From: Flectonema sp. DT1601
Taxonomy: Eukaryota
Reading direction: 5' to 3'
Assembly (NCBI GenBank): GCA_964019425.1
Contig: OZ025782.1
Span: 868,001 to 932,000, forward strand
Length of the DNA stretch: 64,000 bases
In this document: one piece after another, positions 1 through 64,000 of the stretch
How the letters are laid out: the number at the start of each line of letters is the position of its first letter
Numbering within the stretch: position 1 is the stretch's first letter
Program-made: the position numbers and the translations under genes
The notes under the pieces: generated by a model
What the model was told of the DNA's origin: nothing
Databases searched by the model: none
Seen by the model: the letters and a program-made list of their open reading frames with translations, nothing else

Positions 1-3000
1 TGTTTGATGCGATTCAGAACGGGAAGCTGATTGCTGTGGTTCCGTTTGTCGCAAAGGTGTTGGAGCATTCCGTTACTTCAAAAGTCTTCAAACCACCAAA
101 CCCCTGGCTGATGGGAATCCTCAGTCTGCTTGTTGACCTTTACCAGCTTCAGGATCTAAAGTTGACTTTGAAGTTCGAAGTTGAAGTTCTCTGCAAGAAC
201 ATCAATCAGTCAATTAGCAACTTAGCCGACACTAAGGGAGCTCGCACTGCTCAACGTGAGAAGTTGGAGAGCATCAGAAAGGATTTGGAATCAAGAGGAG
301 AGTTAGAACAATCAACTGATTTCAATACTGGTAAAAGACCTCCTTCACATGATCCAAGTCCAAAGGTTGGAGGATACGATGATCAAAGACAACAAGGATG
401 GATTAATCAAAATCAACCAAATATGAATGAAGACAAACTATGGAAGCACGAGGGAGCAGTTCCAAGTCAGGCAGTTCCATCACAGCCGTTAATGCAGCAG
501 CAGTATGTTCCTGGAAGAGGACCAGATCTTCAGGAATTGTGCCACCCAGATATTATTTCTGAAAATGTTGTCATCCCTCAGGGTCAGCACCCACCACAGG
601 CATTAAAACAAATAATGGGATACGCTATATTTAAGGCACTAAAAGACTCTCTCGTTGGTTTTGTAGAACGCAGCGTTACCATCGCGTGCACTACTACAAG
701 AGAGTTAGTAATTAAGGATTACGCCATGGAACCAGATGATGCAGTTGTAATGAAGGCTGCCCTTCAAATGGTGAAGTGTCTGTCTGCTCACCTCGCTATG
801 GTTACCAGCAAGGATATCCTTCGCGCTGCTATTAAGAGTAATTTAACTGGTCAAATGGACCCAGCAATAGTAAACACACTCGTAGAAGATAACCTCCACC
901 TTGGTGTGTCATATGTTGAAAGGTGTGCTACTGACGATGCAGCAAAGCAGATTAAAGAAATATTAATAAAGCCTATGGGTGAAAGAAAGAGAAGACACGA
1001 TGAGCTACAAAAGAAGCCAATGATGATGGCTCTACCTGATCCTTTGAAACCAAAAGATGGTCCAGTTCCATTAGTCTACAAGAATGTTTATGATGACTTC
1101 GCAAATATGAAAACTTCCAGACCAGAAGATCCACTTTCTTCAGAACAGAGAAAGTCACTCGAATTGTTGGACGACATCTTGAGAAGAATTGAAAGTGAAA
1201 CTGAGCAGCACTACAAAACCAACTACAACGGAGCTGGTCCTCCTGATGCCAGTCGTGTCTTGAGTTTAACACAACAGTCTTTCACTGCACAGACTCAGTC
1301 ACCTCAACACGTTGCTATTAAGAAATTACTCTGTCAAATCCCACATCTAATTAAACCAGAGACTGCTAATTTATTTGCGAAGCATATCTTCAACAAAGTA
1401 TTTCAACTTAATGATAAAATTAGTCAAGAAAGGACTCAGAACCTTAACCAACAGCTTCACGTTTCAATTTTATTGAATGAAGTCTGTCTTTTTATCCTTC
1501 AGTCTGCTAGAGACAAGAATACCGACAAGATCGTTGAAGAGTTGACAAGTTTATTTATCCAACATGAGAAGAAGTGGCTGACTAAAGAGATCGCTGTTAA
1601 CTTCATCCGTCTTCGATTAATTGATGTTTCTGAATTTGACAAACATCTGACCAAAGCACTTCAGCAGGGTGAGGGGGATCCACAGCGCAGAATTGTTGAG
1701 TTTGCCGGCAGCATTGTTCAGAAATGTCTCGTTGATGAGAAGTTGACCAGCCAAAGAGATTTGAGAAATACTTTGGACGCACTTGAAAAGATTGCAAAGC
1801 ACGCGAAGTTGGGTCAGCCAACACCACCAGCGACTCCGCCACAGCCGGCACAGCAACAAGCGGCTGCTCAACAAGCAGCGCAGCAGCAACAGCTACAACA
1901 GCAGGTGCAGCAACAAGCAGTGCAGCAGCAGCATCAGCAGGTTCCAGGAGGTCCAATCGTACCTTTACCTGTTGATAAGGGAATTGTACCTGTTGGATCA
2001 AGTCCTTCAAAGTCAGGTCCACCAACTCCTAACTCTCCTGCTTTGAGCGTCTCTAGTGATCCCCAGCCGCAGGGATTGAGACAGCCAATCGTTAAAATCC
2101 CATCACTCCTTCCTTCGAGACAGAATGAACGTGACGAAATCCGCGATAAGGTCTTCCAGTTGTTGTGCGACTGGATTATGATCTGCATGAGGAGACAGGT
2201 TTGTTGTTTCTTTGATTATTGAAATTTATAATTTCTCTTCTATTTTTACTATTTCTGATAACATCAAAACACAAATTACCACAGCAAGCAGCTGCTGAAC
2301 AACCAGAGCAGCCAGCTCCACAAACTCAGGCTATGCAATTCGTAAGCAAGCTGCAGCAGGCTGGGTTACTTAAGGCTGACCACATGCTTGACAAGTTCTT
2401 TGCGCTCCTCATGGAGATCAGTGTTGAGGACTACTGTAGTGAAGCAAGAAGACTATCAGTGTATGTGTTTATTTATTAAACTATCTACTCACGGAGGTAG
2501 TGAAGTTATTTTTGTCCAATAAATTGTTGGTGACAGCAACTCTAAAGCTCATGGCATTCGACAAAATAAATAAAACAGCGATGAAAAGGCCAAGGGGGGA
2601 ATCAGCGGTGCATCACATCCTCACGTGTACCAGTCTGTTGATGCCTTCTCTGATCTTATCGTACTTCTAATTAGGGTATGTGTTGTGCTTGTTTTATAAT
2701 GTTGTTGTACTCTTATCGCTGTTTAATATAAAAGTATCACAATCCAATACACTAATCACAGTGTTGTGCTTGGGGTAACCGCAAAGAAGGAGAGGGTGAA
2801 GAAAGACGTGAGGAAGGAAGACGCTTACAGGCAGAAGTTGCACTCGTTAACAAAGTGTTGTCAGTTGTAAGCAAAGTCTTAATTAACAATCACGACTACC
2901 ATTTTAATCGAACTGAAACCCACTCCGTTACTCTTCAAGATGGACAAGTTGCTCAGGAGGAGTTTAAGCAGCAGCCGTACTTCAGATTTCTTTCGAGTTT

Positions 3001-4132
3001 ATTGCTGGCGTTGAGCCCAACTGGTGACAGTGACTCTGCCAGCCACAATGCTGAGATCTTAGCTCTCTTCGCAAACACACTTCATTATCAATTAGCTCCA
3101 ACCAGACTTCCTGGATTTGCTTTTGCTTGGTTAGAACTTGTGTCTCACAGAATCTTTATGCCAAAACTCCTTTGCACTAAGAACCACGAAGGATGGCCGT
3201 ACTTCCAAAAGCTGTTGGTTGACTGTTTGAAATTCCTCGAGCCATGGTTACGCACAGGTAAACTCACTGAGTCAATCAGACTTCTCTACAAAGGAACTCT
3301 TAAGGTGTTACTCGTTTTGCTTCATGACTTCCCTGAGTTCCTTTGTAATTATCACTTCTCATTCTGTGATGTCATTCCAAAAACTTGCATTCAAATGAGG
3401 AACGTCATATTGTCATCATTCCCTCGCCACATGAAGCTTCCAGATCCACTGACTCCACACCTAAAGGTTGACCGCCTACCTGAAATCTTACAGCCTCCAA
3501 CAATCCTTTCGAAGTACTGCGAGGCCTTGGAATCCATAAATTCTCCAATTCAAAAGGAAGAAGTCGACGCGTTTTTGAACGGAGAAGCTCAGCCAAGTCA
3601 GGAAGAGTGGTTGGGAACTTTAGTTGACAGAGTCAAAGTTAGAGATCCAACAAAGACAGGTTGTGGTTGGAACACTCAACTAATTCATTCACTTGTTCTG
3701 TACGTTGGGATTATTGGACTTGAGCGTAAAAACAACGATCCGAATATTCCTCCAAATGAAACTCATTCGATGGCTCTCTACAAAGAATTGGCTGAGAACC
3801 TCGACCCTGAAGGTCGTTACATCTTTATTGGAGCTCTGACTAACCAGTTGCGTTTCCCAAACAACCACACGTACTACTTCAGTACAATAATTCTTCAGTT
3901 ATTTGAAGACAATCCAGAACAGGAGGCTTTACAAGAACAGATTACTAGAGTCTTACTTGAGAGACTTGTCGTTAACAGACCTCACCCATGGGGACTACTA
4001 ATCACCTTCTTAGAACTCATGAAGAACACTCGGTACTCATTCTGGAGTAAGAAGTTTATTAACAAGTCTCCAGATGTTAAGAGACTCTTCGACTCCGTTG
4101 CTGTTCAATCCCACGTTGGTCTTAACAAGTAG
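1..4132 (+). CDS. CNOT1: CCR4-NOT scaffold subunit NOT1, 5'-partial, 3 cis-introns (2199-2284, 2461-2578, 2676-2761)
   Basis: NOT1 motifs FKPPNPWLMGIL, LKFEVEVLCK, PGFAFAWLELVSHR, LLHDFPEFLC, NQLRFPNNHT, RPHPWGLLITF. The three GT-AG introns join the ORFs 36-2222, 2219-2479, exon 2579-2675 and 2762-4132 in frame. Confidence 0.96.
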
Positions 4133-4195
4133 TTCAATTCTACGAAGGCTGAGTCACGACAAAAAAATATTAAAAAGCAACAAAAAAAAAAAAAA

Positions 4196-4226
<31 letters not shown>

Positions 4227-5128
4227 AGGGTCTTCTCTTTGGGGTAATAGTTTTAACAAGACGGAACTGAAATATATAAAATCAAGAAAAAAATGTCGAA
4301 GAAAAAAAGACAATCTTATTTACTTTCTTATTCTCCCTTTTCCTTTTTCGAACTCTAAATATTCGGGTGTGAAGCATCCAACGAACAAAGTAAATAATGA
4401 CAACAGTGTTTAGTATGAAAGAGAAACGATCAAAATGCTAATAGAGAGTGTTGCAGTGAATTAAATAAATGAAATCATCAATAAAAATAGTAACGCATCC
4501 AACATAGGCACATCCTGACGAGGAAAGTTGCTCGGTTTGTTTTTTCTTTAATGCGCTCTTAGCTAAGTTTACGTGTTCTGTTTCTAGCTGGTTTTCAAAC
4601 ACTCCCTCCCGCCTCCTAAGTGTGATTCCGATCTTTGCCCTCTGCGTCCCTCTCCCAATACATTTGAAACAGAACTAGTCGTCTTATGACATCTTTTCTT
4701 TTTTATTTGACGCCTCTTAACTAATCTTTATTAGTGTTTAAAGTAAGCCATGTTTGTGTAGCTGGTCCTTCAATAGCTTATCATGGTGGAATGCTACAGA
4801 CAAGTTAGCTATTTTGCTTCTCATTGCGAATGCTTGCCTCGTCACAGACTCAAAAAAAAAAAGAAAGACCTCCCCCGCATTAAAAAAAAGAGAAAAAGGA
4901 TTTCCCCTCGTTCGCGCAGTTTCTTCGTTTCTTCATTTTTTTATTTTTTGCCTTTCGACTTATTAGGAAATTCGTTTTTTGTTTGTATTATTATTTCTAT
5001 TGTAGGTTTCATATCAGTAATATGTGTCGTGGTATGAACTAACCGACTCCTTTAACAATCTCCTGTTGTACAAAACAATCAGTTTTCCGCCACGTTATTT
5101 GAATTTAAACAGAAAGAACAAAAGGAAC

Positions 5129-5676
5129 ATGCCGACTCTCCTCTCACTAAATGTCGAAGAGGCGGAGGAAAATACTTCTTGGTTCCCAGACATGAGTTGG
5201 AAGGATCGTGTTCAGGGATTCATCGCTTGCTGCTGCCTTGGATTCCTATGTTCAGTGCTGTCGTGGTTTACGTTGGCTTCTCGTCACATGGTGAAGTACA
5301 GTGTAATGATGAGTATAGGTAATTTAATATCTCTCGCAAGTACTGGTTTTCTTGTTGGGTTTAGGAGACAGGTTACGACGATGTTTCATGAAAAACGACA
5401 AATAGCAACCGGAATTTATTTGCTGGCGTTAGCCGGGACGATTGTAGCAGCGGTGGTAGTACACAATGCGCTGCTCGCAATATTGCTGTCTGCTGTGCAG
5501 GTATGCGTGTTATCTACTTTAACAGTTTTCTGTTTTACAGGTAAACTTTTAGATGGAACAAACAATAAACAAAACAGTACTGCGCACTAGTATGGTATTG
5601 TTTATCATATATTCCTTATGGAAGAGATATGTTTCTTAGCTGTTTAAAAGGTATCTGTGGAGGTGTAATGAAGTAG
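5129..5676 (+). CDS. SFT2: SFT2/Got1-family vesicle transport membrane protein, intron 5501-5577
   Basis: Four hydrophobic segments with GNLISLASTGFLVG. Splicing CAG|GTATGC...AACAG restores the C-terminus YCALVWYCLSYIPYGR typical of SFT2 proteins. Confidence 0.9.
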
Positions 5677-5940
5677 TTGATCTTACTATTCAAGAAGACT
5701 TGGAGGGGTTTGTGTTGATACCTGAATCTTGGTTCCGCGACAACTTTACTTTTTTACGTTTCCCTAACCTGCGGTAACACCTGTCCGTTCTATCTACCAA
5801 TCTCTCTTTTATAATAAAACATCAATTGAATTGTTGTCTAGGTTTGGTCTCGTTATTTATATGTTCTTGTGATGCATATCTTATTGTTAATTATCTTATT
5901 ATCAATCAATTCTTCAATCACATTATCTATTCAGTTAAAT

Positions 5941-6789
5941 ATGGATAAGTACGAATATCAGAGTCCGGACCAATGTCCTTCAACAGCAGAGAATGAGTCG
6001 CTTCTCGGGTTTGTCATTACCTTCCATATGTAGTTTTGTTGAATACCACAGTTTGTAGTAACTTTGTAATCACTAAAAAATAAAAACAGGTCATACAGTG
6101 GACTTGTACTGTTCTTCGGAAGTCGCAGAGTAGCTAACGGGACGTTATTTATTACAAGCAAACAATGCTACTGGAGACCTGATGAGATGAATGCTGTTAC
6201 GGGTACGAGGTCAACTGGTTATTTATTGAAATGGGAAGATATTTGTATGCACGCTGTGTGTAGTGATGTGGGTGTCTTGAGTATGCCGCATATTTATTGC
6301 ATGGCTTCGAGGGAGTTGGAGGAAGAAGTTGCGGAGATAAATATGAATTTAGAAACAAATGAAAACACCAACGATATCAGATTCGCACCAATCACTCCCA
6401 GCAGTGAATTGCTGCAACAACTCTTCGATTTGTTTGGTAAGGCCGTGGATATGATTGACGATGAAGGTGATTTTCAGGGTTCGTTTATCTGCAATGGTGA
6501 CTTTAATTCGGAAAAGAGAAAACTAAGTGAAAGAGAGTCCGAAGACGATGTATTTACTTCCATCGACCCAGAGATGCTAAAGAAGTTACTACCTGACGGT
6601 ACTGACTTACCACTCGAGGAAGTAGAGAGACGTCTTGCTGAGTGGGATTCTAAACTTGTAATTGAAGGAGATGAAGAGCAACAAGGAGGAGGTATAAATG
6701 AATGTCTTGCTGGTAACAAATATCATCCGTACTCTCACAATCGCGTTAGAGGACAGGGAAATAGAGGAGAAAATAGCGGTCACAGATAA
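5941..6789 (+). CDS. CLNS1A: Methylosome subunit pICln (Voldacs domain), intron 6009-6089
   Basis: Spliced product MDKYEYQ...GTLFITSKQCYW...ICMHAVCSD...HIYC...IRFAP...LFDLF followed by an acidic tail, matching the pICln PH-fold pattern. Confidence 0.75.
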
Positions 6790-7042
6790 TCGGCTAGTTG
6801 GTCGCAACTTTGGTTTAAGAGGGTCAAAACTATCCATCCAATGTAGTTGGCAGGTAGTCTACCTGTCGGATGGTTTATTCCGTTAGTTCTTTTATTTTAG
6901 TAAGGACATGGAATTGGATCACTGACGTCCTATTTAAAGGCGAATGGAAATAATAAAACATGAAATAATTTTGAATTACCATAATTTACTTTGAACCTTT
7001 AATTCTTATTCAGGTTTATGTTAGCAGACTAACGACAACAAC

Positions 7043-7678
7043 ATGGTGATGCTAACAGAAGTTATGAGATTACAGAATCCGATGATTGAACCGTCAGGGA
7101 GAAGGTCGTCAGTTATATCTCAGGTGTTGAACGCTCATCCTGATCAACCAGTTTACGCGTCATGTTCAAATGCAGAAAGTGTGAGAAGAATGGAAGAAAC
7201 TCTTCAAACTGTGAATGCACCAATTTATAAATCAAGTGGACAAAAGAAGATTCCTTCACAGAGTACACCTTCTCAATCATCTCCGAAGAAGTCATCTCAC
7301 TCACAGAGGGTTTACTACTCACCATCACAACCTTCATCTGTCTTCAATGTACCGACTAATGAAGTAATTGATTCCTTTTCACCACCACAACCACCACCTC
7401 AAATATCCCTAAATGAACCTGTTGAACCTGTTGAACCACCAAAGTCTCGAATGATGGAACTCTGTAGTGAGTGGAAGCGACACGCTGATCAGTTGCAAGG
7501 ATCTCTATTCTCTCATCATCGAGATATCGGTAGAATGAGTTTGAGTCGTCAATCGGTACCAACGAACACGATTCCGAAAAACACAACTCTACCTCGGCCA
7601 GTCAAGCAGACAGTTGAAGAAGATTTGATAGTTCTCAATTCATTAGAAGATTCTCCAATCCCATTTCTCTACCAGTAG
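7043..7678 (+). CDS. Hypothetical Ser/Pro-rich protein (211 aa)
   Basis: ATG-initiated ORF co-oriented with its neighbours and preceded by a pyrimidine-rich AG (ttcttattcag). No recognisable domain. Confidence 0.6.
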   Translation: MVMLTEVMRLQNPMIEPSGRRSSVISQVLNAHPDQPVYASCSNAESVRRMEETLQTVNAPIYKSSGQKKIPSQSTPSQSSPKKSSHSQRVYYSPSQPSSVFNVPTNEVIDSFSPPQPPPQISLNEPVEPVEPPKSRMMELCSEWKRHADQLQGSLFSHHRDIGRMSLSRQSVPTNTIPKNTTLPRPVKQTVEEDLIVLNSLEDSPIPFLYQ

Positions 7679-7917
7679 TTACTAGTGGACTTATCAAAGG
7701 ATTATGATTGATATTATTGTTCACTTTTTGTTTAGTTATTTTGTACATATCTATCCTTTCCTATTTATGAATTTAGATTACTTAACGAGCAATGGAAACG
7801 AAAACTCTCGTTCCTTGCGCGATTCCTTGTCTTTCTGTATTGTATTTCTGCGACTCGGTACTATGAAGAGCCTGACTTGTTTTCTTAAATTATGTTTTCT
7901 TCAGGAGGGGGAGGTAG

Positions 7918-9984
7918 ATGAACAATCTTCTGTATCGTGGTATTGAACACTATAACAAAGGGAGGTATGAATTAGCAGTCACAGACTTTACGGAATGCAT
8001 TCAAAATGACACAATAATGAAAGCGGCGCTGGGATGGAGGGGATCGACGTATTTCAAGATGGCAGAATTTGGCCGAGCAGCCGAAGACTTTTCTAAGGGA
8101 GAAGAGACTCCAGAAATGCTATGGAACTGGGGAAATTCACTCTATCACGACTGCAAGATTGAGGGGGCCAAGAAAGTACTGTCACGCATAGCAGATGACC
8201 CGCGGGCATCGAGAGTCCTGAAAATGGTTGACGCGTCAAATACAAACAACAGCAGCAACACCTCTCGACAGACAAACCAAACAACTTGCAGATCACCTGT
8301 TCAATTATTGTTAAGAGTAATTACTGAATCACATAAAGAATCGAATGATCATTGGCAGTGGTCTCTAAGTTCTAATAATTCTGTTTATACTTGGATGATC
8401 ACTTTTCGTTATCCGAATGTTGACATTAACACAAAAATAGAATTCGAGAAGAACTTATTGGCCCCACCAAAAGTAAGTATTGTGTCCCCTCGCGTATCTT
8501 CGAGTAATATTTTTGGAGGTGCGTTGTGTTTGCATGAGTTGAGTACTTCAGTATGGAATTTAAGAACCCTCCCTGAGTTTATTGTGTCACTTCACTATTT
8601 CTTATCATCTTGTGAAGTTGATGTTCGCGACAGATCGATTCCGTATTCTCAAACTGAGATATTAGACGGCCACATGCACATCGCAGCATCTCACACTGAT
8701 TGGGGACTGCAGCCTAAAAAAGTCATGAATCGATTAGAGTCTGCCAAGCAGTTCCAACAACAAGGTGAACAGGAATTTAATAAAGGAGCATACATTAAAT
8801 CAACCGAATTATTTAAGAAAGCGATTAGAAATAATCCAAAAATTGGAACCCGGCATTGGCTGGGAGCCTCCCTCTTAATGGAAGGAAATTATAAAGAATC
8901 AGTAAAACAATTACAGCAACTGCTATCTGAACAACCTTCTGGCTATGCACCGACATTAGTTATTCATTTAGCAACAGGTTGCTTTCATCTAAGAGAGTAT
9001 AAAAGAAGTGCTGAAATATTATTGAAGGCAGCAGAGTTCGACTCTAGAAACTCATTGCAGCTGACCAAAACTGAGCCAACAAACGTTCAACTGGCTGAAG
9101 AAATGTTTTACATAGCAATATCAGAGTACATCCCAAAAGTGGTGGATACTAAGTCAACAAGTCACATTATGAAATTACAACTTCGATGTGAAGATATCCT
9201 CCTCAGGAGAACTTATGGACAGAAATCACGTTTATTCAGTGCTCTCAGAACACTTCGTAGAACACCGAAGGACGCAGCTGCAAAGCTAACCGTCGTATCT
9301 CTGGAAGCTGATAGACACTTTGGAAGAGGTGAGTACTCACAATTCGCGAAGCTTTTAGAACAGAAATTAGCTCTTGAAAAGAGGATCGGAAGAGAAATTA
9401 AAGACACTAAATATCAGCTTGGAGTTGCATATTTTAATTTGGGGCAACTGAAGAAGTCGGAAGAGCACTTCAACGACTGCGGACAAATACCAGAAGCTGA
9501 CTTACATATCATATCTGATATCCAACGATATGTCTCATTGTTTGGAGGATACGATAAAGTCCCGACTGAAGCTCTTCATTTGATGGCGAGAGGGAGGTAT
9601 TGTGTTCAGAATAACAAAACTAATTCAGCAATAACATATTTATCAGAATGCATCGATATCGTTTCTGCCATCAGCGTCGTCTTAGTTGACGCTCATCAGT
9701 GGAGGGGTCTTTGTTTCTTCAACTCATCCGATTTTCAGTCAGCTCTTCTTGATTTTGTGACAGTTGAGGCATTCTATCCGACTCTTCCTCGTAGTCTTTG
9801 GGATGTCGCAAACACGCAATTTCGAACTGCTCACTTCGAAGAATCGCGAAGGACTGCCGAGCGGGGGTTACAATCCACCACAGTCGGTGATCCTCATCAC
9901 GAGAAGTTCATTCACCTCATCAGTCTTGCTGACGATGCTCTGGACCAGGTGGCGTCTCAGAGATTATTGCTGGCAAATAAATAA
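7918..9984 (+). CDS. TPR protein with an embedded ubiquitin-conjugating (E2/UBC-like) domain
   Basis: N- and C-terminal TPR helices (RGIEHYNKGRYELAVTDFTECI; WRGLCFFNSSDFQSALLDF). Central NSVYTW...PPKVSIVSP...GGALCLHELSTSVW resembles the UBE2Q-type catalytic region. Confidence 0.8.
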   Translation: MNNLLYRGIEHYNKGRYELAVTDFTECIQNDTIMKAALGWRGSTYFKMAEFGRAAEDFSKGEETPEMLWNWGNSLYHDCKIEGAKKVLSRIADDPRASRVLKMVDASNTNNSSNTSRQTNQTTCRSPVQLLLRVITESHKESNDHWQWSLSSNNSVYTWMITFRYPNVDINTKIEFEKNLLAPPKVSIVSPRVSSSNIFGGALCLHELSTSVWNLRTLPEFIVSLHYFLSSCEVDVRDRSIPYSQTEILDGHMHIAASHTDWGLQPKKVMNRLESAKQFQQQGEQEFNKGAYIKSTELFKKAIRNNPKIGTRHWLGASLLMEGNYKESVKQLQQLLSEQPSGYAPTLVIHLATGCFHLREYKRSAEILLKAAEFDSRNSLQLTKTEPTNVQLAEEMFYIAISEYIPKVVDTKSTSHIMKLQLRCEDILLRRTYGQKSRLFSALRTLRRTPKDAAAKLTVVSLEADRHFGRGEYSQFAKLLEQKLALEKRIGREIKDTKYQLGVAYFNLGQLKKSEEHFNDCGQIPEADLHIISDIQRYVSLFGGYDKVPTEALHLMARGRYCVQNNKTNSAITYLSECIDIVSAISVVLVDAHQWRGLCFFNSSDFQSALLDFVTVEAFYPTLPRSLWDVANTQFRTAHFEESRRTAERGLQSTTVGDPHHEKFIHLISLADDALDQVASQRLLLANK

Positions 9985-12900
9985 CACGAAAATAGCAATC
10001 AGTTCTCTCCTCACATGCTGCTTATTGCAGTCTCACACTTGTATCTGTTTTTAGTAATAATAAAATTTTAATGAATGAAATTTCGACATAGCCCCCTTTT
10101 TGGGGAACTATTATTAGTTAACGGGTTTAGAGTCCTTAAAAGATGGAACCATCTATTACTATGTCCACTCGTGGTACCGTACCCAACATTTTTATTTTCT
10201 TTTTAAAATTATTATTCTTATTCTTGTTTTCCCTTCTCAACTTCCATCTATGCTTGCGATGTACACTAGTAGAGAGACAGCTGAAGTCTTTTCCCTTTTC
10301 CATTCGTTCATTATTAAACCCGCATATATATTGGATATCACACATTATTAAATAAGTAACAACACATGAGGATCTAATGGTGGTCTACACGACTCTTCGT
10401 CTGGTAAATGGCATGTTCTTTTAGTAACAAAGTGCTGTCTGATTTTTAAGCGGATATCATAAGCTATAATATTTATATTTTTTTTTTTTTTTTTGGTTTT
10501 TTTTTTAATTTTTTTTTTTTTTTTTTTTATTCGAATTTTTCCGTTCCTGGAAATATATGTTGTCATATTTATTATTCTGTTTTTATTGGTTTTTTTTCTT
10601 TTTCTTTTTTTTTTTCTCTTCTTCTTTTCCCCTTATTGTTTTGTTTTTTATTCTACACGAAAACAGTAAAGAGTGCTCACGTGTCGGAGCTCAAGTATCA
10701 AAACTAATACGTTCAGTAGGTGTCCAGCTGTTTACTATTTGTCTGTAATTAATCAGACCAATTACTTGTCGCTCACTGAGTATTGCCTTGAAACGCCTTC
10801 AATGTGTAACTGGGTGCCCGAGGAGCTGAAATTGGAAGTAAAAAGCGCAGGCCACCAAAGTTTCTGGTTTGTCGGTGACAGGTTTTTTGCATCGCCTTTA
10901 GAAAGGAAGTTGTTGTCTGACATTCTGTAAGTCAGCAAGTAGATAGGATCTTCTGTTTTATTATTTTTTATTATTTTCTGTTAATGTTTGAAGTTTAATC
11001 AAAAGTAGAATACTTCTGATCTTCAGATGCAACTATTTTACAAAACGTAAATACCGCCACCGAGTACGAAGTGAGTTCACCGAATGAAATCAATTCACTC
11101 GCAGATGAAAAACGGACAAAGAGTCCGCAAGAACAGTCTGAATGATGGCAAAGTTTCTTCTGAAAGACAATAGTAAACTGAATACTCGCTGTGCGTTTCT
11201 TCTTGGCACTCGTGCACTGGACGAGAATAAGTTTGCAGAACAGAAGAAGAAACATCCAACACATACATTGAGTACTCAGCATTTTTAGTTTGGTCACTGC
11301 CGTTGATCTCGGGTACTTCCCGTTATAGTTTAACAACCCAAAATGATTGAATTGAATAAGCTAGTCTCGCCCTCCCTCCCACATATCTATATTCTCCAAG
11401 GGAGGCCCTTTTCAGGATCTCCCTATCAGTCGGTGAGAATTAATACACGTTTCCAAACAAGTAACGTGTTTTTGTCTATTTGACAATAAAGTAACCCTTT
11501 CGGACTATTACAATCTTCCTGCAGTTGGGTGGCGGGAGTGATGCGTACACAATAGCCAACTTGTTCACTGAATATCAACTTATTCAAAAGAATATCAACT
11601 TTCGTCGGGCACTTTCCCGTTACGAAACATGCTTTAGTTCTGTTTTGTTCTTTTTTCTTTTTTATAATTCTGTCACCTTTTTGTGTGGTTTCATTGTTGG
11701 TGCAAAAACTCTGTCAAAGCTTTTTTCGTATTTGGTGAGTATCACCCTTTTGCACTTTCATTGTTCGCCGACTATTTTTCAGGAAAATCCCCCGAATTTC
11801 TACAATTGTTCCGAAAACTTCTAACTCTCTTGAAATGCAATGCCCTGCCTGCCGATCGAAACCTTCACACGTATGTAAACCATGCGTACGTATGTTGAAA
11901 TTAATGGAAGTTTTCTAAAACTGTTGTGTGACGTTTCCCCCTTTTCTTTTGTTTCCTAACCAATGAGAATCGTTGCAGCACTAAATAGAAATTAGTTAGT
12001 TATAGTTTGTGGACAAACAAACTTATCTTGGTTAGTGAAACTTATTCTTTTTCATAACTCAACAGTACGTTGTTAGTCAGATAAATCAACGTTTGCGTCA
12101 CACGATCTTCTCATTCTCTGTCGGGTGATCAGTTTTTGTGTACAGACAATATGTTTTTTTCTCCCCACGTTTTTTTTCTTCTAAATCCGGTCTAATCAGT
12201 GAAACGTAGAATCATCTGACCGCGTCGCAGACGATTATCTTTTTCTTTTTACTTGCAGCTCAGGCCACTTAAAACCGGTCCGGAGCAGTTAAGACCTAAA
12301 ACTGACTGTCATAGTTATTCGTGTTGTCCTTCGGTAAGCTCCTTTCAATATTAATACTTAGGACGGGGTGAACTGACCCGGTCATGTTTCCGGGTTTTTT
12401 ATTTTCTTTCGTGGTATGACGGCTTTAGACACATGTGATTTATTTCATGAGAACGGTTTTATGGAATAGAAAAGTTTATTATACTCATCTCCTCCCCCAG
12501 ATCATTTCTTTTTTTTCTCTCTTTGTTTTCGACCTGTTTAGTCTCTGGGCAAGGTGGACAGCCTTCCAGCAGAAGCTATAAAAACACTACCTCTGTGATT
12601 GTGTCCTCTACTGGTGCGCGGTTACCCAGACCCCCCAGTTCTAGACTTGCTTAGTAATGTTCTAATTAAAACTTAGTTCGCAATCCAAACGGAACTAGTT
12701 TTCGACGCATAAATGAATCAGTCCGCATAAAGAACCTTTTTTTAAATTCTTCAAGAAAAAATCGTGAACTAATAATGGTTGCGCTTCTTTGATTTCTTTT
12801 TGCAGTAAAATAACTTTCAGTTCAGCTCCTCATTCCTGTCGGAAAATCAGGTGTCTGTCAGGTGCATACCATTTTTAATTTCACGATTATTTTATTGCTC

Positions 12901-13960
12901 CTCGGCACAATTCGTGACCAGGTCGTAAGTTAAGTTTCTGTTCCTTTTTTGCTGTTCGTTTATCCATTTGGTTGCAATTGGAGGTCAGTTCAGCTGCTCC
13001 TTTCTTTGCCTCAAGATCTCGCCCTTTTAATAAAATAAATAAACACATAAAAATAAACAGCACAATATCTCGTGTTTTGTTTGCATTCTTATTCATGCCT
13101 GATGCCTGATTGTGTCATTTCTTTCCGAAAGTTTGATGCGTTACAGCGCTCGTACCATGACGACCCTTGATTGCTTCAGATACCTGTGACATTCGGTTGT
13201 TGGCACTGCACAAACGCAACCGCTGCTTAACGACCCAACTTTGTAATATTCAAAAGCTGGATCGTATTAATACGTTGGACTGCGTTGGTATGAGCGTAAC
13301 GTTAACTTTACCGGTTTGTTCGGTTGTATACAAACAAATACAAGGTCTGGTGAGGTGCCGATTTCTTTTTATTTTTATTTTATTTTTTGTTTCCTGTTAA
13401 TTTCGTCATATTATCTTATCTCGTGTAGCTTCTTATGATTAGAACATAAGTCGACTCTGATTGGAGGAATAATAGTTCGAAGATTTGAATCCCCAAAACG
13501 ATGTGAATGGCTAAACTATTAAACTGGATCATGTTAAAAGGGTTTTGTTTTTATTACTTTCTTGACCTGGTGGTAGCATAACTAAAAATACTACACCAAT
13601 TTCCTTTAATTCAGCTGCTTACCATTCTTTAATCGTGGGTGGTTTGACAGGCAAGTCTTGTGATTAGAATGGCTAACTCAACGCTTTCAATTATAAACAT
13701 GTTATCCTCAATTGTCATCACATCGATTTGATATCGATCTGCGATCGCACACTTATTCCTTCTGTTGGTTTATTAATTAATAACTTACTAATTATTATTT
13801 TTCATTATTCAACAGCATGTACTGTAAGCCGTAATATCGTATCGTAGTGCCGTAATATTGAATTTGTCCATCCAAAATATTAATAGAAGATAGTCAGTCC
13901 CATCTCAAGTGTTGTTTTTGCCTTATTATATTCTACCCACAAGTATCAAAAAGATGTAAA

Positions 13961-15184
13961 ATGAGTTTTAATATTGTGATAAGTGCAGGCAGTAAAGGTG
14001 TTGTTAAAAAAGTATGGACACAATTAAAGGAATTAGGTGTGGACGTGAATGATGACATGCTACGATACGGTGATCATAAGATAGTACTCGATTTGAGGAA
14101 GGTAACTAGTGAACACATACAAGTTTTAAAATATGCAGACAAAGCATCCCTAGAGATTGCTTCAATGGTACTTAATGAGCACACCGATGTTGCAGAAATA
14201 GGAAATGCAGTGAGCAATATAAATTGGAGCGAGGCGGTGGGATCGTTCCAAGACTGGAACAACGAATCGCGTTTACCGACCAACTGGCTCCTGGCGAATA
14301 AATTTAAAAAAGGATTTACGCACGAGTATCGCTGCAACGTCGGTAACATTGTCAGACGTGCTATCGAAGATGGAATCTCAAGGGAAGGCCTACGCGAATA
14401 TGGAAAGTGTGCCTCTGATAGCAGTCCGATGGAAATTCAACTTATTCGTTCTGCGGAAAGTTGCAGGTTGTCACTTCAAATCGTCGCATTTGTTAAAAGA
14501 CGAACGGCAGTGGGCGTTCAAAAAGGTTTACACCACTCATTATGTTGGGGAATGGGGAAAGTAGCAGCAATAAATCCGACAGACGTTATTTGTGACCCGT
14601 GTTGTGGAAAGGGAAGTATCCTAACAGAATGCGCTTCATGGTTTCCTGCACTTCAATATATTGGAACAGATATTGATGGAGATCAGTTATCGGCAGCCGC
14701 TAACAATGCCAGAGTTCTCAATGCACATAATGTCGTTTCACGAATTTCTCTGTTGGAATGTGATGCTGGATGTTTACCCCTTCGTCCGGAATCTGTTGAT
14801 GTCGTGCTATCAGACCTCCCATTCGGTAGAAAATATGGAAGCTTGGAAAGCAACAGCCTTTTATATCCGTCCCTTTGTAAAGAGCTCGAAAGGATTCTAG
14901 TTCCTTCTGGTAGGGGGGTCTTGTTGACAAGCTTACATCAACTTGGGTGTCTTAAGGATGCTCTTTGTAGTGCTGGTCTCTTACTTGTTGAATCCGTTCA
15001 ATTTCAGTTCGGTGGATCGAACTCAACTAATTCAAATATTTGTGTCATGTGTTGTATTGTTAAAACGTCTTCGGATAATTGTAAGAAGCTGTTCGATATT
15101 GAACACTTGCATCTCTTAAATTCGAAATCAGATAACATTGGATGGATGAATGTAAAACCTTCGATGGTTCAATATTCCAAGTAG
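13961..15184 (+). CDS. Putative RNA N2-guanine methyltransferase (THUMPD2/3-Trm11/Trm14-like)
   Basis: SAM-binding motif DPCCGKGSIL, GTDID and catalytic-loop SDLPFG typical of the UPF0020 methylase family. Confidence 0.85.
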   Translation: MSFNIVISAGSKGVVKKVWTQLKELGVDVNDDMLRYGDHKIVLDLRKVTSEHIQVLKYADKASLEIASMVLNEHTDVAEIGNAVSNINWSEAVGSFQDWNNESRLPTNWLLANKFKKGFTHEYRCNVGNIVRRAIEDGISREGLREYGKCASDSSPMEIQLIRSAESCRLSLQIVAFVKRRTAVGVQKGLHHSLCWGMGKVAAINPTDVICDPCCGKGSILTECASWFPALQYIGTDIDGDQLSAAANNARVLNAHNVVSRISLLECDAGCLPLRPESVDVVLSDLPFGRKYGSLESNSLLYPSLCKELERILVPSGRGVLLTSLHQLGCLKDALCSAGLLLVESVQFQFGGSNSTNSNICVMCCIVKTSSDNCKKLFDIEHLHLLNSKSDNIGWMNVKPSMVQYSK

Positions 15185-15325
15185 CGCCACATTTAGAACC
15201 TTTGTTGTTACAGAGTTCGTTGTGTCAGTCAATTATAGTAACTGCTACTGTAAAGATATAAGGGGAATAATGTTACCGGGTTATTATGTTTTCCAGATTG
15301 TTTAATCTTCACAAGAACTAAAACT

Positions 15326-16036
15326 ATGGGTAAGATTGGACACAGCATTGTTGGAGTCCTCAGCATTATTGTGGTTGTGTTTTGTGCATGCGTGCTGACT
15401 GACGGCCGGAGTATTGTAACTATTAGAACAGACACAAGGAGGATTCCGGTCAATCTTAATGGCGCTAACACGAATCTTGTCGTTCAGGAATTACCAGGAA
15501 TTGGATATCCTTACGGAATTGGTGTTTACCAGGACTCCAATGGAAGGAGTTGGGACGAGGGAGATGATTTTGCGGAATTAATTAACAGTACTTCTGGAGA
15601 ACTCGCACGTCGCTCTTCGCACATCACGCAGCTCTTTGGATGTGATGACCACCAGAAGAGAGGTCAACTTGTACTTGCTGCTGTATTCATGTGCCTCATT
15701 TCCTCTACCGTGGCTGTGATCGCGAGTTTAAGAGGGGTTGCTGCCGGAGGTAGAATCTCTGGAATTGTCTCCATTGCTTTCCAGATTTTTAACTTTGTTT
15801 TCTTCCTCATTGGTATGGCTGCTGGAGCATCCTTTTACAACGAAGAGTTTGAGTGTAAATCTGACAATACCATCGTATTTGACCTCAAAGTAGCTGACTA
15901 CTTCGACCTCAGCTACGCTCTTCCGTTTCTTGTTGTTGGTATCATTGTATCAATAATTAATATTGTAGTATTGTGCGCAAGCAGAAGTTTAGAAGCAGCA
16001 GAAAAGAACGCACCTGACGACAGCGAAAGCTGTTAA
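15326..16036 (+). CDS. Amastin/claudin-like four-TM surface protein
   Basis: N-terminal TM, a large extracellular loop with a Cys, then three TMs ending FDLSYALPFLVVGIIVSIINIVVL, resembling the amastin last helix. Confidence 0.6.
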   Translation: MGKIGHSIVGVLSIIVVVFCACVLTDGRSIVTIRTDTRRIPVNLNGANTNLVVQELPGIGYPYGIGVYQDSNGRSWDEGDDFAELINSTSGELARRSSHITQLFGCDDHQKRGQLVLAAVFMCLISSTVAVIASLRGVAAGGRISGIVSIAFQIFNFVFFLIGMAAGASFYNEEFECKSDNTIVFDLKVADYFDLSYALPFLVVGIIVSIINIVVLCASRSLEAAEKNAPDDSESC

Positions 16037-16768
16037 GCTGTCGTTCTCATATCCTCTCGTTTGTTTGCAAAGACTTGAGTATCGGCAACTGTGATACTCA
16101 TGTCGACCCATTTCAAGTCGAGCAAACAAACCCATGAAGGAACAATCAAACAAAAGCTATAGAATAAAAGCATTTTATTGTGAATCGGCAATGTCGCTTC
16201 TCGAGTCGTGGAGTCAGTGCCGAACCATTGCTGCTAGTTGTTAATTAAACATCACTCCTCTCTTATTTTCTTTCTGGTTATCAGCCGACGGGATGCTCCA
16301 ATTGCTAACTGCGGAAATCAAAGTCCTGCTGTTATCCCTTTTGTTCAATACTGAAAAATAGCCGCATTCACTTTTGTGTTGGCTACGTCAGATCGTTGGA
16401 CATGGTTGTGAGTTTCTTACAAAGTATATAATACAAGTACGTTTGTTAACAGGCAACACAATAACCCTTACGAGATAAACCATTTCTCTTTAGTTTTGCA
16501 AACCATCCTTCTACAGAAGTATTGATATCTTTTTGGGAATCGAACATATTACGCCTCTAACGAGTAAACTTTAAAGATGTAGCTTTCAACAACAACCCAA
16601 ACAAGGGATAGAATAGCTGCTGCGAAAGTGAAGGCTGAGAATAATTGTATCCGCGGAGACACCAAAAATGATACCTAAGAACCGCAAGGCAACACCGGAA
16701 GGCCAAAAGTGTGTTGAATTACAACGATTTCTGCTCCCAATCTAGTATATTTCTCAGGTAGAAAGAAA

Positions 16769-17941
16769 ATGCAGATCTCAATTTCGTTCCCTGATACGGA
16801 ATTTCCCGACGTTGTTTTCACAGCTGTCGCAAGTTCGCTCGTGTGAGAGCCATTGCAAGCGGCAGCAGATGAGTGGGATGTCGATGCCGACTTTCTTGAA
16901 ATTTCTTTCGCAGGAAAGCAGCTTCCGGCAGACAGCCGACTTCTTTCACACGGTGTGGAGGCCGATGCGCTGTTGGATGTATCGATGATACGCATGCTTG
17001 GAGTGGTGTGGTTCACAGATGCTAAAAAGAGAGCGAAAATAACAATAAAGTCGGATGAGATTTTGAGGCTAAACACCCCCACATTCGCTGTGGAAGGCTG
17101 TCTTTATTTCGAGGGCGAATGGATGCTGCCTGAAGTCACAAACATTTCGTTCGACAATGCTACTTCTGCTTCTTCAGTCACTTCTGTTTCAGACAAGTTC
17201 TTATTTTCAGCATCGGAACTCGCAGAGGTCAGTCTGGCTGGTCTTAAATACGTCACAACTATCGGTAATGATTTCTTCTCGGAGTGCAGTTCACTTACAC
17301 ACGTGGACTCTGCGAGCTTCACCTGTGTGAGGTCTATTGGTGTTAGTTTTCTAGAAAAGTGTCTCTTACTTACAGACCTGGATTTGTCAGGTTGGAACAG
17401 TGTATCTTCTATTGGAGAAAGTTTTCTATCAGAGTGTTCTTCCCTTGTAACCCTTGATCTGTCGGGATTCAGCAATCTCACAGCTGTAAACAATTATTTT
17501 CTAGCGTGGTGTTCGTCTCTCATATCTGTAGATTTATCAGGACTCAGCAACGTTACTTCTGTTGGCAATCGATTTCTACAATGTTGTTCATCCCTCAAAG
17601 AGGTGGACATATCAGTCCTCAGCAATATTGTCGCTGTAGAGGATTCCTTTTTATCGGGCTGTTCGTCACTTACAGAGTTAGATTTAGGCGGCCTCAACGG
17701 AGTTAAGTCCATTGGGGATTTCTTTGTATCTAATTGTTCGTCATTGTCGATCTTGGAGCTGGAAGGTCTCGGCAACGTTGAGTCTGTTGGCTGTTCTTTT
17801 GTGAGTTTTTGCCCGTCTCTTCGGAACCCAGATTTAAATTGGTTGGAGAGTCTCAAACATTGCGAATCAGAATTCGTATACGGTTCAGGTTTTTGTCCTT
17901 TTGAACGGGAGGACTTCCTCGAGAACTTATTCAATAAATAA
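16769..17941 (+). pseudogene. Ubiquitin-like N-domain plus leucine-rich repeat (BspA-like) protein with an in-frame TGA at 16844-16846
   Basis: ATG 16769 reads MQISISFPD...SSLV*EPLQAAADEW...FAGKQL...LLSHGV (Ubl-like) in the frame of ORF 16853-17941. About 9 repeats of 24 aa, consensus LxGLxNVTSIGxxFLxxCSSLxxLD. Confidence 0.7.
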
Positions 17942-18809
17942 GAGCAGCAATTACAATTGTGATATTTTAATAAGAAGAGGAATTATTTGATTGTAAACAA
18001 TGAAGGACGCTCTGCAGTCTGAGCCCGAGGAGCAGCAGTAGCAAGTACAAAAGCAATATGTATCTTTGATGCAACAATCAAAACGTGCAGCGACGTTGAC
18101 GACAATTATTTGTCTCCCTCATTTGATTCTGCCATCCTTCTGCTAGCGCGTACAAACGAAGCCAATGGCATTCTTCTTTCGAAGCAAAAAATAGCTCCAT
18201 TATTGTACGTGATCATAATTTATCAAATAATTTCCGTTTGAACTCACAAATTGACAGCAAAGATCGCTCATTATTATTTACGACGTTTGAAAGTTAGATA
18301 AAAAGTGTTCAGATCTTATTGAAATCATGAATTCAATGAACTATTATTATGTTAAGGGTTAAAATGAAAGTTAGACAACACACGTAAACCTCATTTAGCT
18401 TTCTCAGTTGAAGGCGGTTCGCGGTTTCGTGCAAACAAATCAGCTTTATAACGAATTTCTGTGAAGTAAAGTAATTAGTCTTTTTTCTTCTCAGCAGATC
18501 ACGCGAAGATGATGAAGGACGAGTCGCTCGCTAAAACTAAACGATTGGAAGGATGTTCCCGTTGTTTAATTTTGTTTTCTTTTTAATTCTTCTGAAGTAT
18601 GGAATCTACGCAATCGATTTCAAATAGGCATCTTAATAATATCTCTTACAGGTTACTTTTATATGGTTTTATAAAATTGATAATAAAAGTATGTTTCCTA
18701 ATACCCTACTCTTAACAGATGTCCTCCTTGGCACTTCTTCAACAAACACTCATTCTAAATTTCCTCGAGTGGTTAATATCATTTCTTCTGCTTCAGCTTC
18801 ACCAAAAAC

Positions 18810-21716
18810 ATGAGAATTCCATCCGCTGTTGCGGCACTGACGCTGGGTCTCTCCCAAACGGCAGGCGCCGACCTGACTGCGATGCTGCAGTCGGCAACGT
18901 TTCTGAATGAGGGAGTTTGGACAAACACCAGCGGGACTGCAGTCGTGATCCAAGAAGGACTTTACCTCGAGCCGGAGAACATAACGAAAGCTGAATTCGC
19001 ATGGGCTGATATAAGCTTGACACCGCAGGTATACTCGAACAGAGTGAATGAATGGAAGCCAAGTGCCACTAAGCAGGGAGTTGACTTGCCTGGAAATGAT
19101 TTGTCGCAAGTAACAGTCGCAACTCAGTCTGATTGCGACAACGCCTGCCACGGAAACGTGAACTGTCGTGCGTGGGTGTTTGCCCCCAAGGCCCCGACAA
19201 AGTTTGGAAGTTGTGAGAAGGGGAGAACCTGCTGCTACCTAAAGAATGGAATTCCAACTGGGATCACCTCGACCTTTCCGTTGTTCTCTCGTGTTGTGAG
19301 AATGTCTTACGGTGAGGACGATGCGCACCCAGCCATCGGAATACGGTCTGCCCCGCCTTTAGGAGGCCTCGCGACGGGAACGATCGAACTTCGTGCCGAC
19401 GGAACCCTCACCGCCTGGACTGTTGAGAATAACAGCCCCGGTGGTTCTGCTAAATTCCCAAAGCAAAAGCACGCCTTCTTCGCTGCCCGTGTCCAGGACG
19501 GTCCGAAGACCTGGTCCCGCGTCCTCCAGACGCATCCTGAGGGATCCGTTTCGGGATCGGGGGTGTCGGAGATGCACTTCGGGGGTTCACCACCGATGAC
19601 CCGCCTGCAAGTGAAGGATGCCGCGCAACCGAACGTCGACATTTCCCTGTTCGGATACGGTCGTTTGTCCTCCGGCAACATGAACAAGTCGCACCATCCT
19701 GCGATTGCGTTCTCGATGGTTTTCACCAACAAGGGTTCAAAGTCTGTGAACGTGGCTTCTCTTTTCAACCTGCCAACGTACAACGAGAACATCAACAGGG
19801 ACGGTACGGTGTTGTCGACATTCAGCACCGATTCGGAGGTTGCTTGCATGTCGAGGTGCACTGCTGATGCGGCGTGTGGTAGTTGGAAGTTAGTTAAGAA
19901 CACTTGTTCGTTGATCAAGGAGATGCCGTACTACGCATTCATGGACGGAGTAAACAGCGGGACTCCTGTGACGGTGTCGAAGAAGAGCCCATTGTGCGTC
20001 GGTCTGGACAAGAGGGGAAATGCTGCGATGTCTGGAGGATACACGGTGTGCGGTACTGGCGGGAAGGTCACCGTGGGAAGCGGTTCGAAGAAGTCATTTG
20101 GGCAGTTTTCTGCTGACGGGTTCCTCGACAACACCGTTGTGCTGGACGACTCGATCTCGCTGTCTGTGAACGAGACGGTGGCAGCTGGCGAGACGGTGAC
20201 TTTGACGATCGTCCTTGGGTACTACTTTCCGAACCACAACTACTTGAACCAAATACTGGGCAACCAGTACACTAAGTTGTTCACTTCGGCGACGGACTCG
20301 GCTGAGCAGCTGATGTCTGGGCTGACAGATGTGGTTGCCGATGCGCTTGCGATCCAGAACCCGCTTCTGAAGAGCACCCTTCCGGATTGGTTGTCTGATA
20401 CGTTGATTGGTCAGCTTCACCACATGAGGTCTGCGATGTGGTTCCATGATGGACGTTGGAGGCAGTGGGAGGCCTACGACTGTGTGAATGTGGACTCCGT
20501 TCACAACGACGGGGAGCGTCACATTCCGTACATCATGTTGTTCCCTGAGTCGACGAAGAGCAAGGTAATTGGATGGGGTAAGACACAGCTCGCTAACGGA
20601 ATGATTCAGGAGCAGTTGGCGTGCGGCTGCATGGGTGGAATTGATCCTCACTTCGAACACGGTTGTGGAAGAGTGATGTCTGACGTATCTTCGATGTACA
20701 TTGTTTACTTGTTGGAGCTTCTGAGATGGAACAACGACCAGGACTTTGTAAAGGAGTGGTTCCCAACTGCGAAGAAGGCTGCCGACTGGCACATTTCCGT
20801 CTCGACATTCCACAACCTGCCGTACAAGTTGCAGACCACCTACGACGTGCTCGCCCTCAACCAGTACGAAACCTGTTCTTACTCTGCTGTATTCCACATT
20901 CTTGCTATGAGAAGTATGGCTGAGCTGTGCGTGTTCATGGGTGAGACTGCGGAGGCCAAGAAGTACAACGACGCTGCGAAAGCTGCGCAGGAATCGTTTG
21001 AGAGCATCATGTGGAATGAGGAACTTGGTGCTTACATGGCGTACTATGGAGGAAACGGGACCATCATGGCTGACACTTTCTATGCGCAGGTGTTAGCGTA
21101 TACTGTCGGTTTGGAGACGCTTGTAAACGAGACGAGACTCATGAAGCACTTGGAGACTGAGCAGAAGGTGAACTTCGATGGTGTCGGTCTTCAGATTCTG
21201 ACAGGACGTGCTGGACACACTGACCCTGACATCTGGATGATGGCCAACGGTGATCACGGGGCTTTGTTGCTCCGCAATGCGAAGACGAGCAGCGATGTGG
21301 AGCGCGCGTTGTCGGAAACTGAGACGCCGTTCAAGAGAATCCGAACAGGTTTGAATGATGTTTGGAATGCGGCCGGCATCCTCAGAGGAAACTATGGAAG
21401 GTTCCCGGGATCGAACTACTTCACATCTCACTACGGGTACTACATGACCGTGTGGCATGCGATGTTGGCGATGACGAAGCAGGTAGTGAACCTTCCTGAG
21501 GGAACTGTGTCCTTCGACCCCGCGTTCGCGACAAGCGAAGAGTACTCGCTGCCTGTGTTCATTCCGGGTGTCGTTGGTGAGCTCAGCAACGACCAGAAGC
21601 AGTGGAAGCTTTGCCTCACTGCGGGAACCCTCGCTGATGTCACAGTCACGGTGAATGGTAAGTCTGCTCCGAAGACGACCCTTTCTGCTCCGAACTGTGT
21701 TTCGGTTGCCTGGTGA
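18810..21716 (+). CDS. Secreted GH116 (GBA2-like glucosylceramidase/beta-glucosidase) with PAN/Apple modules
   Basis: Signal peptide; Apple-type QGVDLPGNDL...CDNAC...C.AW and CMSRC...CGSW modules; GH116 N-domain PLGGLATGTIEL; catalytic region WRQWEAYDC and QTTYD. Confidence 0.85.
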   Translation: MRIPSAVAALTLGLSQTAGADLTAMLQSATFLNEGVWTNTSGTAVVIQEGLYLEPENITKAEFAWADISLTPQVYSNRVNEWKPSATKQGVDLPGNDLSQVTVATQSDCDNACHGNVNCRAWVFAPKAPTKFGSCEKGRTCCYLKNGIPTGITSTFPLFSRVVRMSYGEDDAHPAIGIRSAPPLGGLATGTIELRADGTLTAWTVENNSPGGSAKFPKQKHAFFAARVQDGPKTWSRVLQTHPEGSVSGSGVSEMHFGGSPPMTRLQVKDAAQPNVDISLFGYGRLSSGNMNKSHHPAIAFSMVFTNKGSKSVNVASLFNLPTYNENINRDGTVLSTFSTDSEVACMSRCTADAACGSWKLVKNTCSLIKEMPYYAFMDGVNSGTPVTVSKKSPLCVGLDKRGNAAMSGGYTVCGTGGKVTVGSGSKKSFGQFSADGFLDNTVVLDDSISLSVNETVAAGETVTLTIVLGYYFPNHNYLNQILGNQYTKLFTSATDSAEQLMSGLTDVVADALAIQNPLLKSTLPDWLSDTLIGQLHHMRSAMWFHDGRWRQWEAYDCVNVDSVHNDGERHIPYIMLFPESTKSKVIGWGKTQLANGMIQEQLACGCMGGIDPHFEHGCGRVMSDVSSMYIVYLLELLRWNNDQDFVKEWFPTAKKAADWHISVSTFHNLPYKLQTTYDVLALNQYETCSYSAVFHILAMRSMAELCVFMGETAEAKKYNDAAKAAQESFESIMWNEELGAYMAYYGGNGTIMADTFYAQVLAYTVGLETLVNETRLMKHLETEQKVNFDGVGLQILTGRAGHTDPDIWMMANGDHGALLLRNAKTSSDVERALSETETPFKRIRTGLNDVWNAAGILRGNYGRFPGSNYFTSHYGYYMTVWHAMLAMTKQVVNLPEGTVSFDPAFATSEEYSLPVFIPGVVGELSNDQKQWKLCLTAGTLADVTVTVNGKSAPKTTLSAPNCVSVAW

Positions 21717-24075
21717 AGTTGTAGCAGGTGTTGAATATTTGAAAATAACGTTTTTATTATGTTTTTTTGCTTCTTCACAACATCAAGTTAATATTATAAA
21801 AAAAAAAACTTTGCGGATTGTTGGTACGTTCAAAGTGTTCAGAACTACGACGTCCGCAGTAAGCGGCTCGTTGTTTAAATAAATAATATTGCTTGTTGGT
21901 TTGTTTCTTTTTTTTTTAGTTGTTTCAATAACGTTTTGCGTCGTAATCATGTTGTTTTTGATTGAAATTTAATTTTCGTGGTCGTCGCATTGACTGCTTG
22001 AGTATGTTCTCGCAAGATGCACCAGGCCATACGAAAATATCATCTCAATACACACATGGTTAAGAACACGCGATGTTTATAGTTAGCTGACTTGTTCTTC
22101 TTGATTATAAGTTTGTTTGTTAAATGGAGTACAACCATGTTGTTATCATAATAACTTTGGTAGAAGCAATTGAAAGTCAGTATTTGAAAACTGCTTTGTG
22201 CGTCTTGACATTGGAATCATAAGAATTCTTCTTTAATTTCACGTTAATTATTTAAAACTGAAATAGCAACTGATAACATGTCTGCTGCAACTTATTTCCT
22301 CTCCTATATTGATATTTCTCTGCCCTTCAAAGGAAGTGAAAACTTCTATTTAGCTGTTTAGATAGTTCAACAGCACAATAAATAATCGACTGTTTGAAAA
22401 TGTAATTTAAATAATATTTATTACAGGAAATGAAATCAATTAGTTATGAAAGAGCGTAGTTCTGGATGCTTTCTTCTATTACTTCAGTTTCATTCCTCCA
22501 TTCATCAAACAATACCCCCTCGGTGAAAAAAAGTAAAACTTACAGTTGGCAAGCGATGCTGAGTTTCTTAGTATAGAAAGGACGAAATTGGATGCGTAAA
22601 ATAAATGGCGAGTGGAAGTGAGAAAGGAAAGATGGTTTCAGAGGACGATATTGCAGTTCGAGATTAAGGATTTGGAGGCTACTAAAGGAAGTGAAATGGA
22701 AGCAGCAAGCATTCAAGGATGATAAAAAGAGAAAGGACTTATTCATAAAGCAACGTGAAGTGCGGAAATGACAAGTGTGGAATACCTGCTAAAGCAGAGC
22801 ACGGAATTAAATCTGGAAAACTAATTTTGTTTACTAATTTTCTTTCTGCATGCTGATCCTTCATCCTGCAAACTCGCCGAGATCAGCCTCAATGATCCGA
22901 GTTGAGCGCCCACTCAGTTGGTCATCAGAGTGTAGTTATCAGCGGATTTCCGGGTTTCTCGCACAGAGAGCCAGTATCCCAACGTAGCAACGCTTGTGGC
23001 AAAACTTGTCGTGGGAGGCTACTCGGGATTGGAGGTTGGCAGGTAAATGGGGAGGTAAATGGGGGAAGGGAATGAAGAGGGAAGGAGACGCACGAGAGAG
23101 AGTGGCAAATATATATGCGAGTGAGCCAGCTGCTGCTGCTGTGATTTGATTGGTATTTTGCTAAGCAGTGTTTTCTTGCTCTGTGAACTGTTTTTGATGT
23201 TGGACGTGTTCATATTACTGAGGAAGGAGGCCAAATGTGTTGTGGGTGTCGGGGATAGTAGACCCCGTGAGGAGTGTAACGCAACACACAGAGATGTGTG
23301 TACGTGTGGTGAGTGTGTGTGTTGTGTTGCGTGTATGGAGGTGCTGTTCACAAAGAGATTCCCTTGACAGTTTTCAAGTTGAGATGTTCCAAAAGTACGG
23401 GTAGTACTACTGGATGGTGAGGTACTCACGGACTGATGGGACTCTGTTATCGTTTTCGTGGGGAGAGAGAGGTGGGTTTTCGTGTAGTTTTTTATTCCTT
23501 TTTAACGGATCGACTCACAAACAACGGTCTTCGTATCGGCACGAACAAAAAAAGGTTTATCGCGCGTCACCATCATCTGAGATGATGATGATGATGGCAA
23601 TGGTGGTGGTGGTGTGCGGTTTGCAGCAATATACTTATCGTCTCTCTCTGACATTTTCGATTTAGAAAAAGTAAAATCCCAGTGACGAATGAAAGCAGAT
23701 TGATGGTAACGTTTGCATATTTTTCATTTTTTTAAACAGGAACTGAACTTATGATGGGAGAGGCTGTCCCTAATTGTTTCTTCTATTTTCACTTCACTAC
23801 CCAACCGATCAAAACAAAACATATGTTGCGTTCGACGCGCGCACAATTTAATCACGTTCGAAAAGGAAAACCTTCTCCACAGGGAAATGCAAAAGTACAA
23901 AGTATTATTCAAATTCATTCAGAAGAAAGACGAGCATTAACTTCCTGTTGTTACTCGTCGTCTATTGAGACAAGTAAATTATAGTTCTGCCATGTGAATA
24001 TTTTAAGCAGAAGCTTCACTAAACCTCCTGGAGTGTGTTGTGTGTTGTTGTGCGTGTGTGCATTGCATGTATGGC

Positions 24076-24185
24076 GTGTTGTGTGTTGTTTGTTGAAACT
24101 CTGACGAGTTCGTATTACCCTTTGTGTGTTGTGTGTTGTTTGTTGAAACTCTGACGAGTTCGTATTACCCTTTGTGTGTTGTGTG
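24076..24185. repeat. 50-bp tandem duplication (~2.2 copies) in GT-rich low-complexity DNA
   Basis: gtgtgttgtttgttgaaactctgacgagttcgtattacccttt occurs at 24081 and 24131. Confidence 0.9.
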
Positions 24186-24970
24186 CTCGTATATGTGTGG
24201 TTTGAGTGCTCGTGTGTCTGTGTCAGATGTTTTGTGAACCCTTTGTCTGTACAATAATACATATGTCCTGGTGCCTTACTACCAACAAGGGAAACAAGAG
24301 ATAAGATCTTTTTTGAAGCGCAACAACGAGTATCAACACCCATTTGAGACTTGAAACTGGTAGATGGTTCGCCAAAATGGCACGAATCACATCCCCTTTA
24401 TTCAATGTCTTTATTCCACCTGAAAGAATATCCTCAACACCCATTGATTCTTTTACTCGTTTAGGAATGAATGTTCTGAAAGAACACGACCTTCTATCAC
24501 AGGAAATAAATGTCAGTTTATGATGGGGCTCTGTTGTTATCACCTGCCATTGTATATGTCAGTTGTGAAAAGAAATTTGATTACTTTCTATGTATTTTCT
24601 CAGCTAAAATTTTTAATCCAAATGTCGGAACAGAGAACATATGTGTAGCCCTGTCCAGCGGGTTAAGATTTGTTGGATCTAATGCATGTTTAATGTTCCC
24701 CTTCATTAGATCAGCTTTGTGTTTTCGATCCCTCACACATTTCTTATTCCCCCCACACTATTTTTTTCAAAGAATTATACATCTCGCCTTGCAACATGTG
24801 GATTGATCTTGTGTGATGCTTGGTATAGCTTCTCAACTGAGTCTATGTAACCCAAGTCATCGTAAACTGTTTGTATTGTTGCATTGGTAGATAAAAATAT
24901 TGAGATCTTGTCTTCTGTGCCCAACTACCAACTCTTTATCAGGCAAAAACCACCCAACATAAAAAAAACT

Positions 24971-25231
24971 ATGGATTCTTCATCTGAAGTACAGGGTTCC
25001 AAAAGTCTTCTGATTGAGGAAAGCGTGTTAAAGATGATAACGGCGAAGGAGGAAGAGATCAAGAGGATCGAAACCATACAACAAGCACCTTTCCTAAACA
25101 TAACCCTCACTGATGAACAGGAAGGAATTAAAAAGTGGATAGAAGCTGATTATGGGAATCTCAAGCAGTACAGGGAGAAACTGGAGGCAGAGAAGCACGA
25201 ACTTCTTGATTTGTTGAAGAGTTCTACTGAG
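24971..25231 (+). CDS. Probable first exon (coiled-coil header) of a Crinkler/RHS-type gene
   Basis: MDSSSEVQ...EKLEAEKHELLDLLKSSTE ends at the phase-0 donor GAG|GTATAC (25232). The intron sequence that follows (~25262-25324) is homologous to the sequence preceding the 28336 exon. Confidence 0.55.
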
Positions 25232-26329
25232 GTATACCTTTTACTTTTTATTTGTAACGCATTTCGGGGTAACCTGTCTGAATGGGTCCCGTCCTTTTTT
25301 CGTATTGGTCACTGACAGCCCTTCAGATTGATTTGTTCTCTTGCAGTCGAGTGAACCTAACCCAATTACTGATTACCGGGCAAGTGGCGATCTGTCCCAT
25401 TTGTAACTTATTCGTCAGCCACCGATATGCCTCTTCATAACTTCAGTAATTTTCCGTGGTCGAAAAAACCTAAGCCAGGCTGGCACTGGTCCTTTGATCT
25501 ATCCGAGTTAGGTTTTATGTGTCAGGTTTATGACTCTAACAACATTAATAAGATACCGAAAAGGCATTTTTATTAAAGATGGCTCCAAAATCATGGAAAA
25601 AACCATAGACTTTGAGCACAAGACCAATGGAAACAAGGCATGCTTTAACGCCTCTCAAAAGATCAAACATTATCAGATTGATCCAAAAAAGAACAAGGAC
25701 CCCTTTAAGAAAGCTCAAGTTAACCCGAGTATTTAATGGAAGGATACATTTTTCAAGAATGGGAATAAAAAGGTTACGATGGATAATTCGAATATTTCAA
25801 AGAATGTCACCAATAAACCCAAAACCTAAGAGTAAAACAGCTTTGCGCACTGGTCTTCAAGGTACTCCAAGAAAAGGACCCTACAGAAATACCTCTTCCG
25901 AAGAGGAGGACCTCTCTATGCCGCTACACTTGAAAAAGTCAACTGAAACCTGGAACTACCTGTTAGTGTTTTTAGAACAGCTGCAGACCCGGGCGAAGTT
26001 TTCTGGCTGAAACACCTAAACGCCCCTTTGAACATGGATCGATTTGAACATCGAGAGAGGGAAAAAACGGAAGGTAAACCCCCCCATTATCCCTGATGAT
26101 AAAAGAGACAGACCCAAAGAGAAACGTGACAAATCACAACTCAGAACCTGGTATCATACGGAGGATTACAAACTCACAATAGAAACCAATGCAGGGAAAT
26201 TTGCTTCAGTCCGAAGACAGATCAACCATCTGCTGAATCTCGATTCTTTAAATGAAGATATTATCTCAGAATGGACATACTCCAGAACAAGGAGAACCCT
26301 ACGTTGAAATTTTCAATATATTGATGCTA

Positions 26330-27660
26330 AGCACCAAATACTTGATAAGATGAATATAATTATCAATGCTTTACAAAAACGCTTGTCATGTCTCACTGAA
26401 GAATCAGAAAAAGGACAGGGCAAACAAAAAGCAGCCTGGTTAAAAGTCAAATTTGTGCCCTGCCATGGGGAATATTCCTTTCAATGGAATATTTAATTGC
26501 AAAGAAGCTTTAGAACTAGCAGCAGGAAGCACAGAACCTCTAACCAGAATGAAAGTCTCTCGTAGACTCAATACAACTCTCAGGGACATCCTTTGTGATC
26601 ATGATACGGAGAGTAGGTTTCTTCCAAAAACAGATTTTGAAATCGGCTAAAGAGCCCTCGCCAAAACTTTGTTGACAAGAATAAACGAACAGACTCTCAC
26701 GTACTAATTCACGCTTCAAAGCTGCTGACAACAAAGAGATTCAAAAACCTACTTCTCCAAAGGTGGCCGTTATCGCCTACATGATAACAGCGATGAGATC
26801 CTCAAAGAAGTAGAATCAGCAGTTGATGATTTCATCTCATTGCATTATGATCACAGCAAGTTTACTAATCTTGCGATGTTTCTAAAAACTACCCTGAGAG
26901 GTTACATCAGTAATATGCCACCATTACAAAACAATAATGAACTACAAACGGTACAAAAAGAGATTACTAAAATCAAAGAACACATGGGTTTTCTCCAGAT
27001 TGACAAGACAACACACGACCTAGCTCTGTGTTGTAGACATTTGTACCAACAAACCCTCAACAACCAAATCAACGGTTGTAATGTCTACAAAGAATACAAC
27101 ATTGAAGAGACCAAAGAGGAAATGATTAGGTTAGAAAAACTTAACAAAAAACACGGCTTCAGGCACACAAACAACTTACCATATCTTTATGGTAGTCCGA
27201 AGTTTCACAAGAAACCGATGAAGTTTCGTTTCATAGCTGGTTCTTCCTCAAAAACAAACTTCGATATTCAAAAGGAAGGTGACAACTGTTTGTTTAGAGG
27301 CAAACCTCTCACTACAACCACCAAGATGTCAAAAGAACTGTCAGGCATCTTAAAAAAAAACGCGTTCGTTTAGAATTAAAACGATAGAAAAAGAAGAAGA
27401 AAGGAAAACCGGAATACAGAAATATTTCATAGTTGACAATGTTGATGAGGTAGCGAAGTATATTAAAGCTAACTACACTTGTCTCAGCTATAGAAATGTT
27501 AAGTCCTTTGACTTTAGTGACATGTACACTAATTTACCGCACAAGGAAATACTTGAGGAAATTAGTACTATCCTGAATCAGTACATGTCCAATGATGAGA
27601 CCCTAACCAGAAACGAACTCAACACTCTAGGGAATGGTTTCGCATTTTCAAATAATGAAG
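26330..27660 (+). mobile_element. Decayed Penelope-like element (PLE) reverse transcriptase remnant
   Basis: Frame-broken peptides DKTTHDLALCCRHLY, LPYLYGSPKFHKKPMKFRFIAGSS and VKSFDFSDMYTNLPH match the PLE RT N-terminal motifs (PK.HK...R.I and FD...LYTNIP). It is truncated before the DD catalytic motif. Confidence 0.75.
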
Positions 27661-28130
27661 ATGCAAAAGACAGATGAACCGCAACCCATGGAGTCACCGA
27701 GGATCAAACACCTAACGCCCCGTACACCAGAAAAATAGGTGACGAAAACATTTGAAAATCCGAAGAGTATTCTTAAAACTCAAGGTGCACCCTCCAGAGC
27801 CAAGTCAGTTGCCATCAACACCATGAATACAGATTACAGGATTCCGACTCCTACTCCGAACCTGTACTGCCACCACCAACTGCAATCAAAGGTTGGAATA
27901 TACGACAAACTGATGAGATTATGAAATCACTCAGAGATAGTCAGAGTCCAACTAGAGGCAATTCAACTACACTTCCACCACCAAAACTCCATAAGCCTAA
28001 ACAACGAAGACTAAGGAGAACTATTCCGAAGGTGGATGAAAATGAAGCAACATCAGATGTGGTATGCCAAGGCCCAGCTCCAGCTTCAACAAGAAGTGAA
28101 TCGAAACGTCTACGGACTACAGGGCATAGG

Positions 28131-28151
28131 AGGGTTTGCGGGTTTGCGGGT
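28131..28151. repeat. (GCGGGTTT)n junction motif; other copies at 30235, 32254, 32639, 32957 (reverse), 45993 (forward) and 51010/51035 (both)
   Basis: Short arrays (mostly 2-3 units) of the 8-mer at eight positions between 28 and 51 kb. Confidence 0.85.
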
Positions 28152-28335
28152 CAATTTGACTTGACAGCATTTCTTTCTCTGGTAGTTTATTTAAAGCATG
28201 CGATTTTGTGTACAGGATCCAGTTATAATGATTCATGTCTAATTTGTTTCGGGGGGTAAACCTGATCGGTCCGACCTTTTTTTGTATTGGTCACCGACAG
28301 CCCTTCGTTCAATAAAAAAACCAATCCACACACAG

Positions 28336-30225
28336 AAAAAACCCCGTGAAATCGTTGCGGATATTTTGAACAAAGTTAGTGAAGAAGACTTGCGGAAGAA
28401 ATTATCGAACCCTCATGTTCTTGTTTCTTCAACTGGATCGAAATGGGACTATCAAGAGAATGGGGGATTCAAAAAAGAGCTTTGTAAGACATTCGTTAAC
28501 AACCTAAATAAGTTTAACAGCAAGGAGAATTTAGATAAGAATAGCAGTCCTGTACCCCTTCTTGTTTGTGGCATTGGCGAGGGCAAGAGTCGGGCGCTTC
28601 AGGAAGCGCCGAAGATGCTGAAGAAACTGGCGGAAGATTCCAAGACATTCAGCCAAGTGTTGGTGTTCCAAGTAACCTTTGAGAATGGCACACCGGTGGA
28701 CAAGAAATTGAATACTCGTGAGCAAGTCCCACTGCGGATCCTTTACCACCTTTCTGATCAGACTATCAGTTATAGTCAATTCGAGATCGCTAATGGAAAT
28801 CAAGGGCTGACCCTTGGTGATGTACTGGATTACCTGGCAAAAGACAACGACAAGCCATCAGCTGTGTTACTGATGATTGATGGCGTGCATAACTTGGCTG
28901 GGAAACCCATGAAACTACCTGAAGACGACCCTCTCCGCATATTTCTTTGCAACGTTGTGAGCGGCGATTACATTTTGTGCCAACGTCGGAGGCATTTCAT
29001 CTTCCCGCTGTGTTCCTGCACTGCAAGTATTACGGCTATCGAAGCTCTAAAGCAATCCAGCACCGAGAAAGCATGGATTCCTCTGCCAAAGCTAATTACT
29101 GTCCCATTGGTAAACGGGAAACAAATCCGAATCACCCAGGAACAGCTCAGCGTCATGGGGGGACATGGCAGGGCCGTGGAGGTTTTGATGAATATCATTG
29201 CGAACAATACGGAGCAATCTATGACTGATATCCAACTCTACAGTGAAGTTGCTGAACAGCTGAGTTCGAATAAATCGGGATTCGGGGGATTCGAGTCTGA
29301 TCATGTGACCGCCTTATTAAAGGCCTGCTTCCTGAGAGATACGCTTATCCCAGGACGAGACGATGCTAACATTCCAGTTGGGGAGGACAAGCAGCTTCAT
29401 GTGAGTACCTTCACTCAGCATGGGCTTCTCAGAATTGAGAACCAGAAACTGATAATTGCACCGATCTGGTTACTCATGAATAAAAAGCAGAAAAACGGGC
29501 ACATTCTGCAAGGTTGGCAAGGGGCGACACCAGTTAGTGAAGTACAGTGGGAGCAGTTCGGGGCATGGTTCCGAATGTTTCTGTCGAGGGTACATAAGAA
29601 TGGTGGTGAGACTATGAGCCTCAAGGACTTCCACAAAGGGATGCTTTGGGCTGACGACTCCAACCCACCGACGTTCAATAATGTTCCAGTCACGCGTGTT
29701 CTACAAAGTAAATTCAAAATCTCAACGAAGAGCGAATCGAAGGCTGAGGAAATCAAAAAGGAGTCCCAGGCCGGTAGTTGGAATATCAAACTCGAGAGCA
29801 AGGAAGTTGACATCAAAGATGGAAAGTCCATTGTGATCAATGCAAAAGCTGCATCTGCAGGCGACAGCTTTATCCCTCTGACCAGCTCGCAGGGTGAAAT
29901 CTTCACTGAAGTCTATCAGCAGAAGTTGTATTTGAAGACCGTTTTTCTTAAGTCGGACGAAAAATTTCTGGATTTTGCTAAGTCGGAGATACATAAAGCA
30001 GTGGGGGATAACGATGTTCTGATATTCTCCACCCAGGCTGAGTTTCCCAGTAGCTGGAAATCTTTATTAAAAGGGAAACTCGTTGGACTTGTGCATCGTT
30101 CGAATTTCAATGATTACTTCGGACCGTTCGCTGCTTTCTGGCCGAGGAGTGAACTGAAGCCGCCAGCTGCAATGAAGCGGAAAGCATCCCACGAAGAATC
30201 CCAGCTCATCAAGAGGCCGAAGTAG
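28336..30225 (+). CDS. Crinkler/RHS-type P-loop NTPase plus restriction-endonuclease-fold protein (main exon)
   Basis: Walker A GIGEGKS, Walker B LLMIDG, GGHGRAVE, WEQFGAWFR and a PD-(D/E)xK-like NAKAASAGDSF...EVYQQK. Phase-0 acceptor CACAG| at 28335. Confidence 0.8.
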   Translation, partial: KKPREIVADILNKVSEEDLRKKLSNPHVLVSSTGSKWDYQENGGFKKELCKTFVNNLNKFNSKENLDKNSSPVPLLVCGIGEGKSRALQEAPKMLKKLAEDSKTFSQVLVFQVTFENGTPVDKKLNTREQVPLRILYHLSDQTISYSQFEIANGNQGLTLGDVLDYLAKDNDKPSAVLLMIDGVHNLAGKPMKLPEDDPLRIFLCNVVSGDYILCQRRRHFIFPLCSCTASITAIEALKQSSTEKAWIPLPKLITVPLVNGKQIRITQEQLSVMGGHGRAVEVLMNIIANNTEQSMTDIQLYSEVAEQLSSNKSGFGGFESDHVTALLKACFLRDTLIPGRDDANIPVGEDKQLHVSTFTQHGLLRIENQKLIIAPIWLLMNKKQKNGHILQGWQGATPVSEVQWEQFGAWFRMFLSRVHKNGGETMSLKDFHKGMLWADDSNPPTFNNVPVTRVLQSKFKISTKSESKAEEIKKESQAGSWNIKLESKEVDIKDGKSIVINAKAASAGDSFIPLTSSQGEIFTEVYQQKLYLKTVFLKSDEKFLDFAKSEIHKAVGDNDVLIFSTQAEFPSSWKSLLKGKLVGLVHRSNFNDYFGPFAAFWPRSELKPPAAMKRKASHEESQLIKRPK

Positions 30226-30981
30226 ACAACAGTCACCCGCAAACCCGCACATACGGAAGTTATTCTCTCACATTTTCGTTTTTGGAACACTGAGCGGGAC
30301 GGAAAAAGCTAATGCACGATAACCCTTATTTTCATCCTAAGATAGCAACGCACAATAAATAATAAATAAAAAAATTGCGATGCAACTTTTTTTTTTAATT
30401 GTCAGACTTAAGTTAAAAAGAATGTATAAAAGAAAGACAAACATAGAAGTGAAGAGAACAAAAAAAACAAAGAGTCTGGAAGCACAGACAGAGTGTATTC
30501 TCAGGTTTAATACTGCGACTAAAAGAAACCACTTAATTATTCCACCCACTACCCCTTATAGCTCAGAACGTTTCTGGTGTTTTTCTAGCCTGGCCAGCCT
30601 GTGTGATTGGACTGGTTTTTATGATAATCCGTCTAACTGCTTTCATCCTATGTGGCTGAATTGCTTTTTATAATAAAACCACGCTAGTGCCAACCTGTAT
30701 GGTTTGTCTGTTCTGCCTGCAAAACTTATGACTTTGTCTGCAAGGGATGGCTCTCATATGTTTTGGTCATTGTTGTATATTAAAGCTTTCTTAGATGAAA
30801 TGGGTTGTTCTTTAATACTAATCACTATTAATAGCGTGCAGGAAAAAAGTTTACGATGGATTTCCCCAGCCAGTACACAAGATACATATTTTTGGGGTAC
30901 GCTCGGTGTAATGGCGTACCATACTACTTCTGAGCACTATATGTAAACATCATAATTAACTGGTACTTCGATGAGATCAAA

Positions 30982-31449
30982 ATGAAAGCAGCTACAACAA
31001 TGTCAAGTTGCTCAGATTTAACCTCAGAAACCGTATCTGTGACCTCGTCCGATTCATCTTCCTCAACTACTTCCTCAAGTTCTAATACGATTGATGAAGA
31101 GTTAGTTGTGGATGTACTTATTAATTTATTAGAAGATTCAGACATTCTAATTTTTAGAGAAGAGCTTCACTTATGTCCAGCAAGGCACAACCTGAAATTT
31201 GCGAAGGTAAGTAGTAATATGTACTGTAACATCTGTGACCGCAACATGCCGCAAACCACTTATAATCTTGCATTCCAATGTAGACAAAAATACTGTGATT
31301 ATGATGTTTGTTTAAGTTGTTTGGGATTATTCGTTTGCACTGCGTGTGGTGCCACGGAATCTCAGGCTGGAAGACAATTTAATTTACGAGGCTTAAGATC
31401 ACACCAAACTCACTGCACAGTCTTTCGAGAGCAAAGCAAACGTAGTTAA
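30982..31449 (+). CDS. Small Cys-rich zinc-binding ORF (DC1/ZZ-like module plus C2HC-type finger)
   Basis: CPARH...CNICD...CRQKYCDYDVCLSC followed by CTACG...GLRSHQTHC. Confidence 0.55.
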   Translation: MKAATTMSSCSDLTSETVSVTSSDSSSSTTSSSSNTIDEELVVDVLINLLEDSDILIFREELHLCPARHNLKFAKVSSNMYCNICDRNMPQTTYNLAFQCRQKYCDYDVCLSCLGLFVCTACGATESQAGRQFNLRGLRSHQTHCTVFREQSKRS

Positions 31450-33160
31450 TTATCACTCGCAGCAAAGTATTGCGAGATGTGCTCCACTGGTAGTGCTACG
31501 AACCAGAAATCATTTATATTTTATTTTTATTCTTTATTTCCTTTATTATTTTTGCAAAAATAGTTTTCCCTTTTTTTAATTTTCCTTTAATATTTATTTA
31601 CCTTTGAAGTGTGAAGGAATACTATTTTAAGCTGTAACGGGCTACAGGGCATGGGGCGCTCAACCTGTAGTAGTGGCCCCCGAATCCCCATATTCGACAG
31701 CAGTTACCCCCCCATATTCGACAGCACATATGGGACTTTTTATCGATACCAGCTGTTGATTTCTTATATTGCAACCAGGTTTGGCCGAACCCTATTCTCG
31801 TTTTTGCCAGTTTCAAGTTGCTATCCATTTAATATTAGTATCAAGTTATCCCCCCGACTAGATCCCAACAGCATTCCACATTTCTACCTTACCACATTCA
31901 AAACAACTTCCACCTTCTGAACTCAGAGTTCATTTACTACTGCCACATAAAGAAGAAGAAAAAGAAAAAATAGAAACATACTTTTTGAAGGCAAAGGCCT
32001 GAAACATCGCAGGCGAGGCAGTGAAACAGAAGGGGCAAGCCACATTTCCACTCTGCTGAATAGAAGAAAGTGATAATGAACAAACTAAAAAATGAACGAT
32101 AACCTTATTAATACTTATTCCCATCCCAGGTAGAATTGTCACACACATTGCAGACATAAGTTTGACTGTAGGACGGTCATGTAAACGTCTTTGTTTTGGA
32201 AAGAATTCAGCACCACTGTGGTGAGAGAGTAACCTTTATGAATACTTTGTTATACCTGCAAACCTGCACTAGAGATACCTGTCGGCTCGCTTCGCTCATG
32301 CAAAGTTATTTTTCTTTTTATTTCTCTGAATGTATTAATATGCCAGGTTTTAAATTAAAAAATCCGGAGGTAATTTTCCACCAAGCTTAGAGTAGACACT
32401 GCAGAGAAAGAATCAAAGGTATCAGGCAGGAAAGTGTATGATTCCAAAGTTGGAAAAATGAACAAAACAACAGAGACATTTTTATATTTTCTTTAGCTTT
32501 CTATTTTTAAAGAAATTCTTTATACAGTTCGATCACTCTTTCTCTCACACTCACGTTTTCGAAGCCCACCCTCCTCACTCCAGTCTTACGAAATTGGACT
32601 TCACTTACCCTTGAATCAGGCAGGTGCAAAGGACAATTACCCGCAAACCCGCACTTGATACTGTCTAGGCTGGCTTCGCTCACGCAAAGTTCTTTATTTT
32701 TTGTTTTTCTGAATTAAACTTGTTTTTCTTTTACCTCAGCGTGCAAAATTAAAATGATGGCTAGGTTGTTTGCATGGTTTTTTCTTTTTTCATCACTTTT
32801 CCTCTGATGGGTTTGATCATTGCCAAATGTTGTTGTTACCCTTCATGTGTGAATGGGGGGCTGTGCTTGCTCACTTCCGAAAATTTCGCATTTCGGGGGT
32901 GGAGAAGACGTAATTTTCGCCGCTCCTATGTTAATGTTAAAGCTAACCGAGCCGGTCGCAAACCCGCAAACCCGCAAACCCTAACACCAATATGGGAATC
33001 TCTCAGGATCAGCGCTGTAGTTCACCACTTTATTCTTATGATACAAATTTCTATGTAGCAATCCATTGTCTTATCAGTTCTTAATGTGAGCAGTCTTACC
33101 ATTTATTTTATTATAGTGCAACATGATTGATTCGTCGAGCCTATAGTATAATACGACTTA

Positions 33161-33683
33161 GAGAGAGAGTTCAGCTTCCTCTGAGCCGCAATTCCACCAC
33201 GCAACTCATCCAGATTGGATTTAGAATCACTGAAGACTCTTGTGATTCCAGATCTGGGACCCAAGACAGAGGTTGCTTTTCCAAATTCACTTATTAACAG
33301 CTTCAGAGTTACCTGTTCAGCTTTATAACTACTTTCCGTTGCAACAAGTCTCGATGCCATGGTCCGTTCACACGGCGTGATCTGCACTGCCGCTGCGCCT
33401 GCCGTGTAGTTGACAGGGTCGTGGGATCCGTCAACAAAAATGGACGAGGTACATGGCCTAAGTTCGCTGCAGTACTCCTCGAACTTAGCCTTGTCCACTT
33501 CAGCAACACCGGTCTTCGAATGTCCATATCTGCAAGATATCTCCAGGTTTGGAACATCTATCCATGGCTCGATGCTGTCAGGCATGACAATCCCCTGGAT
33601 CTCCATATTACGGTCCTCGGCCGGTAAAGTTGAACCCCAAGTTCCACTAGCGATTCCCTTCGTAGAAGGAACCCAATCCAGTG
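33161..33683 (-). repeat. 523-bp inverted copy of an internal segment (35053-35575, RNase H region) of the adjacent LINE
   Basis: ORF 33103-33606(-) translates almost identically to part of ORF 33681-36200(+) (MEIQGIVMPDSIEPWIDVPNLEISC...). Confidence 0.95.
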
Positions 33684-36430
33684 GTATTCAACGACTCCTG
33701 GCTCTCAGCTAGAGTTCCGAAGGTCTGGAAAGAGGGTATGATTAGACCGGTATACAAACCGGGTAAACCCAAAGAAAAGCTATCCAGCTACAGGCCGATC
33801 ACGTTGACATCTGTAGTCGGCAAAATGCTTGAACGGATAATTTACGACAGGCTAATGTATTGGTTGACGTCAAATAATGCCTTGTCCTCCATTCAGGCAG
33901 GTTTCAGAAGGGGTAGGAATACGTGCGAGCAAATCTCACTGCTGGTCAATGCGCTTCATGGTGCGAGAAAAAGTGGTAAGAGTTCAATTCTACTCTCTTT
34001 CGACTTCACTGAGGCATTTGATAGGATAAATCATGTTAAACTGATTGCTAAAATGGTGACGATGGGGATTCCTTCACCATTCATCGGATGGGTTGCTGAC
34101 TTTCTGACGCGAAGGAAAGCAAAGGTTAGTGTCAATGGCAATCTGAGCGCATACAGAACTGTGACGAAAGGTGTTCCGCAAGGGTCGATTGTTGGACCTC
34201 CCCTTTATCTGATATATGTCGACGGCCTGGCTAAGAAACTTGAGAAGACTGGATGTGTTTCAGCACTCTACGCAGACGACACAGCTTGTGTGGTCTCGAA
34301 TAAGGATTTTAAAGTAACTTACCGGATGGCGCAATTGGCCCTTGGGTTAGTAGATCGTTGGTGCAAAGATAATGACATGGCACTGTCGGTTTCGAAGACC
34401 TGCGGGATGCCGGTGGATTGTCCTAGGAATATGTATTGGAGACTGGGATTCCCCAGAACGTCAGGAGAGAACCTCTTTCGGATCAGTAGGGAGGAACTGG
34501 CTGGGATGATTCGGTCAAATGAAGAAGGTAGGCCATTACTTGGAAATGGGGCGATGATCCTCAAGCTGGGTGACACGGAGGTTACGAAGGCAAGTGAACC
34601 TCTTGAACTGATGCCAGTGGGACCGGATCCGACCTGGGTGAAGTTGCTGACTGCCGTACTCATGCCGACGGTGGATAGTGTAAAGTACTTGGGTGTCCAT
34701 ATTGACGATGACCTTACATATGGCACACAAGTGGATAAACCACTGGATGAGACGAGGAAGGGACTTGTACTGCTTCGAAAGTTGGAGCAATTCAACTTTG
34801 ATTTCAAAACGCTGAACATGATCAAGAACTTATACATCCTCTCAAGGATTCTGTATGGGCTTGAGAGCTATGGACCTTTCTTGACAGATGAACAGCTAAA
34901 ACCTATTGACCTGAATCTGAGGAAGATAGCTAGAAAGATCACCGGCTGCGGCTTCAACACAAGGTCCCTTCCGTTACTGTGGGAGGCGAACATACTCCCG
35001 ATGAGACTGCAGATTGAGAAGCAAGCCAGGATTGCTTTATTTAGGTATCGGTCACTGGATTGGGTTCCTTCTACGAAGGGAATCGCTAGTGGAACTTGGA
35101 GTTCAACTTTACCGGCCGAGGACCGAAATATGGAGATCCAGGGGATTGTCATGCCTGACAGCATCGAGCCATGGATAGATGTTCCAAACCTGGAGATATC
35201 TTGCGGATATGGACATTCGAAGACCGGTGTTGCTGAAGTGGACAAGGCTAAGTTCGAGGAGTACTGCAGCGAACTTAGGCCATGTACCTCGTCCATTTTT
35301 GTTGACGGATCCCACGACCCTGTCAACTACACGGCAGGCGCAGCGGCAGTGCAGATCACGCCGTGTGAACGGACCATGGCATCGAGACTAGTTGCAACGG
35401 AAAGTAGTTATAAAGCTGAACAGGTAACCCTGAATCTGTTAATAAGTGAATTTGGAAAAGCAACCTCTGTCTTGGGTCCCAGATCTGGAATCACGAGAGT
35501 CTTCAGTGATTCTAAATCCAATCTGGATGAGCTGCGTGGTGGAATTGCGGCTCAGAGGAAGCTGAACTCTCTCTCGATACTAGAAGGGATAAGAAAATTA
35601 GACTCATTCGTTCACCTTCAATTCATCCCAGCTCACGTGGGAATTGAACCGCATGACAAGGCAGATGAACTGGCGAAAAAGATTTCAAAAGATGTTAAGA
35701 GCAAGCCGGTGTCAACGACTATGGACTTCTTCGCACATAAGTCAAGGATAGTGAGGGAAGCTAACAGAAAGCTGTTTGGTAAGATTATGGAGGGTTCAGC
35801 AAGGGCGAAACCACCGATCAAACGGGTGATGCTTAGGCAGTATCTTGATGCTACCGGAGGCCTGAGAGCGGCTCGATACCCCAAGGACATGCTGAGAGAA
35901 TCAGAGATAAGGATAGCCAGGTTCAGAACGGGCTCTCACCCCCTGCTCAGGGTAAATGAACTACCGATAAAGTGCCCCTTCTGCAAAAGAACAGACTCTT
36001 CTGCCAGACATCTAATATTTGATTGCGAGGATGGTGACGTGGTCCGCATTAGAGAAGGAACAATAAGATCAAACATTCAGGAAGCGAGAATCTCCGAGAC
36101 CAAACTAAATCTTTCAATAATGTTTGCGACGAGAAATCTTCACGCCCTAGCCGGCTACTTATGGCATTTGGGGCAACGAACAGGCTTATCAAACTGTTAA
36201 CTGATTGGTAGTTGCTAATTCATTAGTATCATTCTCCCTTATCACACTCCTTAATCATCTCCTAATTTCTCTGAGGACATCCGCAGAGCTTCATGGCTCG
36301 TAGGTAACCCAGTGGTCTTTGGCCACCGTCCCTGTACTGATCCTTCGCTTTATATTAACTGTGTCTTGAGATTCCTATCCGGGGAAGTCCTCCAACGGAC
36401 TCAGGTCAGTTGCGCTTGTTTTTACTTATA
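33681..36430 (+). mobile_element. Non-LTR retrotransposon A (ingi/I-group-like; RT-RNase H-CCHC), 5'-truncated; ORF 33681-36200
   Basis: RT motifs YRPITLTS, QAGFRRGR, DFTEAFDRI, GVPQGS, YADD, KYLG; RNase H FVDGS, FSDSKS, FIPAHVGIEPHDKADELAK; C-terminal CPFC...HLIFDC. Confidence 0.95.
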
Positions 36431-36536
36431 TACTTTATCAAAAAATAAGAAGGGCAAGAATGCTCAGAATGAAGAAAAATAAAGTGGAAAGACAGGGGGG
36501 ATGTGGAAAAAAAAATAATCCTGCCGTCCGCGATTT

Positions 36537-36760
36537 TCATCTCCTGGTTGGGTAACTACACATCACCTTCGGTGTTGTCGCAGTGTCTCTTCCAACACTC
36601 CTGTCTCCTTTTTCTCCTATTCTCCTTTTAAATTTCTCTTGAGGGCAGGCCTTCGGGCTGTTCAAGTGGTCTTTGACCACCGCTCTAGTTATATGCTCGA
36701 TTCTTTGTTTTTCCTTATCGATGGTAGGAATGGTAACCGAATTAGCTTCATGTGTCCAAT
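36537..36760 (+). repeat. 5' copy of the terminal direct repeat of element B
   Basis: Near-identical to 42354-42576 (tcatctcctggttgggtaact...gcttcatgtgtccaat). Confidence 0.95.
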
Positions 36761-38381
36761 AAACCTCCTGAAGATAGTGGGAGAAGACGGGATCCCGGAG
36801 CAAGAGAAGGAAAGAAGGGTGGCAAATCTCCTAATGGAGATCGTTCAATTCGTAGCTGGGTCAGAAGGTGGGAACCCGGAGATGAAGAGGAGGACACCGG
36901 ACACACTCGATGGGAGTGGTGGGACGGAAGCGACCGCGACGACGGCAGCAGAAGCGACGACACCCTCAACTACAGGTGTCAACCAACCAACTACAGGAGC
37001 ATCTACAGCTTCTAATCAACAAACGAGTACGAAGCCGTTCTCATTGCCGATACCGACAGCAATGAAGGACAATCAAACCACGAAGGGAAAGGCAAAAGCA
37101 AGCTACCCGGAGTGGCACATTCACGGTGCGTGGGCAGGCGCTGTGGCCACCATCAGTTACGACGTAGCAGCTAATGCTACAAACAACCTTACCTCTGGTC
37201 TTGTTTTAGTTCGTTCGAAGCTAGACTTAGAAGCACCCCGCCAAACAAAGAAGAGCGGCCGTTGGGCTGCTATCAGCAAAATCCCGCTCACAAAGAGCAC
37301 CGTTCCAGTAGCATTACCGGTGATAAAAAAGGGTGGCGTCTGCGAGATCAGGCGCGTATTTTACACGCATGTATTTGGTGACGACTTTTCTAAAGCAGCA
37401 ACTAGCCACCAGATTCCAACTCCCAACCCAGTTCTATTCATCCAAGACTGGGGAAAATCAGCTGAGAAAGAATTGACCGTCAAAACGACCGATATTCTAA
37501 AGAAATTGAAGATAAAGGCGGACCCCTTTAGCTACAGAAAGAACGAGTCCCACACCTCGATGGCTTTCAGAGTCCCCAGAAACCAAGTACACGAGGTTCT
37601 GGAATACAACAACAGCGAACCCGAAACTGACAAACCCAAGAATGTCTCTTTCAGAAACCCGAGTTGGTCGAACGGAAGTGACGTTTGGCCAACGTTGCAA
37701 TTCAAAAACGACCTTGGCTTCCTGGCAGCGAAGTCCAAGACTTCTGCACTTGATGAATTCAAAGGAAAATTCTACATGTGCAGGTTTAAAAGCTGTTTTG
37801 GACTCCGAGTCCACCCTGACTGTAATATCAGGGTCAGCATTAAGCTCAACGCGGCAATCAAGCCTGCACTGCCCTCGGGCGACAGGTTTGTTATAAATTC
37901 GATGGCGATTCGTAAGTACTCGACAGCGCAGATCAGCGACTTCTTGAAGTCCCCACACAACTGGGAACACACAGTTGTTGCTTCTTTCCATAAAGGAGGG
38001 AGTACTACAATTGTTGCAATTGCGAAATCTCAACCGCCCAACTTCGTAAGCATAGGTACTAATGAATACCTTGTGATAAACAAAGAAGTTAAACGAACTG
38101 ACAGAAAACCGCTAGGCCCAACCTACAACCCAGGCGACGCGGCTCAAAAACTAACGGGAACCCTGAAGAGACAAAAAACAACTCCTCAACCACAACAGCC
38201 AACTCAGCAGCCGACATCAGCACCAACACCAGCGCCAGCACCATCAGCACCAACACCAACGCCAGCACCAGCAACAGCACAAACAACAACACCGCCCACC
38301 GAATCTGCTGCTAAGCAGGATAGTGATAAAAACCGTGACGTAGAAATGGAAAGTAACGATTCGGACTTTGATCTCAACTGA
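36750..38381 (+). CDS. ORF1 of retrotransposon B (start codon uncertain)
   Basis: Long open frame upstream of the APE with T/P/A-rich termini. It ends at TGA in the same frame as ORF2. Confidence 0.75.
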   Translation: MCPINLLKIVGEDGIPEQEKERRVANLLMEIVQFVAGSEGGNPEMKRRTPDTLDGSGGTEATATTAAEATTPSTTGVNQPTTGASTASNQQTSTKPFSLPIPTAMKDNQTTKGKAKASYPEWHIHGAWAGAVATISYDVAANATNNLTSGLVLVRSKLDLEAPRQTKKSGRWAAISKIPLTKSTVPVALPVIKKGGVCEIRRVFYTHVFGDDFSKAATSHQIPTPNPVLFIQDWGKSAEKELTVKTTDILKKLKIKADPFSYRKNESHTSMAFRVPRNQVHEVLEYNNSEPETDKPKNVSFRNPSWSNGSDVWPTLQFKNDLGFLAAKSKTSALDEFKGKFYMCRFKSCFGLRVHPDCNIRVSIKLNAAIKPALPSGDRFVINSMAIRKYSTAQISDFLKSPHNWEHTVVASFHKGGSTTIVAIAKSQPPNFVSIGTNEYLVINKEVKRTDRKPLGPTYNPGDAAQKLTGTLKRQKTTPQPQQPTQQPTSAPTPAPAPSAPTPTPAPATAQTTTPPTESAAKQDSDKNRDVEMESNDSDFDLN

Positions 38382-41300
38382 CTAGATGACGATGAGGATG
38401 AACTCAGTCCGACCAACTCACTTGTGGAAAAGGATACGGCTCGTGAACTGCTGCTAAAGGCAGGCGACGTCGAACGCAACCCTGGCCCTGACAACTCTCT
38501 CATATCTCTACTGAGCTGGAACTGTCGATCGATGGGGAACAAAGGCGCTTATATTCACAAGCTGCTTAATGCCTATGCGCCTGACGTACTGTGCCTACAG
38601 GAGACTTGGACGAATGATGTAATTTCGCACACGGACTATTTCACCTATCGGAATGATAGGGCAACACGAGGTGGAGGGGTTATTTCTATGGTGAAAAAAT
38701 GCCACACTCAGCAGCGTTTGAACATGGAGCTTCCGCCACACTTAAATGATGTCGAGGTCGTGAAGGTCAACATAGGTGGAAAGATTGACATCATCAATGT
38801 TTATGCTCCCCCGGGATGCATGATCAGAGAGTCAGATCTTCCAGTCTCAACGAAAGCAATCGTCGCGGGTGACTTTAATGCCCATCATCCGGTGTGGTCA
38901 CTTAAATCGACGAGAGCAGGTTCAACTCTACATGCATGGGCAGCTCAAAATGATCTACTGGTTGCTAACAAGATGGGGTCAATCACAAGGCCTTTTCCTG
39001 ACGTCCCGGGGGGTGGTACCTCGCCAGATGTAGTATTCTTTTCAAACTCGATGGTTCTTGAAGAATTTAGTGCAATTGAAGAAGATAATAAACATGGGTC
39101 AGATCATCGACCTCTCTACACCGTACTGGATCCCATGTGCCAACTTGCACGGGCCACGATAGGTTCGAAGAAACGCGTTGTATGGGACTTCAAGTCTACG
39201 GACTGGAACTGCTTTGGGACCATGCTCGAAAAGAGAATTAGAAAATCAAGACTCTCCGATGATGCAACTGCGAATGCCAAGCTCTTTAACAACATACTGC
39301 ATGAAGTGGCGGCTAAATTCATTCGTCGACGTCTCCTTTTCAAAGGGAAACGGAGACGAAAGTGGAAGACGTCAACCCCTGATTCTACCAAATCGAAGGG
39401 TGCCCACCTACGTGATCAACTTGACAAGGGTAACAACTTTGCCTTTGCGTTTAAGAAGATCAAAGAACTGCAGCAAGATGCTGGTAAAGATATCAGTGTC
39501 AACAACATCTCTGACTGCGATCTACCATCAGCATTCTTGGACCTGTTTGTCTCGAAATCGGAAATATTATCGCTAGAGGCCCCCGCACTCTCAGAAGGTG
39601 ATAATGAAATAGATATTTGCTGTGATTTCACAATGGCTGAAATTAAAGCTGCGATTAAGAACCTGAAGACCCGCAAGGCTGCAGGACCTGATGGAGTTCA
39701 CAATGAGATGATCAAAAACTTCACTCCGGCAACAGTGGAATACCTCTTGAGAATTATTAACACTTCCTGGAAGACTTCAAAAGTACCGTACCAATGGAAA
39801 CAGGGACTAATCAAGCCCATGTTCAAGGCAGGGAAACCTCGTAATGAACTAAAGAGTTTCAGACCAATAACACTCACCTCGGTTGTTGGGAAACTTGCGG
39901 AGAGGCTCGTGTATGACCGACTCATGCACTGGCTCACAAAACATTCGTCGCTCAGCCCACTACAGGCTGGATTCAGAAAGGGGAGAAATACCTGCGAGCA
40001 GATCACCGTTCTAGTAGATGCTATCGTAAGGAGCCACATGGAAGAAAAGAGATCAGTGTTCTTGTCATTCGACTTTACTGCTGCGTTTGACAGGATCAAC
40101 CATAAGATACTTTTATTAAAATTAGTAAAGATGGGTGTTCCGAATGTTATTATCAGATGGATCACAGACTTTCTTACAAACAGGAAGGTTAGAGTTGAAG
40201 CGAATGGGTATTTTAGCGAATTCCGTACTCTGGCTAAGGGTTTCCCAGGGATCGATCCTGGGTCCTCTTCTCTATCTTATCTACGTTGATGACCTCTGCA
40301 AGATTTTGGAACTAGAGAAGGAAACAACGACGTCTGCTCTGTATGCGGATGACACAGCATGTGTGGTGTCAGGATCAAACATGGAAGAAGCTCTTTCGAA
40401 TGCTCAGTTAGTACTCGACAAAGTGGATCAATGGTGTTTTGAAAACGACATGGCCTTATCAGTCTCCAAAACCTGTGCGCTTAAGATGAATGTTCGCTCG
40501 AAGGGCATAGTACTAAACGATACGTGTAATCGCGAACTGCTTTTCTCTAGATCTGTTGAGGAACGCATGCTTAAACTTGACTATGGTGACATCGAGAAGC
40601 ATATCAATCTCAAATCACCCAGACCCATGCTTCAAAGTGGCGAAACTATTCTTGAAATTGGAGGAATCCCAATCAAGACACAAGAAGAACTCGACAACTT
40701 GATGCTGCAATACGTCGTTCGTGAGGACAGCATTATGGCTGTGAGAACAATATTCAAAACTGCCTTTCTGTTACCGATAGTCGACTCAGTAAAATACCTC
40801 GGGGTTCACATCGACGACAGGCTCACCTTCCACAAACAAGTAGGCAAGATTCACGAAGAATTAAAGAGGGGGATATCACTTCTGCAGTGCCTCCAGCCGT
40901 ACGAACTGGACTACAAGACTCTTAACATGGTTAAGAACCTTTATGTAACCGCGAGAATCTCGTATGCGCTTGACAGTTTTGGTTGGCTGATAAGCAGCAG
41001 CGTTGACAGCATCGACTTCGAACTGAGGAAGGTCGCCAGACTGGTTACTGGATGCAGCAAGTGTACGCCAAGAGAGTTACTGTTGTGGGAGTCTGACATG
41101 TATCCTTTTAAACGTCAGATTGAAAAGCAGACAAAAATTGCGTACTACCGGTATAAAGCCATGACTTGGATACCTAATACAAACAGACTCGCCTCAACAC
41201 AAAGCTACTGGGCTGGCCTAATCCCTGGCACTGATAGTCAGCGTGAAAGCCAGTGCCTTGTGCAGCCTGACTCGATGGAACCCTGGGTATCTCCGACGAA

Positions 41301-42243
41301 CCTTAGGATTAGCAACAGCTGCGGATTTCCGAAGTCCGCGAACCCTGCGGTGGACAAAGAAAAGTTCATGTCGTACATTGGAACGTTGCCTCCTGTCGAC
41401 ATGGTAATCAACTGCGATGGCTCCTACTCTGCTTCCGGCGCGGCCGGTGCGGCTCATATTGCCAAGTCACGTAGCGGCCTTCGATCTGCTTACGCGTCTA
41501 GGCTTTATCAAGCTGACTGCAGCTACAGGGCTGAACAACATGCTCTGAAGAACGCGGCTAGACATCTGAGAACAGTGTTTAGCAAAGATCGTTCAATGAA
41601 ATCTGTGAGGATATTCACGGACTCAAAATCCCTTCTGGATGAACTGCTGGGTGGAAGGTGCAGACAGAGGAATACCGAGTCCCTCAAGATACTGGAATAC
41701 CTGCGCATGTGTGAGATGAAAGTGCATTTGCAATTCATCCCCTCGCACATTGGAATCGAGTTTCACGATGAAGTTGACGCGCTTGCAAAGGAAGCAGCGC
41801 ACAACAAGAACATCCGACCTGTGCTAGTCAAAGGCACGTACTTCTCGCGATCATCACATGTGAAGCGCTGCATCAAAAAGGATCTGCTTAACGTGAGTGG
41901 TTACACCTGCTACAAACACCTCATCAGAGGCCGTTCCGTTAAATACCCTCCTGGGATGGAAAGAGCCGACGAGATACGGATAGCGAACTTCCGGACAGGA
42001 TGTCACCCGCTAATTCAGAACTGGCGCAAGACGATCGACTGCCCATTTTGTGGCGAACCGTCCTCACAGGTTCACCTGCTGCAGGGATGTCAATCTCCCA
42101 AACTCGACTCTGCCAGGTTCAAAATCCTGGGCTTCTCAACACTGACCGGCAAGGGGATCGCGATCGAGAACTTATTATTGCCAACGAAATTCCTAACCTT
42201 GAAGCTCTCTTCACTTTGGCATGGTTTCCATCACTCGCGTTGA
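38382..42243 (+). pseudogene. ORF2 of retrotransposon B (2A-APE-RT-RNH) with one frameshift near 40240
   Basis: LLLKAGDVERNPGP precedes the APE. The KGVPQGSILGP motif is split between ORFs 38424-40289 and 40135-42243. Confidence 0.9.
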
Positions 42244-42353
42244 TCATAAGGTGGATGGAACAAACATCTAACCTTAGACTTTGGAAGTAAAGTAGGTGAC
42301 ATGTAGTCGCCAATATCAATTTGTTATTATTTTAGTATTTTCATCATTATCAA

Positions 42354-42576
42354 TCATCTCCTGGTTGGGTAACTGCACATCACCTTCGGTGTTGTCGCAG
42401 TGTCTCATCCAACACTCCTGTCTCCTTCTTCTCCTATTCTCCTTATAAATTTCTCTTGAGGGCAGGCCTTCAGGCTGTTCAAGTGGTCTTTGACCTCCGC
42501 TCTAGTTATATGCTCGATTCTTTGTTTTCCTTATCGATGGTAGGAATGGTAACCGAATTAGCTTCATGTGTCCAAT
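42354..42576 (+). repeat. 3' copy of the terminal direct repeat of element B (3' UTR)
   Basis: Near-identical to 36537-36760. Confidence 0.95.
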
Positions 42577-42666
42577 TTCAAGGACGCGTGACCATTTATT
42601 TTTTTCCGTTGCCGCTCTTCTTACGTCCTCAGGCGGAGCCTACCTATGTTTCCCGTGTTTTCCAAT

Positions 42667-42761
42667 TTGTCAGACTTAAACCAAAAGAAAGTATAAAAGA
42701 AAGACAAAACAAAGAAGTGAAAAGAACAAAAACAAAGAGTCTGGAAGCACAGACGAGTGTA
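42667..42761 (+). repeat. Dispersed ~95-bp A-rich repeat, second copy at ~30397-30497
   Basis: ttgtcagactta...gtataaaagaaagacaaa...caaagagtctggaagcacagac is present at both loci. Confidence 0.85.
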
Positions 42762-42823
42762 ACCAAAAAAAAAGAAATTTATTTATTTATTTATTTATTA
42801 TAATAATAATAATAATAAAAAAG

Positions 42824-42862
42824 AACCAACGATTCTAAAGCTACAGTTTCTGTACTTTATTG
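42824..42862 (+). other. Complete 39-nt spliced-leader exon fused to a protein-coding sequence (retroposed mRNA 5' end)
   Basis: AACCAACGATTCTAAAGCTACAGTTTCTGTACTTTATTG; the 3' part CAGTTTCTGTACTTTATTG is the conserved kinetoplastid/diplonemid SL end. It is not followed by the SL intron or preceded by the SL-gene upstream sequence. Confidence 0.95.
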
Positions 42863-42874
42863 GGACCACACAAA

Positions 42875-44505
42875 ATGACTCCACGCGGCGGTCTCGGACG
42901 GCTGCGGCCGACAAAAAATTGTAGGGATGAAGCAAGAGGACGACCAGCTAACCGGACGCTCTCTAGCAAACAAAGGAACAAGCTTGCTCACACGATCAAC
43001 GGAAATGGGCCTAAGATAGAAGAAAGGGAAAGGCTGGACCGAGACAACACCCGGGTAGACCGGGGAGAAACAAGGAAGAAACCGGCGGAGAGGAGACTCA
43101 AGAAGCAGCAAGAGGACCAGGAGGAAGAGAGGAAGGAGCTGCTCAGCAAACATGAGCTCCTTGAAGCACAACAAAAGAAGCTGGACGAGCAGCACAGGCA
43201 GCAACAATTAGATCTCTTTCAGGAAAAGCTCCAACTGGAACAAGACTTGGAGGATCACAAGAATCAGCAAGTGGAGAAACAACAACTACTGGAACAACAA
43301 CACCAGCAGCAGCAGCTTGAGCTTCACCAAACGAAGCATCAGATGCAACAGGAACTGGAGAACCAACAACAACAACAGCATGAAAAGCAACAACAGCAGC
43401 AACAGCAACTTGACCATCAAGCCCAACAGCAGCAGGAAATTCAACAGCAGCAGCAACAGCAACTTGATCATCAAGTCCAACAACAGCATCTAAACCATCA
43501 ACAGAGCCAAGAAACTATTTAACCAACAACAGCAAGAATTGCTTAAGTTCAAGGCAGACCTCCAACAAAAACAGGAGATAATCCTGAACCAACAGCAGCA
43601 ACTCGAACAGCAGCACAGCAAGGAGAAGGATATCGAGAGAGAGTCTCTCCGCAGGAGAAGATGTCAACTCGAGGAAGACCACCGTCAACAGCAACTTGAA
43701 CAGTCCAGGATTCAACAGGAACTGCAACTGCAACAGACAAGCCTGGAGGAAAAACAGCATCTGCTACAACAGCAATTTAATGTGGAATTGGAAAAGGGTA
43801 AACTGGAGTTACTGGACTTACAGCAACAACTGGAGAAGAAAAACCAGGAAGGTTTGAAGGAGCAGGAGGTGGCTCTACAGCTTAAACAACGGCTGCTTAT
43901 CGAACAGCACAACAAGGAGAAGGATGACGGGAAGCAGGAGTTATTGGTCCTGCAACAGCAACTAAGCGAGCAACGTCTGCATGATCAGCAGCAACAGCAA
44001 CAGAGAAGCGAGGAGTTAAAGAAGCAAGAAGAAGACCTCGAACTTCAACGACTCCAACTGCAACGCCAGCAGGAGGATGAAATGGAGAAGGGCAGATATG
44101 AGCTCCAGAGTCTCAGGGACATGCTGGGTATGGAGTTTGAGGAACAGAAGACGTCACTAAAAATCCAAGGGGATAATCTTCGCCATCAGCAACAACAGCT
44201 CCAGCAACAACAGCAAATCTTCCAAGAAAAAGAAGAACGATTGGATCAGCACTACGTACACCAGCCTTATGCCACCGACACCAACCCCCACTACCAACTT
44301 CCTCAAGACCCCCGGTTTGATGAACTTCAGAGGGAGCTACGTCAGGAACGGGCCGAGAAAGGAGAACTTAGGGAGCTGCTGAGATCTCTTCAACACCAAC
44401 TGAAGGAAATGACGCAAGAACTTAACTTGCAGAGAATGGAAGCTCAGGAGCAGAGGGAGGCTGCCAAGAAAGAGTCACTGGGAATGCAAGCCCGCTACCT
44501 GCAGG
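42875..44505 (+). pseudogene. SL-capped processed copy of a Gln/Glu-rich coiled-coil gene, frameshift near 43515
   Basis: ATG at 42875, 12 nt after the SL. The Q/E-rich ORFs 42860-43522 and 43539-44519 are joined by a 1-nt insertion (gaaacta versus gaacta in the inverted copy). Confidence 0.85.
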
Positions 44506-45404
44506 AATTGCTGTTGTAGCAGATGCTGTTTTTCCTCCAGGCTTGCCTGTTGCAGTTGCAGTTCCTGTTGAATCCTGGACTGTTCAAGTTGCTGTTGACG
44601 GTGGTCTTCCTCGAGTTGACATCTTCTCCTGCGGAGAGACTCTCTCGATATCCTTCTCCTTGCTGTGCTGCTCGAGTTGCTGCTGTTGGTTCAGGATTAT
44701 CTCCTGTTTTTGTTGGAGGTCTGCCTTGAACTTAAGCAATTCTTGCTGTTGTTGGTTAAATAGTTCTTAGCTCTGTTGATGGTTTAGAAGCTGTTGTTGG
44801 ACTTGATGATCAAGTTGCTGTTGCTGCTGCTGTTGAATTTCCTGCTGCTATTGGGCTTGATGATCAAGTAGCTGTTGCTGCTGTTGTTGCTTTTCATGCT
44901 GTTGTTGTTGTTGGTTCTCCAGTTCCTGTTCCATCTGATGCTTCGTTTGGTGAAGCTCAAGCTGCTGCTGCTGGTGTTGTTGTTCCAGTAGTTGTTGTTT
45001 CTCCACTTGTTGATTCTTGTGATCCTCCAAGTCTTGTTCCAGTTGGAGCTTTTCCTGAAAGAGATCTAATTGTTGCTGCCTGTGCTGCTCGTCCTTCTTT
45101 TGTTGTGCTTCAAGGAGCTCATGTTTGCTGAGCAGCTCCTTCCTCTCTTCCTCCTGGTCCTCTTGCTGCTTCTTGAGTCTCCTCTCCGCCGGTTTCTTCC
45201 TCGTTTCTCCCCGGTCTACCCGGGTGTTGTCTCGGTCCAGCCTTTCCCTTTCTTCTATCTTAGGCATTTCCGTTGATCGTGTGAGCAAGCTTGTTCCTTT
45301 AGAGAGCGTCCGGTTAGCTGGTCGTCCTCTTACTTCATCCCTACAATTTTTTGTCGGCCGCAGCCGTCCGAGACCGCCGCGTGGAGGCATTTTGTGTGGT
45401 AACC
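44506..45404 (-). pseudogene. Inverted, unspliced copy of the same Q-rich gene (5' ~900 bp), with a trans-splice acceptor AG at 45406-45405
   Basis: The reverse complement matches 42863-43777 with small indels and stops. Upstream on the - strand is ttttatttattttAG|GGTTACCACACAAAATG. Confidence 0.85.
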
Positions 45405-45430
45405 CTAAAATAAATAAAAAATAATAAAAA

Positions 45431-45509
45431 GTTGCGATATCCCAGGGGTAGTGGTATAACCCTCGCCCTGGGGCTGGGTGATCGCTGGTTCGACCCCCTG
45501 CCACTGCAA
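45431..45509 (+). ncRNA. Degenerate tRNA-like element (A box TAGTGGTA, B box GGTTCGA)
   Basis: Box spacing and ctcgcc...tggg resemble tRNA-Pro/Gly, but the acceptor stem is imperfect. The opposite strand also resembles U1 snRNA (see findings). Confidence 0.4.
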
Positions 45510-45679
45510 TAACCCATCGCGCCTGTACGCAATTAGTTCAAATCCCGCGCCCGAAGGGCGTCCAGGGTAGACCTGGTAGACTCTCCTACGTTAAGACTGG
45601 AGGGAAGGGAAAATGGAAGGATTTCCATAAAGAGGCTAAGAACACACAAATAAATAAATAAAAAAAAAAAAGAAAATCC

Positions 45680-45759
45680 GGCAGGGCTGCACAGCCGAGT
45701 GGATACCTTAAATCTCTTCGGTAGCCGTGGCAAGGGTTCAATTCCCAGGCACATTTTTT
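45680..45759 (+). ncRNA. Degenerate tRNA-Leu/Ser-like element with an oligo-T terminator
   Basis: GCCGAGTGG A box, GGTTCAATTCCC B box, then T6. The cloverleaf is incomplete. Confidence 0.45.
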
Positions 45760-45803
45760 GTTTTTCAACCAGAAAAATTAGTAAGAAGAAAGTAGCAAGG
45801 AAA

Positions 45804-45872
45804 AGGGTACAAAATTGGACTTAACTTAACGTGAGCGAAGCGAGCGTAAAGTTAAGTTCAAATTTGTACCCT
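45804..45872. repeat. 69-nt imperfect palindrome centred on GCGAAGC
   Basis: agggtacaaaattggacttaacttaacg-tga-gcgaagc-gag-cgtaaagttaagttcaaatttgtaccct. Confidence 0.85.
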
Positions 45873-46142
45873 GGACGGGTACCTAGCCAGGGAATAAAAA
45901 CAGACGTGACTTGGTTGTAAAAATAATGTTTGTTCAGAAAGCTTAAAAAAAAAAATTGTGCGAGAAACGCGAGCCTGGAAGGGGTATCTCTAGTGCGGGT
46001 TTGCGGGTTTGCGGGTTAAGAATTGGTATTAAGAAACTAATAATCATAATGTTGGATTTACATTATGGGAACGCATCGAAAAATTCGATGCTTGGTGAAA
46101 CGGTGCTTTGGGATGCTGCAAATTACTGAAATATATTTAACA

Positions 46143-46168
46143 AAACTGTAGCTTTAGAATCGTTGGTT
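46143..46168 (-). pseudogene. Truncated SL RNA gene (first 26 nt of the exon, with conserved upstream flank)
   Basis: AACCAACGATTCTAAAGCTACAGTTT, preceded by the same ctaattacctggggtaact.ctttttaaggtt flank as the gene at 47265. Confidence 0.9.
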
Positions 46169-47152
46169 AACCTTAAAAAGTAGTTACCCCAGGTAATTAG
46201 AAATTACGTGGCTTTTAGAAATACTGCCAGTACTAACAGATATAACTCTCACTACTAACATCGTCCGCCTTTTCCGACGGCATCCAGAATCTCCCCTCTG
46301 CCTCCGACATACCTATCGCCCTTAGCGCGGCATCCTTCCGCGCTCTCAAATCTACGTGGCCTTTTCTTGGGTGTGCCAACCCGGTGCCTTGCACCCACAA
46401 CGACAGAAGACTCGTCGGCATCGAGAATTCATATGACATAATTTCAAACTTAAATGTACAAGTATGAAAAAACCCTGTGATAAAGCGTAAAGAATGACAA
46501 AATGGAAAAGTAAAACGATGAAGAATTTTTTGATATATTGAGGGACACGTTCCCAAGGATAACTTGTAATAATGCAAGCTTGTTTTATAACACACGGAAT
46601 TTGCACATCTGAAACAATTGTTAAATGTAAAATGCCTTATCTAGAGACAGTGTCTGCAGCCAGGTCGGCGCAACACTTTTTGCCCATGATCGGACTCGTC
46701 TAAATTGAGGAAAAATGATCGAAGATGAGAACTCAAACTTCATTGTACACTAGAGCAGAAAAGACAAAGGATGATATTACGTAATTTAAAACTGCCATTT
46801 GCAAGGTTCCCAAGGAAAGGTTTGCGGGAAATCACTTTGTAAACCAACTCTTGGAATGAATTGCAATCACGACACAATGCAAAAGGGAGAAAGCGGGGAG
46901 AGAGAAGCTGTCCAAACAGTTGAACAACTGATAACAAACTAATTTTTAATAATTAATTTGATTTCAGTATTCTTTAATAATATACCAACAAGTCAGACAT
47001 CAGAAGTACAGCGATAATCAATTACGACTTTCGGGGAAGAAAGCCAAAAAAAAAATATATTAAAAAATTTTACGTAAAAAAATAGGAAACACGGTAAGTC
47101 TTTGTACATTTCCTTCCACTTGGCAAACACAAGTCCACGGACAATAAAAAAA

Positions 47153-47265
47153 CCCCAAAGGAAGAAAATTCTTCCTAAGAGGTTAGCTAAATATTCCAAG
47201 CAAGCTCGGATGTTGAGACTGTACCAATAAAGTACAGAAACTACGTAGCTTTAGAATCGTTGGTT
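47153..47265 (-). ncRNA. Spliced-leader RNA gene (exon with a 2-nt insertion, GT donor, ~72-nt intron, T7 tract)
   Basis: SL exon ...TTTATTG|GTACAG, then hairpin tccgag-cttg-cttgga, a U-rich single strand (candidate Sm site), hairpin aggaagaa-tt-ttcttcct and TTTTTTT. Confidence 0.9.
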
Positions 47266-48424
47266 AACCTTAAAAAGAAGTTACCCCAGGTAATTAGAAC
47301 AACACATTCATAAAAAGTACTGCCCTGCATCAACTCACAGACAGCAGGATCCACAATCTTGTGACTGCGTTGAAGAAAGGTTCTTTGATTGCGATGATCC
47401 TGCCTTTGTGAAAAACACTTGATGCGTTGTATACTTCGCCAAAGGTGGTCATTGAAAAGGTATGCATGATAAACCTGTTGTGAATAATATAAGTAAAAGG
47501 TAATTGAAAGTAACTTACTATACGGGTGTTGGTTTCTATCATTTTTTTTTTTTAATCTGTAAATTCTTTAGTAGAAAAATAACATAATTTTTTGGAAGCT
47601 GTGTAACGAAAAAGAGGAAAAAATGGAGAAGAAGAGTTCCTACTAATAACATAACAGAGGTTTATCACTCCGCGTCTGAAAAACTTCTTCTCCGACGGTA
47701 CAATAAATAAAAAAGAAACGTTCGTAAAGAACGTTCATAAGAGTAATGAGAATAATAAGCATAAGGCAGACGTACCAGAGGAAAGAACCGAAAAGAGAGA
47801 AAAAAAACGAAATCGGCACCTCACCAGTAATTTTTCAGACTTTGTTCACTTGGAACCGACAAGCGGAAAGTAAAAGTTTTAACGTTATGCTCCACCATTC
47901 GTAAAACATGTTTTGTTTTACGAGTAGAGATTTTTTCTTCGACATAACTGTTTCATGCGAAGGAAAAGAAAAGGGCTCTAAGTATTGAACATTACTTTGT
48001 GTGGTTTCACATATTTCGGATTATTTTCGGCCCACCGGGCACAAGTGGTGTACTTTCAACACACCCTTTTTTTTCCCCATTGCCATTTTTTCGGGCATTC
48101 CGAGTAGCCGAGACGTAAGCTGTTTCAGATTTGAGATTGGGACTTATTGACCAAGAGAATGATTAACTATCCAACGTTGTTGTATGGCATGAGGACTCAG
48201 GGTGACTTAATCCGTAGCAGTTTCCGAAGACTCAGTACGGATTTCCCAGTTCACCTTAACTGATGCCAAGTCTAAGCTCCTGAGAAGAGACAGATGGGGC
48301 TTTCTGTTGAGAACACTCATGTGTATGATCTGATTGCAAAAAAAGAAAAATGAAAATAGAGTGAGTTTTTTTTTTGATCTCTTTACAAAATCAAAAAAAA
48401 AAAAAAAAAAAAAAAGCGAGACTA

Positions 48425-50668
48425 CTATTCAGTGATAGTAAAGTCAACCTCGACAGCCTTATAGTAGATTGACGTATGAGCGCCTTGAGCACCCGGTTGC
48501 ATGCTTCCAATATACAAGCTGTATTTACCGGGTAACGTAGTAAACGGTGATGTCTCGCTCTGCATTAATCGAAAGGCTTTTCCAAAAATTTCAATGCAGA
48601 CTTCTAAAGTTCTCCCAGGAAGGACAGATTCTGTTCTTGTAAACCCAACGAGCATCATTTGAGGTGTTTTTGCAGCGAACTTTGGTGGTACTGTGTAAAT
48701 CTGAACAACCTCTTCAAGTTCAACAGTACCAGAATTCATTATCGAAACACAAACTGATGAAGAAGCAGCCACATCACCAGAAGGGATAGCCGATGGCTTC
48801 ACTGTAGCACTCATATACCGGAAATTAGAATAAGTCAATCCATAACCAAATTTATACAATGGCGCACCCATTAAATATCTATATGTTCTTCCAGCAGTAC
48901 CAGGGGTATTAAGTGACATGTCTAATTCATTAGCTACTTGGCTCATACCAGTTGGCCATGTCATTGGTAGTTTCCCTGTAGGAGAGTGTTTTCCAGCAAT
49001 AAGCTCACCCAATGCTTCCCCTCCTTTGGTTCCTCCGTACCACATTAGTAGGATGGCGTCTATATTCTTTGCCTCCCAATTCATTGAAATCGGACCTCCA
49101 GTCATAACCACCAAAAGAAGCTTCTTTGCAACAGGTTTTAATTTTTGTAATAAAAGAGTCTGCTGTCCAGGCATTTTTAAATCTGGGCGATCGCGTCCTT
49201 CACCTTCGCAGTGGGCTCCGCCTTTGCCTTGACCGCCTTCACAGTTGCGATTTCCACCAACGAAGATGACTGCGTCTGCTGTTTCGGCTGCGGCCAGAAC
49301 TTCAGGGAATTCTGATGTGTTGTTGTCTTCAACGTTGACACCGTGGATGTATTCAATTTGACTGTTCGGAAATGATTTCCTTATCCCTTCCAACGGCGTA
49401 ACTATGGAACAGTTGTTGAGAACTGGACCGTTTGCAAAATGACATCCGTAGTAGTTTCCTAACAAAGCATACTTATCGTCAGCCCCCCATCCGACAACTA
49501 ATATCTTTTGAAGTGGCTTCACCCACGGCAACTGAGACGCAGACATCACAGTGTTTCTTAACAACACCTGTGATCGTAATGCCACCGTCTTAGCAGTCTC
49601 TAAGTGACCTTCAGACGCGATGTCTTTCTGTCCAAGAGATGAATACTGAACTCTGGATGGTGGGTCAAACATGCCAGCGGCAACACGAGCGTTGAATAGT
49701 CTTGTTAAGGCAGTGTTGATTTTATTAATAGTTATCTTCTTTTGTTCTAATGCCTGGGTGAGGTTGAGGTACGCGTCTCCAGAATTCAGATCAACACCAG
49801 CGTTCAGAGTTGCAGCTGCAGCATCTACTCGATTCGTAAATCTTTTAAATTTTGTAACCATGAAAGCAATAGCACCTGTATCAGTTACAATGTACTGTTC
49901 AGGTTTAGTGAAATTGAAATGCGGATCGTCGCGAAGGACAGACTGAAGCATTGGCGACATACACATCGGATTGCCATTAACTCCATTGTAAGCGCACATA
50001 ATAGATGCAGCGTTTGAGGCACACGCTTCCCAAACAGGTAAATAATACTGCTGTAAATCAATATTTGTGATATTCGGATCAAATGATAACCTTGGTGGTT
50101 CGTTATCAACTCCGTACGCAACGAAGGCTTTGCACGTTGCTAACGTCTCGTAAATATCTTTTTGAGGTCCGTTTTGTAAGCCATCAATATATGCCTCTGT
50201 GAGAACAGTTGCTAAGAATGGATCTTCTCCGTATGTTTCCTGTCCACGTCCCCAGATTGGATCACGCATTAAGTTTCCAACTGGTCCCCAAAGGTCAAGT
50301 CCATAATTCATAGGTGAATTTCCGTCACTTGCATTGACTGCGATATTGTGTTTGGCACGAGCCTCATCAGAAGTGACTCTTCCAGCATTGTATATGTCTT
50401 TCTTACTCCAGGTTGCTGCCATTCCAATTGTTTGAACAAACTGAGTACTGACACCATTATCAACAAGACCATGTTGGACATTATTCCTCCAGTGGTATGA
50501 TTTTATTCCAAGTCTTGGTATCTCTGGAGTGTCTGTTATCATTTGTTGGATCTTCTCTTCAGTAGTCATCTCATTTATTAAACTTCTCACCCTCTCAGCT
50601 CTTGGTAAAGTCCAATTGAACCATGGCTGAATACCAACACTAGTAGTGACTAAGGTAGAGAGTAACAT
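48425..50668 (-). CDS. Secreted GH3 beta-xylosidase/beta-glucosidase-like enzyme
   Basis: RDPIWGRGQETYGEDP, IMCAYNGVNG, nucleophile region YIVTDTGAI, EGEGRDR, FGYGLTYSNF and a C-terminal Fn3-like domain. Confidence 0.95.
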   Translation of the reverse strand: MLLSTLVTTSVGIQPWFNWTLPRAERVRSLINEMTTEEKIQQMITDTPEIPRLGIKSYHWRNNVQHGLVDNGVSTQFVQTIGMAATWSKKDIYNAGRVTSDEARAKHNIAVNASDGNSPMNYGLDLWGPVGNLMRDPIWGRGQETYGEDPFLATVLTEAYIDGLQNGPQKDIYETLATCKAFVAYGVDNEPPRLSFDPNITNIDLQQYYLPVWEACASNAASIMCAYNGVNGNPMCMSPMLQSVLRDDPHFNFTKPEQYIVTDTGAIAFMVTKFKRFTNRVDAAAATLNAGVDLNSGDAYLNLTQALEQKKITINKINTALTRLFNARVAAGMFDPPSRVQYSSLGQKDIASEGHLETAKTVALRSQVLLRNTVMSASQLPWVKPLQKILVVGWGADDKYALLGNYYGCHFANGPVLNNCSIVTPLEGIRKSFPNSQIEYIHGVNVEDNNTSEFPEVLAAAETADAVIFVGGNRNCEGGQGKGGAHCEGEGRDRPDLKMPGQQTLLLQKLKPVAKKLLLVVMTGGPISMNWEAKNIDAILLMWYGGTKGGEALGELIAGKHSPTGKLPMTWPTGMSQVANELDMSLNTPGTAGRTYRYLMGAPLYKFGYGLTYSNFRYMSATVKPSAIPSGDVAASSSVCVSIMNSGTVELEEVVQIYTVPPKFAAKTPQMMLVGFTRTESVLPGRTLEVCIEIFGKAFRLMQSETSPFTTLPGKYSLYIGSMQPGAQGAHTSIYYKAVEVDFTITE

Positions 50669-51240
50669 CTAAAAATGTTGTTATATCTGTGGTAAAGGGT
50701 TGTTACTTATAATATTTACTTCAAGCAAAAGTTAAGAGAGCAAGATGCAAAAAAAAGAAAAATAGTAATTTGTACAATCGAGGAGACGAGGCAATGAAAC
50801 AGAAAGTGCCAGCATGCTTTTTCCCAATTCCAATTCCAACCCATATTTCTATTTGCTGAAAAGACGAAAATGAACGAAACCCTTATTTTCATCTCAGGGT
50901 AGAAATAGGCACACAGCGCAGAAAAGCATTGCAGAGGTACATGAAAAATAAAGTTATTCAAAATAAAAATAGGTAAATTGAAGCAAGCGAAGCGAGCCGG
51001 TTCTCTAGCGCGGGTTTGTGGGTTTTCCTTTCAGCAAACCCGCACAAGTTAAAAAAAAACAAGTACTAAAAAAAAAGAAATTCTTTACTAAGGGTACAAA
51101 CATTTACCAGAAGGGCTCTTCACAATGATTTCATATTAGACTGTCAAAAAAGAAATAACATCTAAAGATGACAACAATAACACGAAGCAATACGAAGTTA
51201 CAATCACGCGTGAGTCACATCAACGGAACGGATAAATGAA

Positions 51241-52188
51241 TCAAAAGTTGTAAACCGTTTTGGCGTTGTCAGCTAACAGAGAGTTTCGCTCACTCGAAGT
51301 CGGCTTCATGTCAATCAAAACGTTGTTTAGGATTTGGGACCAACGAGCGTAGGTCGAAAATTTTGTAACAACAAACCAATTTCCTCCAAAAAAGGAACGA
51401 GCATAACCAAATTGCCGAATACCTGCTTCGATATAAGGCTGTACCTGTTGTTGGGTGAACTCATTCCAGGAAAGAGCAGAACGCTCAGGGACACCAGATA
51501 CCTTTAACACAACATTAGGTAAGGAGCTCATTCTCTTGATGTAACTAAACCAGGAATTGAAGTTTTTGGAATCACCGGAAATTGTCATGTTCGGGTTCCC
51601 TAAGTGCTGCAGCACCACAGTGAGATTCTTCGGTGCAGAGTTAGCAAAAAAATCGTACGTGCAATCGAATTGAGAACCACTTCTTGTAAGCAACTCAAAT
51701 AGTAGATTGTGTCTGGCCAATACTGCCAACCCATCAGTGAAGTTAGAATTCTTGGTAAACCAGCAGAAGTCTCCGTCGACTGGATCGAGGATCCTGCGTA
51801 TCCCACGCAACTTTCCCTTTGAAGCTGCTTGCAACTCGTTTATTTCACGTTCAACAGAAAAACCCTTCTCTACTGATGCGTAGCCTACTATCGCCCCCAA
51901 GTTGACCGGAGAATCAGTTGCACTGGAAAACATCGACTCCACCCAAGCAACTTCCTTCACCGAGTCTTCAGGAACGACAGATGCCTGCATAAAAACAATA
52001 TCACGAACCACTCCTAACTTGTTGGCTGCTGCTGAATCAGCTTCGTAGTCAACAGGATGGTGTGAAGTATGCACCCAGTTTTGTGAATAATTAAAGAGTT
52101 GCAGATTAGCGAAGTGAACGTGCGTATCAGTTATAGCTGTCGAACCGAGGGCAAGGAGCAGCAAAATAACGAAACGAGATCTCGTCAT
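51241..52188 (-). CDS. Amidohydrolase_2 family lactonase (L-fuconolactonase-like) with a signal peptide
   Basis: DTHVHF, RGIRR, QHLGNP, LKVSG and FGGNW motifs; hydrophobic N-terminus from ATG 52188. Confidence 0.85.
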   Translation of the reverse strand: MTRSRFVILLLLALGSTAITDTHVHFANLQLFNYSQNWVHTSHHPVDYEADSAAANKLGVVRDIVFMQASVVPEDSVKEVAWVESMFSSATDSPVNLGAIVGYASVEKGFSVEREINELQAASKGKLRGIRRILDPVDGDFCWFTKNSNFTDGLAVLARHNLLFELLTRSGSQFDCTYDFFANSAPKNLTVVLQHLGNPNMTISGDSKNFNSWFSYIKRMSSLPNVVLKVSGVPERSALSWNEFTQQQVQPYIEAGIRQFGYARSFFGGNWFVVTKFSTYARWSQILNNVLIDMKPTSSERNSLLADNAKTVYNF

Positions 52189-52633
52189 CTCAGTTTTTTT
52201 CTTTTCCTGGAGTCTGGCAAATATCATACATATTATTGCAAAAGACATAAATCATACTGCTGCTAAATACGAAATCTCAGCATCCTATTTTTTTTGTAAC
52301 TGAGAAAGTAAGATACACGCACAGAGTTATACAATTGCTCCAATTACGGAGTCTGATAATTCTTCGTTGAGTACGACGCTTTTAATAAAGCTGCACCAAG
52401 TTGAAGAGAGGAATCGAACAACTGAAGGTTTTGAATTGAAGGTTCCGCTTGCGCAGGAAATTGAAATCGGCAGAATCGGGTCAAAAAGTATTCCAATTTG
52501 CTAGCTGTAGATTAGCAGAAAACGAAAAATCTAAATAATGAAATCTGGGTACAAATTACTGCGGCACCGCGGAGTAAAAGAAAACTCCAATAACTGATAA
52601 AAGAATGTTTGCAAACAACGAGGAGTTTCTAAA

Positions 52634-55600
52634 CTACAGTTCGTGAGGTGATATCACAGCATGAGTATTCCTTGCCATGGCTAAGATACCTTTCCATTCC
52701 TCAACATCGTCAAAGACAGCAGAGAACGCTCCTATGCAAATGAGCTTTTTCTTCGCTCTGGTGAAGGCGACGTTCAGCCTCCGCGGATCTCGTACGAGTG
52801 GACCAACGTGATCACCTGGTGATTTAGCGAGTGTGATGATAACAACTTCCATATCCTTTCCCTGAGACTGATCAATAGAATATATATCAGGATGAGTAGG
52901 ATCAAGGTGCTTAAGAAGTTCCAACTGAGGGCGGAAAGGTGTAATAACTCCAACAGAACTGATTCCCATTGAATTGAATAACTTCGACATTCGTAAAGCC
53001 ATGTCAGCCTCCAAGTTACTTTCATTTGTGTTTCGTTGTATTGCCTCAGAGCTGCTTATGTCTTCTATGTCAATGCAAGAACGATGTTTCCTAAAGTCCA
53101 TTAAGGATGTATCAATAAACAACACTGGAGGTTCTGCTGACAAACACATCTTCATTGATCGCCCGTGCTCTTCAAGATTGACGGGACGATCACTGTACAA
53201 CCTCTGCCTCGCAACGTAGTCCGCCCCTGGAATCAGAGAACCGTTGTACATTAGGAGATTCGAAAAAGCAGCTATTTCAGCATTCATCCGAAATTGTCTC
53301 GTCAGAGTTGTAACAGCACTTGGATGAGTCGTAGCGAGGCATTGCAACAGAGAAACATTTGCTCCTTCTTCTCTTGCAACTTCACTACGAACGACAGGTG
53401 GCAACTGAAAGTGATCTCCGACAAGAACGAATCGACTGTCTGGAGAGCAGCATAGCATCGGACCCACTGCAACTGATTGCAGAAGTTGAGCTGCTTCATC
53501 AACGATTAGAAAATCAAACTCGTATCGACTAGAAGGTGAACCAACAATAGGATGATGAACTGAATGCGCTGTACATAAAACTACATCAATTGAATTCATA
53601 AATTGATCAATTTCGCAGTGATTCTTAAAATCAGAAGCTCTGAAAACGAAAGGTCTCACTCTCTCGTGAACTGACTCCACAGAAGACGCCACTCGAACTA
53701 ATCTCACGTCGCTTCCAATTTCCATTATTTTCATCGCAATCGTATCGACTGCGGAATTGGTTCCTGAAGTGATCAATATTTTTGCTGATTTCACACCAAT
53801 TCGATTCTGCCTCTGTGCCGCTAATACGCTCACTAACTTCGCAATTAGAAAACTTTTACCCGTCCCTGGAAGCCCCTGCACAATGTGATAGTCTTTGCAC
53901 TTCAGTATTTTGTTAATTGCAATATTTTGGTCTTCGTTCAGCCCAGATTTGAGGGAAATCAACTCAGCTAACTGTTGCTTACTATCGTGAGTATCGTAGT
54001 TGGGAGCTTGTTTTTCAATCACAAGGCTTCTCAACCTCGCGAACTGCGGTCGCATGCACAGGGAAATGATATTACCCCTTTGGCGGGACAGAATATACTT
54101 CGCAGATCTTGAAGATGCTGCCAACTCAAGAGACATCCAACGATCCCAATTCCTTAAATAGTTTAATTGTGTTTGCGAATGTTGAAGTTCCTTCCAACCT
54201 GATTGGTTCTGAAATACAGAGTTGTTTAATATTGATGCGTGTCCAACTTTTGCTGACCCAACTCTTGTGAGGGGAGTATCTTGGGAATCATCGCTAGTTG
54301 GCTTATTTTTGCCTGTTTCGCCAAAAATCAATTCAAATTTTGAAAAACTTGCTGGTGGTGTCATGTCGTTCACTTCTGCTAGGGCCAAACACGCCTCAGT
54401 GTTGCTGCACCACCTGCACAACATTTGATGTGTGTAGTTTGGAGGAGGACCAACTTTGGATTTCTTTATATAACGTGCTAACCTGTTGCGCAAGCGAATT
54501 ACGTGGACGATCTCATTCCAGAGAGTTTCCCGAGTGATGGTCGTAAACCTAGCTAGAGAACCTTTAGGTAAGTATGCCAACATTCCCGTTGTGATCCCTC
54601 CTTGGCCAAAAGTCTTTGATAATAATAAGTAAACAAACAACTGAGCTTTATGATGTGATCTGAGAATTGCTCGCCCTTTGGGCAGGTGTTGCATAGTTTT
54701 AATTTCCAGTGCACACGGCTCGTTACCAGGTTGGATTACTCCCTCGACATCAACAATACCTCGCATACCATGGTCAGCGCATGCTACAGGTTTTTCTATA
54801 TCAGTTACTTGCAACTGTACTCGCGAATCTCCAGATCGAAGGCTTTCAGCCACACCTACTCGCCCTTTTAGCGTTTGAACGCAATGTCTTATCGCTGAGT
54901 TGAATGCAGGCAAATCTGAGAGTAGCTTCAATCGATCATCGTCAGTGCAACTAAATACCTCCAAATTTATTGACGGATCTTGCAGAGCTTCTGTAACCGC
55001 CTTACTGATAACTTCATCGCTTTCTACAGACATTAGGTCGATCTCTGGCGATATTAGCTTCTGGACGACTCGATGGATTATAGTTCCTGTTTGGGTTATT
55101 TGTCGGCTTCTTGTTGGATCTGAAGGTTTTACAAAAAGAATCGGCCAACTTGCTTTTTTCTTAAACAAAACAAAAGTGTGAGTAATTACTTTTTTACTCA
55201 CATTTTTGTTTTGCGCAACCGGAACAAAATCTCAATAAAGGAACAGGCAAGTTACGCTGCCACAATTCTACCTACAATTCTAATGAATGTAATAATAAAT
55301 ACAAACCAGTAACCGCTGCGTGTGAACCATTTCCTATTGAAGGTTTGCAAATAGAACTCAGCCATGCACGTCTCATACATTGCACAGATGCTGAAGTATC
55401 CGTCGCTGTGGTTACGATTTCAGGATCAATGATAGCAATTACTGGGGCCTTGTCATCTGCTCCCACACCGAGAGCAGAAATCAGATTGCCATCACGTCCC
55501 TGATATGTTCCCCAGAGTGGGGGTGGATTATCCTTCTCAACATCATGAATGATGACATTTATCTTAGTCCCTTTATCAACAGGGCTAGTCATCCAACCTC

Positions 55601-56828
55601 CACAAAGTACTAACTTTGTGATGAGCAACGTCTCAGGTTGTGTAACTGAGATTACTTTTCCAACAGCTGATGCCTCCTCCCCAAGAAATTGAAAAGGGAC
55701 TGCAGATTCTGGCTGCTCGTAAGCAGTAAAATAAGCAACATGGTAAGAATTCTTGTTGTGAAAAATTATGTTGCAATTGATACTGGACTCAACTTCTCTG
55801 TGAAACGAGCAGATAAAGCAGGACAGCGCAGCAGCTGCAGCTACAACGGCACTATAACTTTCCACTTTATGTGACAGTGTGTTAGTTTGTCTTTGCAGCA
55901 GGTCGCGGGTACCATCATTTTGGATTATTGAAAACCGAGATTTTCTGTTTTTTACACCTGACAAAGGGCCGATTAAGGGAACTGAAGATACACTCTTGCG
56001 GCATTCACTATCAACATCTACAATTTCGTCTGGTTTGCAATTTACTCCACCTGCTACTACTGAAGATGAATTAGTGAAGGAATTGATAGGTTCGGAATTG
56101 AAGACAGAGTTTGATGAAATAATAGTCATCGAGGTACGTGATGTGGTCCTCTCCCGGTTGTGTTCAATTGCACCCACAGATGATGCCACAATCGAACATT
56201 CCGGATTTGTACGTGTGAATGTTGTGTTTGTTTTATTACGCGTCGGCAACGCAGCCTTCGAAGAAGCATTAATCGAAGAAACAATATTCACTGAAGGGAT
56301 ACCCGCAAGTTGCTTCCGTTGCATCTTACCTCCCCCAACGGGTGTGGCAAAGGGTGTGGTTGGGGTACGTCTTTGTGATCGGTTTCGCTCTTCCGGTTCT
56401 TTAGGTTTTTTATCTTCCTCTTTACTTTGTGATTCTTGGCGCGGAACAGCTTGGAACGGGGTTGCGAATTTTTTCTTCTTAGTAATAGCAGCAGTAACGG
56501 TGATGTCTTCTTCATCTTGTTGAAGGAGCTTCTTAAGATCCGTGGCAGATGACTGTTGACAAACTTTAGAAGTAGATAATGGTACTTTATTAGTCACATC
56601 AGCTGTCGGAAGTATTCCAACTCTGCAACGCGCACTCTGCTCACAATTCTTAAAATCATTTTCATCATCAGAGCAAAGTAAGATCACATTCTCCTGTCCG
56701 TTAATCTTTTGCTCTTTCCCCCGCTGTAAGAACTGCAGCATGCATTGACGACTTGCTCCACATTCTTTAACCAGGAGTTCCTTCTTTCGTTTTGTCGCAG
56801 CTTTGGGAGGTTTTTTCCGCTTCGTCAT
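52634..56828 (-). CDS. DNA2: DNA2 nuclease/helicase, intron 55087-55306
   Basis: CMRRAWLS; the spliced junction gives HAAVTG|TIIHRVVQ. Nuclease GMRGIVD...LEIKT, Fe-S CRWC...C, and SF1 motifs GLPGTGKS, DEAAQ, VGDHFQLPPVV, RRLNVAFTRAK. Confidence 0.92.
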
Positions 56829-59317
56829 TTTGTGTTACATTTGGTTCTGAGTACGAAAATGTGTGAAGTCCCTTGAACTCAATTTGCTCGGATTTAACAA
56901 ATTAAATTTTATCTTTGGACTCCTATAAAAAGAATGAATAATTCGCATGAGAGAGCAGCCATAAACGGAGATATCGCAAGAGCCCACTATTTGAGGGGAC
57001 TGTACTTTGCCTCTGCTGACCAAGAGTGAAGCAAGCAACAATAAAAGAAAACTGTAAACTTGAAACACAAATGTAACTAAATACTGGACTTCAACAAAAG
57101 GAAGTTCATTAATCCCTATGCTGGACAGAGACATCCTATTAGGTGCGTCAACTTTTTTGATGAAATCCAGATTCCAGAACATCTTGTAAAAAGCGGGTTT
57201 CGCACCCAGAAAGAAGAACTTATGAAAAAATACAAAAAAAGGAACGGGAACAGAAAGAACAAAAAAAATTTTAACTATTTTTACTACGGGAGATGACAAG
57301 GTCAGCAACTTCTCAAAGACACCAGAGTATTCCCTTTTCAAAAGCAACAAGTGACTACCGAGACTCACATCAGGATCGCAGCTTCAAAAATCAGAAGCTT
57401 TAAGTTGATTCGTGGTCAAAAGAAGCACAAGACGACGTTATCGAAAACAATGGCTTCTTATTTTACGGAAAAGTGCTCCATTAGTTCGACAGAAATGTTA
57501 CCGGTGTTGTTTTTCAATGCACGTGTGTCAGGTTTCGTAACCAAAGTTGGGAGAAAAAACACGTTTTTGAAGGCAGGGTGTTCATAATAGGGTGTTCATA
57601 ATAAGGACAAGCATTGCTGCAATAATAAATGAAGATTCCAATACATCAGAACCAACCGCTAAAGGTGGTTAAAAAAGAGTTGAAAGCAGAGCTGACCTTC
57701 GCCGAACACCAGACAAGGACACCAAGGTGAACACTGACAATCTCGTGAGCCACACTAAGGTAAGAATTGCTCTCTAAACGTAAGCCGTTAAACAAAGCTT
57801 AACAAGAGTACGTAATCCCTTTGTCAGATGCAAAAAGTAAACAAAACAAACAAACAAACAAATAACAGAAACTAAATTCCTACGCAAGGCTGTACTTCGG
57901 GTGTCTTAATTGCAAGCAAGAAATAAAAATAATTTTCTTTTTTACCAACAACAATTCCTTCATATCGCAAATGAGCTTCAGCAATGTATCCACATCGACT
58001 TCGAAGTAAGCTTGTTGAGGACAAGGTCATCTGTGGGCGCAAGGAACTACCAGACATGACAAACCAACGCAAGTGTATTGTGGCTTCAAGTAGCTGCATA
58101 TGGTCTCCGTCAACTCAAAGCTGAGGCAATCATTGCTATAAAGGAGTGACAGCCAGAGTTAACGCAATTCGACCAACACCTCCAGAGTAGCATACTTGTG
58201 CTCCCTGACATCACAAATAACAAAGGATGGTCTATAATGGGTAGATCAAGGCTAGAGAGGAAATCTACTTTTTATTTTCCCGACGAAAACTACAATTATA
58301 AATATAAATTCAAAATAGAAAGAAAATCTGAATAAGGGAGAACCAAAAAAAGAATGGATTAAAAAAAGGAACGAGTGCTGACTTTCCGGTGGTCAATCCG
58401 ATATTTCGGATTCAGACCACACACTTAAAATAGAAAGTCAACAGTTGTAATTCTCGTTGTCTCCATCCATAAACTCTCCTAACACGAAAGAATAAACGAA
58501 TTGCAATTCAATTCTTCAGCACATGTTTCTAAACTGAGCTGACACACACGCAGTCCTCAAACTGAACATGTGTGAGAAGGATAGCTTCCAGAATGCTGTT
58601 TGCATTTTTCATTATTGCTTACAACAGCAAGAAAAGATTCCAATACTTATAATTCATTTGTGTATTTCTTACTTTACCACATCAGATTACTTTCCTTAAT
58701 TATGACGGGGGAAGATATGGAGTTCCGTGTGTATTGATTGATGGAATGGTGAGAAACTCACCTCCATTTCACAACAGTTATCAAATGGTTTTAGCTTCTT
58801 GCCTCACCAGGAACCTCTACTTCATAAGTAAATGAAGCGACTTGAATAATTAAGGGAAGAGACGACGAAAGGTAATTGCAATAATGTTACTATTATGAAA
58901 TCAAAAAATAAACTCAAAAAAAAATAAGTTCATTTGTTTTCCTTCTTTTTCTGACGTACGCACTATTCTGTGAGCTAGTAGCCAGTATTTAGGTATTAGC
59001 AGGAGTTTTCATAAAAGCAAATAAATCGGACAAATAATGATTTGGTTTCAGACATGCATCTCTGTGTGGAGTTAGGGTGTTAGTTTTAAAAAAATAGTGA
59101 GCCGTTTAGCCACAGTTAGTATCATTAATTCCAGTTAGCTATATTATCACAAGTTAAAAAAAAAACACATCCACTAACCTAGCCCCCTTCCAAGGACTAC
59201 GTCAACTCTACTTCTCTAAATACATGTCAGTCTTCCCATATCAATTAACCGATACCAAGCAGTGAGCAGCGCTGAGTTTATTTTATTGGGAAAAGTACTC
59301 GTGTTCTAATTAAGCGG

Positions 59318-62300
59318 TTAGTTAGTTAGTTAGTTAGTTATTTAATCCAACGTTACTGTATATTATGAGTGCTAGGTAACTCACAGTAACAGAGGACCCA
59401 ATCCTTAGCCATATCCGAAGATTTCGCATGGATTGTTGAAGTAGCATCGACTGAAAGATTAATAAATACCAATCTCCAGCTTTCCGCCTCGCCTAGCTTA
59501 TTAAACTATCGAACTAAAAAAAAAATAAAAAATAAAAAAAATATAAAATAAAATAAAATAAAATAAACAAAAAAAAAATTAATAATAAATAAATAAAAAT
59601 CATCAAAATTAAAACGGGATAGAACAATTACACTGATAATATACTAAAGCACTCGTAGAGCATTAACAATTAACGCTAGGTTGGCAGCAGCCATTTATTT
59701 GAATCGAACCACACTGGATCGATCCGAGTAAATTTAGAAGACCTTATCTTCTCCAGGAATGAGTTAAAATGTTGGTTTTTGTTTTTATCCGAATTCAAGA
59801 AACAGTATAACTCCAAGTCCCACAAATGGTCGTAGACTTTTTCGATTTCATTTGCGTTATAAACTTCTGAGATCAGTTTTCTGACTTCCTCCTTACACTT
59901 CGAATCAAGTGTGGTAACAGTGGAATGAACGGACAAATATTTGACAAGACGTTGTCGAGGGACCGCTCGACGTAACGGGAAGCTGTCGTGTAGGCTCCTG
60001 AGGTCATTCAAGAGCGATATGAGAGCCAATTGGTTTTCAGTAGCAAAAAACTTGTGTAGATGTTGACCCACATCCTCATCTTGATCATTAAATACCATCT
60101 GTGGGAAGTGAATTTGAACAAACATCTTAGTCTCCGGACATTTCGATAGTAAATGGTGAGTATCTGTATCTCTTTTATTACAGAAGAGACAGTTTGATAA
60201 TCCCTTTCTTGGTTGCTTCACAAGCGGATGGTGTCCAGTCCTGAGGCGGGCGATTTGCATTTCTCCCTCACGGTTAAGATCCGGGTGGAAGCGTTGAGCA
60301 CCTCTGCCCATTGTCGATAAAGAGTGCACATGTGATGTACTGCGCTGCTCGTACCAGTTTCTTCGGATTTTATTATTCACTGAACATTGGGTCATCCTGT
60401 AGTCAAACTTGACCACTGTTAAGGGAATAGCAGAAGCCGCTGCTTTGTTGGCGAGAGAATCGGCCATTTCATTTCCGATGATCCCACAGTGTGAGGGGAC
60501 AAATTGTAGGGTGATCGGACGCTGGAGCAGCGATATTCTCCTAAATAATTCGGCATTAGTCGCTGAATGTTGCTTCAGATGTCCACGCTCAAGACTTCGA
60601 AGTGCTGACTGACTATCCGTGATTATATTAATCCTCCCACTTGGCAGGCAAGACGAATACTTTTCAATCAAATTCACTGCTGATAACAGAGCCTGTTGCT
60701 CGGCATTATAAATCATCAGAGATGGGTCGTAACGATGTATTTCTTTGATGCATCTCTTTCCAAAGATTAAAACTGCTGCATTACCACAATGGTAGTTACT
60801 TTCTTTATCTTGGAAGTAGGATGCATCTGTATACAGCGAGGCCACTGACTTTGGGAGGGTCTTAATTTTTCCAAGTGCAGCTAACAAATTCTTGCATGGG
60901 TCCATGGACTTACGGAAATCTGCCCAGGAATTGATAATAACATCCGGGGGTGGTCCCCAAGGAGTCTGGTGATGCGGTAGGCAGAGCATTGATCTTTCAT
61001 TAGGGGTCACATAAGTCTTGGCATGGGGTTCTGCGTAGAGTTTCCACGAGCTAGACTTTTCAGGGTGAACCAACGACCGAGTCGGGCAATCGTCTGGGAG
61101 CCTCAGGAAACGTTCGTAGGATAAAGCCACGACTTTAGCCACGTGTAGTTTGAACGGGGGAATACTAGATTCTACCGATAATGCAGTTGAGGAGGTCGAT
61201 TTGGAGCATCCCGTCAGTCTTAGTTGAAGTGAACGAAGTGTATTCTCAATAAGTTTCAAAGAATTCTGCTTGATATAGGGTGCATAAGAAGCTAGTCCGT
61301 AATAGGCCCTAGAGAGGATCAGCCCATAGATTGTTTGTCGGAGAACTTCCGTTTTGATTTTAAAAGATGAAACTATCGAAATCAAGCCGATTCCCCGCTT
61401 TAGGGTATTTGATAGGTGAGCTAACTGCGATGTAAAAGATAAATCATCGTCGATAATTATGCCTAGATACCGCGACTGCGACACACGCCTTAGAGGGATT
61501 GCAGCCTTTAGAACGAAAGAACCCTTTGGCGTCCTTTGTGAAAGTTGAGAGCGGGTCTCAAGGTAGTTACCATTAATTGCAAGTGGGTATACCGGTCCTG
61601 TTTTGAAATTGAGCAGAGCTGCGGCACCATCATCCTGATGTATCCTGATGAAGTCGGCAGAGCCACGGGGAAGGTCGATATCGTCCACCGTAGAGGGAAA
61701 ATAAAGTCTTGGAAGTCTACAAATACTTCTGTCTGAGAAACGTCCTCCGAATGCCAAAAATTCAGTCTTGTTCAGAGAGAGGGACATTGCTGAATCAGCG
61801 AGCCAGTTCTCCACTTGTCCTATGGCATTGTTCGCCTTGGATTCCAAATCACTAACCGAAGAGCCACTAACAAACACTGTCAAGTCATCCGCGTATAACA
61901 GCTTTAAATCGGCTGTGATGGCATCCGGTAGGGAGTTCACGTACACACGGAATAAGAGCGGTCCTAGAATACTGCCTTGTGGGACCCCCTTTTTGCAAGA
62001 AATCGGGCCTGTACGGTTATGGCCGTGGAGAAGATGCGCTACTCGGTCCGAGAGGAAATTACCAATCCACCTTACATAAGGGACTGGGATGAGTGTTGTA
62101 AGCCTACTCATTAGAATATGGTGATCCACATTATCAAACGCACCCGAGATATCGAAGAAAATCATCGTTGCACATTTCTCATAATTGTTTTTAACTTCAG
62201 CTGCAGCTTCGATCATAACGGCTATATTTTCCTCCGCTGACCTACCAGGAACAAACCCAGATTGTTTAGGGTCTAGTTTAGAAATCAGCAGATGTTCTAA

Positions 62301-64000
62301 TCTAAAATGGACAAGGGATTCAATGAATTTAGCAACTACTGAGGTCAATGAGATAGGACGATAGGAGGCGGCATCAGTCGGGTCCTTTTTGCTACCTTTT
62401 AGAATAGGGAGAACATGTGCTACTTTCAAACATTTCGGGAAGGTTCCTCTCTGGAAAGACCAGTTTGCAATACGTAGGAGAACTTCCTTAGCCATATCTC
62501 CAAAATGATAAATCATGTTGTTACTTATAGAATCCGGACCGGAGCCGTCAGACTTTTTCAAAGAATTAAAAACTGCTTGGGCCTCTGCCATTGTAAAAGG
62601 AGAGCAACTGGGTTCTGAAAAATCCACCTTTGAAGTATGCGGAATAAGCAAGGGACGATTGTCAGAAGAATCAGGGAAAAAGCGACGTTTGAGCGCTCCG
62701 ACGTTCACCTGCGGGGTCTCAATAACCGTTGACTCTCCTTTCAGTTCTCGTAATTTCTTATAAGTCCAGCTAAAGCCCTTCTTACAACCGTCGATTAGAA
62801 TAAGTTCAGGGTCCAAATGGCGATGTTTGCGTTTAACCCGGAAAGATTCTTTGTGCCACTTATTTGGAAGAGTATCAATCGCAACAGATTCTATTGTTCG
62901 AACAAAACTGTCACAGAGTTTATTTAAAGATCGTATCCTTTTAAGTCTAAAACAATGGGAGTCAAGTTGTGCGGAGAAGGAGGACCAATGAGATTCCGTA
63001 AAACTGTTTTTGAACCATATACGATGAGCCGGAATAGCTACCGGTACAGTGAGGGGAGTCACATTAAAATCTGCAACAATTGGGGTATGATCGGAATTAA
63101 CTTGCCCAGCATCAATCTGCAGCGAACGCAGACACTTGAACTGCGGCGAGTGCAATAATAAATCGGGCGTTGTACCATGAGCAGGAATAGAAGGAGCCAG
63201 AGGTTCAATAGCTAATCCATTATTTATAATCCATTCATTTACTATCCTTCCTGAAGAGACGCACCCCTTAGGAATTCGACGCGACCAAGATTCATGATGT
63301 GCATTGAAATCACCTACTGCTAGATCCCCCAAAAACATAGAAGAGGGCAGCTGGCACACCTTCGGTGGGATGTAAATATTAAAAGTTCTAAATATGCCCA
63401 TGGAAGTCGAGAAACTGCAATGGATAACCTCAACAGCGGATGGATGCTTACCTACTTCTAATTGGACCGTACCAAGAGACTTTTTGAAATAAGAAAGAAG
63501 TCCACCGCCTCCCATTTTAGAAGAGTCGCACCTATCACGGCGGAATAATGAATATCCTGTAATACCAAGTTGATCATCGGTTACGTCTGCTTTCAACCAA
63601 GTTTCCTGGAGGTGGATAATATCAGGGTCGTGAGCTTCGATAATAGCATCGAGATGTGAACGCGATGTTTTATAAGCTCTCATATTCCATGAGAGTACCC
63701 TAAGAGGCCCAGGATTAGGGTGGATCCCTGAGCGTAAGAGGTTAATACGGGCTGTTACTGTTTCATGAAATATGTTGTCAGGAATGGGAGCGATTGATTG
63801 CTACTGGGCTGACTGGTTGTGCTTCAGTTGAGCCGCCATATCAGCGTGAGAGTTGGCCCGAGGGCGCTGGTCGGTGGAATCTCTACCGCTGCGGCGTTCG
63901 CGATCTTTGTTGGATTTACCCAGTTTATCTCTAAGTTTCTGATTTGCTTCTTTCTCCGCGGCCAGTTCCCTTCGTAATCCATCTATGGTAAGGTTGAGCG
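59318..64000 (-). mobile_element. Non-LTR retrotransposon C (ORF1 3' end, 2A-like motif, APE-RT-RNase H); 5' end beyond the window
   Basis: Intact ORF2 to 59676 with SWNMRA, LQETW, GDFNAHH, SDHTP, GVPQGSILGP, YADD, YTDAS, FVPSHCGIIGNEMAD and CLFC...HLLSKC. Candidate (TAAC)n tail at ~59318-59341. Confidence 0.93.
59676..63800 (-). CDS. ORF2 of retrotransposon C, including the ATG-less N-terminal linker and GIHPNPGP motif
   Basis: The frame is open from the TAG at 63803-63801. The first ATG (63683) lies inside the conserved APE motif SWNM, so it is unlikely to be the start. Confidence 0.88.
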   Translation of the reverse strand, partial: QSIAPIPDNIFHETVTARINLLRSGIHPNPGPLRVLSWNMRAYKTSRSHLDAIIEAHDPDIIHLQETWLKADVTDDQLGITGYSLFRRDRCDSSKMGGGGLLSYFKKSLGTVQLEVGKHPSAVEVIHCSFSTSMGIFRTFNIYIPPKVCQLPSSMFLGDLAVGDFNAHHESWSRRIPKGCVSSGRIVNEWIINNGLAIEPLAPSIPAHGTTPDLLLHSPQFKCLRSLQIDAGQVNSDHTPIVADFNVTPLTVPVAIPAHRIWFKNSFTESHWSSFSAQLDSHCFRLKRIRSLNKLCDSFVRTIESVAIDTLPNKWHKESFRVKRKHRHLDPELILIDGCKKGFSWTYKKLRELKGESTVIETPQVNVGALKRRFFPDSSDNRPLLIPHTSKVDFSEPSCSPFTMAEAQAVFNSLKKSDGSGPDSISNNMIYHFGDMAKEVLLRIANWSFQRGTFPKCLKVAHVLPILKGSKKDPTDAASYRPISLTSVVAKFIESLVHFRLEHLLISKLDPKQSGFVPGRSAEENIAVMIEAAAEVKNNYEKCATMIFFDISGAFDNVDHHILMSRLTTLIPVPYVRWIGNFLSDRVAHLLHGHNRTGPISCKKGVPQGSILGPLLFRVYVNSLPDAITADLKLLYADDLTVFVSGSSVSDLESKANNAIGQVENWLADSAMSLSLNKTEFLAFGGRFSDRSICRLPRLYFPSTVDDIDLPRGSADFIRIHQDDGAAALLNFKTGPVYPLAINGNYLETRSQLSQRTPKGSFVLKAAIPLRRVSQSRYLGIIIDDDLSFTSQLAHLSNTLKRGIGLISIVSSFKIKTEVLRQTIYGLILSRAYYGLASYAPYIKQNSLKLIENTLRSLQLRLTGCSKSTSSTALSVESSIPPFKLHVAKVVALSYERFLRLPDDCPTRSLVHPEKSSSWKLYAEPHAKTYVTPNERSMLCLPHHQTPWGPPPDVIINSWADFRKSMDPCKNLLAALGKIKTLPKSVASLYTDASYFQDKESNYHCGNAAVLIFGKRCIKEIHRYDPSLMIYNAEQQALLSAVNLIEKYSSCLPSGRINIITDSQSALRSLERGHLKQHSATNAELFRRISLLQRPITLQFVPSHCGIIGNEMADSLANKAAASAIPLTVVKFDYRMTQCSVNNKIRRNWYEQRSTSHVHSLSTMGRGAQRFHPDLNREGEMQIARLRTGHHPLVKQPRKGLSNCLFCNKRDTDTHHLLSKCPETKMFVQIHFPQMVFNDQDEDVGQHLHKFFATENQLALISLLNDLRSLHDSFPLRRAVPRQRLVKYLSVHSTVTTLDSKCKEEVRKLISEVYNANEIEKVYDHLWDLELYCFLNSDKNKNQHFNSFLEKIRSSKFTRIDPVWFDSNKWLLPT

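Follow-up and report, generated by a model that had tools for sequence, protein, structure and literature searches.

In-frame leaky stop codons and 2A-like peptides in two euglenozoan LINEs suggest expression of ORF2 by readthrough followed by StopGo

How the ORF2 of a LINE is translated from a bicistronic mRNA has been called unclear, and what 2A peptides do in LINEs an open question (Odon 2013, PMC3708506). Both questions are raised by LINE B, an element on the forward strand of the 64-kb stretch of DNA analyzed here (the window), in which ORF1 is closed by a stop codon and ORF2 follows in the same frame with no AUG before its endonuclease domain (APE). The preliminary description of the junction was confirmed. 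Reading of the sequence showed that AAC-TGA-CTA-G at 38376–38385 (+) closes ORF1, and translation showed that 35 ATG-free in-frame codons lead to GDVERNPG/P and the APE domain. The TGA itself (38379–38381, between AAC and CTAG) ends a stop-to-stop frame of 620 codons (36519–38381), and the frame is still open beyond it, from 38382 to 40289. The spacer with its 2A-like peptide (38382–38489, +) aligns with the N-termini of the ORF2 relatives P0002 and P0004; it contains no Met and ends with LLLKAGDVERNPG, after which come P, eight residues, and SWNCRS. The 2A-like core lies at 38463–38489 (+) with a predicted skip after 38486, and the peptide LLLKAG-DVERNPGP fits the 2A core (D/G/C/N)(V/I)ExNPGP with a Leu-rich stretch upstream. 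The earliest in-frame ATG past the stop, at 38532, is within the APE domain, beyond the SWN strand; the nearer ATGs (38386, 38392, and 38398) lie in other frames.

Readthrough contexts have been defined as types I and II; type I works without any structure downstream, and UGACUAG is active at a basal level (PMC13517186). By its sequence, the UGA-CUA(G) of LINE B, in frame with the downstream ORF and with an Asn codon 5' of the stop, is of type II. No 3' stimulatory stem-loop, a conditional element for UGACUA, was predicted within 122–150 nt of this stop (z 0.32 and 0.08). Among contigs from four low-share sequencing runs, a single short one of 151 nt covers the junction (38323–38462), with 25 substitutions and no gaps.

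LINEs B and C of the window are APE-type non-LTR elements, in which the APE domain of ORF2 precedes the reverse transcriptase (RT) (PF03372/PF14529, PF00078). ORF1 of LINE B (36759–38381, +) matches residues 13–545 of P0045 at 99% by tblastn; it is 5'-truncated in this copy, lacking the 12 codons with which its relatives begin. It is predicted to consist of three tandem β-α-β-β-α-β (RRM-like) domains plus an acidic tail whose last residue is Asn. The AlphaFold model of the core has a pLDDT of 80.5, and the full-length model is poor (pLDDT 43). A Foldseek search with the core model returned no match at E ≤ 0.001 and only ferredoxin-like folds at E > 0.001. ORF1 has no Pfam match and no PDB sequence match, and its Atlas matches at 0.9 or above are all unnamed clusters. 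ORF2 (38487–42243, +) comprises APE, RT, an RNase-H-like region, and a C-terminal Cys/His motif. It matches PF03372, PF14529, and PF00078; in the post-stop frame the PF03372 match (E 2.3e-13) begins with residue 44, and RVT_1 comes after it. No RNase H Pfam match was found in LINE B at E ≤ 0.1; PF00075 matches LINE C (E 1.1e-9) and is also listed for P0004/P0005. RNase H after RT is a feature of the Ingi clade.

This copy of LINE B ORF2 compares with the intact P0001 at 90–94%. It carries a frameshift in the RT near 40240–40250 and probably a further one near 42153, behind which the X1 and X2 contigs have a T insertion. The probable 3' UTR (42354–42576, +), through and beyond which these contigs extend, resembles the 3' flank of LINE A; the region 42340–42610 has a fold z of −2.67. 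A 224-bp copy of the 3' region lies at the 5' junction (36537–36760, +; 97% to 42354–42576). It was considered as a long target-site duplication and rejected as such, as it appears to be the 3' UTR of the element itself.

With an in-frame leaky stop, a 2A-like peptide, and no start codon between them, the ORF2 enzyme is likely made by readthrough and then likely released by 2A. Most ribosomes would end at the ORF1 stop, giving free ORF1p. A minority would read through it into ORF2, and skipping of the peptide bond at NPG/P would free a Pro-initiated ORF2p. Readthrough ribosomes would thereby yield, from one mRNA, ORF2p and a C-extended ORF1p ending in NPG. The outcome would be a high ORF1p:ORF2p ratio that needs neither reinitiation nor a protease. 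The layout, the motifs, and the conservation of the stop position and of the preceding Asn are observed; readthrough, its level, and StopGo activity are what we infer at these junctions. Readthrough by any route appears quite probable in LINEs B and C, and, judged from the sequences, readthrough followed by StopGo is moderately probable, 2A activity being the weaker of the two proposed steps.

LINE C was outside the original finding and thus provides an out-of-sample test. Its junction CAG-TAG-CAA-TCA (63795–63806, −; stop 63803–63801) has a type I context (UAG-CAR-YYA), TAG CAA TCA being an in-frame match to the nonanucleotide. From the stop, 31 ATG-free codons lead to NPG/P; the spacer with its 2A-like peptide (63705–63800, −) ends with GIHPNPG/P, which is off consensus at two positions. 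The 3' structure is marginal (z −1.9 and −1.5). ORF2 (59676–63707, −) is intact, with APE, RT, and RNase H recognized by Pfam, and P0049 (15 members) is 100% identical to it. The presumed 3' end of ORF1 consists of 65 open codons up to the window edge (63804–63998, −); it gave no significant match to the LINE B ORF1 relatives, the fragment being too short to assign. The ORF2s of the two elements are about 28% identical. A leaky-context stop is therefore in frame in both window LINEs in which the junction is present. LINE A, also in the window, has lost its 5' part, and its junction is absent. In a quick tree of ORF2 relatives, built without named reference elements, the B and C clades are sisters, so that they may have inherited the layout and not acquired it independently. 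The proposal of the preliminary description, readthrough and then 2A release, gains comparative support from this second LINE and from the conserved stop position described below.

The window's six frames together contain 6122 stop triplets, of which 3 are part of TGACTAG and 50 (0.8%) are part of TGACTA, TGACGG, or TAG-CAR-YYA; adding the frame requirement lowers the leaky-context background to about 0.3%. A metagenome pattern scan, whose matches are mostly other 2A-LINEs, was used only as a control (120 of about 140 loci, 55 of 64 parts, duplicates not merged). Among these other 2A-APE LINEs, 32 of 38 possess an ATG of their own, and a leaky context occurs in 1 of 38, behind a 4-codon ORF; the layout of LINEs B and C is absent from this set. 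Scanning of viral contigs gave no relative, and 30 pattern loci there were not APE-positive. A GTDB scan gave four distant RT or APE loci, none with a 2A junction, and Rfam gave no match over the window.

Relatives were compared by their protein ends rather than by junction bases. The ORF1 family is conserved, with lengths of 450–550 aa. The clusters P0045 (99%, 20 members) and P0046 (73%, 13 members) both end with DFDLN, so that the sense codon in sister copies considered in the preliminary description is not found at the protein level. No ORF1-ORF2 fusion was found among 44 matches (479–2000 aa) for LINE B, among five matches for LINE C, or among six ORF1 representatives. A private nonsense mutation at the TGA, interrupting a single ORF1-2A-ORF2 polyprotein, would suit the decay of this LINE B copy, and two single-protein ORF1-2A-ORF2 elements have been reported in a pseudoscorpion; with 33 members of two ORF1 clusters stopping at the same residue and no fusion found, this explanation is largely refuted. 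Reading of TGA as a sense codon was rejected, as four long ORFs contain 62 TGG and no in-frame TGA; all three stops are used by window ORFs. Together, these two explanations have a negligible probability.

The final residue is Asn in seven of eight ORF1 relatives (those seven at 38–99% identity). The tails cannot be aligned and positions −2 to −8 vary, yet the terminal Asn is kept, Asn amounting to 10 of 240 tail residues. Outside the query clade it is present in four of five (binomial p ~1e-5, not corrected for shared ancestry). Which codon occupies the P site is a known determinant of readthrough, Asn being outside the set tested in that study.

On the ORF2 side, the nearest clusters, P0001 (101 members) and P0049, are called from a Met within the APE domain, after the SWN strand. 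In three of six ORF2 lineages of the two clades, the spacer begins with a Met: P0002, P0004, and P0050, with 35, 32, and 31 aa (the last starting Met-Met) from the Met to the last P. This makes it possible that ribosomes stop at ORF1 and restart just downstream, using an AUG in some families and, in B and C, a near-cognate codon, the 2A then trimming the leader. The Met fits stop-start coupling, precedents being the coupling described in SART1 and the unconventional reinitiation described in mammalian L1. Full 2A activity can require a native stretch longer than 30 aa, and 31–35 codons is the length that a reinitiated 2A would need. However, reinitiation accounts neither for the presence of two distinct classic leaky contexts, nor for ORF2 being in frame in both elements, nor for the conserved Asn. 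In LINE B the three out-of-frame AUGs 5–17 nt past the stop would capture reinitiating ribosomes. Prokaryotic gene callers report GTG and TTG starts as Met, and the Met of P0002 could be such a call. Reinitiation is considered unlikely.

An AG adjoins both stops (CTAG in B, TAG in C), and a euglenozoan spliced leader is present in the host. Splicing at this AG, in trans with the spliced leader or in cis as an intron, could remove the stop from an ORF2 mRNA, and AACTGAC at the LINE B stop resembles a branch-point motif. Against this, the T content before the spacer AGs is 0.10–0.33, versus 0.33–0.60 at the best AG upstream of eight host ORFs, and trans-splicing in the spacer would expose only out-of-frame ATGs or the ATG inside the APE domain. 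On these two grounds, the trans-splicing between the ORFs that the preliminary description had considered is unlikely. One Trinity gene name is shared by an ORF1 (P0047) and an ORF2 (P0005), suggesting that the two belong to a single transcript unit. Splicing in either form is judged very improbable.

The 2A step could also be inefficient, readthrough being real and the product mostly an ORF1-ORF2 fusion, as in Gag-Pol. A published screen in human cells classed as skipping 14 of the 60 listed GDVERNPGP 20-mers (63 in all) and 2 of 10 HPNPGP peptides. The closest to that of LINE B among those listed, ending LLIKAGDVERNPGP, was classed as non-skipping. 2A activities range widely, none included (Odon 2013, PMC3708506). 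The screen, however, relied on 20-mers in human cells, and both clades retain NPGP (B, P0002, P0004; C, P0050) although the spacer diverges. As for LINE C, its GIHPNPGP joins two single variants, G at p12 and H at p14, each of which has been reported to be functional in a 2A. A predominant fusion product is regarded as unlikely, and readthrough followed by StopGo is retained as the favored reading.

Whether a whole euglenozoan, probably diplonemid, LINE clade makes ORF2p by programmed readthrough and then StopGo, with a signal that switched between the alphavirus and TMV types and with the Asn codon as an unrecognised 5' determinant, is evenly balanced. Such tandem recoding would give LINEs a third way of expressing ORF2, and the elements would be candidate intermediates linking LINEs with two ORFs to 2A elements with a single one (such as Ingi/L1Tc). 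The layout offers one testable answer to both questions raised at the outset: the leaky stop would set the ratio, and 2A would replace the protease. If true, gag-pol-style readthrough extends to non-LTR elements, and readthrough and StopGo are naturally coupled. The junctions also hint that classic readthrough signals work in euglenozoans, with Asn as a new 5' context. In practice, gene callers begin such ORF2s within the endonuclease domain. The preliminary description knew of no tandem readthrough and 2A in LINEs, and literature searches likewise found no such route for LINEs.

Like L1Tc/Ingi and other APE LINEs with an N-terminal 2A, LINEs B and C have a 2A-like motif directly before the APE domain of an APE-RT(-RNase H) ORF2; the word "readthrough" is absent from the main text describing those elements (Odon 2013, PMC3708506). 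Unlike Ingi, which is stated to have no ORF1 (Odon 2013, PMC3708506), LINE B has an ORF1 of about 550 aa in frame upstream, with a leaky stop, and its leader, unlike that of the L1Tc/Ingi 2A LINEs, is without AUG. LINEs B and C are not filed as Ingi because of this conserved ORF1 family. The 5' end, where a 77-nt signature marks the Ingi clade, has been lost from LINE B and falls outside the window in LINE C. SART1, with its UAAUG coupling, and mammalian L1 are likewise bicistronic LINEs with scarce ORF2p; these are described as reinitiating, whereas ORF2 of LINEs B and C is in frame with no AUG before APE. Among known readthrough contexts, LINE B matches in sequence the UGA CUA GA of ONNV (type II, found in alphaviruses and mammals), with no extended 3' stem-loop predicted, and LINE C matches the Gln-UAG-CAR-YYA of TMV (type I). 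As in cardioviruses, where StopGo precedes −1 frameshifting, tandem recoding would separate the products and lower enzyme output, but the proposed order is reversed and the other event is of another kind, readthrough coming first and StopGo second (PMC5009743). In LTR elements and retroviruses (Tj1, Tosmo1-3, Tcry1 with GAA-TGA-CT, Tca2, MoMLV), the structural ORF is likewise parted from the enzymatic one by an in-frame stop, which has a conserved codon on its 5' side and CT on its 3' side, and readthrough sets a high structural:enzyme ratio (bioRxiv 10.1101/2022.12.06.519325). There the Gag-Pol fusion is cut by the protease included in Pol, whereas the non-LTR LINEs B and C have a 2A motif instead.

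In LINE B, the retrotransposon under study, ORF1 is an open frame (36519-38381) ending in AAC-TGA (TGA 38379-38381) followed by CTAG. As the preliminary description had stated, translation of the same frame continues through 35 ATG-free codons up to LLLKAGDVERNPG/P, a 2A-like peptide. The APE domain of ORF2 had been placed immediately after it; the SWN strand of APE is indeed found downstream, with 8 residues between the Pro and SWN. The first in-frame ATG after the stop (38532) lies inside APE, and no 3' structure is predicted after the stop. This copy is decayed: ORF1 is without residues 1-12 present in relatives, the RT carries a frameshift near 40240-40250, and a second frameshift is probably present near 42153. 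One low-depth contig, which over 140 nt has 25 substitutions and zero gaps, spans the junction. The junction feature is real and conserved.

Comparative evidence supports an interpretation as readthrough combined with 2A skipping. The ORF1 stop would end translation for most ribosomes, while a few percent would read through it and translate the spacer. At NPG/P, the ORF1 protein extended to NPG would be released, and the ribosome would go on from Pro to yield free ORF2 protein. This route, readthrough then StopGo, is probably the one used.

A six-frame search found NPGP at only two sites in the window, in LINE B and in LINE C, a LINE with an intact ORF2 (59676-63800, minus strand). LINE C lay outside the preliminary description and so serves as an out-of-sample test of the layout. 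Its junction consists of 65 open codons from the window edge, CAG-TAG-CAA-TCA, and 31 ATG-free codons to GIHPNPG/P, followed by APE. Readthrough signals of type I (TMV) have the form UAG-CAR-YYA, those of type II the form UGA-CUA(G) (PMC13517186). Leaky contexts (TGACTA, TGACGG or TAG-CAR-YYA) occur at 50 of the 6122 stop triplets in the window, TAG-CAR-YYA at 10 and TGACTAG at 3. The two ORF2s are about 28% identical, and a quick tree places them in sister clades; the layout may therefore be ancestral, although each element has a different readthrough signal. In LINE A (33666-36200) the 5' part is lost, and the junction with it. The 5'-truncated LINE A region (33161-36200) bears at its 5' end a 523-bp inverted copy of the RNase H region (33161-33683 versus 35053-35575).

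A search with LINE B ORF1 gave 4 matches. P0045 (99%, 20 members) and P0046 (73%, 13 members) share the C-terminal end DFDLN, and the EukProt proteins P0047 and P0048 (about 49% to LINE B ORF1) end in Asn. When 1.84 billion representatives were searched with an ORF1 profile, 6 matches of 93-505 aa were obtained, none being an ORF1-ORF2 fusion. Leaving out P0056, a fragment diverging after residue 59, the last residue of ORF1 relatives is Asn in 7 of 8 and Gln in the eighth; at positions -2 to -8 the residues are free to vary. Among 49 other proteins retrieved, a terminal Asn occurs in just 1. The ORF1 tails (P0045-P0058) are acidic, and in most of them a D(V)EM/DM motif precedes the final Asn. 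That the TGA is a private mutation, or a codon reassigned by a code change, is hardly credible; the nuclear genetic code looks standard. The model of the ORF1 core (260 aa, pLDDT 80.5) comprises three beta-alpha-beta-beta-alpha-beta units, with weak Foldseek matches to ferredoxin-like folds, e.g. ACT domains and raver1 RRMs. RNA binding is expected for LINE ORF1, and the predicted fold is consistent with an RRM-like role of this kind.

ORF2 searches over 479-2000 aa likewise contained no ORF1-ORF2 fusion (44 matches for LINE B, 5 for LINE C). Readthrough giving a mostly fused product is quite improbable. StopGo activity at these 2A-like peptides is not guaranteed: in the tests on which this reading draws, skipping was assigned to 14 of 60 GDVERNPGP peptides (60 of 63 considered) and to 2 of 10 HPNPGP peptides, and the peptide closest to the LINE B 2A among those examined was classed as non-skipping (PMC13405545). 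G at p12 and H at p14, each tested singly, are reported to be functional 2A variants (PMC12846837).

In the nearest ORF2 clusters, P0001 (101 members) and P0049 (15 members), the called start is a Met inside APE, and in P0005 it is a Met just before APE. The latter Met aligns with the final Pro position of LINE C NPG/P-LRVLSWN; it could be an NPG/M StopGo variant, a form reported to be active (PMC12846837). Equally, it may replace a linker residue or be a true start. A single Trinity gene name covers P0005 and the ORF1 protein P0047, which makes it probable that the two ORFs are transcribed as one unit. Three other ORF2 relatives, P0002, P0004 and P0050, have an initial Met that precedes the last Pro by 35, 32 and 31 residues, respectively, close to the LINE B/C stop position; in P0050, at least the second Met is necessarily ATG. 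These Met may lie either behind an in-frame leaky stop or at a stop-start site. Termination-reinitiation with trimming by 2A, which such starts favour, is unlikely.

Spliced-leader trans-splicing between the ORFs, had it occurred, was named as something that would speak against readthrough. Splicing at the stop-adjacent AG is very unlikely, because its context is T-poor and a usable downstream ATG is absent. The 39-nt stretch at 42824-42862 is identical at 37 of 39 bases to a listed euglenozoan spliced leader (PMC3795323), which indicates that the host is a euglenozoan. Genomic leader copies lie at 42824-42862 (+), about 47205-47266 (-) and 46148-46168 (-). The leader matched at 42824-42862 is presumably of the diplonemid type. 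This copy heads a Gln-rich ORF region (42839-44519), probably a retroposed mRNA, whose long inverted duplicate reaches about 45418.

LINE B is flanked by a 224-bp direct repeat (36537-36760 and 42354-42576; 6 mismatches, 1 gap). As it resembles the LINE A 3' flank and folds better than shuffled sequences, it probably represents the LINE B 3' UTR, of which a copy was placed at the truncated 5' junction; a target-site duplication is disfavoured on the same grounds. At 26729-28259 and 28243-30225 lie degenerate fragments resembling RT, together with a 660-aa ORF that has a P-loop-like motif and matches no Pfam family above cut-off; these are possibly other mobile elements.

The control set comprised 120 metagenome loci matching a 2A-plus-WN pattern, duplicates counted separately. 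Among 45 APE-positive matches, 38 had an upstream in-frame stop within the recovered DNA; 32 of these had their own in-frame ATG, a leaky context was present in one, preceded by an ORF of 4 codons, and two, both from locus L077, had a long ORF upstream in the same frame. By these counts, the LINE B/C layout is not general to 2A-LINEs. L077 (22-4243, +) contains a 330-codon ORF, TGA-CAG, and an in-frame 1076-codon ORF with two 2A-like motifs and its own ATGs, a possible unrelated case of readthrough.

The preliminary description knew of no account of this tandem recoding in LINEs; likewise, searches of CC-licensed PMC and bioRxiv literature found no report of LINE ORF2 expression by readthrough, or by readthrough then 2A. 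Term look-ups in the 2A papers PMC3708506, PMC13405545, PMC12846837 and bioRxiv 2026.09.24.754024 found no mention of readthrough for LINE ORF2, and a term search of the PMC10161547 supplement gave no match to 'readthrough'. Known precedents are a 2A before APE in LINEs (PMC3708506), gag-pol readthrough of the TGA-CT kind in LTR elements (S. osmophilus preprint, bioRxiv 10.1101/2022.12.06.519325) and, in cardioviruses, StopGo with a subsequent frameshift (PMC5009743). LINE B resembles Ingi/L1Tc but has an ORF1, and for this reason is not placed among them. Each component of the proposed recoding is known separately.

What the first reader, a model, noticed from the sequence alone, without database searches (positions are those of the whole stretch)
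42824..45420. SL-capped retrocopy lying tail-to-tail with an unspliced copy of the same gene
Seen: the full 39-nt SL is joined to GGACCACACAAAATG at 42863. The inverted copy has a U-rich tract and AG|GGTTACCACACAAAATG at the equivalent position (45405). The genome therefore records both the pre-mRNA acceptor and the trans-spliced product. Inference: a full-length-5' reverse transcript of a mature mRNA was inserted downstream of LINE B, after a (TAA)n/A-rich tract, possibly by template jumping. The Q/E-rich ORF may itself be the ORF1 of a retroelement that is SL-spliced.
Basis: partly seen in the sequence, partly recalled or inferred. Interest (0 to 1): 0.8.

Follow-up and report, generated by a model that had tools for sequence, protein, structure and literature searches.

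The report
Spliced leader on ribozyme-headed retrotransposon copy
In a marine flagellate genome, a broken copy of a repeated element, likely a jumping gene, starts with the exact 39-base leader that these organisms splice onto messenger RNAs, joined at the first base of a predicted self-cutting RNA structure that is damaged in this copy, so it was likely copied from a spliced RNA that failed to trim its leader off.

Summary
Observation confirmed; interpretation revised. An exact 39-nt euglenozoan (diplonemid-like, recalled) spliced leader (SL) lies at 42824-42862 without SL promoter or intron; a real SL RNA gene is at 47265(-). The Q/E-rich ORF is not a single-copy host gene: it belongs to a family of 28 records (~1,075 aa), several cut behind poly-A, whose C-terminal domain matches the N-terminal part of endonuclease-RT polyproteins, so likely a LINE ORF1. 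New: the element's 5' end fits an HDV-like ribozyme whose first G is the last G of the SL; one base change breaks stem P3 in this copy only (9 of 9 intact relatives keep it). Best reading: a trans-spliced LINE RNA kept its leader, probably because self-cleavage failed, and was reverse-transcribed to the cap. The inverted copy is another dead insertion, not the parent; both lack their 3' halves and meet at 2-6 nt of microhomology. No read covers the junctions. SL-tagged retrocopies are known in dinoflagellates, and this scan already noted SL-headed LINEs there. Side result: the same SL sits 18-19 nt behind a giant-virus-type promoter motif in all 14 intron-less metagenome hits; the scan found this before with other leaders.

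The parts
36537..42243 (+). LINE B: ORF1 and frameshifted endonuclease-RT-RNase H ORF2 with a 2A-like motif; its first 224 nt are a piece of its own 3' UTR fused into ORF1 near codon 13
   Evidence: Pfam RVT_1 and Exo_endo_phos; repeat 36537-36760 = 42354-42576, 97%; other ORF1 records begin with a different N-terminus
42244..42822 (+). 3' UTR of LINE B ending in a (TTTA)n/(TAA)n/A-rich tail
   Evidence: A contig of run X3 runs unbroken 41001-42679 and one of X2 41824-42565
42823..42823 (+). Single G before the SL; possibly cap-derived (inferred) or part of the tail
   Evidence: the base before the SL is T in both window SL genes and in 27 of 31 GT-followed metagenome matches
42824..42862 (+). 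Complete 39-nt SL exon, no SL promoter upstream, no intron downstream
42862..42922 (+). Predicted HDV-like ribozyme at the element's 5' end: P1 42862-67/42890-95, P3 42877-79/42887-89 with a mismatch at 42878, L3 42880-86, P1.1 GG 42896-97, P4 within 42898-911, candidate catalytic C 42912, short P2
   Evidence: Descriptor scan found only copies A and B in 128 kb, 0.07 sites per shuffled window; core compatible with other subfamilies, also in another reading frame
42875..44510 (+). Copy A: first 545 codons of the Q/E-rich ORF, one frameshift near 43510; likely LINE ORF1
   Evidence: 98% identity to P0008; family and homology
44506..44511 (.). Tail-to-tail junction of A and B with 2-6 nt of microhomology, at the point where gene orientation in the window switches from + to -
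   Evidence: ORF orientations
44506..45405 (-). Copy B: inverted, more decayed 5' third of the same element; P3/L3 intact, P1 interrupted by two extra bases
45406..45430 (-). T-rich tract ending in A directly before copy B; forms an acceptor-like AG with the element's first G
   Evidence: not significantly like the SL promoter (11% of random pieces score as well)
46143..46224 (-). SL gene fragment: promoter-side DNA plus SL nt 1-26, then unrelated sequence
47150..47265 (-). SL RNA gene: exon with a 2-nt insertion, GT donor, structured intron, T tract
   Evidence: fold z -4.7; contigs of X1 and X3 lack the insertion

Best explanation
The segment 42824-44510 is a decayed copy of a multi-copy element, likely a LINE, that was likely reverse-transcribed from an RNA carrying a trans-spliced leader, and it likely kept that leader because its predicted HDV-like 5' ribozyme is damaged. 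Shown: exact SL without promoter or intron; multi-copy family; homology of the ORF to the N-terminal part of endonuclease-RT polyproteins; an HDV-type pairing pattern that starts on the SL's last G; a P3 mismatch found only in this copy. Inferred steps: (1) full-length copies begin at the ribozyme's first G; (2) a source copy inserted behind an A got an AG acceptor from that A plus its own G and was trans-spliced in a polycistronic transcript; (3) the SL ends in G, so splicing rebuilds the ribozyme start, and a working ribozyme would cut the leader off again and hide the event; (4) here cleavage failed, RT ran to the cap, and the cDNA was joined to the A-rich tail of LINE B; (5) the 3' half is missing either because the broken end of copy B primed RT inside the RNA at the microhomology, or because a later deletion fused two tail-to-tail copies.
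For: SL starts at +1 and ends at the exon border, no promoter. 28 family records in five 90% clusters; P0002, P0004 and P0013 begin with poly-Lys runs fused inside the ORF, as 5'-truncated insertions behind poly-A would. Profile of the C-terminal domain hits P0193 (E 2.4e-7) and P0245 (E 9.7e-4), both with endonuclease and RT domains further on; the reciprocal profile from 23 of those distant hits scores P0002 at 5e-47 while 200 shuffles reach 0.04 at best; BLASTP P0193 domain vs P0002 29%, E 3e-16. Ribozyme descriptor: only A and B in the window, 7 of 100 shuffles give one site. N-termini of three subfamilies can encode the core, 0 of 2823 control octapeptides can. In LRR-gene fusions P0019, P0028 and P0155 the core falls at the fusion point in a different reading frame. 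Residue 2 is Pro in 9 of 9 intact records and in B, Thr in A. LINE A next door has a 5' inverted duplication, the kind of structure internal priming makes (own knowledge).
Against: No read or contig covers the SL junction or the A|B junction; no genome is held. No RT ORF was tied to this ORF1: contig overlap with six RT clusters was inconclusive, and only 2 of 46 scanned hits carry endonuclease plus RT. The descriptor was written after seeing the sequence; P2 is only 4 contiguous pairs in A and B; nested folding prefers a competing helix and is not unusually stable (z -1.1 and -0.6; pseudoknots cannot be shown by that tool). Evidence from other subfamilies is back-translation, not DNA, and 8 distinct control contexts in 133,658 residues reach 15 or more forced bases. 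The P3 change may postdate insertion; my rough estimate is a 10-15% chance that one of A's few private changes hits the core anyway. Trypanosomatid L1Tc and ingi/RIME RNAs are reported to lack the SL (PMC1874656 passages).
Confidence: 0.62

Rival explanations
1. No trans-splicing: RT copied a ribozyme-cleaved element RNA to its first G and then switched template to an SL RNA or free SL exon, using the shared G (or the GG-x-AC likeness between the element start and the SL exon-intron border).
For: The element appears to start at that G on its own; template switching is visible in LINE B's 5' end; priming by microhomology at ribozyme-made 5' ends is described for R2 (PMC3774820 passages).
Against: It needs a switch landing exactly on the exon border; trans-splicing gives that border by default, and does not need a cleaved RNA, which fits the broken P3.
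Confidence: 0.17
2. Trans-spliced retrocopy as in the best reading, but the ribozyme-like pattern is chance or irrelevant to why the SL survived.
For: Post-hoc descriptor, weak P2, competing fold; SL-tagged retrocopies arise without any ribozyme in dinoflagellates (PMC5585692, PMC3942190 passages).
Against: Frame-independent conservation at fusion points and rarity in shuffles.
Confidence: 0.1
3. Assembly or library artefact: a chimera of repeats, or cDNA contamination.
For: Repeat-rich region with two fold-back structures; junctions not covered by any independent run.
Against: Copy A carries a frameshift and private substitutions, unlike a fresh cDNA of an active copy; host genes in the window are long open frames; an assembler misjoin would fall at homologous positions, not codon 545 against codon 301.
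Confidence: 0.06
4. DNA-level event at an SL gene: insertion of the element at the exon border of an SL gene, or recombination with one.
For: An SL gene and a truncated SL gene lie 0.8-1.9 kb beyond copy B; SL-gene-targeting elements (SLACS) are annotated in Diplonema (PMC10161547 passage).
Against: SL promoter DNA is absent and the break is exactly at +1, so two precise events are needed; B's flank is not significantly promoter-like.
Confidence: 0.05

Closest known systems
DinoSL-tagged retrogenes of dinoflagellates (PMC5585692, PMC3942190; passages seen)
   Same: SL exon in DNA in front of a coding sequence, explained by reverse transcription of trans-spliced RNA
   Different: Here a 39-nt euglenozoan SL, on a mobile-element ORF, in a dead 3'-truncated copy; one case, not a genome-wide class
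ingi/L1Tc/RIME/NARTc elements with the Pr77 HDV-like ribozyme (PMC1874656, PMC3383444, PMC4035085; passages seen)
   Same: Euglenozoan non-LTR element with an HDV-type fold that defines nucleotide +1; accumulation at strand-switch regions
   Different: Those RNAs are reported unspliced and SL-free, and the elements have one ORF; here the fold overlaps the start of a separate ORF1-like frame, has no Pr77 or Rfam match tested positive (one search found none), and one copy bears the SL
R2 retrotransposon 5' ribozymes (PMC3774820; passages seen)
   Same: Self-cleavage removes upstream sequence at every cycle, so 5' additions are normally not inherited
   Different: R2 is site-specific in rDNA and has no SL; neighbouring elements here use an APE-type endonuclease
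Cer1 of C. elegans (PMC3315495; passages seen)
   Same: A retroelement RNA that is SL trans-spliced
   Different: LTR element; the spliced short mRNA takes SL1, the full-length RNA does not; no SL-headed genomic copy in the passages seen
SLACS/CZAR/CRE elements (named in PMC10161547; mechanism recalled)
   Same: SL exon sequence next to a non-LTR element
   Different: They insert inside SL genes and keep SL-gene flanks; this copy has the whole exon and no SL-gene flank

Membership tests
SL-tagged retrocopy | Complete SL exon joined to a coding sequence without SL intron or promoter | tested here: met
SL-tagged retrocopy | Parent locus with an acceptor AG at the same position | tested here: inconclusive
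   Copy B has an AG there but two extra bases and other differences, so it is not the parent; no genome to search
SL-tagged retrocopy | Poly(A) 3' end and target-site duplication | tested here: not met
   Copy A ends at codon 545 in a microhomology junction; its 3' end is absent, so this lowers 'classic TPRT retrocopy', not the RNA origin
SL-tagged retrocopy | The RNA is trans-spliced in vivo | not testable with these tools
   No RNA holder listed
LINE ORF1 | Dispersed multi-copy family with 5'-truncated members | tested here: met
   28 records in five clusters; poly-Lys junctions in 3
LINE ORF1 | Homology to the non-enzymatic N-terminal part of endonuclease-RT elements | tested here: met
LINE ORF1 | Followed by an RT-encoding ORF2 in full-length copies | tested here: inconclusive
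   Contig-length overlap: 4 of 6 listed full-length LINE A-type ORF2 records against 9 of 25 for five other clusters; only 15 members listed per cluster
LINE ORF1 | RRM-type fold | tested here: inconclusive
   Models too poor to search (pLDDT 41 and 31)
HDV-like ribozyme | Nested double pseudoknot P1, P1.1, P2, P3, P4 with conserved L3 and a C in J4/2 | tested here: inconclusive
   All elements present but each window copy has one defect (P3 in A, P1 in B) and P2 is short; consensus details recalled, five-helix layout from PMC3774820 and PMC4035085
HDV-like ribozyme | Marks nucleotide +1 of the element | tested here: met
   Core sits at the fusion point in P0011, P0019, P0028, P0155 (by back-translation)
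HDV-like ribozyme | Self-cleavage 5' of the first G | not testable with these tools
   Needs an in vitro assay
SLACS/CZAR/CRE (SL-gene-targeting) | Insertion inside an SL gene with SL-gene flanks on both sides | tested here: not met

The most novel reading that the evidence does not exclude
This diplonemid-type LINE family runs a two-step 5' cycle: insertion behind an A creates a splice acceptor on its own first G, the host splices on a capped leader that lets ORF1 be translated, and because the leader ends in G the ribozyme is rebuilt and later cuts the leader off to restore the exact element end. Copy A is a fossil of a cycle in which the cut failed.
Probability: 0.2. Interest if true: 0.75.

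Novelty: new variant of a known kind. Interest (0 to 1): 0.5.

Why it matters
In euglenozoans every mRNA gets a spliced leader, which removes the natural 5' end, a problem for a retrotransposon that must copy its own start. Trypanosome elements are reported to avoid splicing. This copy suggests that a related lineage's element can be trans-spliced without losing a base, because the leader's last G replaces the ribozyme's first G. It gives a direct test (cleavage of intact versus copy-A 5' ends, with and without SL). It also shows that SL exons can tag retroposed RNA in euglenozoan genomes, which I did not find described in the searches. As it stands it is one dead copy with unverified junctions.

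Tried and rejected
No whole genome is held, so the genome-wide SL survey could not be run. Sequencing runs: three small-share holders, no RNA holder listed; their contigs cover LINE B's end and the SL gene but neither junction, which is no evidence either way. Rfam: nothing at gathering level in the window, only chance-level hits in 36200-48500. ARAGORN: no tRNA. Pfam: nothing on the Q-rich ORF. Q-ORF versus LINE B ORF1: no significant match (BLASTP and phmmer; hhalign probability 0.6%; profile E 0.009-0.045), so they are not shown to be homologous. Structure models too poor to use; no fold search run. ESM Atlas gave no answer. Prokaryote genome scan: 29 pattern matches, none confirmed. Idea that 42354-42822 is a RIME-like SINE: dropped, it is LINE B's 3' UTR. 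Idea that B's flank is an SL promoter: dropped. Viral origin of copy A: dropped, the promoter motif is absent and the preceding base differs. ORF2 partner by contig overlap: inconclusive. Supplements of PMC10161547: 7 files searched, no occurrence of the terms; its section on structural RNAs and repeats may not have been readable and could bear on novelty and on the species match of the SL.

Full report
Setting. The window is eukaryotic: NOT1, DNA2, an amastin-like gene, glycoside hydrolases and three endonuclease-RT LINEs. Genes left of 42.8 kb are on +, genes right of 48 kb on -, so the finding lies at a convergent strand switch filled with repeats. The 39-mer differs at two positions from 'Euglenozoa 14' in the table of PMC3795323 (passage); that this is the Diplonema leader is recalled. 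A 39-nt exon with a ~75-nt intron matches the description for Diplonema papillatum (PMC10161547 passages). No genome is held for the window.

Observation. The SL exon at 42824-42862 is exact. A true SL RNA gene lies at 47265(-) with GT donor, a well-folding body (z -4.7) and a T tract, and a truncated one at 46168(-); they share about 55 nt of upstream DNA that copy A lacks. Contigs from two runs show the SL gene without this copy's 2-nt insertion. Copy B (44506-45405, minus) is 96% identical to A, with six short deletions and an extra TT after GG.

The ORF is a repeat. Searches gave 28 records in five 90% clusters, full length 930-1,113 aa apart from fusions, on many long contigs. That they come from the same assembly is inferred: two window proteins are in the collection exactly, on a 468-kb contig, and contig lengths recur between clusters. 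P0002, P0004 and P0013 start with poly-Lys joined inside the ORF; P0019, P0028 and P0155 are fused behind LRR genes. A profile of the C-terminal domain (5 sequences) gave 94 hits at E<=0.001. I scanned 46 of them with Pfam; 2 (P0193, P0245) carry endonuclease and RT domains behind the matching region. The reciprocal profile from 23 distant hits scores the family at 1e-40 to 1e-49, 200 shuffles at 0.04 or worse. So the protein is likely a LINE ORF1; its RT partner was not identified and the element may lack one. A has codons 1-545 with one frameshift and 5 residue differences from P0008; B has about 1-301. They meet at 44506-44511 with 2-6 nt of overlap, depending on one unknown family codon.

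Left neighbours. 42244-42822 is LINE B's 3' UTR (unbroken contigs). LINE B itself begins with a 224-nt piece of that UTR fused into ORF1, which looks like a template switch. LINE A has a 523-nt inverted duplication at its 5' side. Whether A was joined to LINE B in one RT run or inserted at its A-rich tail cannot be told.

A ribozyme-like 5' end. From G42862, which is also the SL's last base, the sequence reads as P1 (6 pairs), a 9-nt linker, P3 with a 7-nt loop of HDV type (consensus recalled), P1.1 GG, a 4-pair P4, a C followed by A's, and a 4-pair P2. A descriptor allowing one defect found only A (P3 mismatch at 42878) and B in both strands of the window, and one site in 7 of 100 shuffled windows. 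It was written after I saw the pattern. Independent support is indirect: three subfamilies keep an N-terminal octapeptide able to encode the core, 0 of 2823 control octapeptides can (controls are partly redundant); in the LRR fusions the core appears at the fusion point in another reading frame with 15-17 forced bases, against 8 such contexts in 133,658 control residues. Against: nested folding prefers another helix and shows no excess stability, and Rfam gave no ribozyme hit. Residue 2 is Pro in 9 of 9 intact records and in B; only A has Thr, the change that breaks P3.

Mechanism. HDV-like ribozymes cut just 5' of their first base and define +1 of L1Tc and R2 (PMC3383444, PMC4035085, PMC3774820; passages). 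If this element starts at that G, B's 'acceptor' is flank A plus element G. Splicing there gives SL + GGACC, exactly copy A, and rebuilds the first G. An active ribozyme would remove the leader, so SL-headed copies should be rare and biased to broken ribozymes. A fits. All of this is inference until cleavage and splicing are measured. Rivals are a template switch to SL RNA, an irrelevant fold, an artefact, or a DNA event at an SL gene.

Comparison. SL-tagged retrogenes are known in dinoflagellates (PMC5585692, PMC3942190; passages). L1Tc RNAs are unspliced and 19 ingi/RIME cDNAs had no mini-exon (PMC1874656; passages). Cer1 has an SL1-spliced short mRNA (PMC3315495; passages). Searches listed no paper whose title or abstract start describes an SL-headed retroelement copy in a euglenozoan; most subscription papers are not in that library. 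Earlier notes of this scan report SL-headed LINEs in dinoflagellates, unchecked by me.

Side result. Scanning metagenome contigs for the exact SL gave 45 matches in 43 loci: 31 followed by GT and 14 (13 distinct) fused to a leader and ATG. All 14 have AAAA(A/T)TGA ending 18-19 nt before the SL, 0 of 31 of the others do (L013 among the 31 is ambiguous). In viral contigs 13 of 13 places in two records show the same spacing. The motif's identity as a giant-virus early promoter is recalled; neighbours include Bro-N, ankyrin, SMC-like and helicase genes, but no capsid marker was tested. The scan noted this pattern before for dinoflagellate and kinetoplastid leaders. Copy A lacks the motif.

Verdict. 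Real feature; a new variant of SL-tagged retroposition with a testable ribozyme angle; single dead copy, junctions unverified; interest 0.5.

Noticed in passing
L004, L005, L009, L010, L016, L017, L021, L022, L023, L030, L033, L039, L041, L042; L044-L060: The same 39-nt SL is written into DNA 18-19 nt behind AAAA(A/T)TGA, in front of a short leader and ATG, in 14 of 14 intron-less metagenome matches (0 of 31 SL genes) and 13 of 13 places in two viral records (9 in one 238-kb contig). DNA after the SL is GC-richer than before it in 14 of 14. Points to giant viruses of diplonemid-type hosts; the scan reported this for other leaders.
   Followed up: partly
L045:6001-7876: One SL-headed viral gene has a methyltransferase domain and, by eye, a nucleotidyltransferase-like motif; possibly an mRNA capping enzyme.
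   Followed up: no
window 36537-36760: LINE B starts with a fragment of its own 3' UTR fused into ORF1 near codon 13, likely an RT template switch.
   Followed up: partly
window 33161-33683: LINE A carries a 523-nt inverted duplicate of its internal 35053-35575 at the 5' side (98%).
   Followed up: partly
window 45430-45760: Three B-box motifs in tRNA-like stretches on + directly upstream of, and divergent from, copy B; the only three on that strand of the window; ARAGORN calls no tRNA.
   Followed up: no
window 46143-46224: SL gene fragment broken after nt 26; a contig of run X2 joins the missing 3' part to this upstream DNA.
   Followed up: partly
window 45804-45872, 45983-46016, 32253-32331, 32638-32714, 32957-32981: A 69-nt hairpin and recurring short motifs with 8-nt tandem units, shared between two places 13 kb apart; possibly ends of another mobile element.
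   Followed up: no
P0019, P0028, P0155: Two subfamilies of the element are fused in frame behind LRR genes at an equivalent repeat position, suggesting target preference or domesticated fusions.
   Followed up: partly
window 38382-38500 and 63700-63760: 2A-like peptides (ending NPGP; motif recalled) precede ORF2 of LINE B and LINE C.
   Followed up: no
window 28615-30225: 536-aa ORF with no Pfam match, not in the protein collection as called, followed by a degenerate piece of LINE B's 3' end.
   Followed up: no

Follow-up and report, generated by a model that had tools for sequence, protein, structure and literature searches.

Translation of ORF2 from a bicistronic LINE RNA is a question of long standing that is still described as open in the accessible parts of PMC3708506 and PMC3894237. 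According to the same sources, 2A peptides upstream of APE are known in L1Tc/Ingi, Rex1, Crack, L2 and CR1 elements, mostly in elements without ORF1; the Ingi clade appears to lack ORF1, and the ORF1-bearing exceptions are CR1-26_BF, CR1-53_BF and CR1-1_LG. The accessible text of PMC3708506 gave 0 matches to "readthrough" or "read-through", and no readthrough proposal appears in it or in the corresponding parts of PMC3894237. In Cordylochernes scorpioides, two 2A-like peptides lie between the ORF1p and ORF2p domains within single annotated proteins, with no stop mentioned in the available sections (PMC13405545). Readthrough of the ORF1 stop was proposed for the Group 3 non-LTR elements of Paramecium tetraurelia, a separate ciliate clade with a zinc-finger ORF1, for which the available sections mention no 2A and give neither motif nor assay (PMC5405496).

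SART1 and mammalian L1 also yield little ORF2p from a bicistronic ORF1/ORF2 RNA. The ORFs of rat L1 are parted by in-frame stops; L1 has two such stops within a ~60-nt spacer, SART1 an overlapping UAAUG, and in both an ORF2 AUG is present and no 2A is described in the accessible parts of these sources (PMC5972666, PMC10275272, PMC2241872). Among readthrough sites, UAG-CAR-YYA is the type I consensus, and type II sites often have a stem-loop (PMC3542737, available sections). UGA-CUAG readthrough amounts to 1.3-17% in human cells, as given in the accessible part of PMC5868278.

Here we describe two APE-type non-LTR retrotransposons, C and B, in a 64,000-nt stretch of Flectonema sp. DT1601 (contig OZ025782.1, positions 868,001 to 932,000; hereafter the window). 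Both encode APE followed by RT in ORF2. Compared with the known 2A LINEs, they have an in-frame ORF1 of 550-570 aa, one stop in a leaky context and no AUG in the linker frame. They add this candidate leaky stop to the arrangement of C. scorpioides, and they share with SART1 and mammalian L1 the bicistronic layout and, as predicted, a low ORF2p output, whereas ORF2 of SART1 and L1 has an AUG. The tobamovirus and Providence virus type I sites and the cellular UGA-CUA(G) sites have the same 3' contexts as C and B, and the viral type I and II sites also resemble them in the polymerase downstream of the leaky stop (PMC3542737, PMC5868278, accessible parts). Viral and cellular readthrough products stay fused, whereas in C and B a predicted 2A would separate them 31-35 codons on, and the 3' stem-loop of viral sites was not found in C or B. 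The 2A peptides of Providence virus lie elsewhere in its genome. What is new is the combination of two known recoding devices, 2A in LINEs and LINE readthrough each having been known before. The literature covered yielded no retroelement in which readthrough is followed by StopGo; it left most subscription papers and Repbase outside its scope; the accessible parts of PMC12338488, PMC2657916 and PMC8310308 hold nothing on such a tandem.

Results

Element C lies on the minus strand. The last 65 codons of its ORF1 (63804..63998) form an open frame, ...LRRELAAEKEANQKL...KHNQSAQ, that reaches the window edge, the element continuing beyond. The frame ends at TAG (63803-63801), followed by CAA TCA (63795..63803), which matches the type I consensus UAG-CAR-YYA; with an in-frame ORF downstream, the window copy has the sequence make-up of a type I readthrough site. 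The linker (63705..63800) ends in the 2A-like HETVTARINLLRSGIHPNPG/P, the slash marking the predicted skip site, and comprises 31 sense codons from the TAG to the Gly of GIHPNPG/P, with the skip-site Pro codon at 63707-63705. It contains no in-frame ATG, GTG or TTG and an out-of-frame ATG at +35 nt (MKQ, then a stop). The first-pass annotation had described this same order of ORF1 tail, TAG-CAA-TCA, 31 codons, GIHPNPG/P and APE, and we recovered it exactly, except that the linker is free of ATG in frame only. LRVLSWNM of the APE follows the skip site. Counted from the predicted skip-site Pro, ORF2 is intact and spans 59676..63707 with APE, RT and RNase H. The frame after the ORF1 stop runs for 1374 stop-free codons, to 59679, with APE at residues 36-238, RT at 471-683 and RNase H at 988-1121; the Pfam matches (PF03372/PF14529, PF00078 and PF00075) all exceeded the curated cut-offs. 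The first in-frame ATG, at 63683, comes after the 2A and directly past the conserved WN of APE, whose Asn we take, from L1 endonuclease work, to be an active-site residue.

Element B lies on the plus strand, with ORF1 at 36693..38378 in a copy that lacks the family's first ~12 codons. Its stop, TGA, is followed by CTAG (38379..38385), forming the UGA-CUAG readthrough motif, and TGA CTA G also corresponds to the type II sequence pattern (UGA-CUA/CGG). The 35-codon linker (38382..38489) ends in a canonical 2A, GDVERNPG/P. It has no in-frame ATG, one GTG (codon 15) and three out-of-frame ATGs at +5, +11 and +17 nt; as in C, no in-frame ATG precedes the WN motif of the APE. ORF2 (38487..42243) encodes APE, RT and an RNase H-like region, with one frameshift near 40200-40290 in the window copy; in the full-length protein P0109, APE and RT were matched in Pfam. 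A third family of the same clade, A, is represented by a 5'-truncated plus-strand copy (33666..36200) from which the junction is absent. NPGP-type motifs occur only twice in the six frames of the window, at the C and B junctions.

The two elements are distant relatives. Their ORF2 proteins are 28% identical, and their ORF1 proteins, of 569-573 aa in C and ~552 aa in B, show remote homology (25% over 79 aa, E 2e-6). ORF1 of C ends in a coiled-coil-like helix. No Pfam match was obtained for either ORF1, AlphaFold models were of low confidence (pLDDT 39 and 31), and none of the neighbours in the protein Atlas has a name. C and B differ in both stop codon and motif, so at least one signal change has occurred. 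Both appear to resemble Ingi/L1Tc in ORF2, with a 2A at the ORF2 N-terminus before APE and an RNase H; however, Ingi/L1Tc elements have a single ORF, whereas C carries an ORF1 of 569 aa and B one of ~552 aa, and for this reason we do not file them there. A Pr77/HDV-like ribozyme is a further Ingi/L1Tc feature, expected at the 5' end, which lies beyond the window in C and is lacking from the B copy.

Evidence at the family level came from protein clusters, which reveal the presence of a stop, not its identity or context in other copies; the junction DNA represents one copy each of C and B. In the C ORF1 cluster, KHNQSAQ is the C-terminus of four of six members (7 contigs); the remaining two are fragmentary, one diverging three residues earlier and one being a 5' fragment. 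The C ORF2 cluster has 15 members, four of them full length (7 contigs), called from Met40 and reaching at most 1335 aa. B ORF1 ends at DFDLN in 13 of the 15 members listed (20 in all), including a ~90% identical subfamily. B ORF2 proteins do not exceed 1289 aa among the 15 members listed (101 in the cluster, 40 read), and those retaining the APE start were called from Met51 or the GTG. No fused ORF1-ORF2 protein occurs among the members listed, and a size of 1850-1950 aa fell within the length ranges searched. Judging by these protein ends, the stop is fixed across both families. A nonsense mutation in a single copy was rejected, as the ORF1 end position is common to C copies on 7 contigs and to most of the B members listed. 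Multicopy dispersal is evident from clusters of 15-101 members on many contigs and from the 5'-truncated family A copy in the window. Because C is intact and its full-length ORF2 copies are 99-100% identical to the window copy, we infer that its AUG-less form was recently mobile.

We then compared the two stop contexts with the background of the window. CARYYA or CUAG follows 25 of the 6121 stop triplets on both strands (0.41%), and the count rises to 62 (1.0%) with UGA-CUA/CGG added. ORFs of at least 200 codons number 28 in the window; B ORF1 alone ends in a leaky context, and none of the other 27 does, a set that includes antisense shadows and ends at introns or frameshifts. The chance of finding such contexts at both junctions is ~2e-5 (strict) to 1e-4 (broad), a post hoc figure for families of common ancestry. 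Six folds of the sequence around the two stops revealed no stable RNA structure (z -1.36 to +0.57), which counts against readthrough, and B has no 3' stem-loop stimulator in folds of 144 and 82 nt (z +0.56 and +0.57). Neither junction has an X XXY YYZ slippery site nearby, and the whole window gave no Rfam match at gathering thresholds. A reassigned stop codon was also rejected: C ORF2 is free of in-frame stops while using 43 codons for Gln and 18 for Trp, and all three stops serve as terminators of long host ORFs.

A quick maximum-likelihood tree of the RT region (30 rows) placed C beside its sister families D and E, whereas B grouped with F, A and two proteins of Flectonema neradi; the nine rows together sit on one branch (SH-aLRT 100). 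The only named close relative is the diplonemid F. neradi, and the host is likely a diplonemid as well. Families A-F probably come from a single assembly, as their longest contigs agree in length. C and D are 58% identical overall; in the linker they match at 20/21 positions over residues 12-32 and at 2/11 over residues 1-11, and among downstream windows of 21 residues, 20 matches were reached in just 1 of 1321. C, D, B, F and Flectonema all retain NPGP together with the leucines that precede it. On this comparison, the 2A-like peptide of C, which lies ahead of the element's first AUG, is under strong selection and likely translated. Being conserved and upstream of the first AUG, the C linker points to entry by some route other than AUG initiation. 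Selection on the leaky context, for which the first-pass annotation had argued, gains support from the background rate, the family-wide stop position and the conservation of the AUG-less linker.

Start codons vary among the sister families. In D, an in-frame Met stands 29 codons upstream of the skip site, aligned with C codon +3 (ATC in C), and this Met is a true ATG, being internal in P0002. The start called in F is 34 codons from the skip site and aligns with the second codon past the B stop (+2); it may be non-AUG, as 5 of the gene caller's 13 mappable starts were GTG/TTG (2 of 15 were unmappable). In F. neradi P0086, a Met lies 31 codons before the skip site. These Mets of D and P0086 and the called start of F in the linker count against readthrough. 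Families A and E and P0087 were called from within APE or its start, which suggests AUG-less linkers. P0141, a decayed relative from a HMMER search, runs from an ORF1-like tail through a middle segment to 2A-APE; translated in a different frame, this segment resembles the Gln/Pro-rich tail of an ORF1. Most simply, ORF1 and ORF2 of P0141 are offset by one base, since this takes one indel and an in-frame arrangement two; the offset reading likewise counts against readthrough.

Searches beyond the clade used a degenerate pattern of 2A plus the first APE strand, which recovers both window junctions. In metagenomes it returned 46 loci, 34 of them with an APE-like frame behind the motif; the 12 dropped were frameshifted elements or chance matches, none with a listed context. 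Of the loci kept, 31 have an in-frame stop upstream (~23 families); CARYYA or CUAG occurred in none of these, and UGA-CUA in one, directly before an ATG. An ATG lay within the leader in 30 of the 31, and an upstream frame of at least 200 codons in two, one of which is a nonsense copy of another locus. None of the leaky contexts was present in 58 viral loci recovered with a looser pattern. Given 0/31 in unrelated 2A-APE elements, the leaky-stop signal is neither a by-product of 2A nor a general rule; its absence there is also an observation against readthrough. DNA of the C and B clade was not encountered elsewhere: the metagenome scan gave other LINE types only, viral contigs gave 15 loci resembling stand-alone exonuclease III-type genes and, in a further scan, none, and prokaryote genomes gave four loci, none with APE behind the motif.

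The first-pass annotation had called skipping uncertain in C, its GIHPNPGP lacking the D and E of the canonical motif. B carries the canonical class A 2A core and C a G12 core with the rare H14 variant, each with upstream leucines, so that both have the class A sequence make-up once the described rare variants are included. In the accessible part of PMC12846837, the StopGo core is widened to (D/G/C/N)(V/I)ExNPGP, with G12 as common as D12, and H14 is rare but >95% active, a figure that may not cover G12 and H14 together. The viral Dataset S1B of that paper contains GIHPNPGP 10 times and GVHPNPGP 5 times, and the G/H variant is also present in unrelated LINE proteins. At the level of sequence, the C peptide thus combines two published active variants, G12 and H14, and the earlier doubt was too pessimistic. 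The available sections of a study of P2A report E14H as the sole tolerated change at D12/E14/N16 and find that GD-type peptides mostly lose activity when G11 is altered (bioRxiv 10.64898/2026.09.24.754024). C has Ser at position 11, an observation against the readthrough reading of this element. Overall, the predicted 2A of C is likely to be active in skipping.

Discussion

We propose, with a probability of roughly 0.6, that readthrough sets the ORF2 level in C and B and that StopGo then frees ORF2p. Most ribosomes would terminate at the ORF1 stop, and a few percent would continue past it, owing to its leaky context (UAG-CAA-UCA in C, UGA-CUAG in B). About 30 codons on, the predicted 2A/StopGo would release an ORF1-plus-linker product, and resumed translation would yield a free ORF2p with an N-terminal Pro. 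Readthrough would thereby give a low ORF2p:ORF1p ratio; StopGo would make a protease or start codon unnecessary and leave the endonuclease its whole first strand. For readthrough speaks the fact that the two families use unlike stop codons and that either codon is set in a textbook context proper to it, and the out-of-frame AUGs between stop and 2A in both elements would divert scanning reinitiation. Tca2 is a caution here, showing that the local context of an in-frame stop is not necessarily what lets ribosomes pass it (PMC2194720, accessible part). The literature covered held no test of the leakiness of these contexts on euglenozoan ribosomes. We regard the C/B junction as real, family-wide and statistically unusual, and the mechanism as likely; readthrough, skipping and the ORF2p:ORF1p ratio themselves are inferred.

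The first-pass annotation's readthrough reading stands on context rarity and conservation, but it left unweighed termination-reinitiation, which the start codons of the sister families fit. Here ribosomes would restart a few codons past the ORF1 stop and the 2A would trim a short leader, using an AUG in D, F and the Flectonema element and near-cognates in C (ATC, ATT, ATA) and B (GTG, ACG, CTG), with the leaky contexts incidental or a minor route. The sister-family start codons do lie 2-3 codons past the aligned stop, the C ATC occupying the D Met site; for SART1 and L1, ORF2 translation by reinitiation is accepted, and L1 ORF2 needs no AUG. An AUG-led leader in 30 of 31 unrelated 2A-APE elements and the possibly out-of-frame P0141 point the same way. 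However, reinitiation leaves two different textbook contexts unexplained (about 1e-4 or less), restarting ribosomes would be captured by the out-of-frame AUGs at +5/+11/+17 in B and +35 in C, and B, the largest cluster with 101 members, has no AUG. We consider reinitiation the less likely explanation, though it deserves real weight. The two routes need not be mutually exclusive across the clade: the 2A would set the ORF2p N-terminus whatever the ribosome's entry route into the linker, making the product independent of it, so that related families with a linker AUG may use reinitiation instead.

Two further explanations accept less of the proposed scheme. Readthrough could be followed in C by weak skipping or stalling, giving mostly an ORF1-ORF2 fusion or a peptide that lowers ORF2p abundance. 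C is non-canonical at positions 11, 12 and 14, and one screen assigned 59% of the 2A-like peptides associated with ORF2p to a 'reduction' class (PMC13405545, accessible part); yet NPGP and the upstream leucines are conserved in C, D, B, F and Flectonema, the B motif is fully canonical, and the G/H variant recurs in viruses and unrelated LINE proteins, which makes this outcome improbable. At least as improbable, and marginally more so, is production of ORF2 from a processed or separate RNA, by cis- or trans-splicing at the AG of TAG/CTAG or from an internal promoter. Both motifs do contain YAG, the host has canonical introns, and euglenozoans trans-splice. But the 40 nt leading up to the AG show no T enrichment in C (T 0.15, AT 0.45) and are intermediate in B (T 0.28, AT 0.62), against T 0.35 and AT 0.75 for one host intron; a leader spliced at either AG would meet the out-of-frame AUGs first, and no fused, spliced and re-inserted copy occurs among the members listed. 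A junction promoter is known from Tca2, as the available sections of PMC2194720 describe.

Under the readthrough-plus-StopGo reading, the broader picture, on which we would give even odds, is of a diplonemid LINE clade with a tandem recoding cassette, a leaky stop and then StopGo within ~100 nt, that meters and releases the RT without a start codon or protease. Its lineages would switch between AUG reinitiation and readthrough, the two textbook signals having been reached separately. The layout of C and B runs counter to the published view of 2A replacing ORF1 as the brake on ORF2. Their ~100-nt junctions offer a test case for ORF2 translation, with the AUG-containing and AUG-less sister families as natural controls. 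If the proposal is true, the junctions would constitute a compact cassette for making two separate proteins at a fixed unequal ratio, and their sequences would be evidence for leakiness of UAG-CARYYA and UGA-CUAG when translated by euglenozoan ribosomes.

Repeats and ORFs around the LINE copies

The family B copy is bounded by a direct repeat on the plus strand (36537-36760 and 42354-42576; 224 bp, 96.9% identical), and in this copy the upstream repeat unit replaces the first ~12 codons of ORF1. Both the length and the divergence of the repeat are too great for a typical target-site duplication; the pair may instead have arisen from an old duplication or represent a small repeat unconnected with the insertion.

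Directly 3' of family B lies an ORF encoding a Gln-rich, coiled-coil-like protein for which no Pfam match was found. The 5' part of this ORF is duplicated in inverted orientation, at 42847-43777 (+) and 45418-44506 (-) (931 bp, 96%). An internal segment of family A is likewise present as an inverted duplicate (33161-33683 vs. 35575-35053; 523 bp, 98.5%). The duplicate sits at the 5' end of the truncated A copy, resembling the structure of a 5'-inversion insertion. Downstream of the family C ORF2, the element strand at 59516-59608 is T-rich, corresponding to an A-rich plus strand, and does not form a poly(A) tract.

Elsewhere in the window, a 660-codon plus-strand ORF (28243-30225) contains a P-loop-like motif, GIGEGKS, and gave no Pfam match; it resembles a divergent NTPase. 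A weak amastin match (E 1e-4) at 15254-16036 (+), under the curated cut-off, is in line with a euglenozoan host.

2A-like peptides outside the window

The metagenome loci L075-L119 comprise ~23 families of single-ORF 2A-APE elements, in which a hydrophobic leader of ~100 residues precedes the 2A. The ATG is immediately preceded by an in-frame stop in 12 of the 31 retained 2A-APE loci that carry an upstream in-frame stop. At a further locus, L121:151-224, a canonical-looking 2A (DIEANPGP) lies upstream of a coiled-coil-like protein, similar to the 2A-ORF1p arrangement described in PMC13405545. This contig was assigned to a Gammaproteobacteria MAG and is likely eukaryotic.

In P0087, a LINE protein from Flectonema neradi, the called ORF2 starts with a Met that aligns with the skip-site Pro of family C (MLRILSWN vs. 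PLRVLSWN). This Met could be an ordinary start codon, or the site could be a variant StopGo sequence of the form NPG|M. Four LINE proteins unrelated to family C (P0004, P0168, P0187, and P0255) carry G[IV]HPNPGP ahead of the APE, indicating that retrotransposons do not use the G12/H14 form of 2A only rarely.
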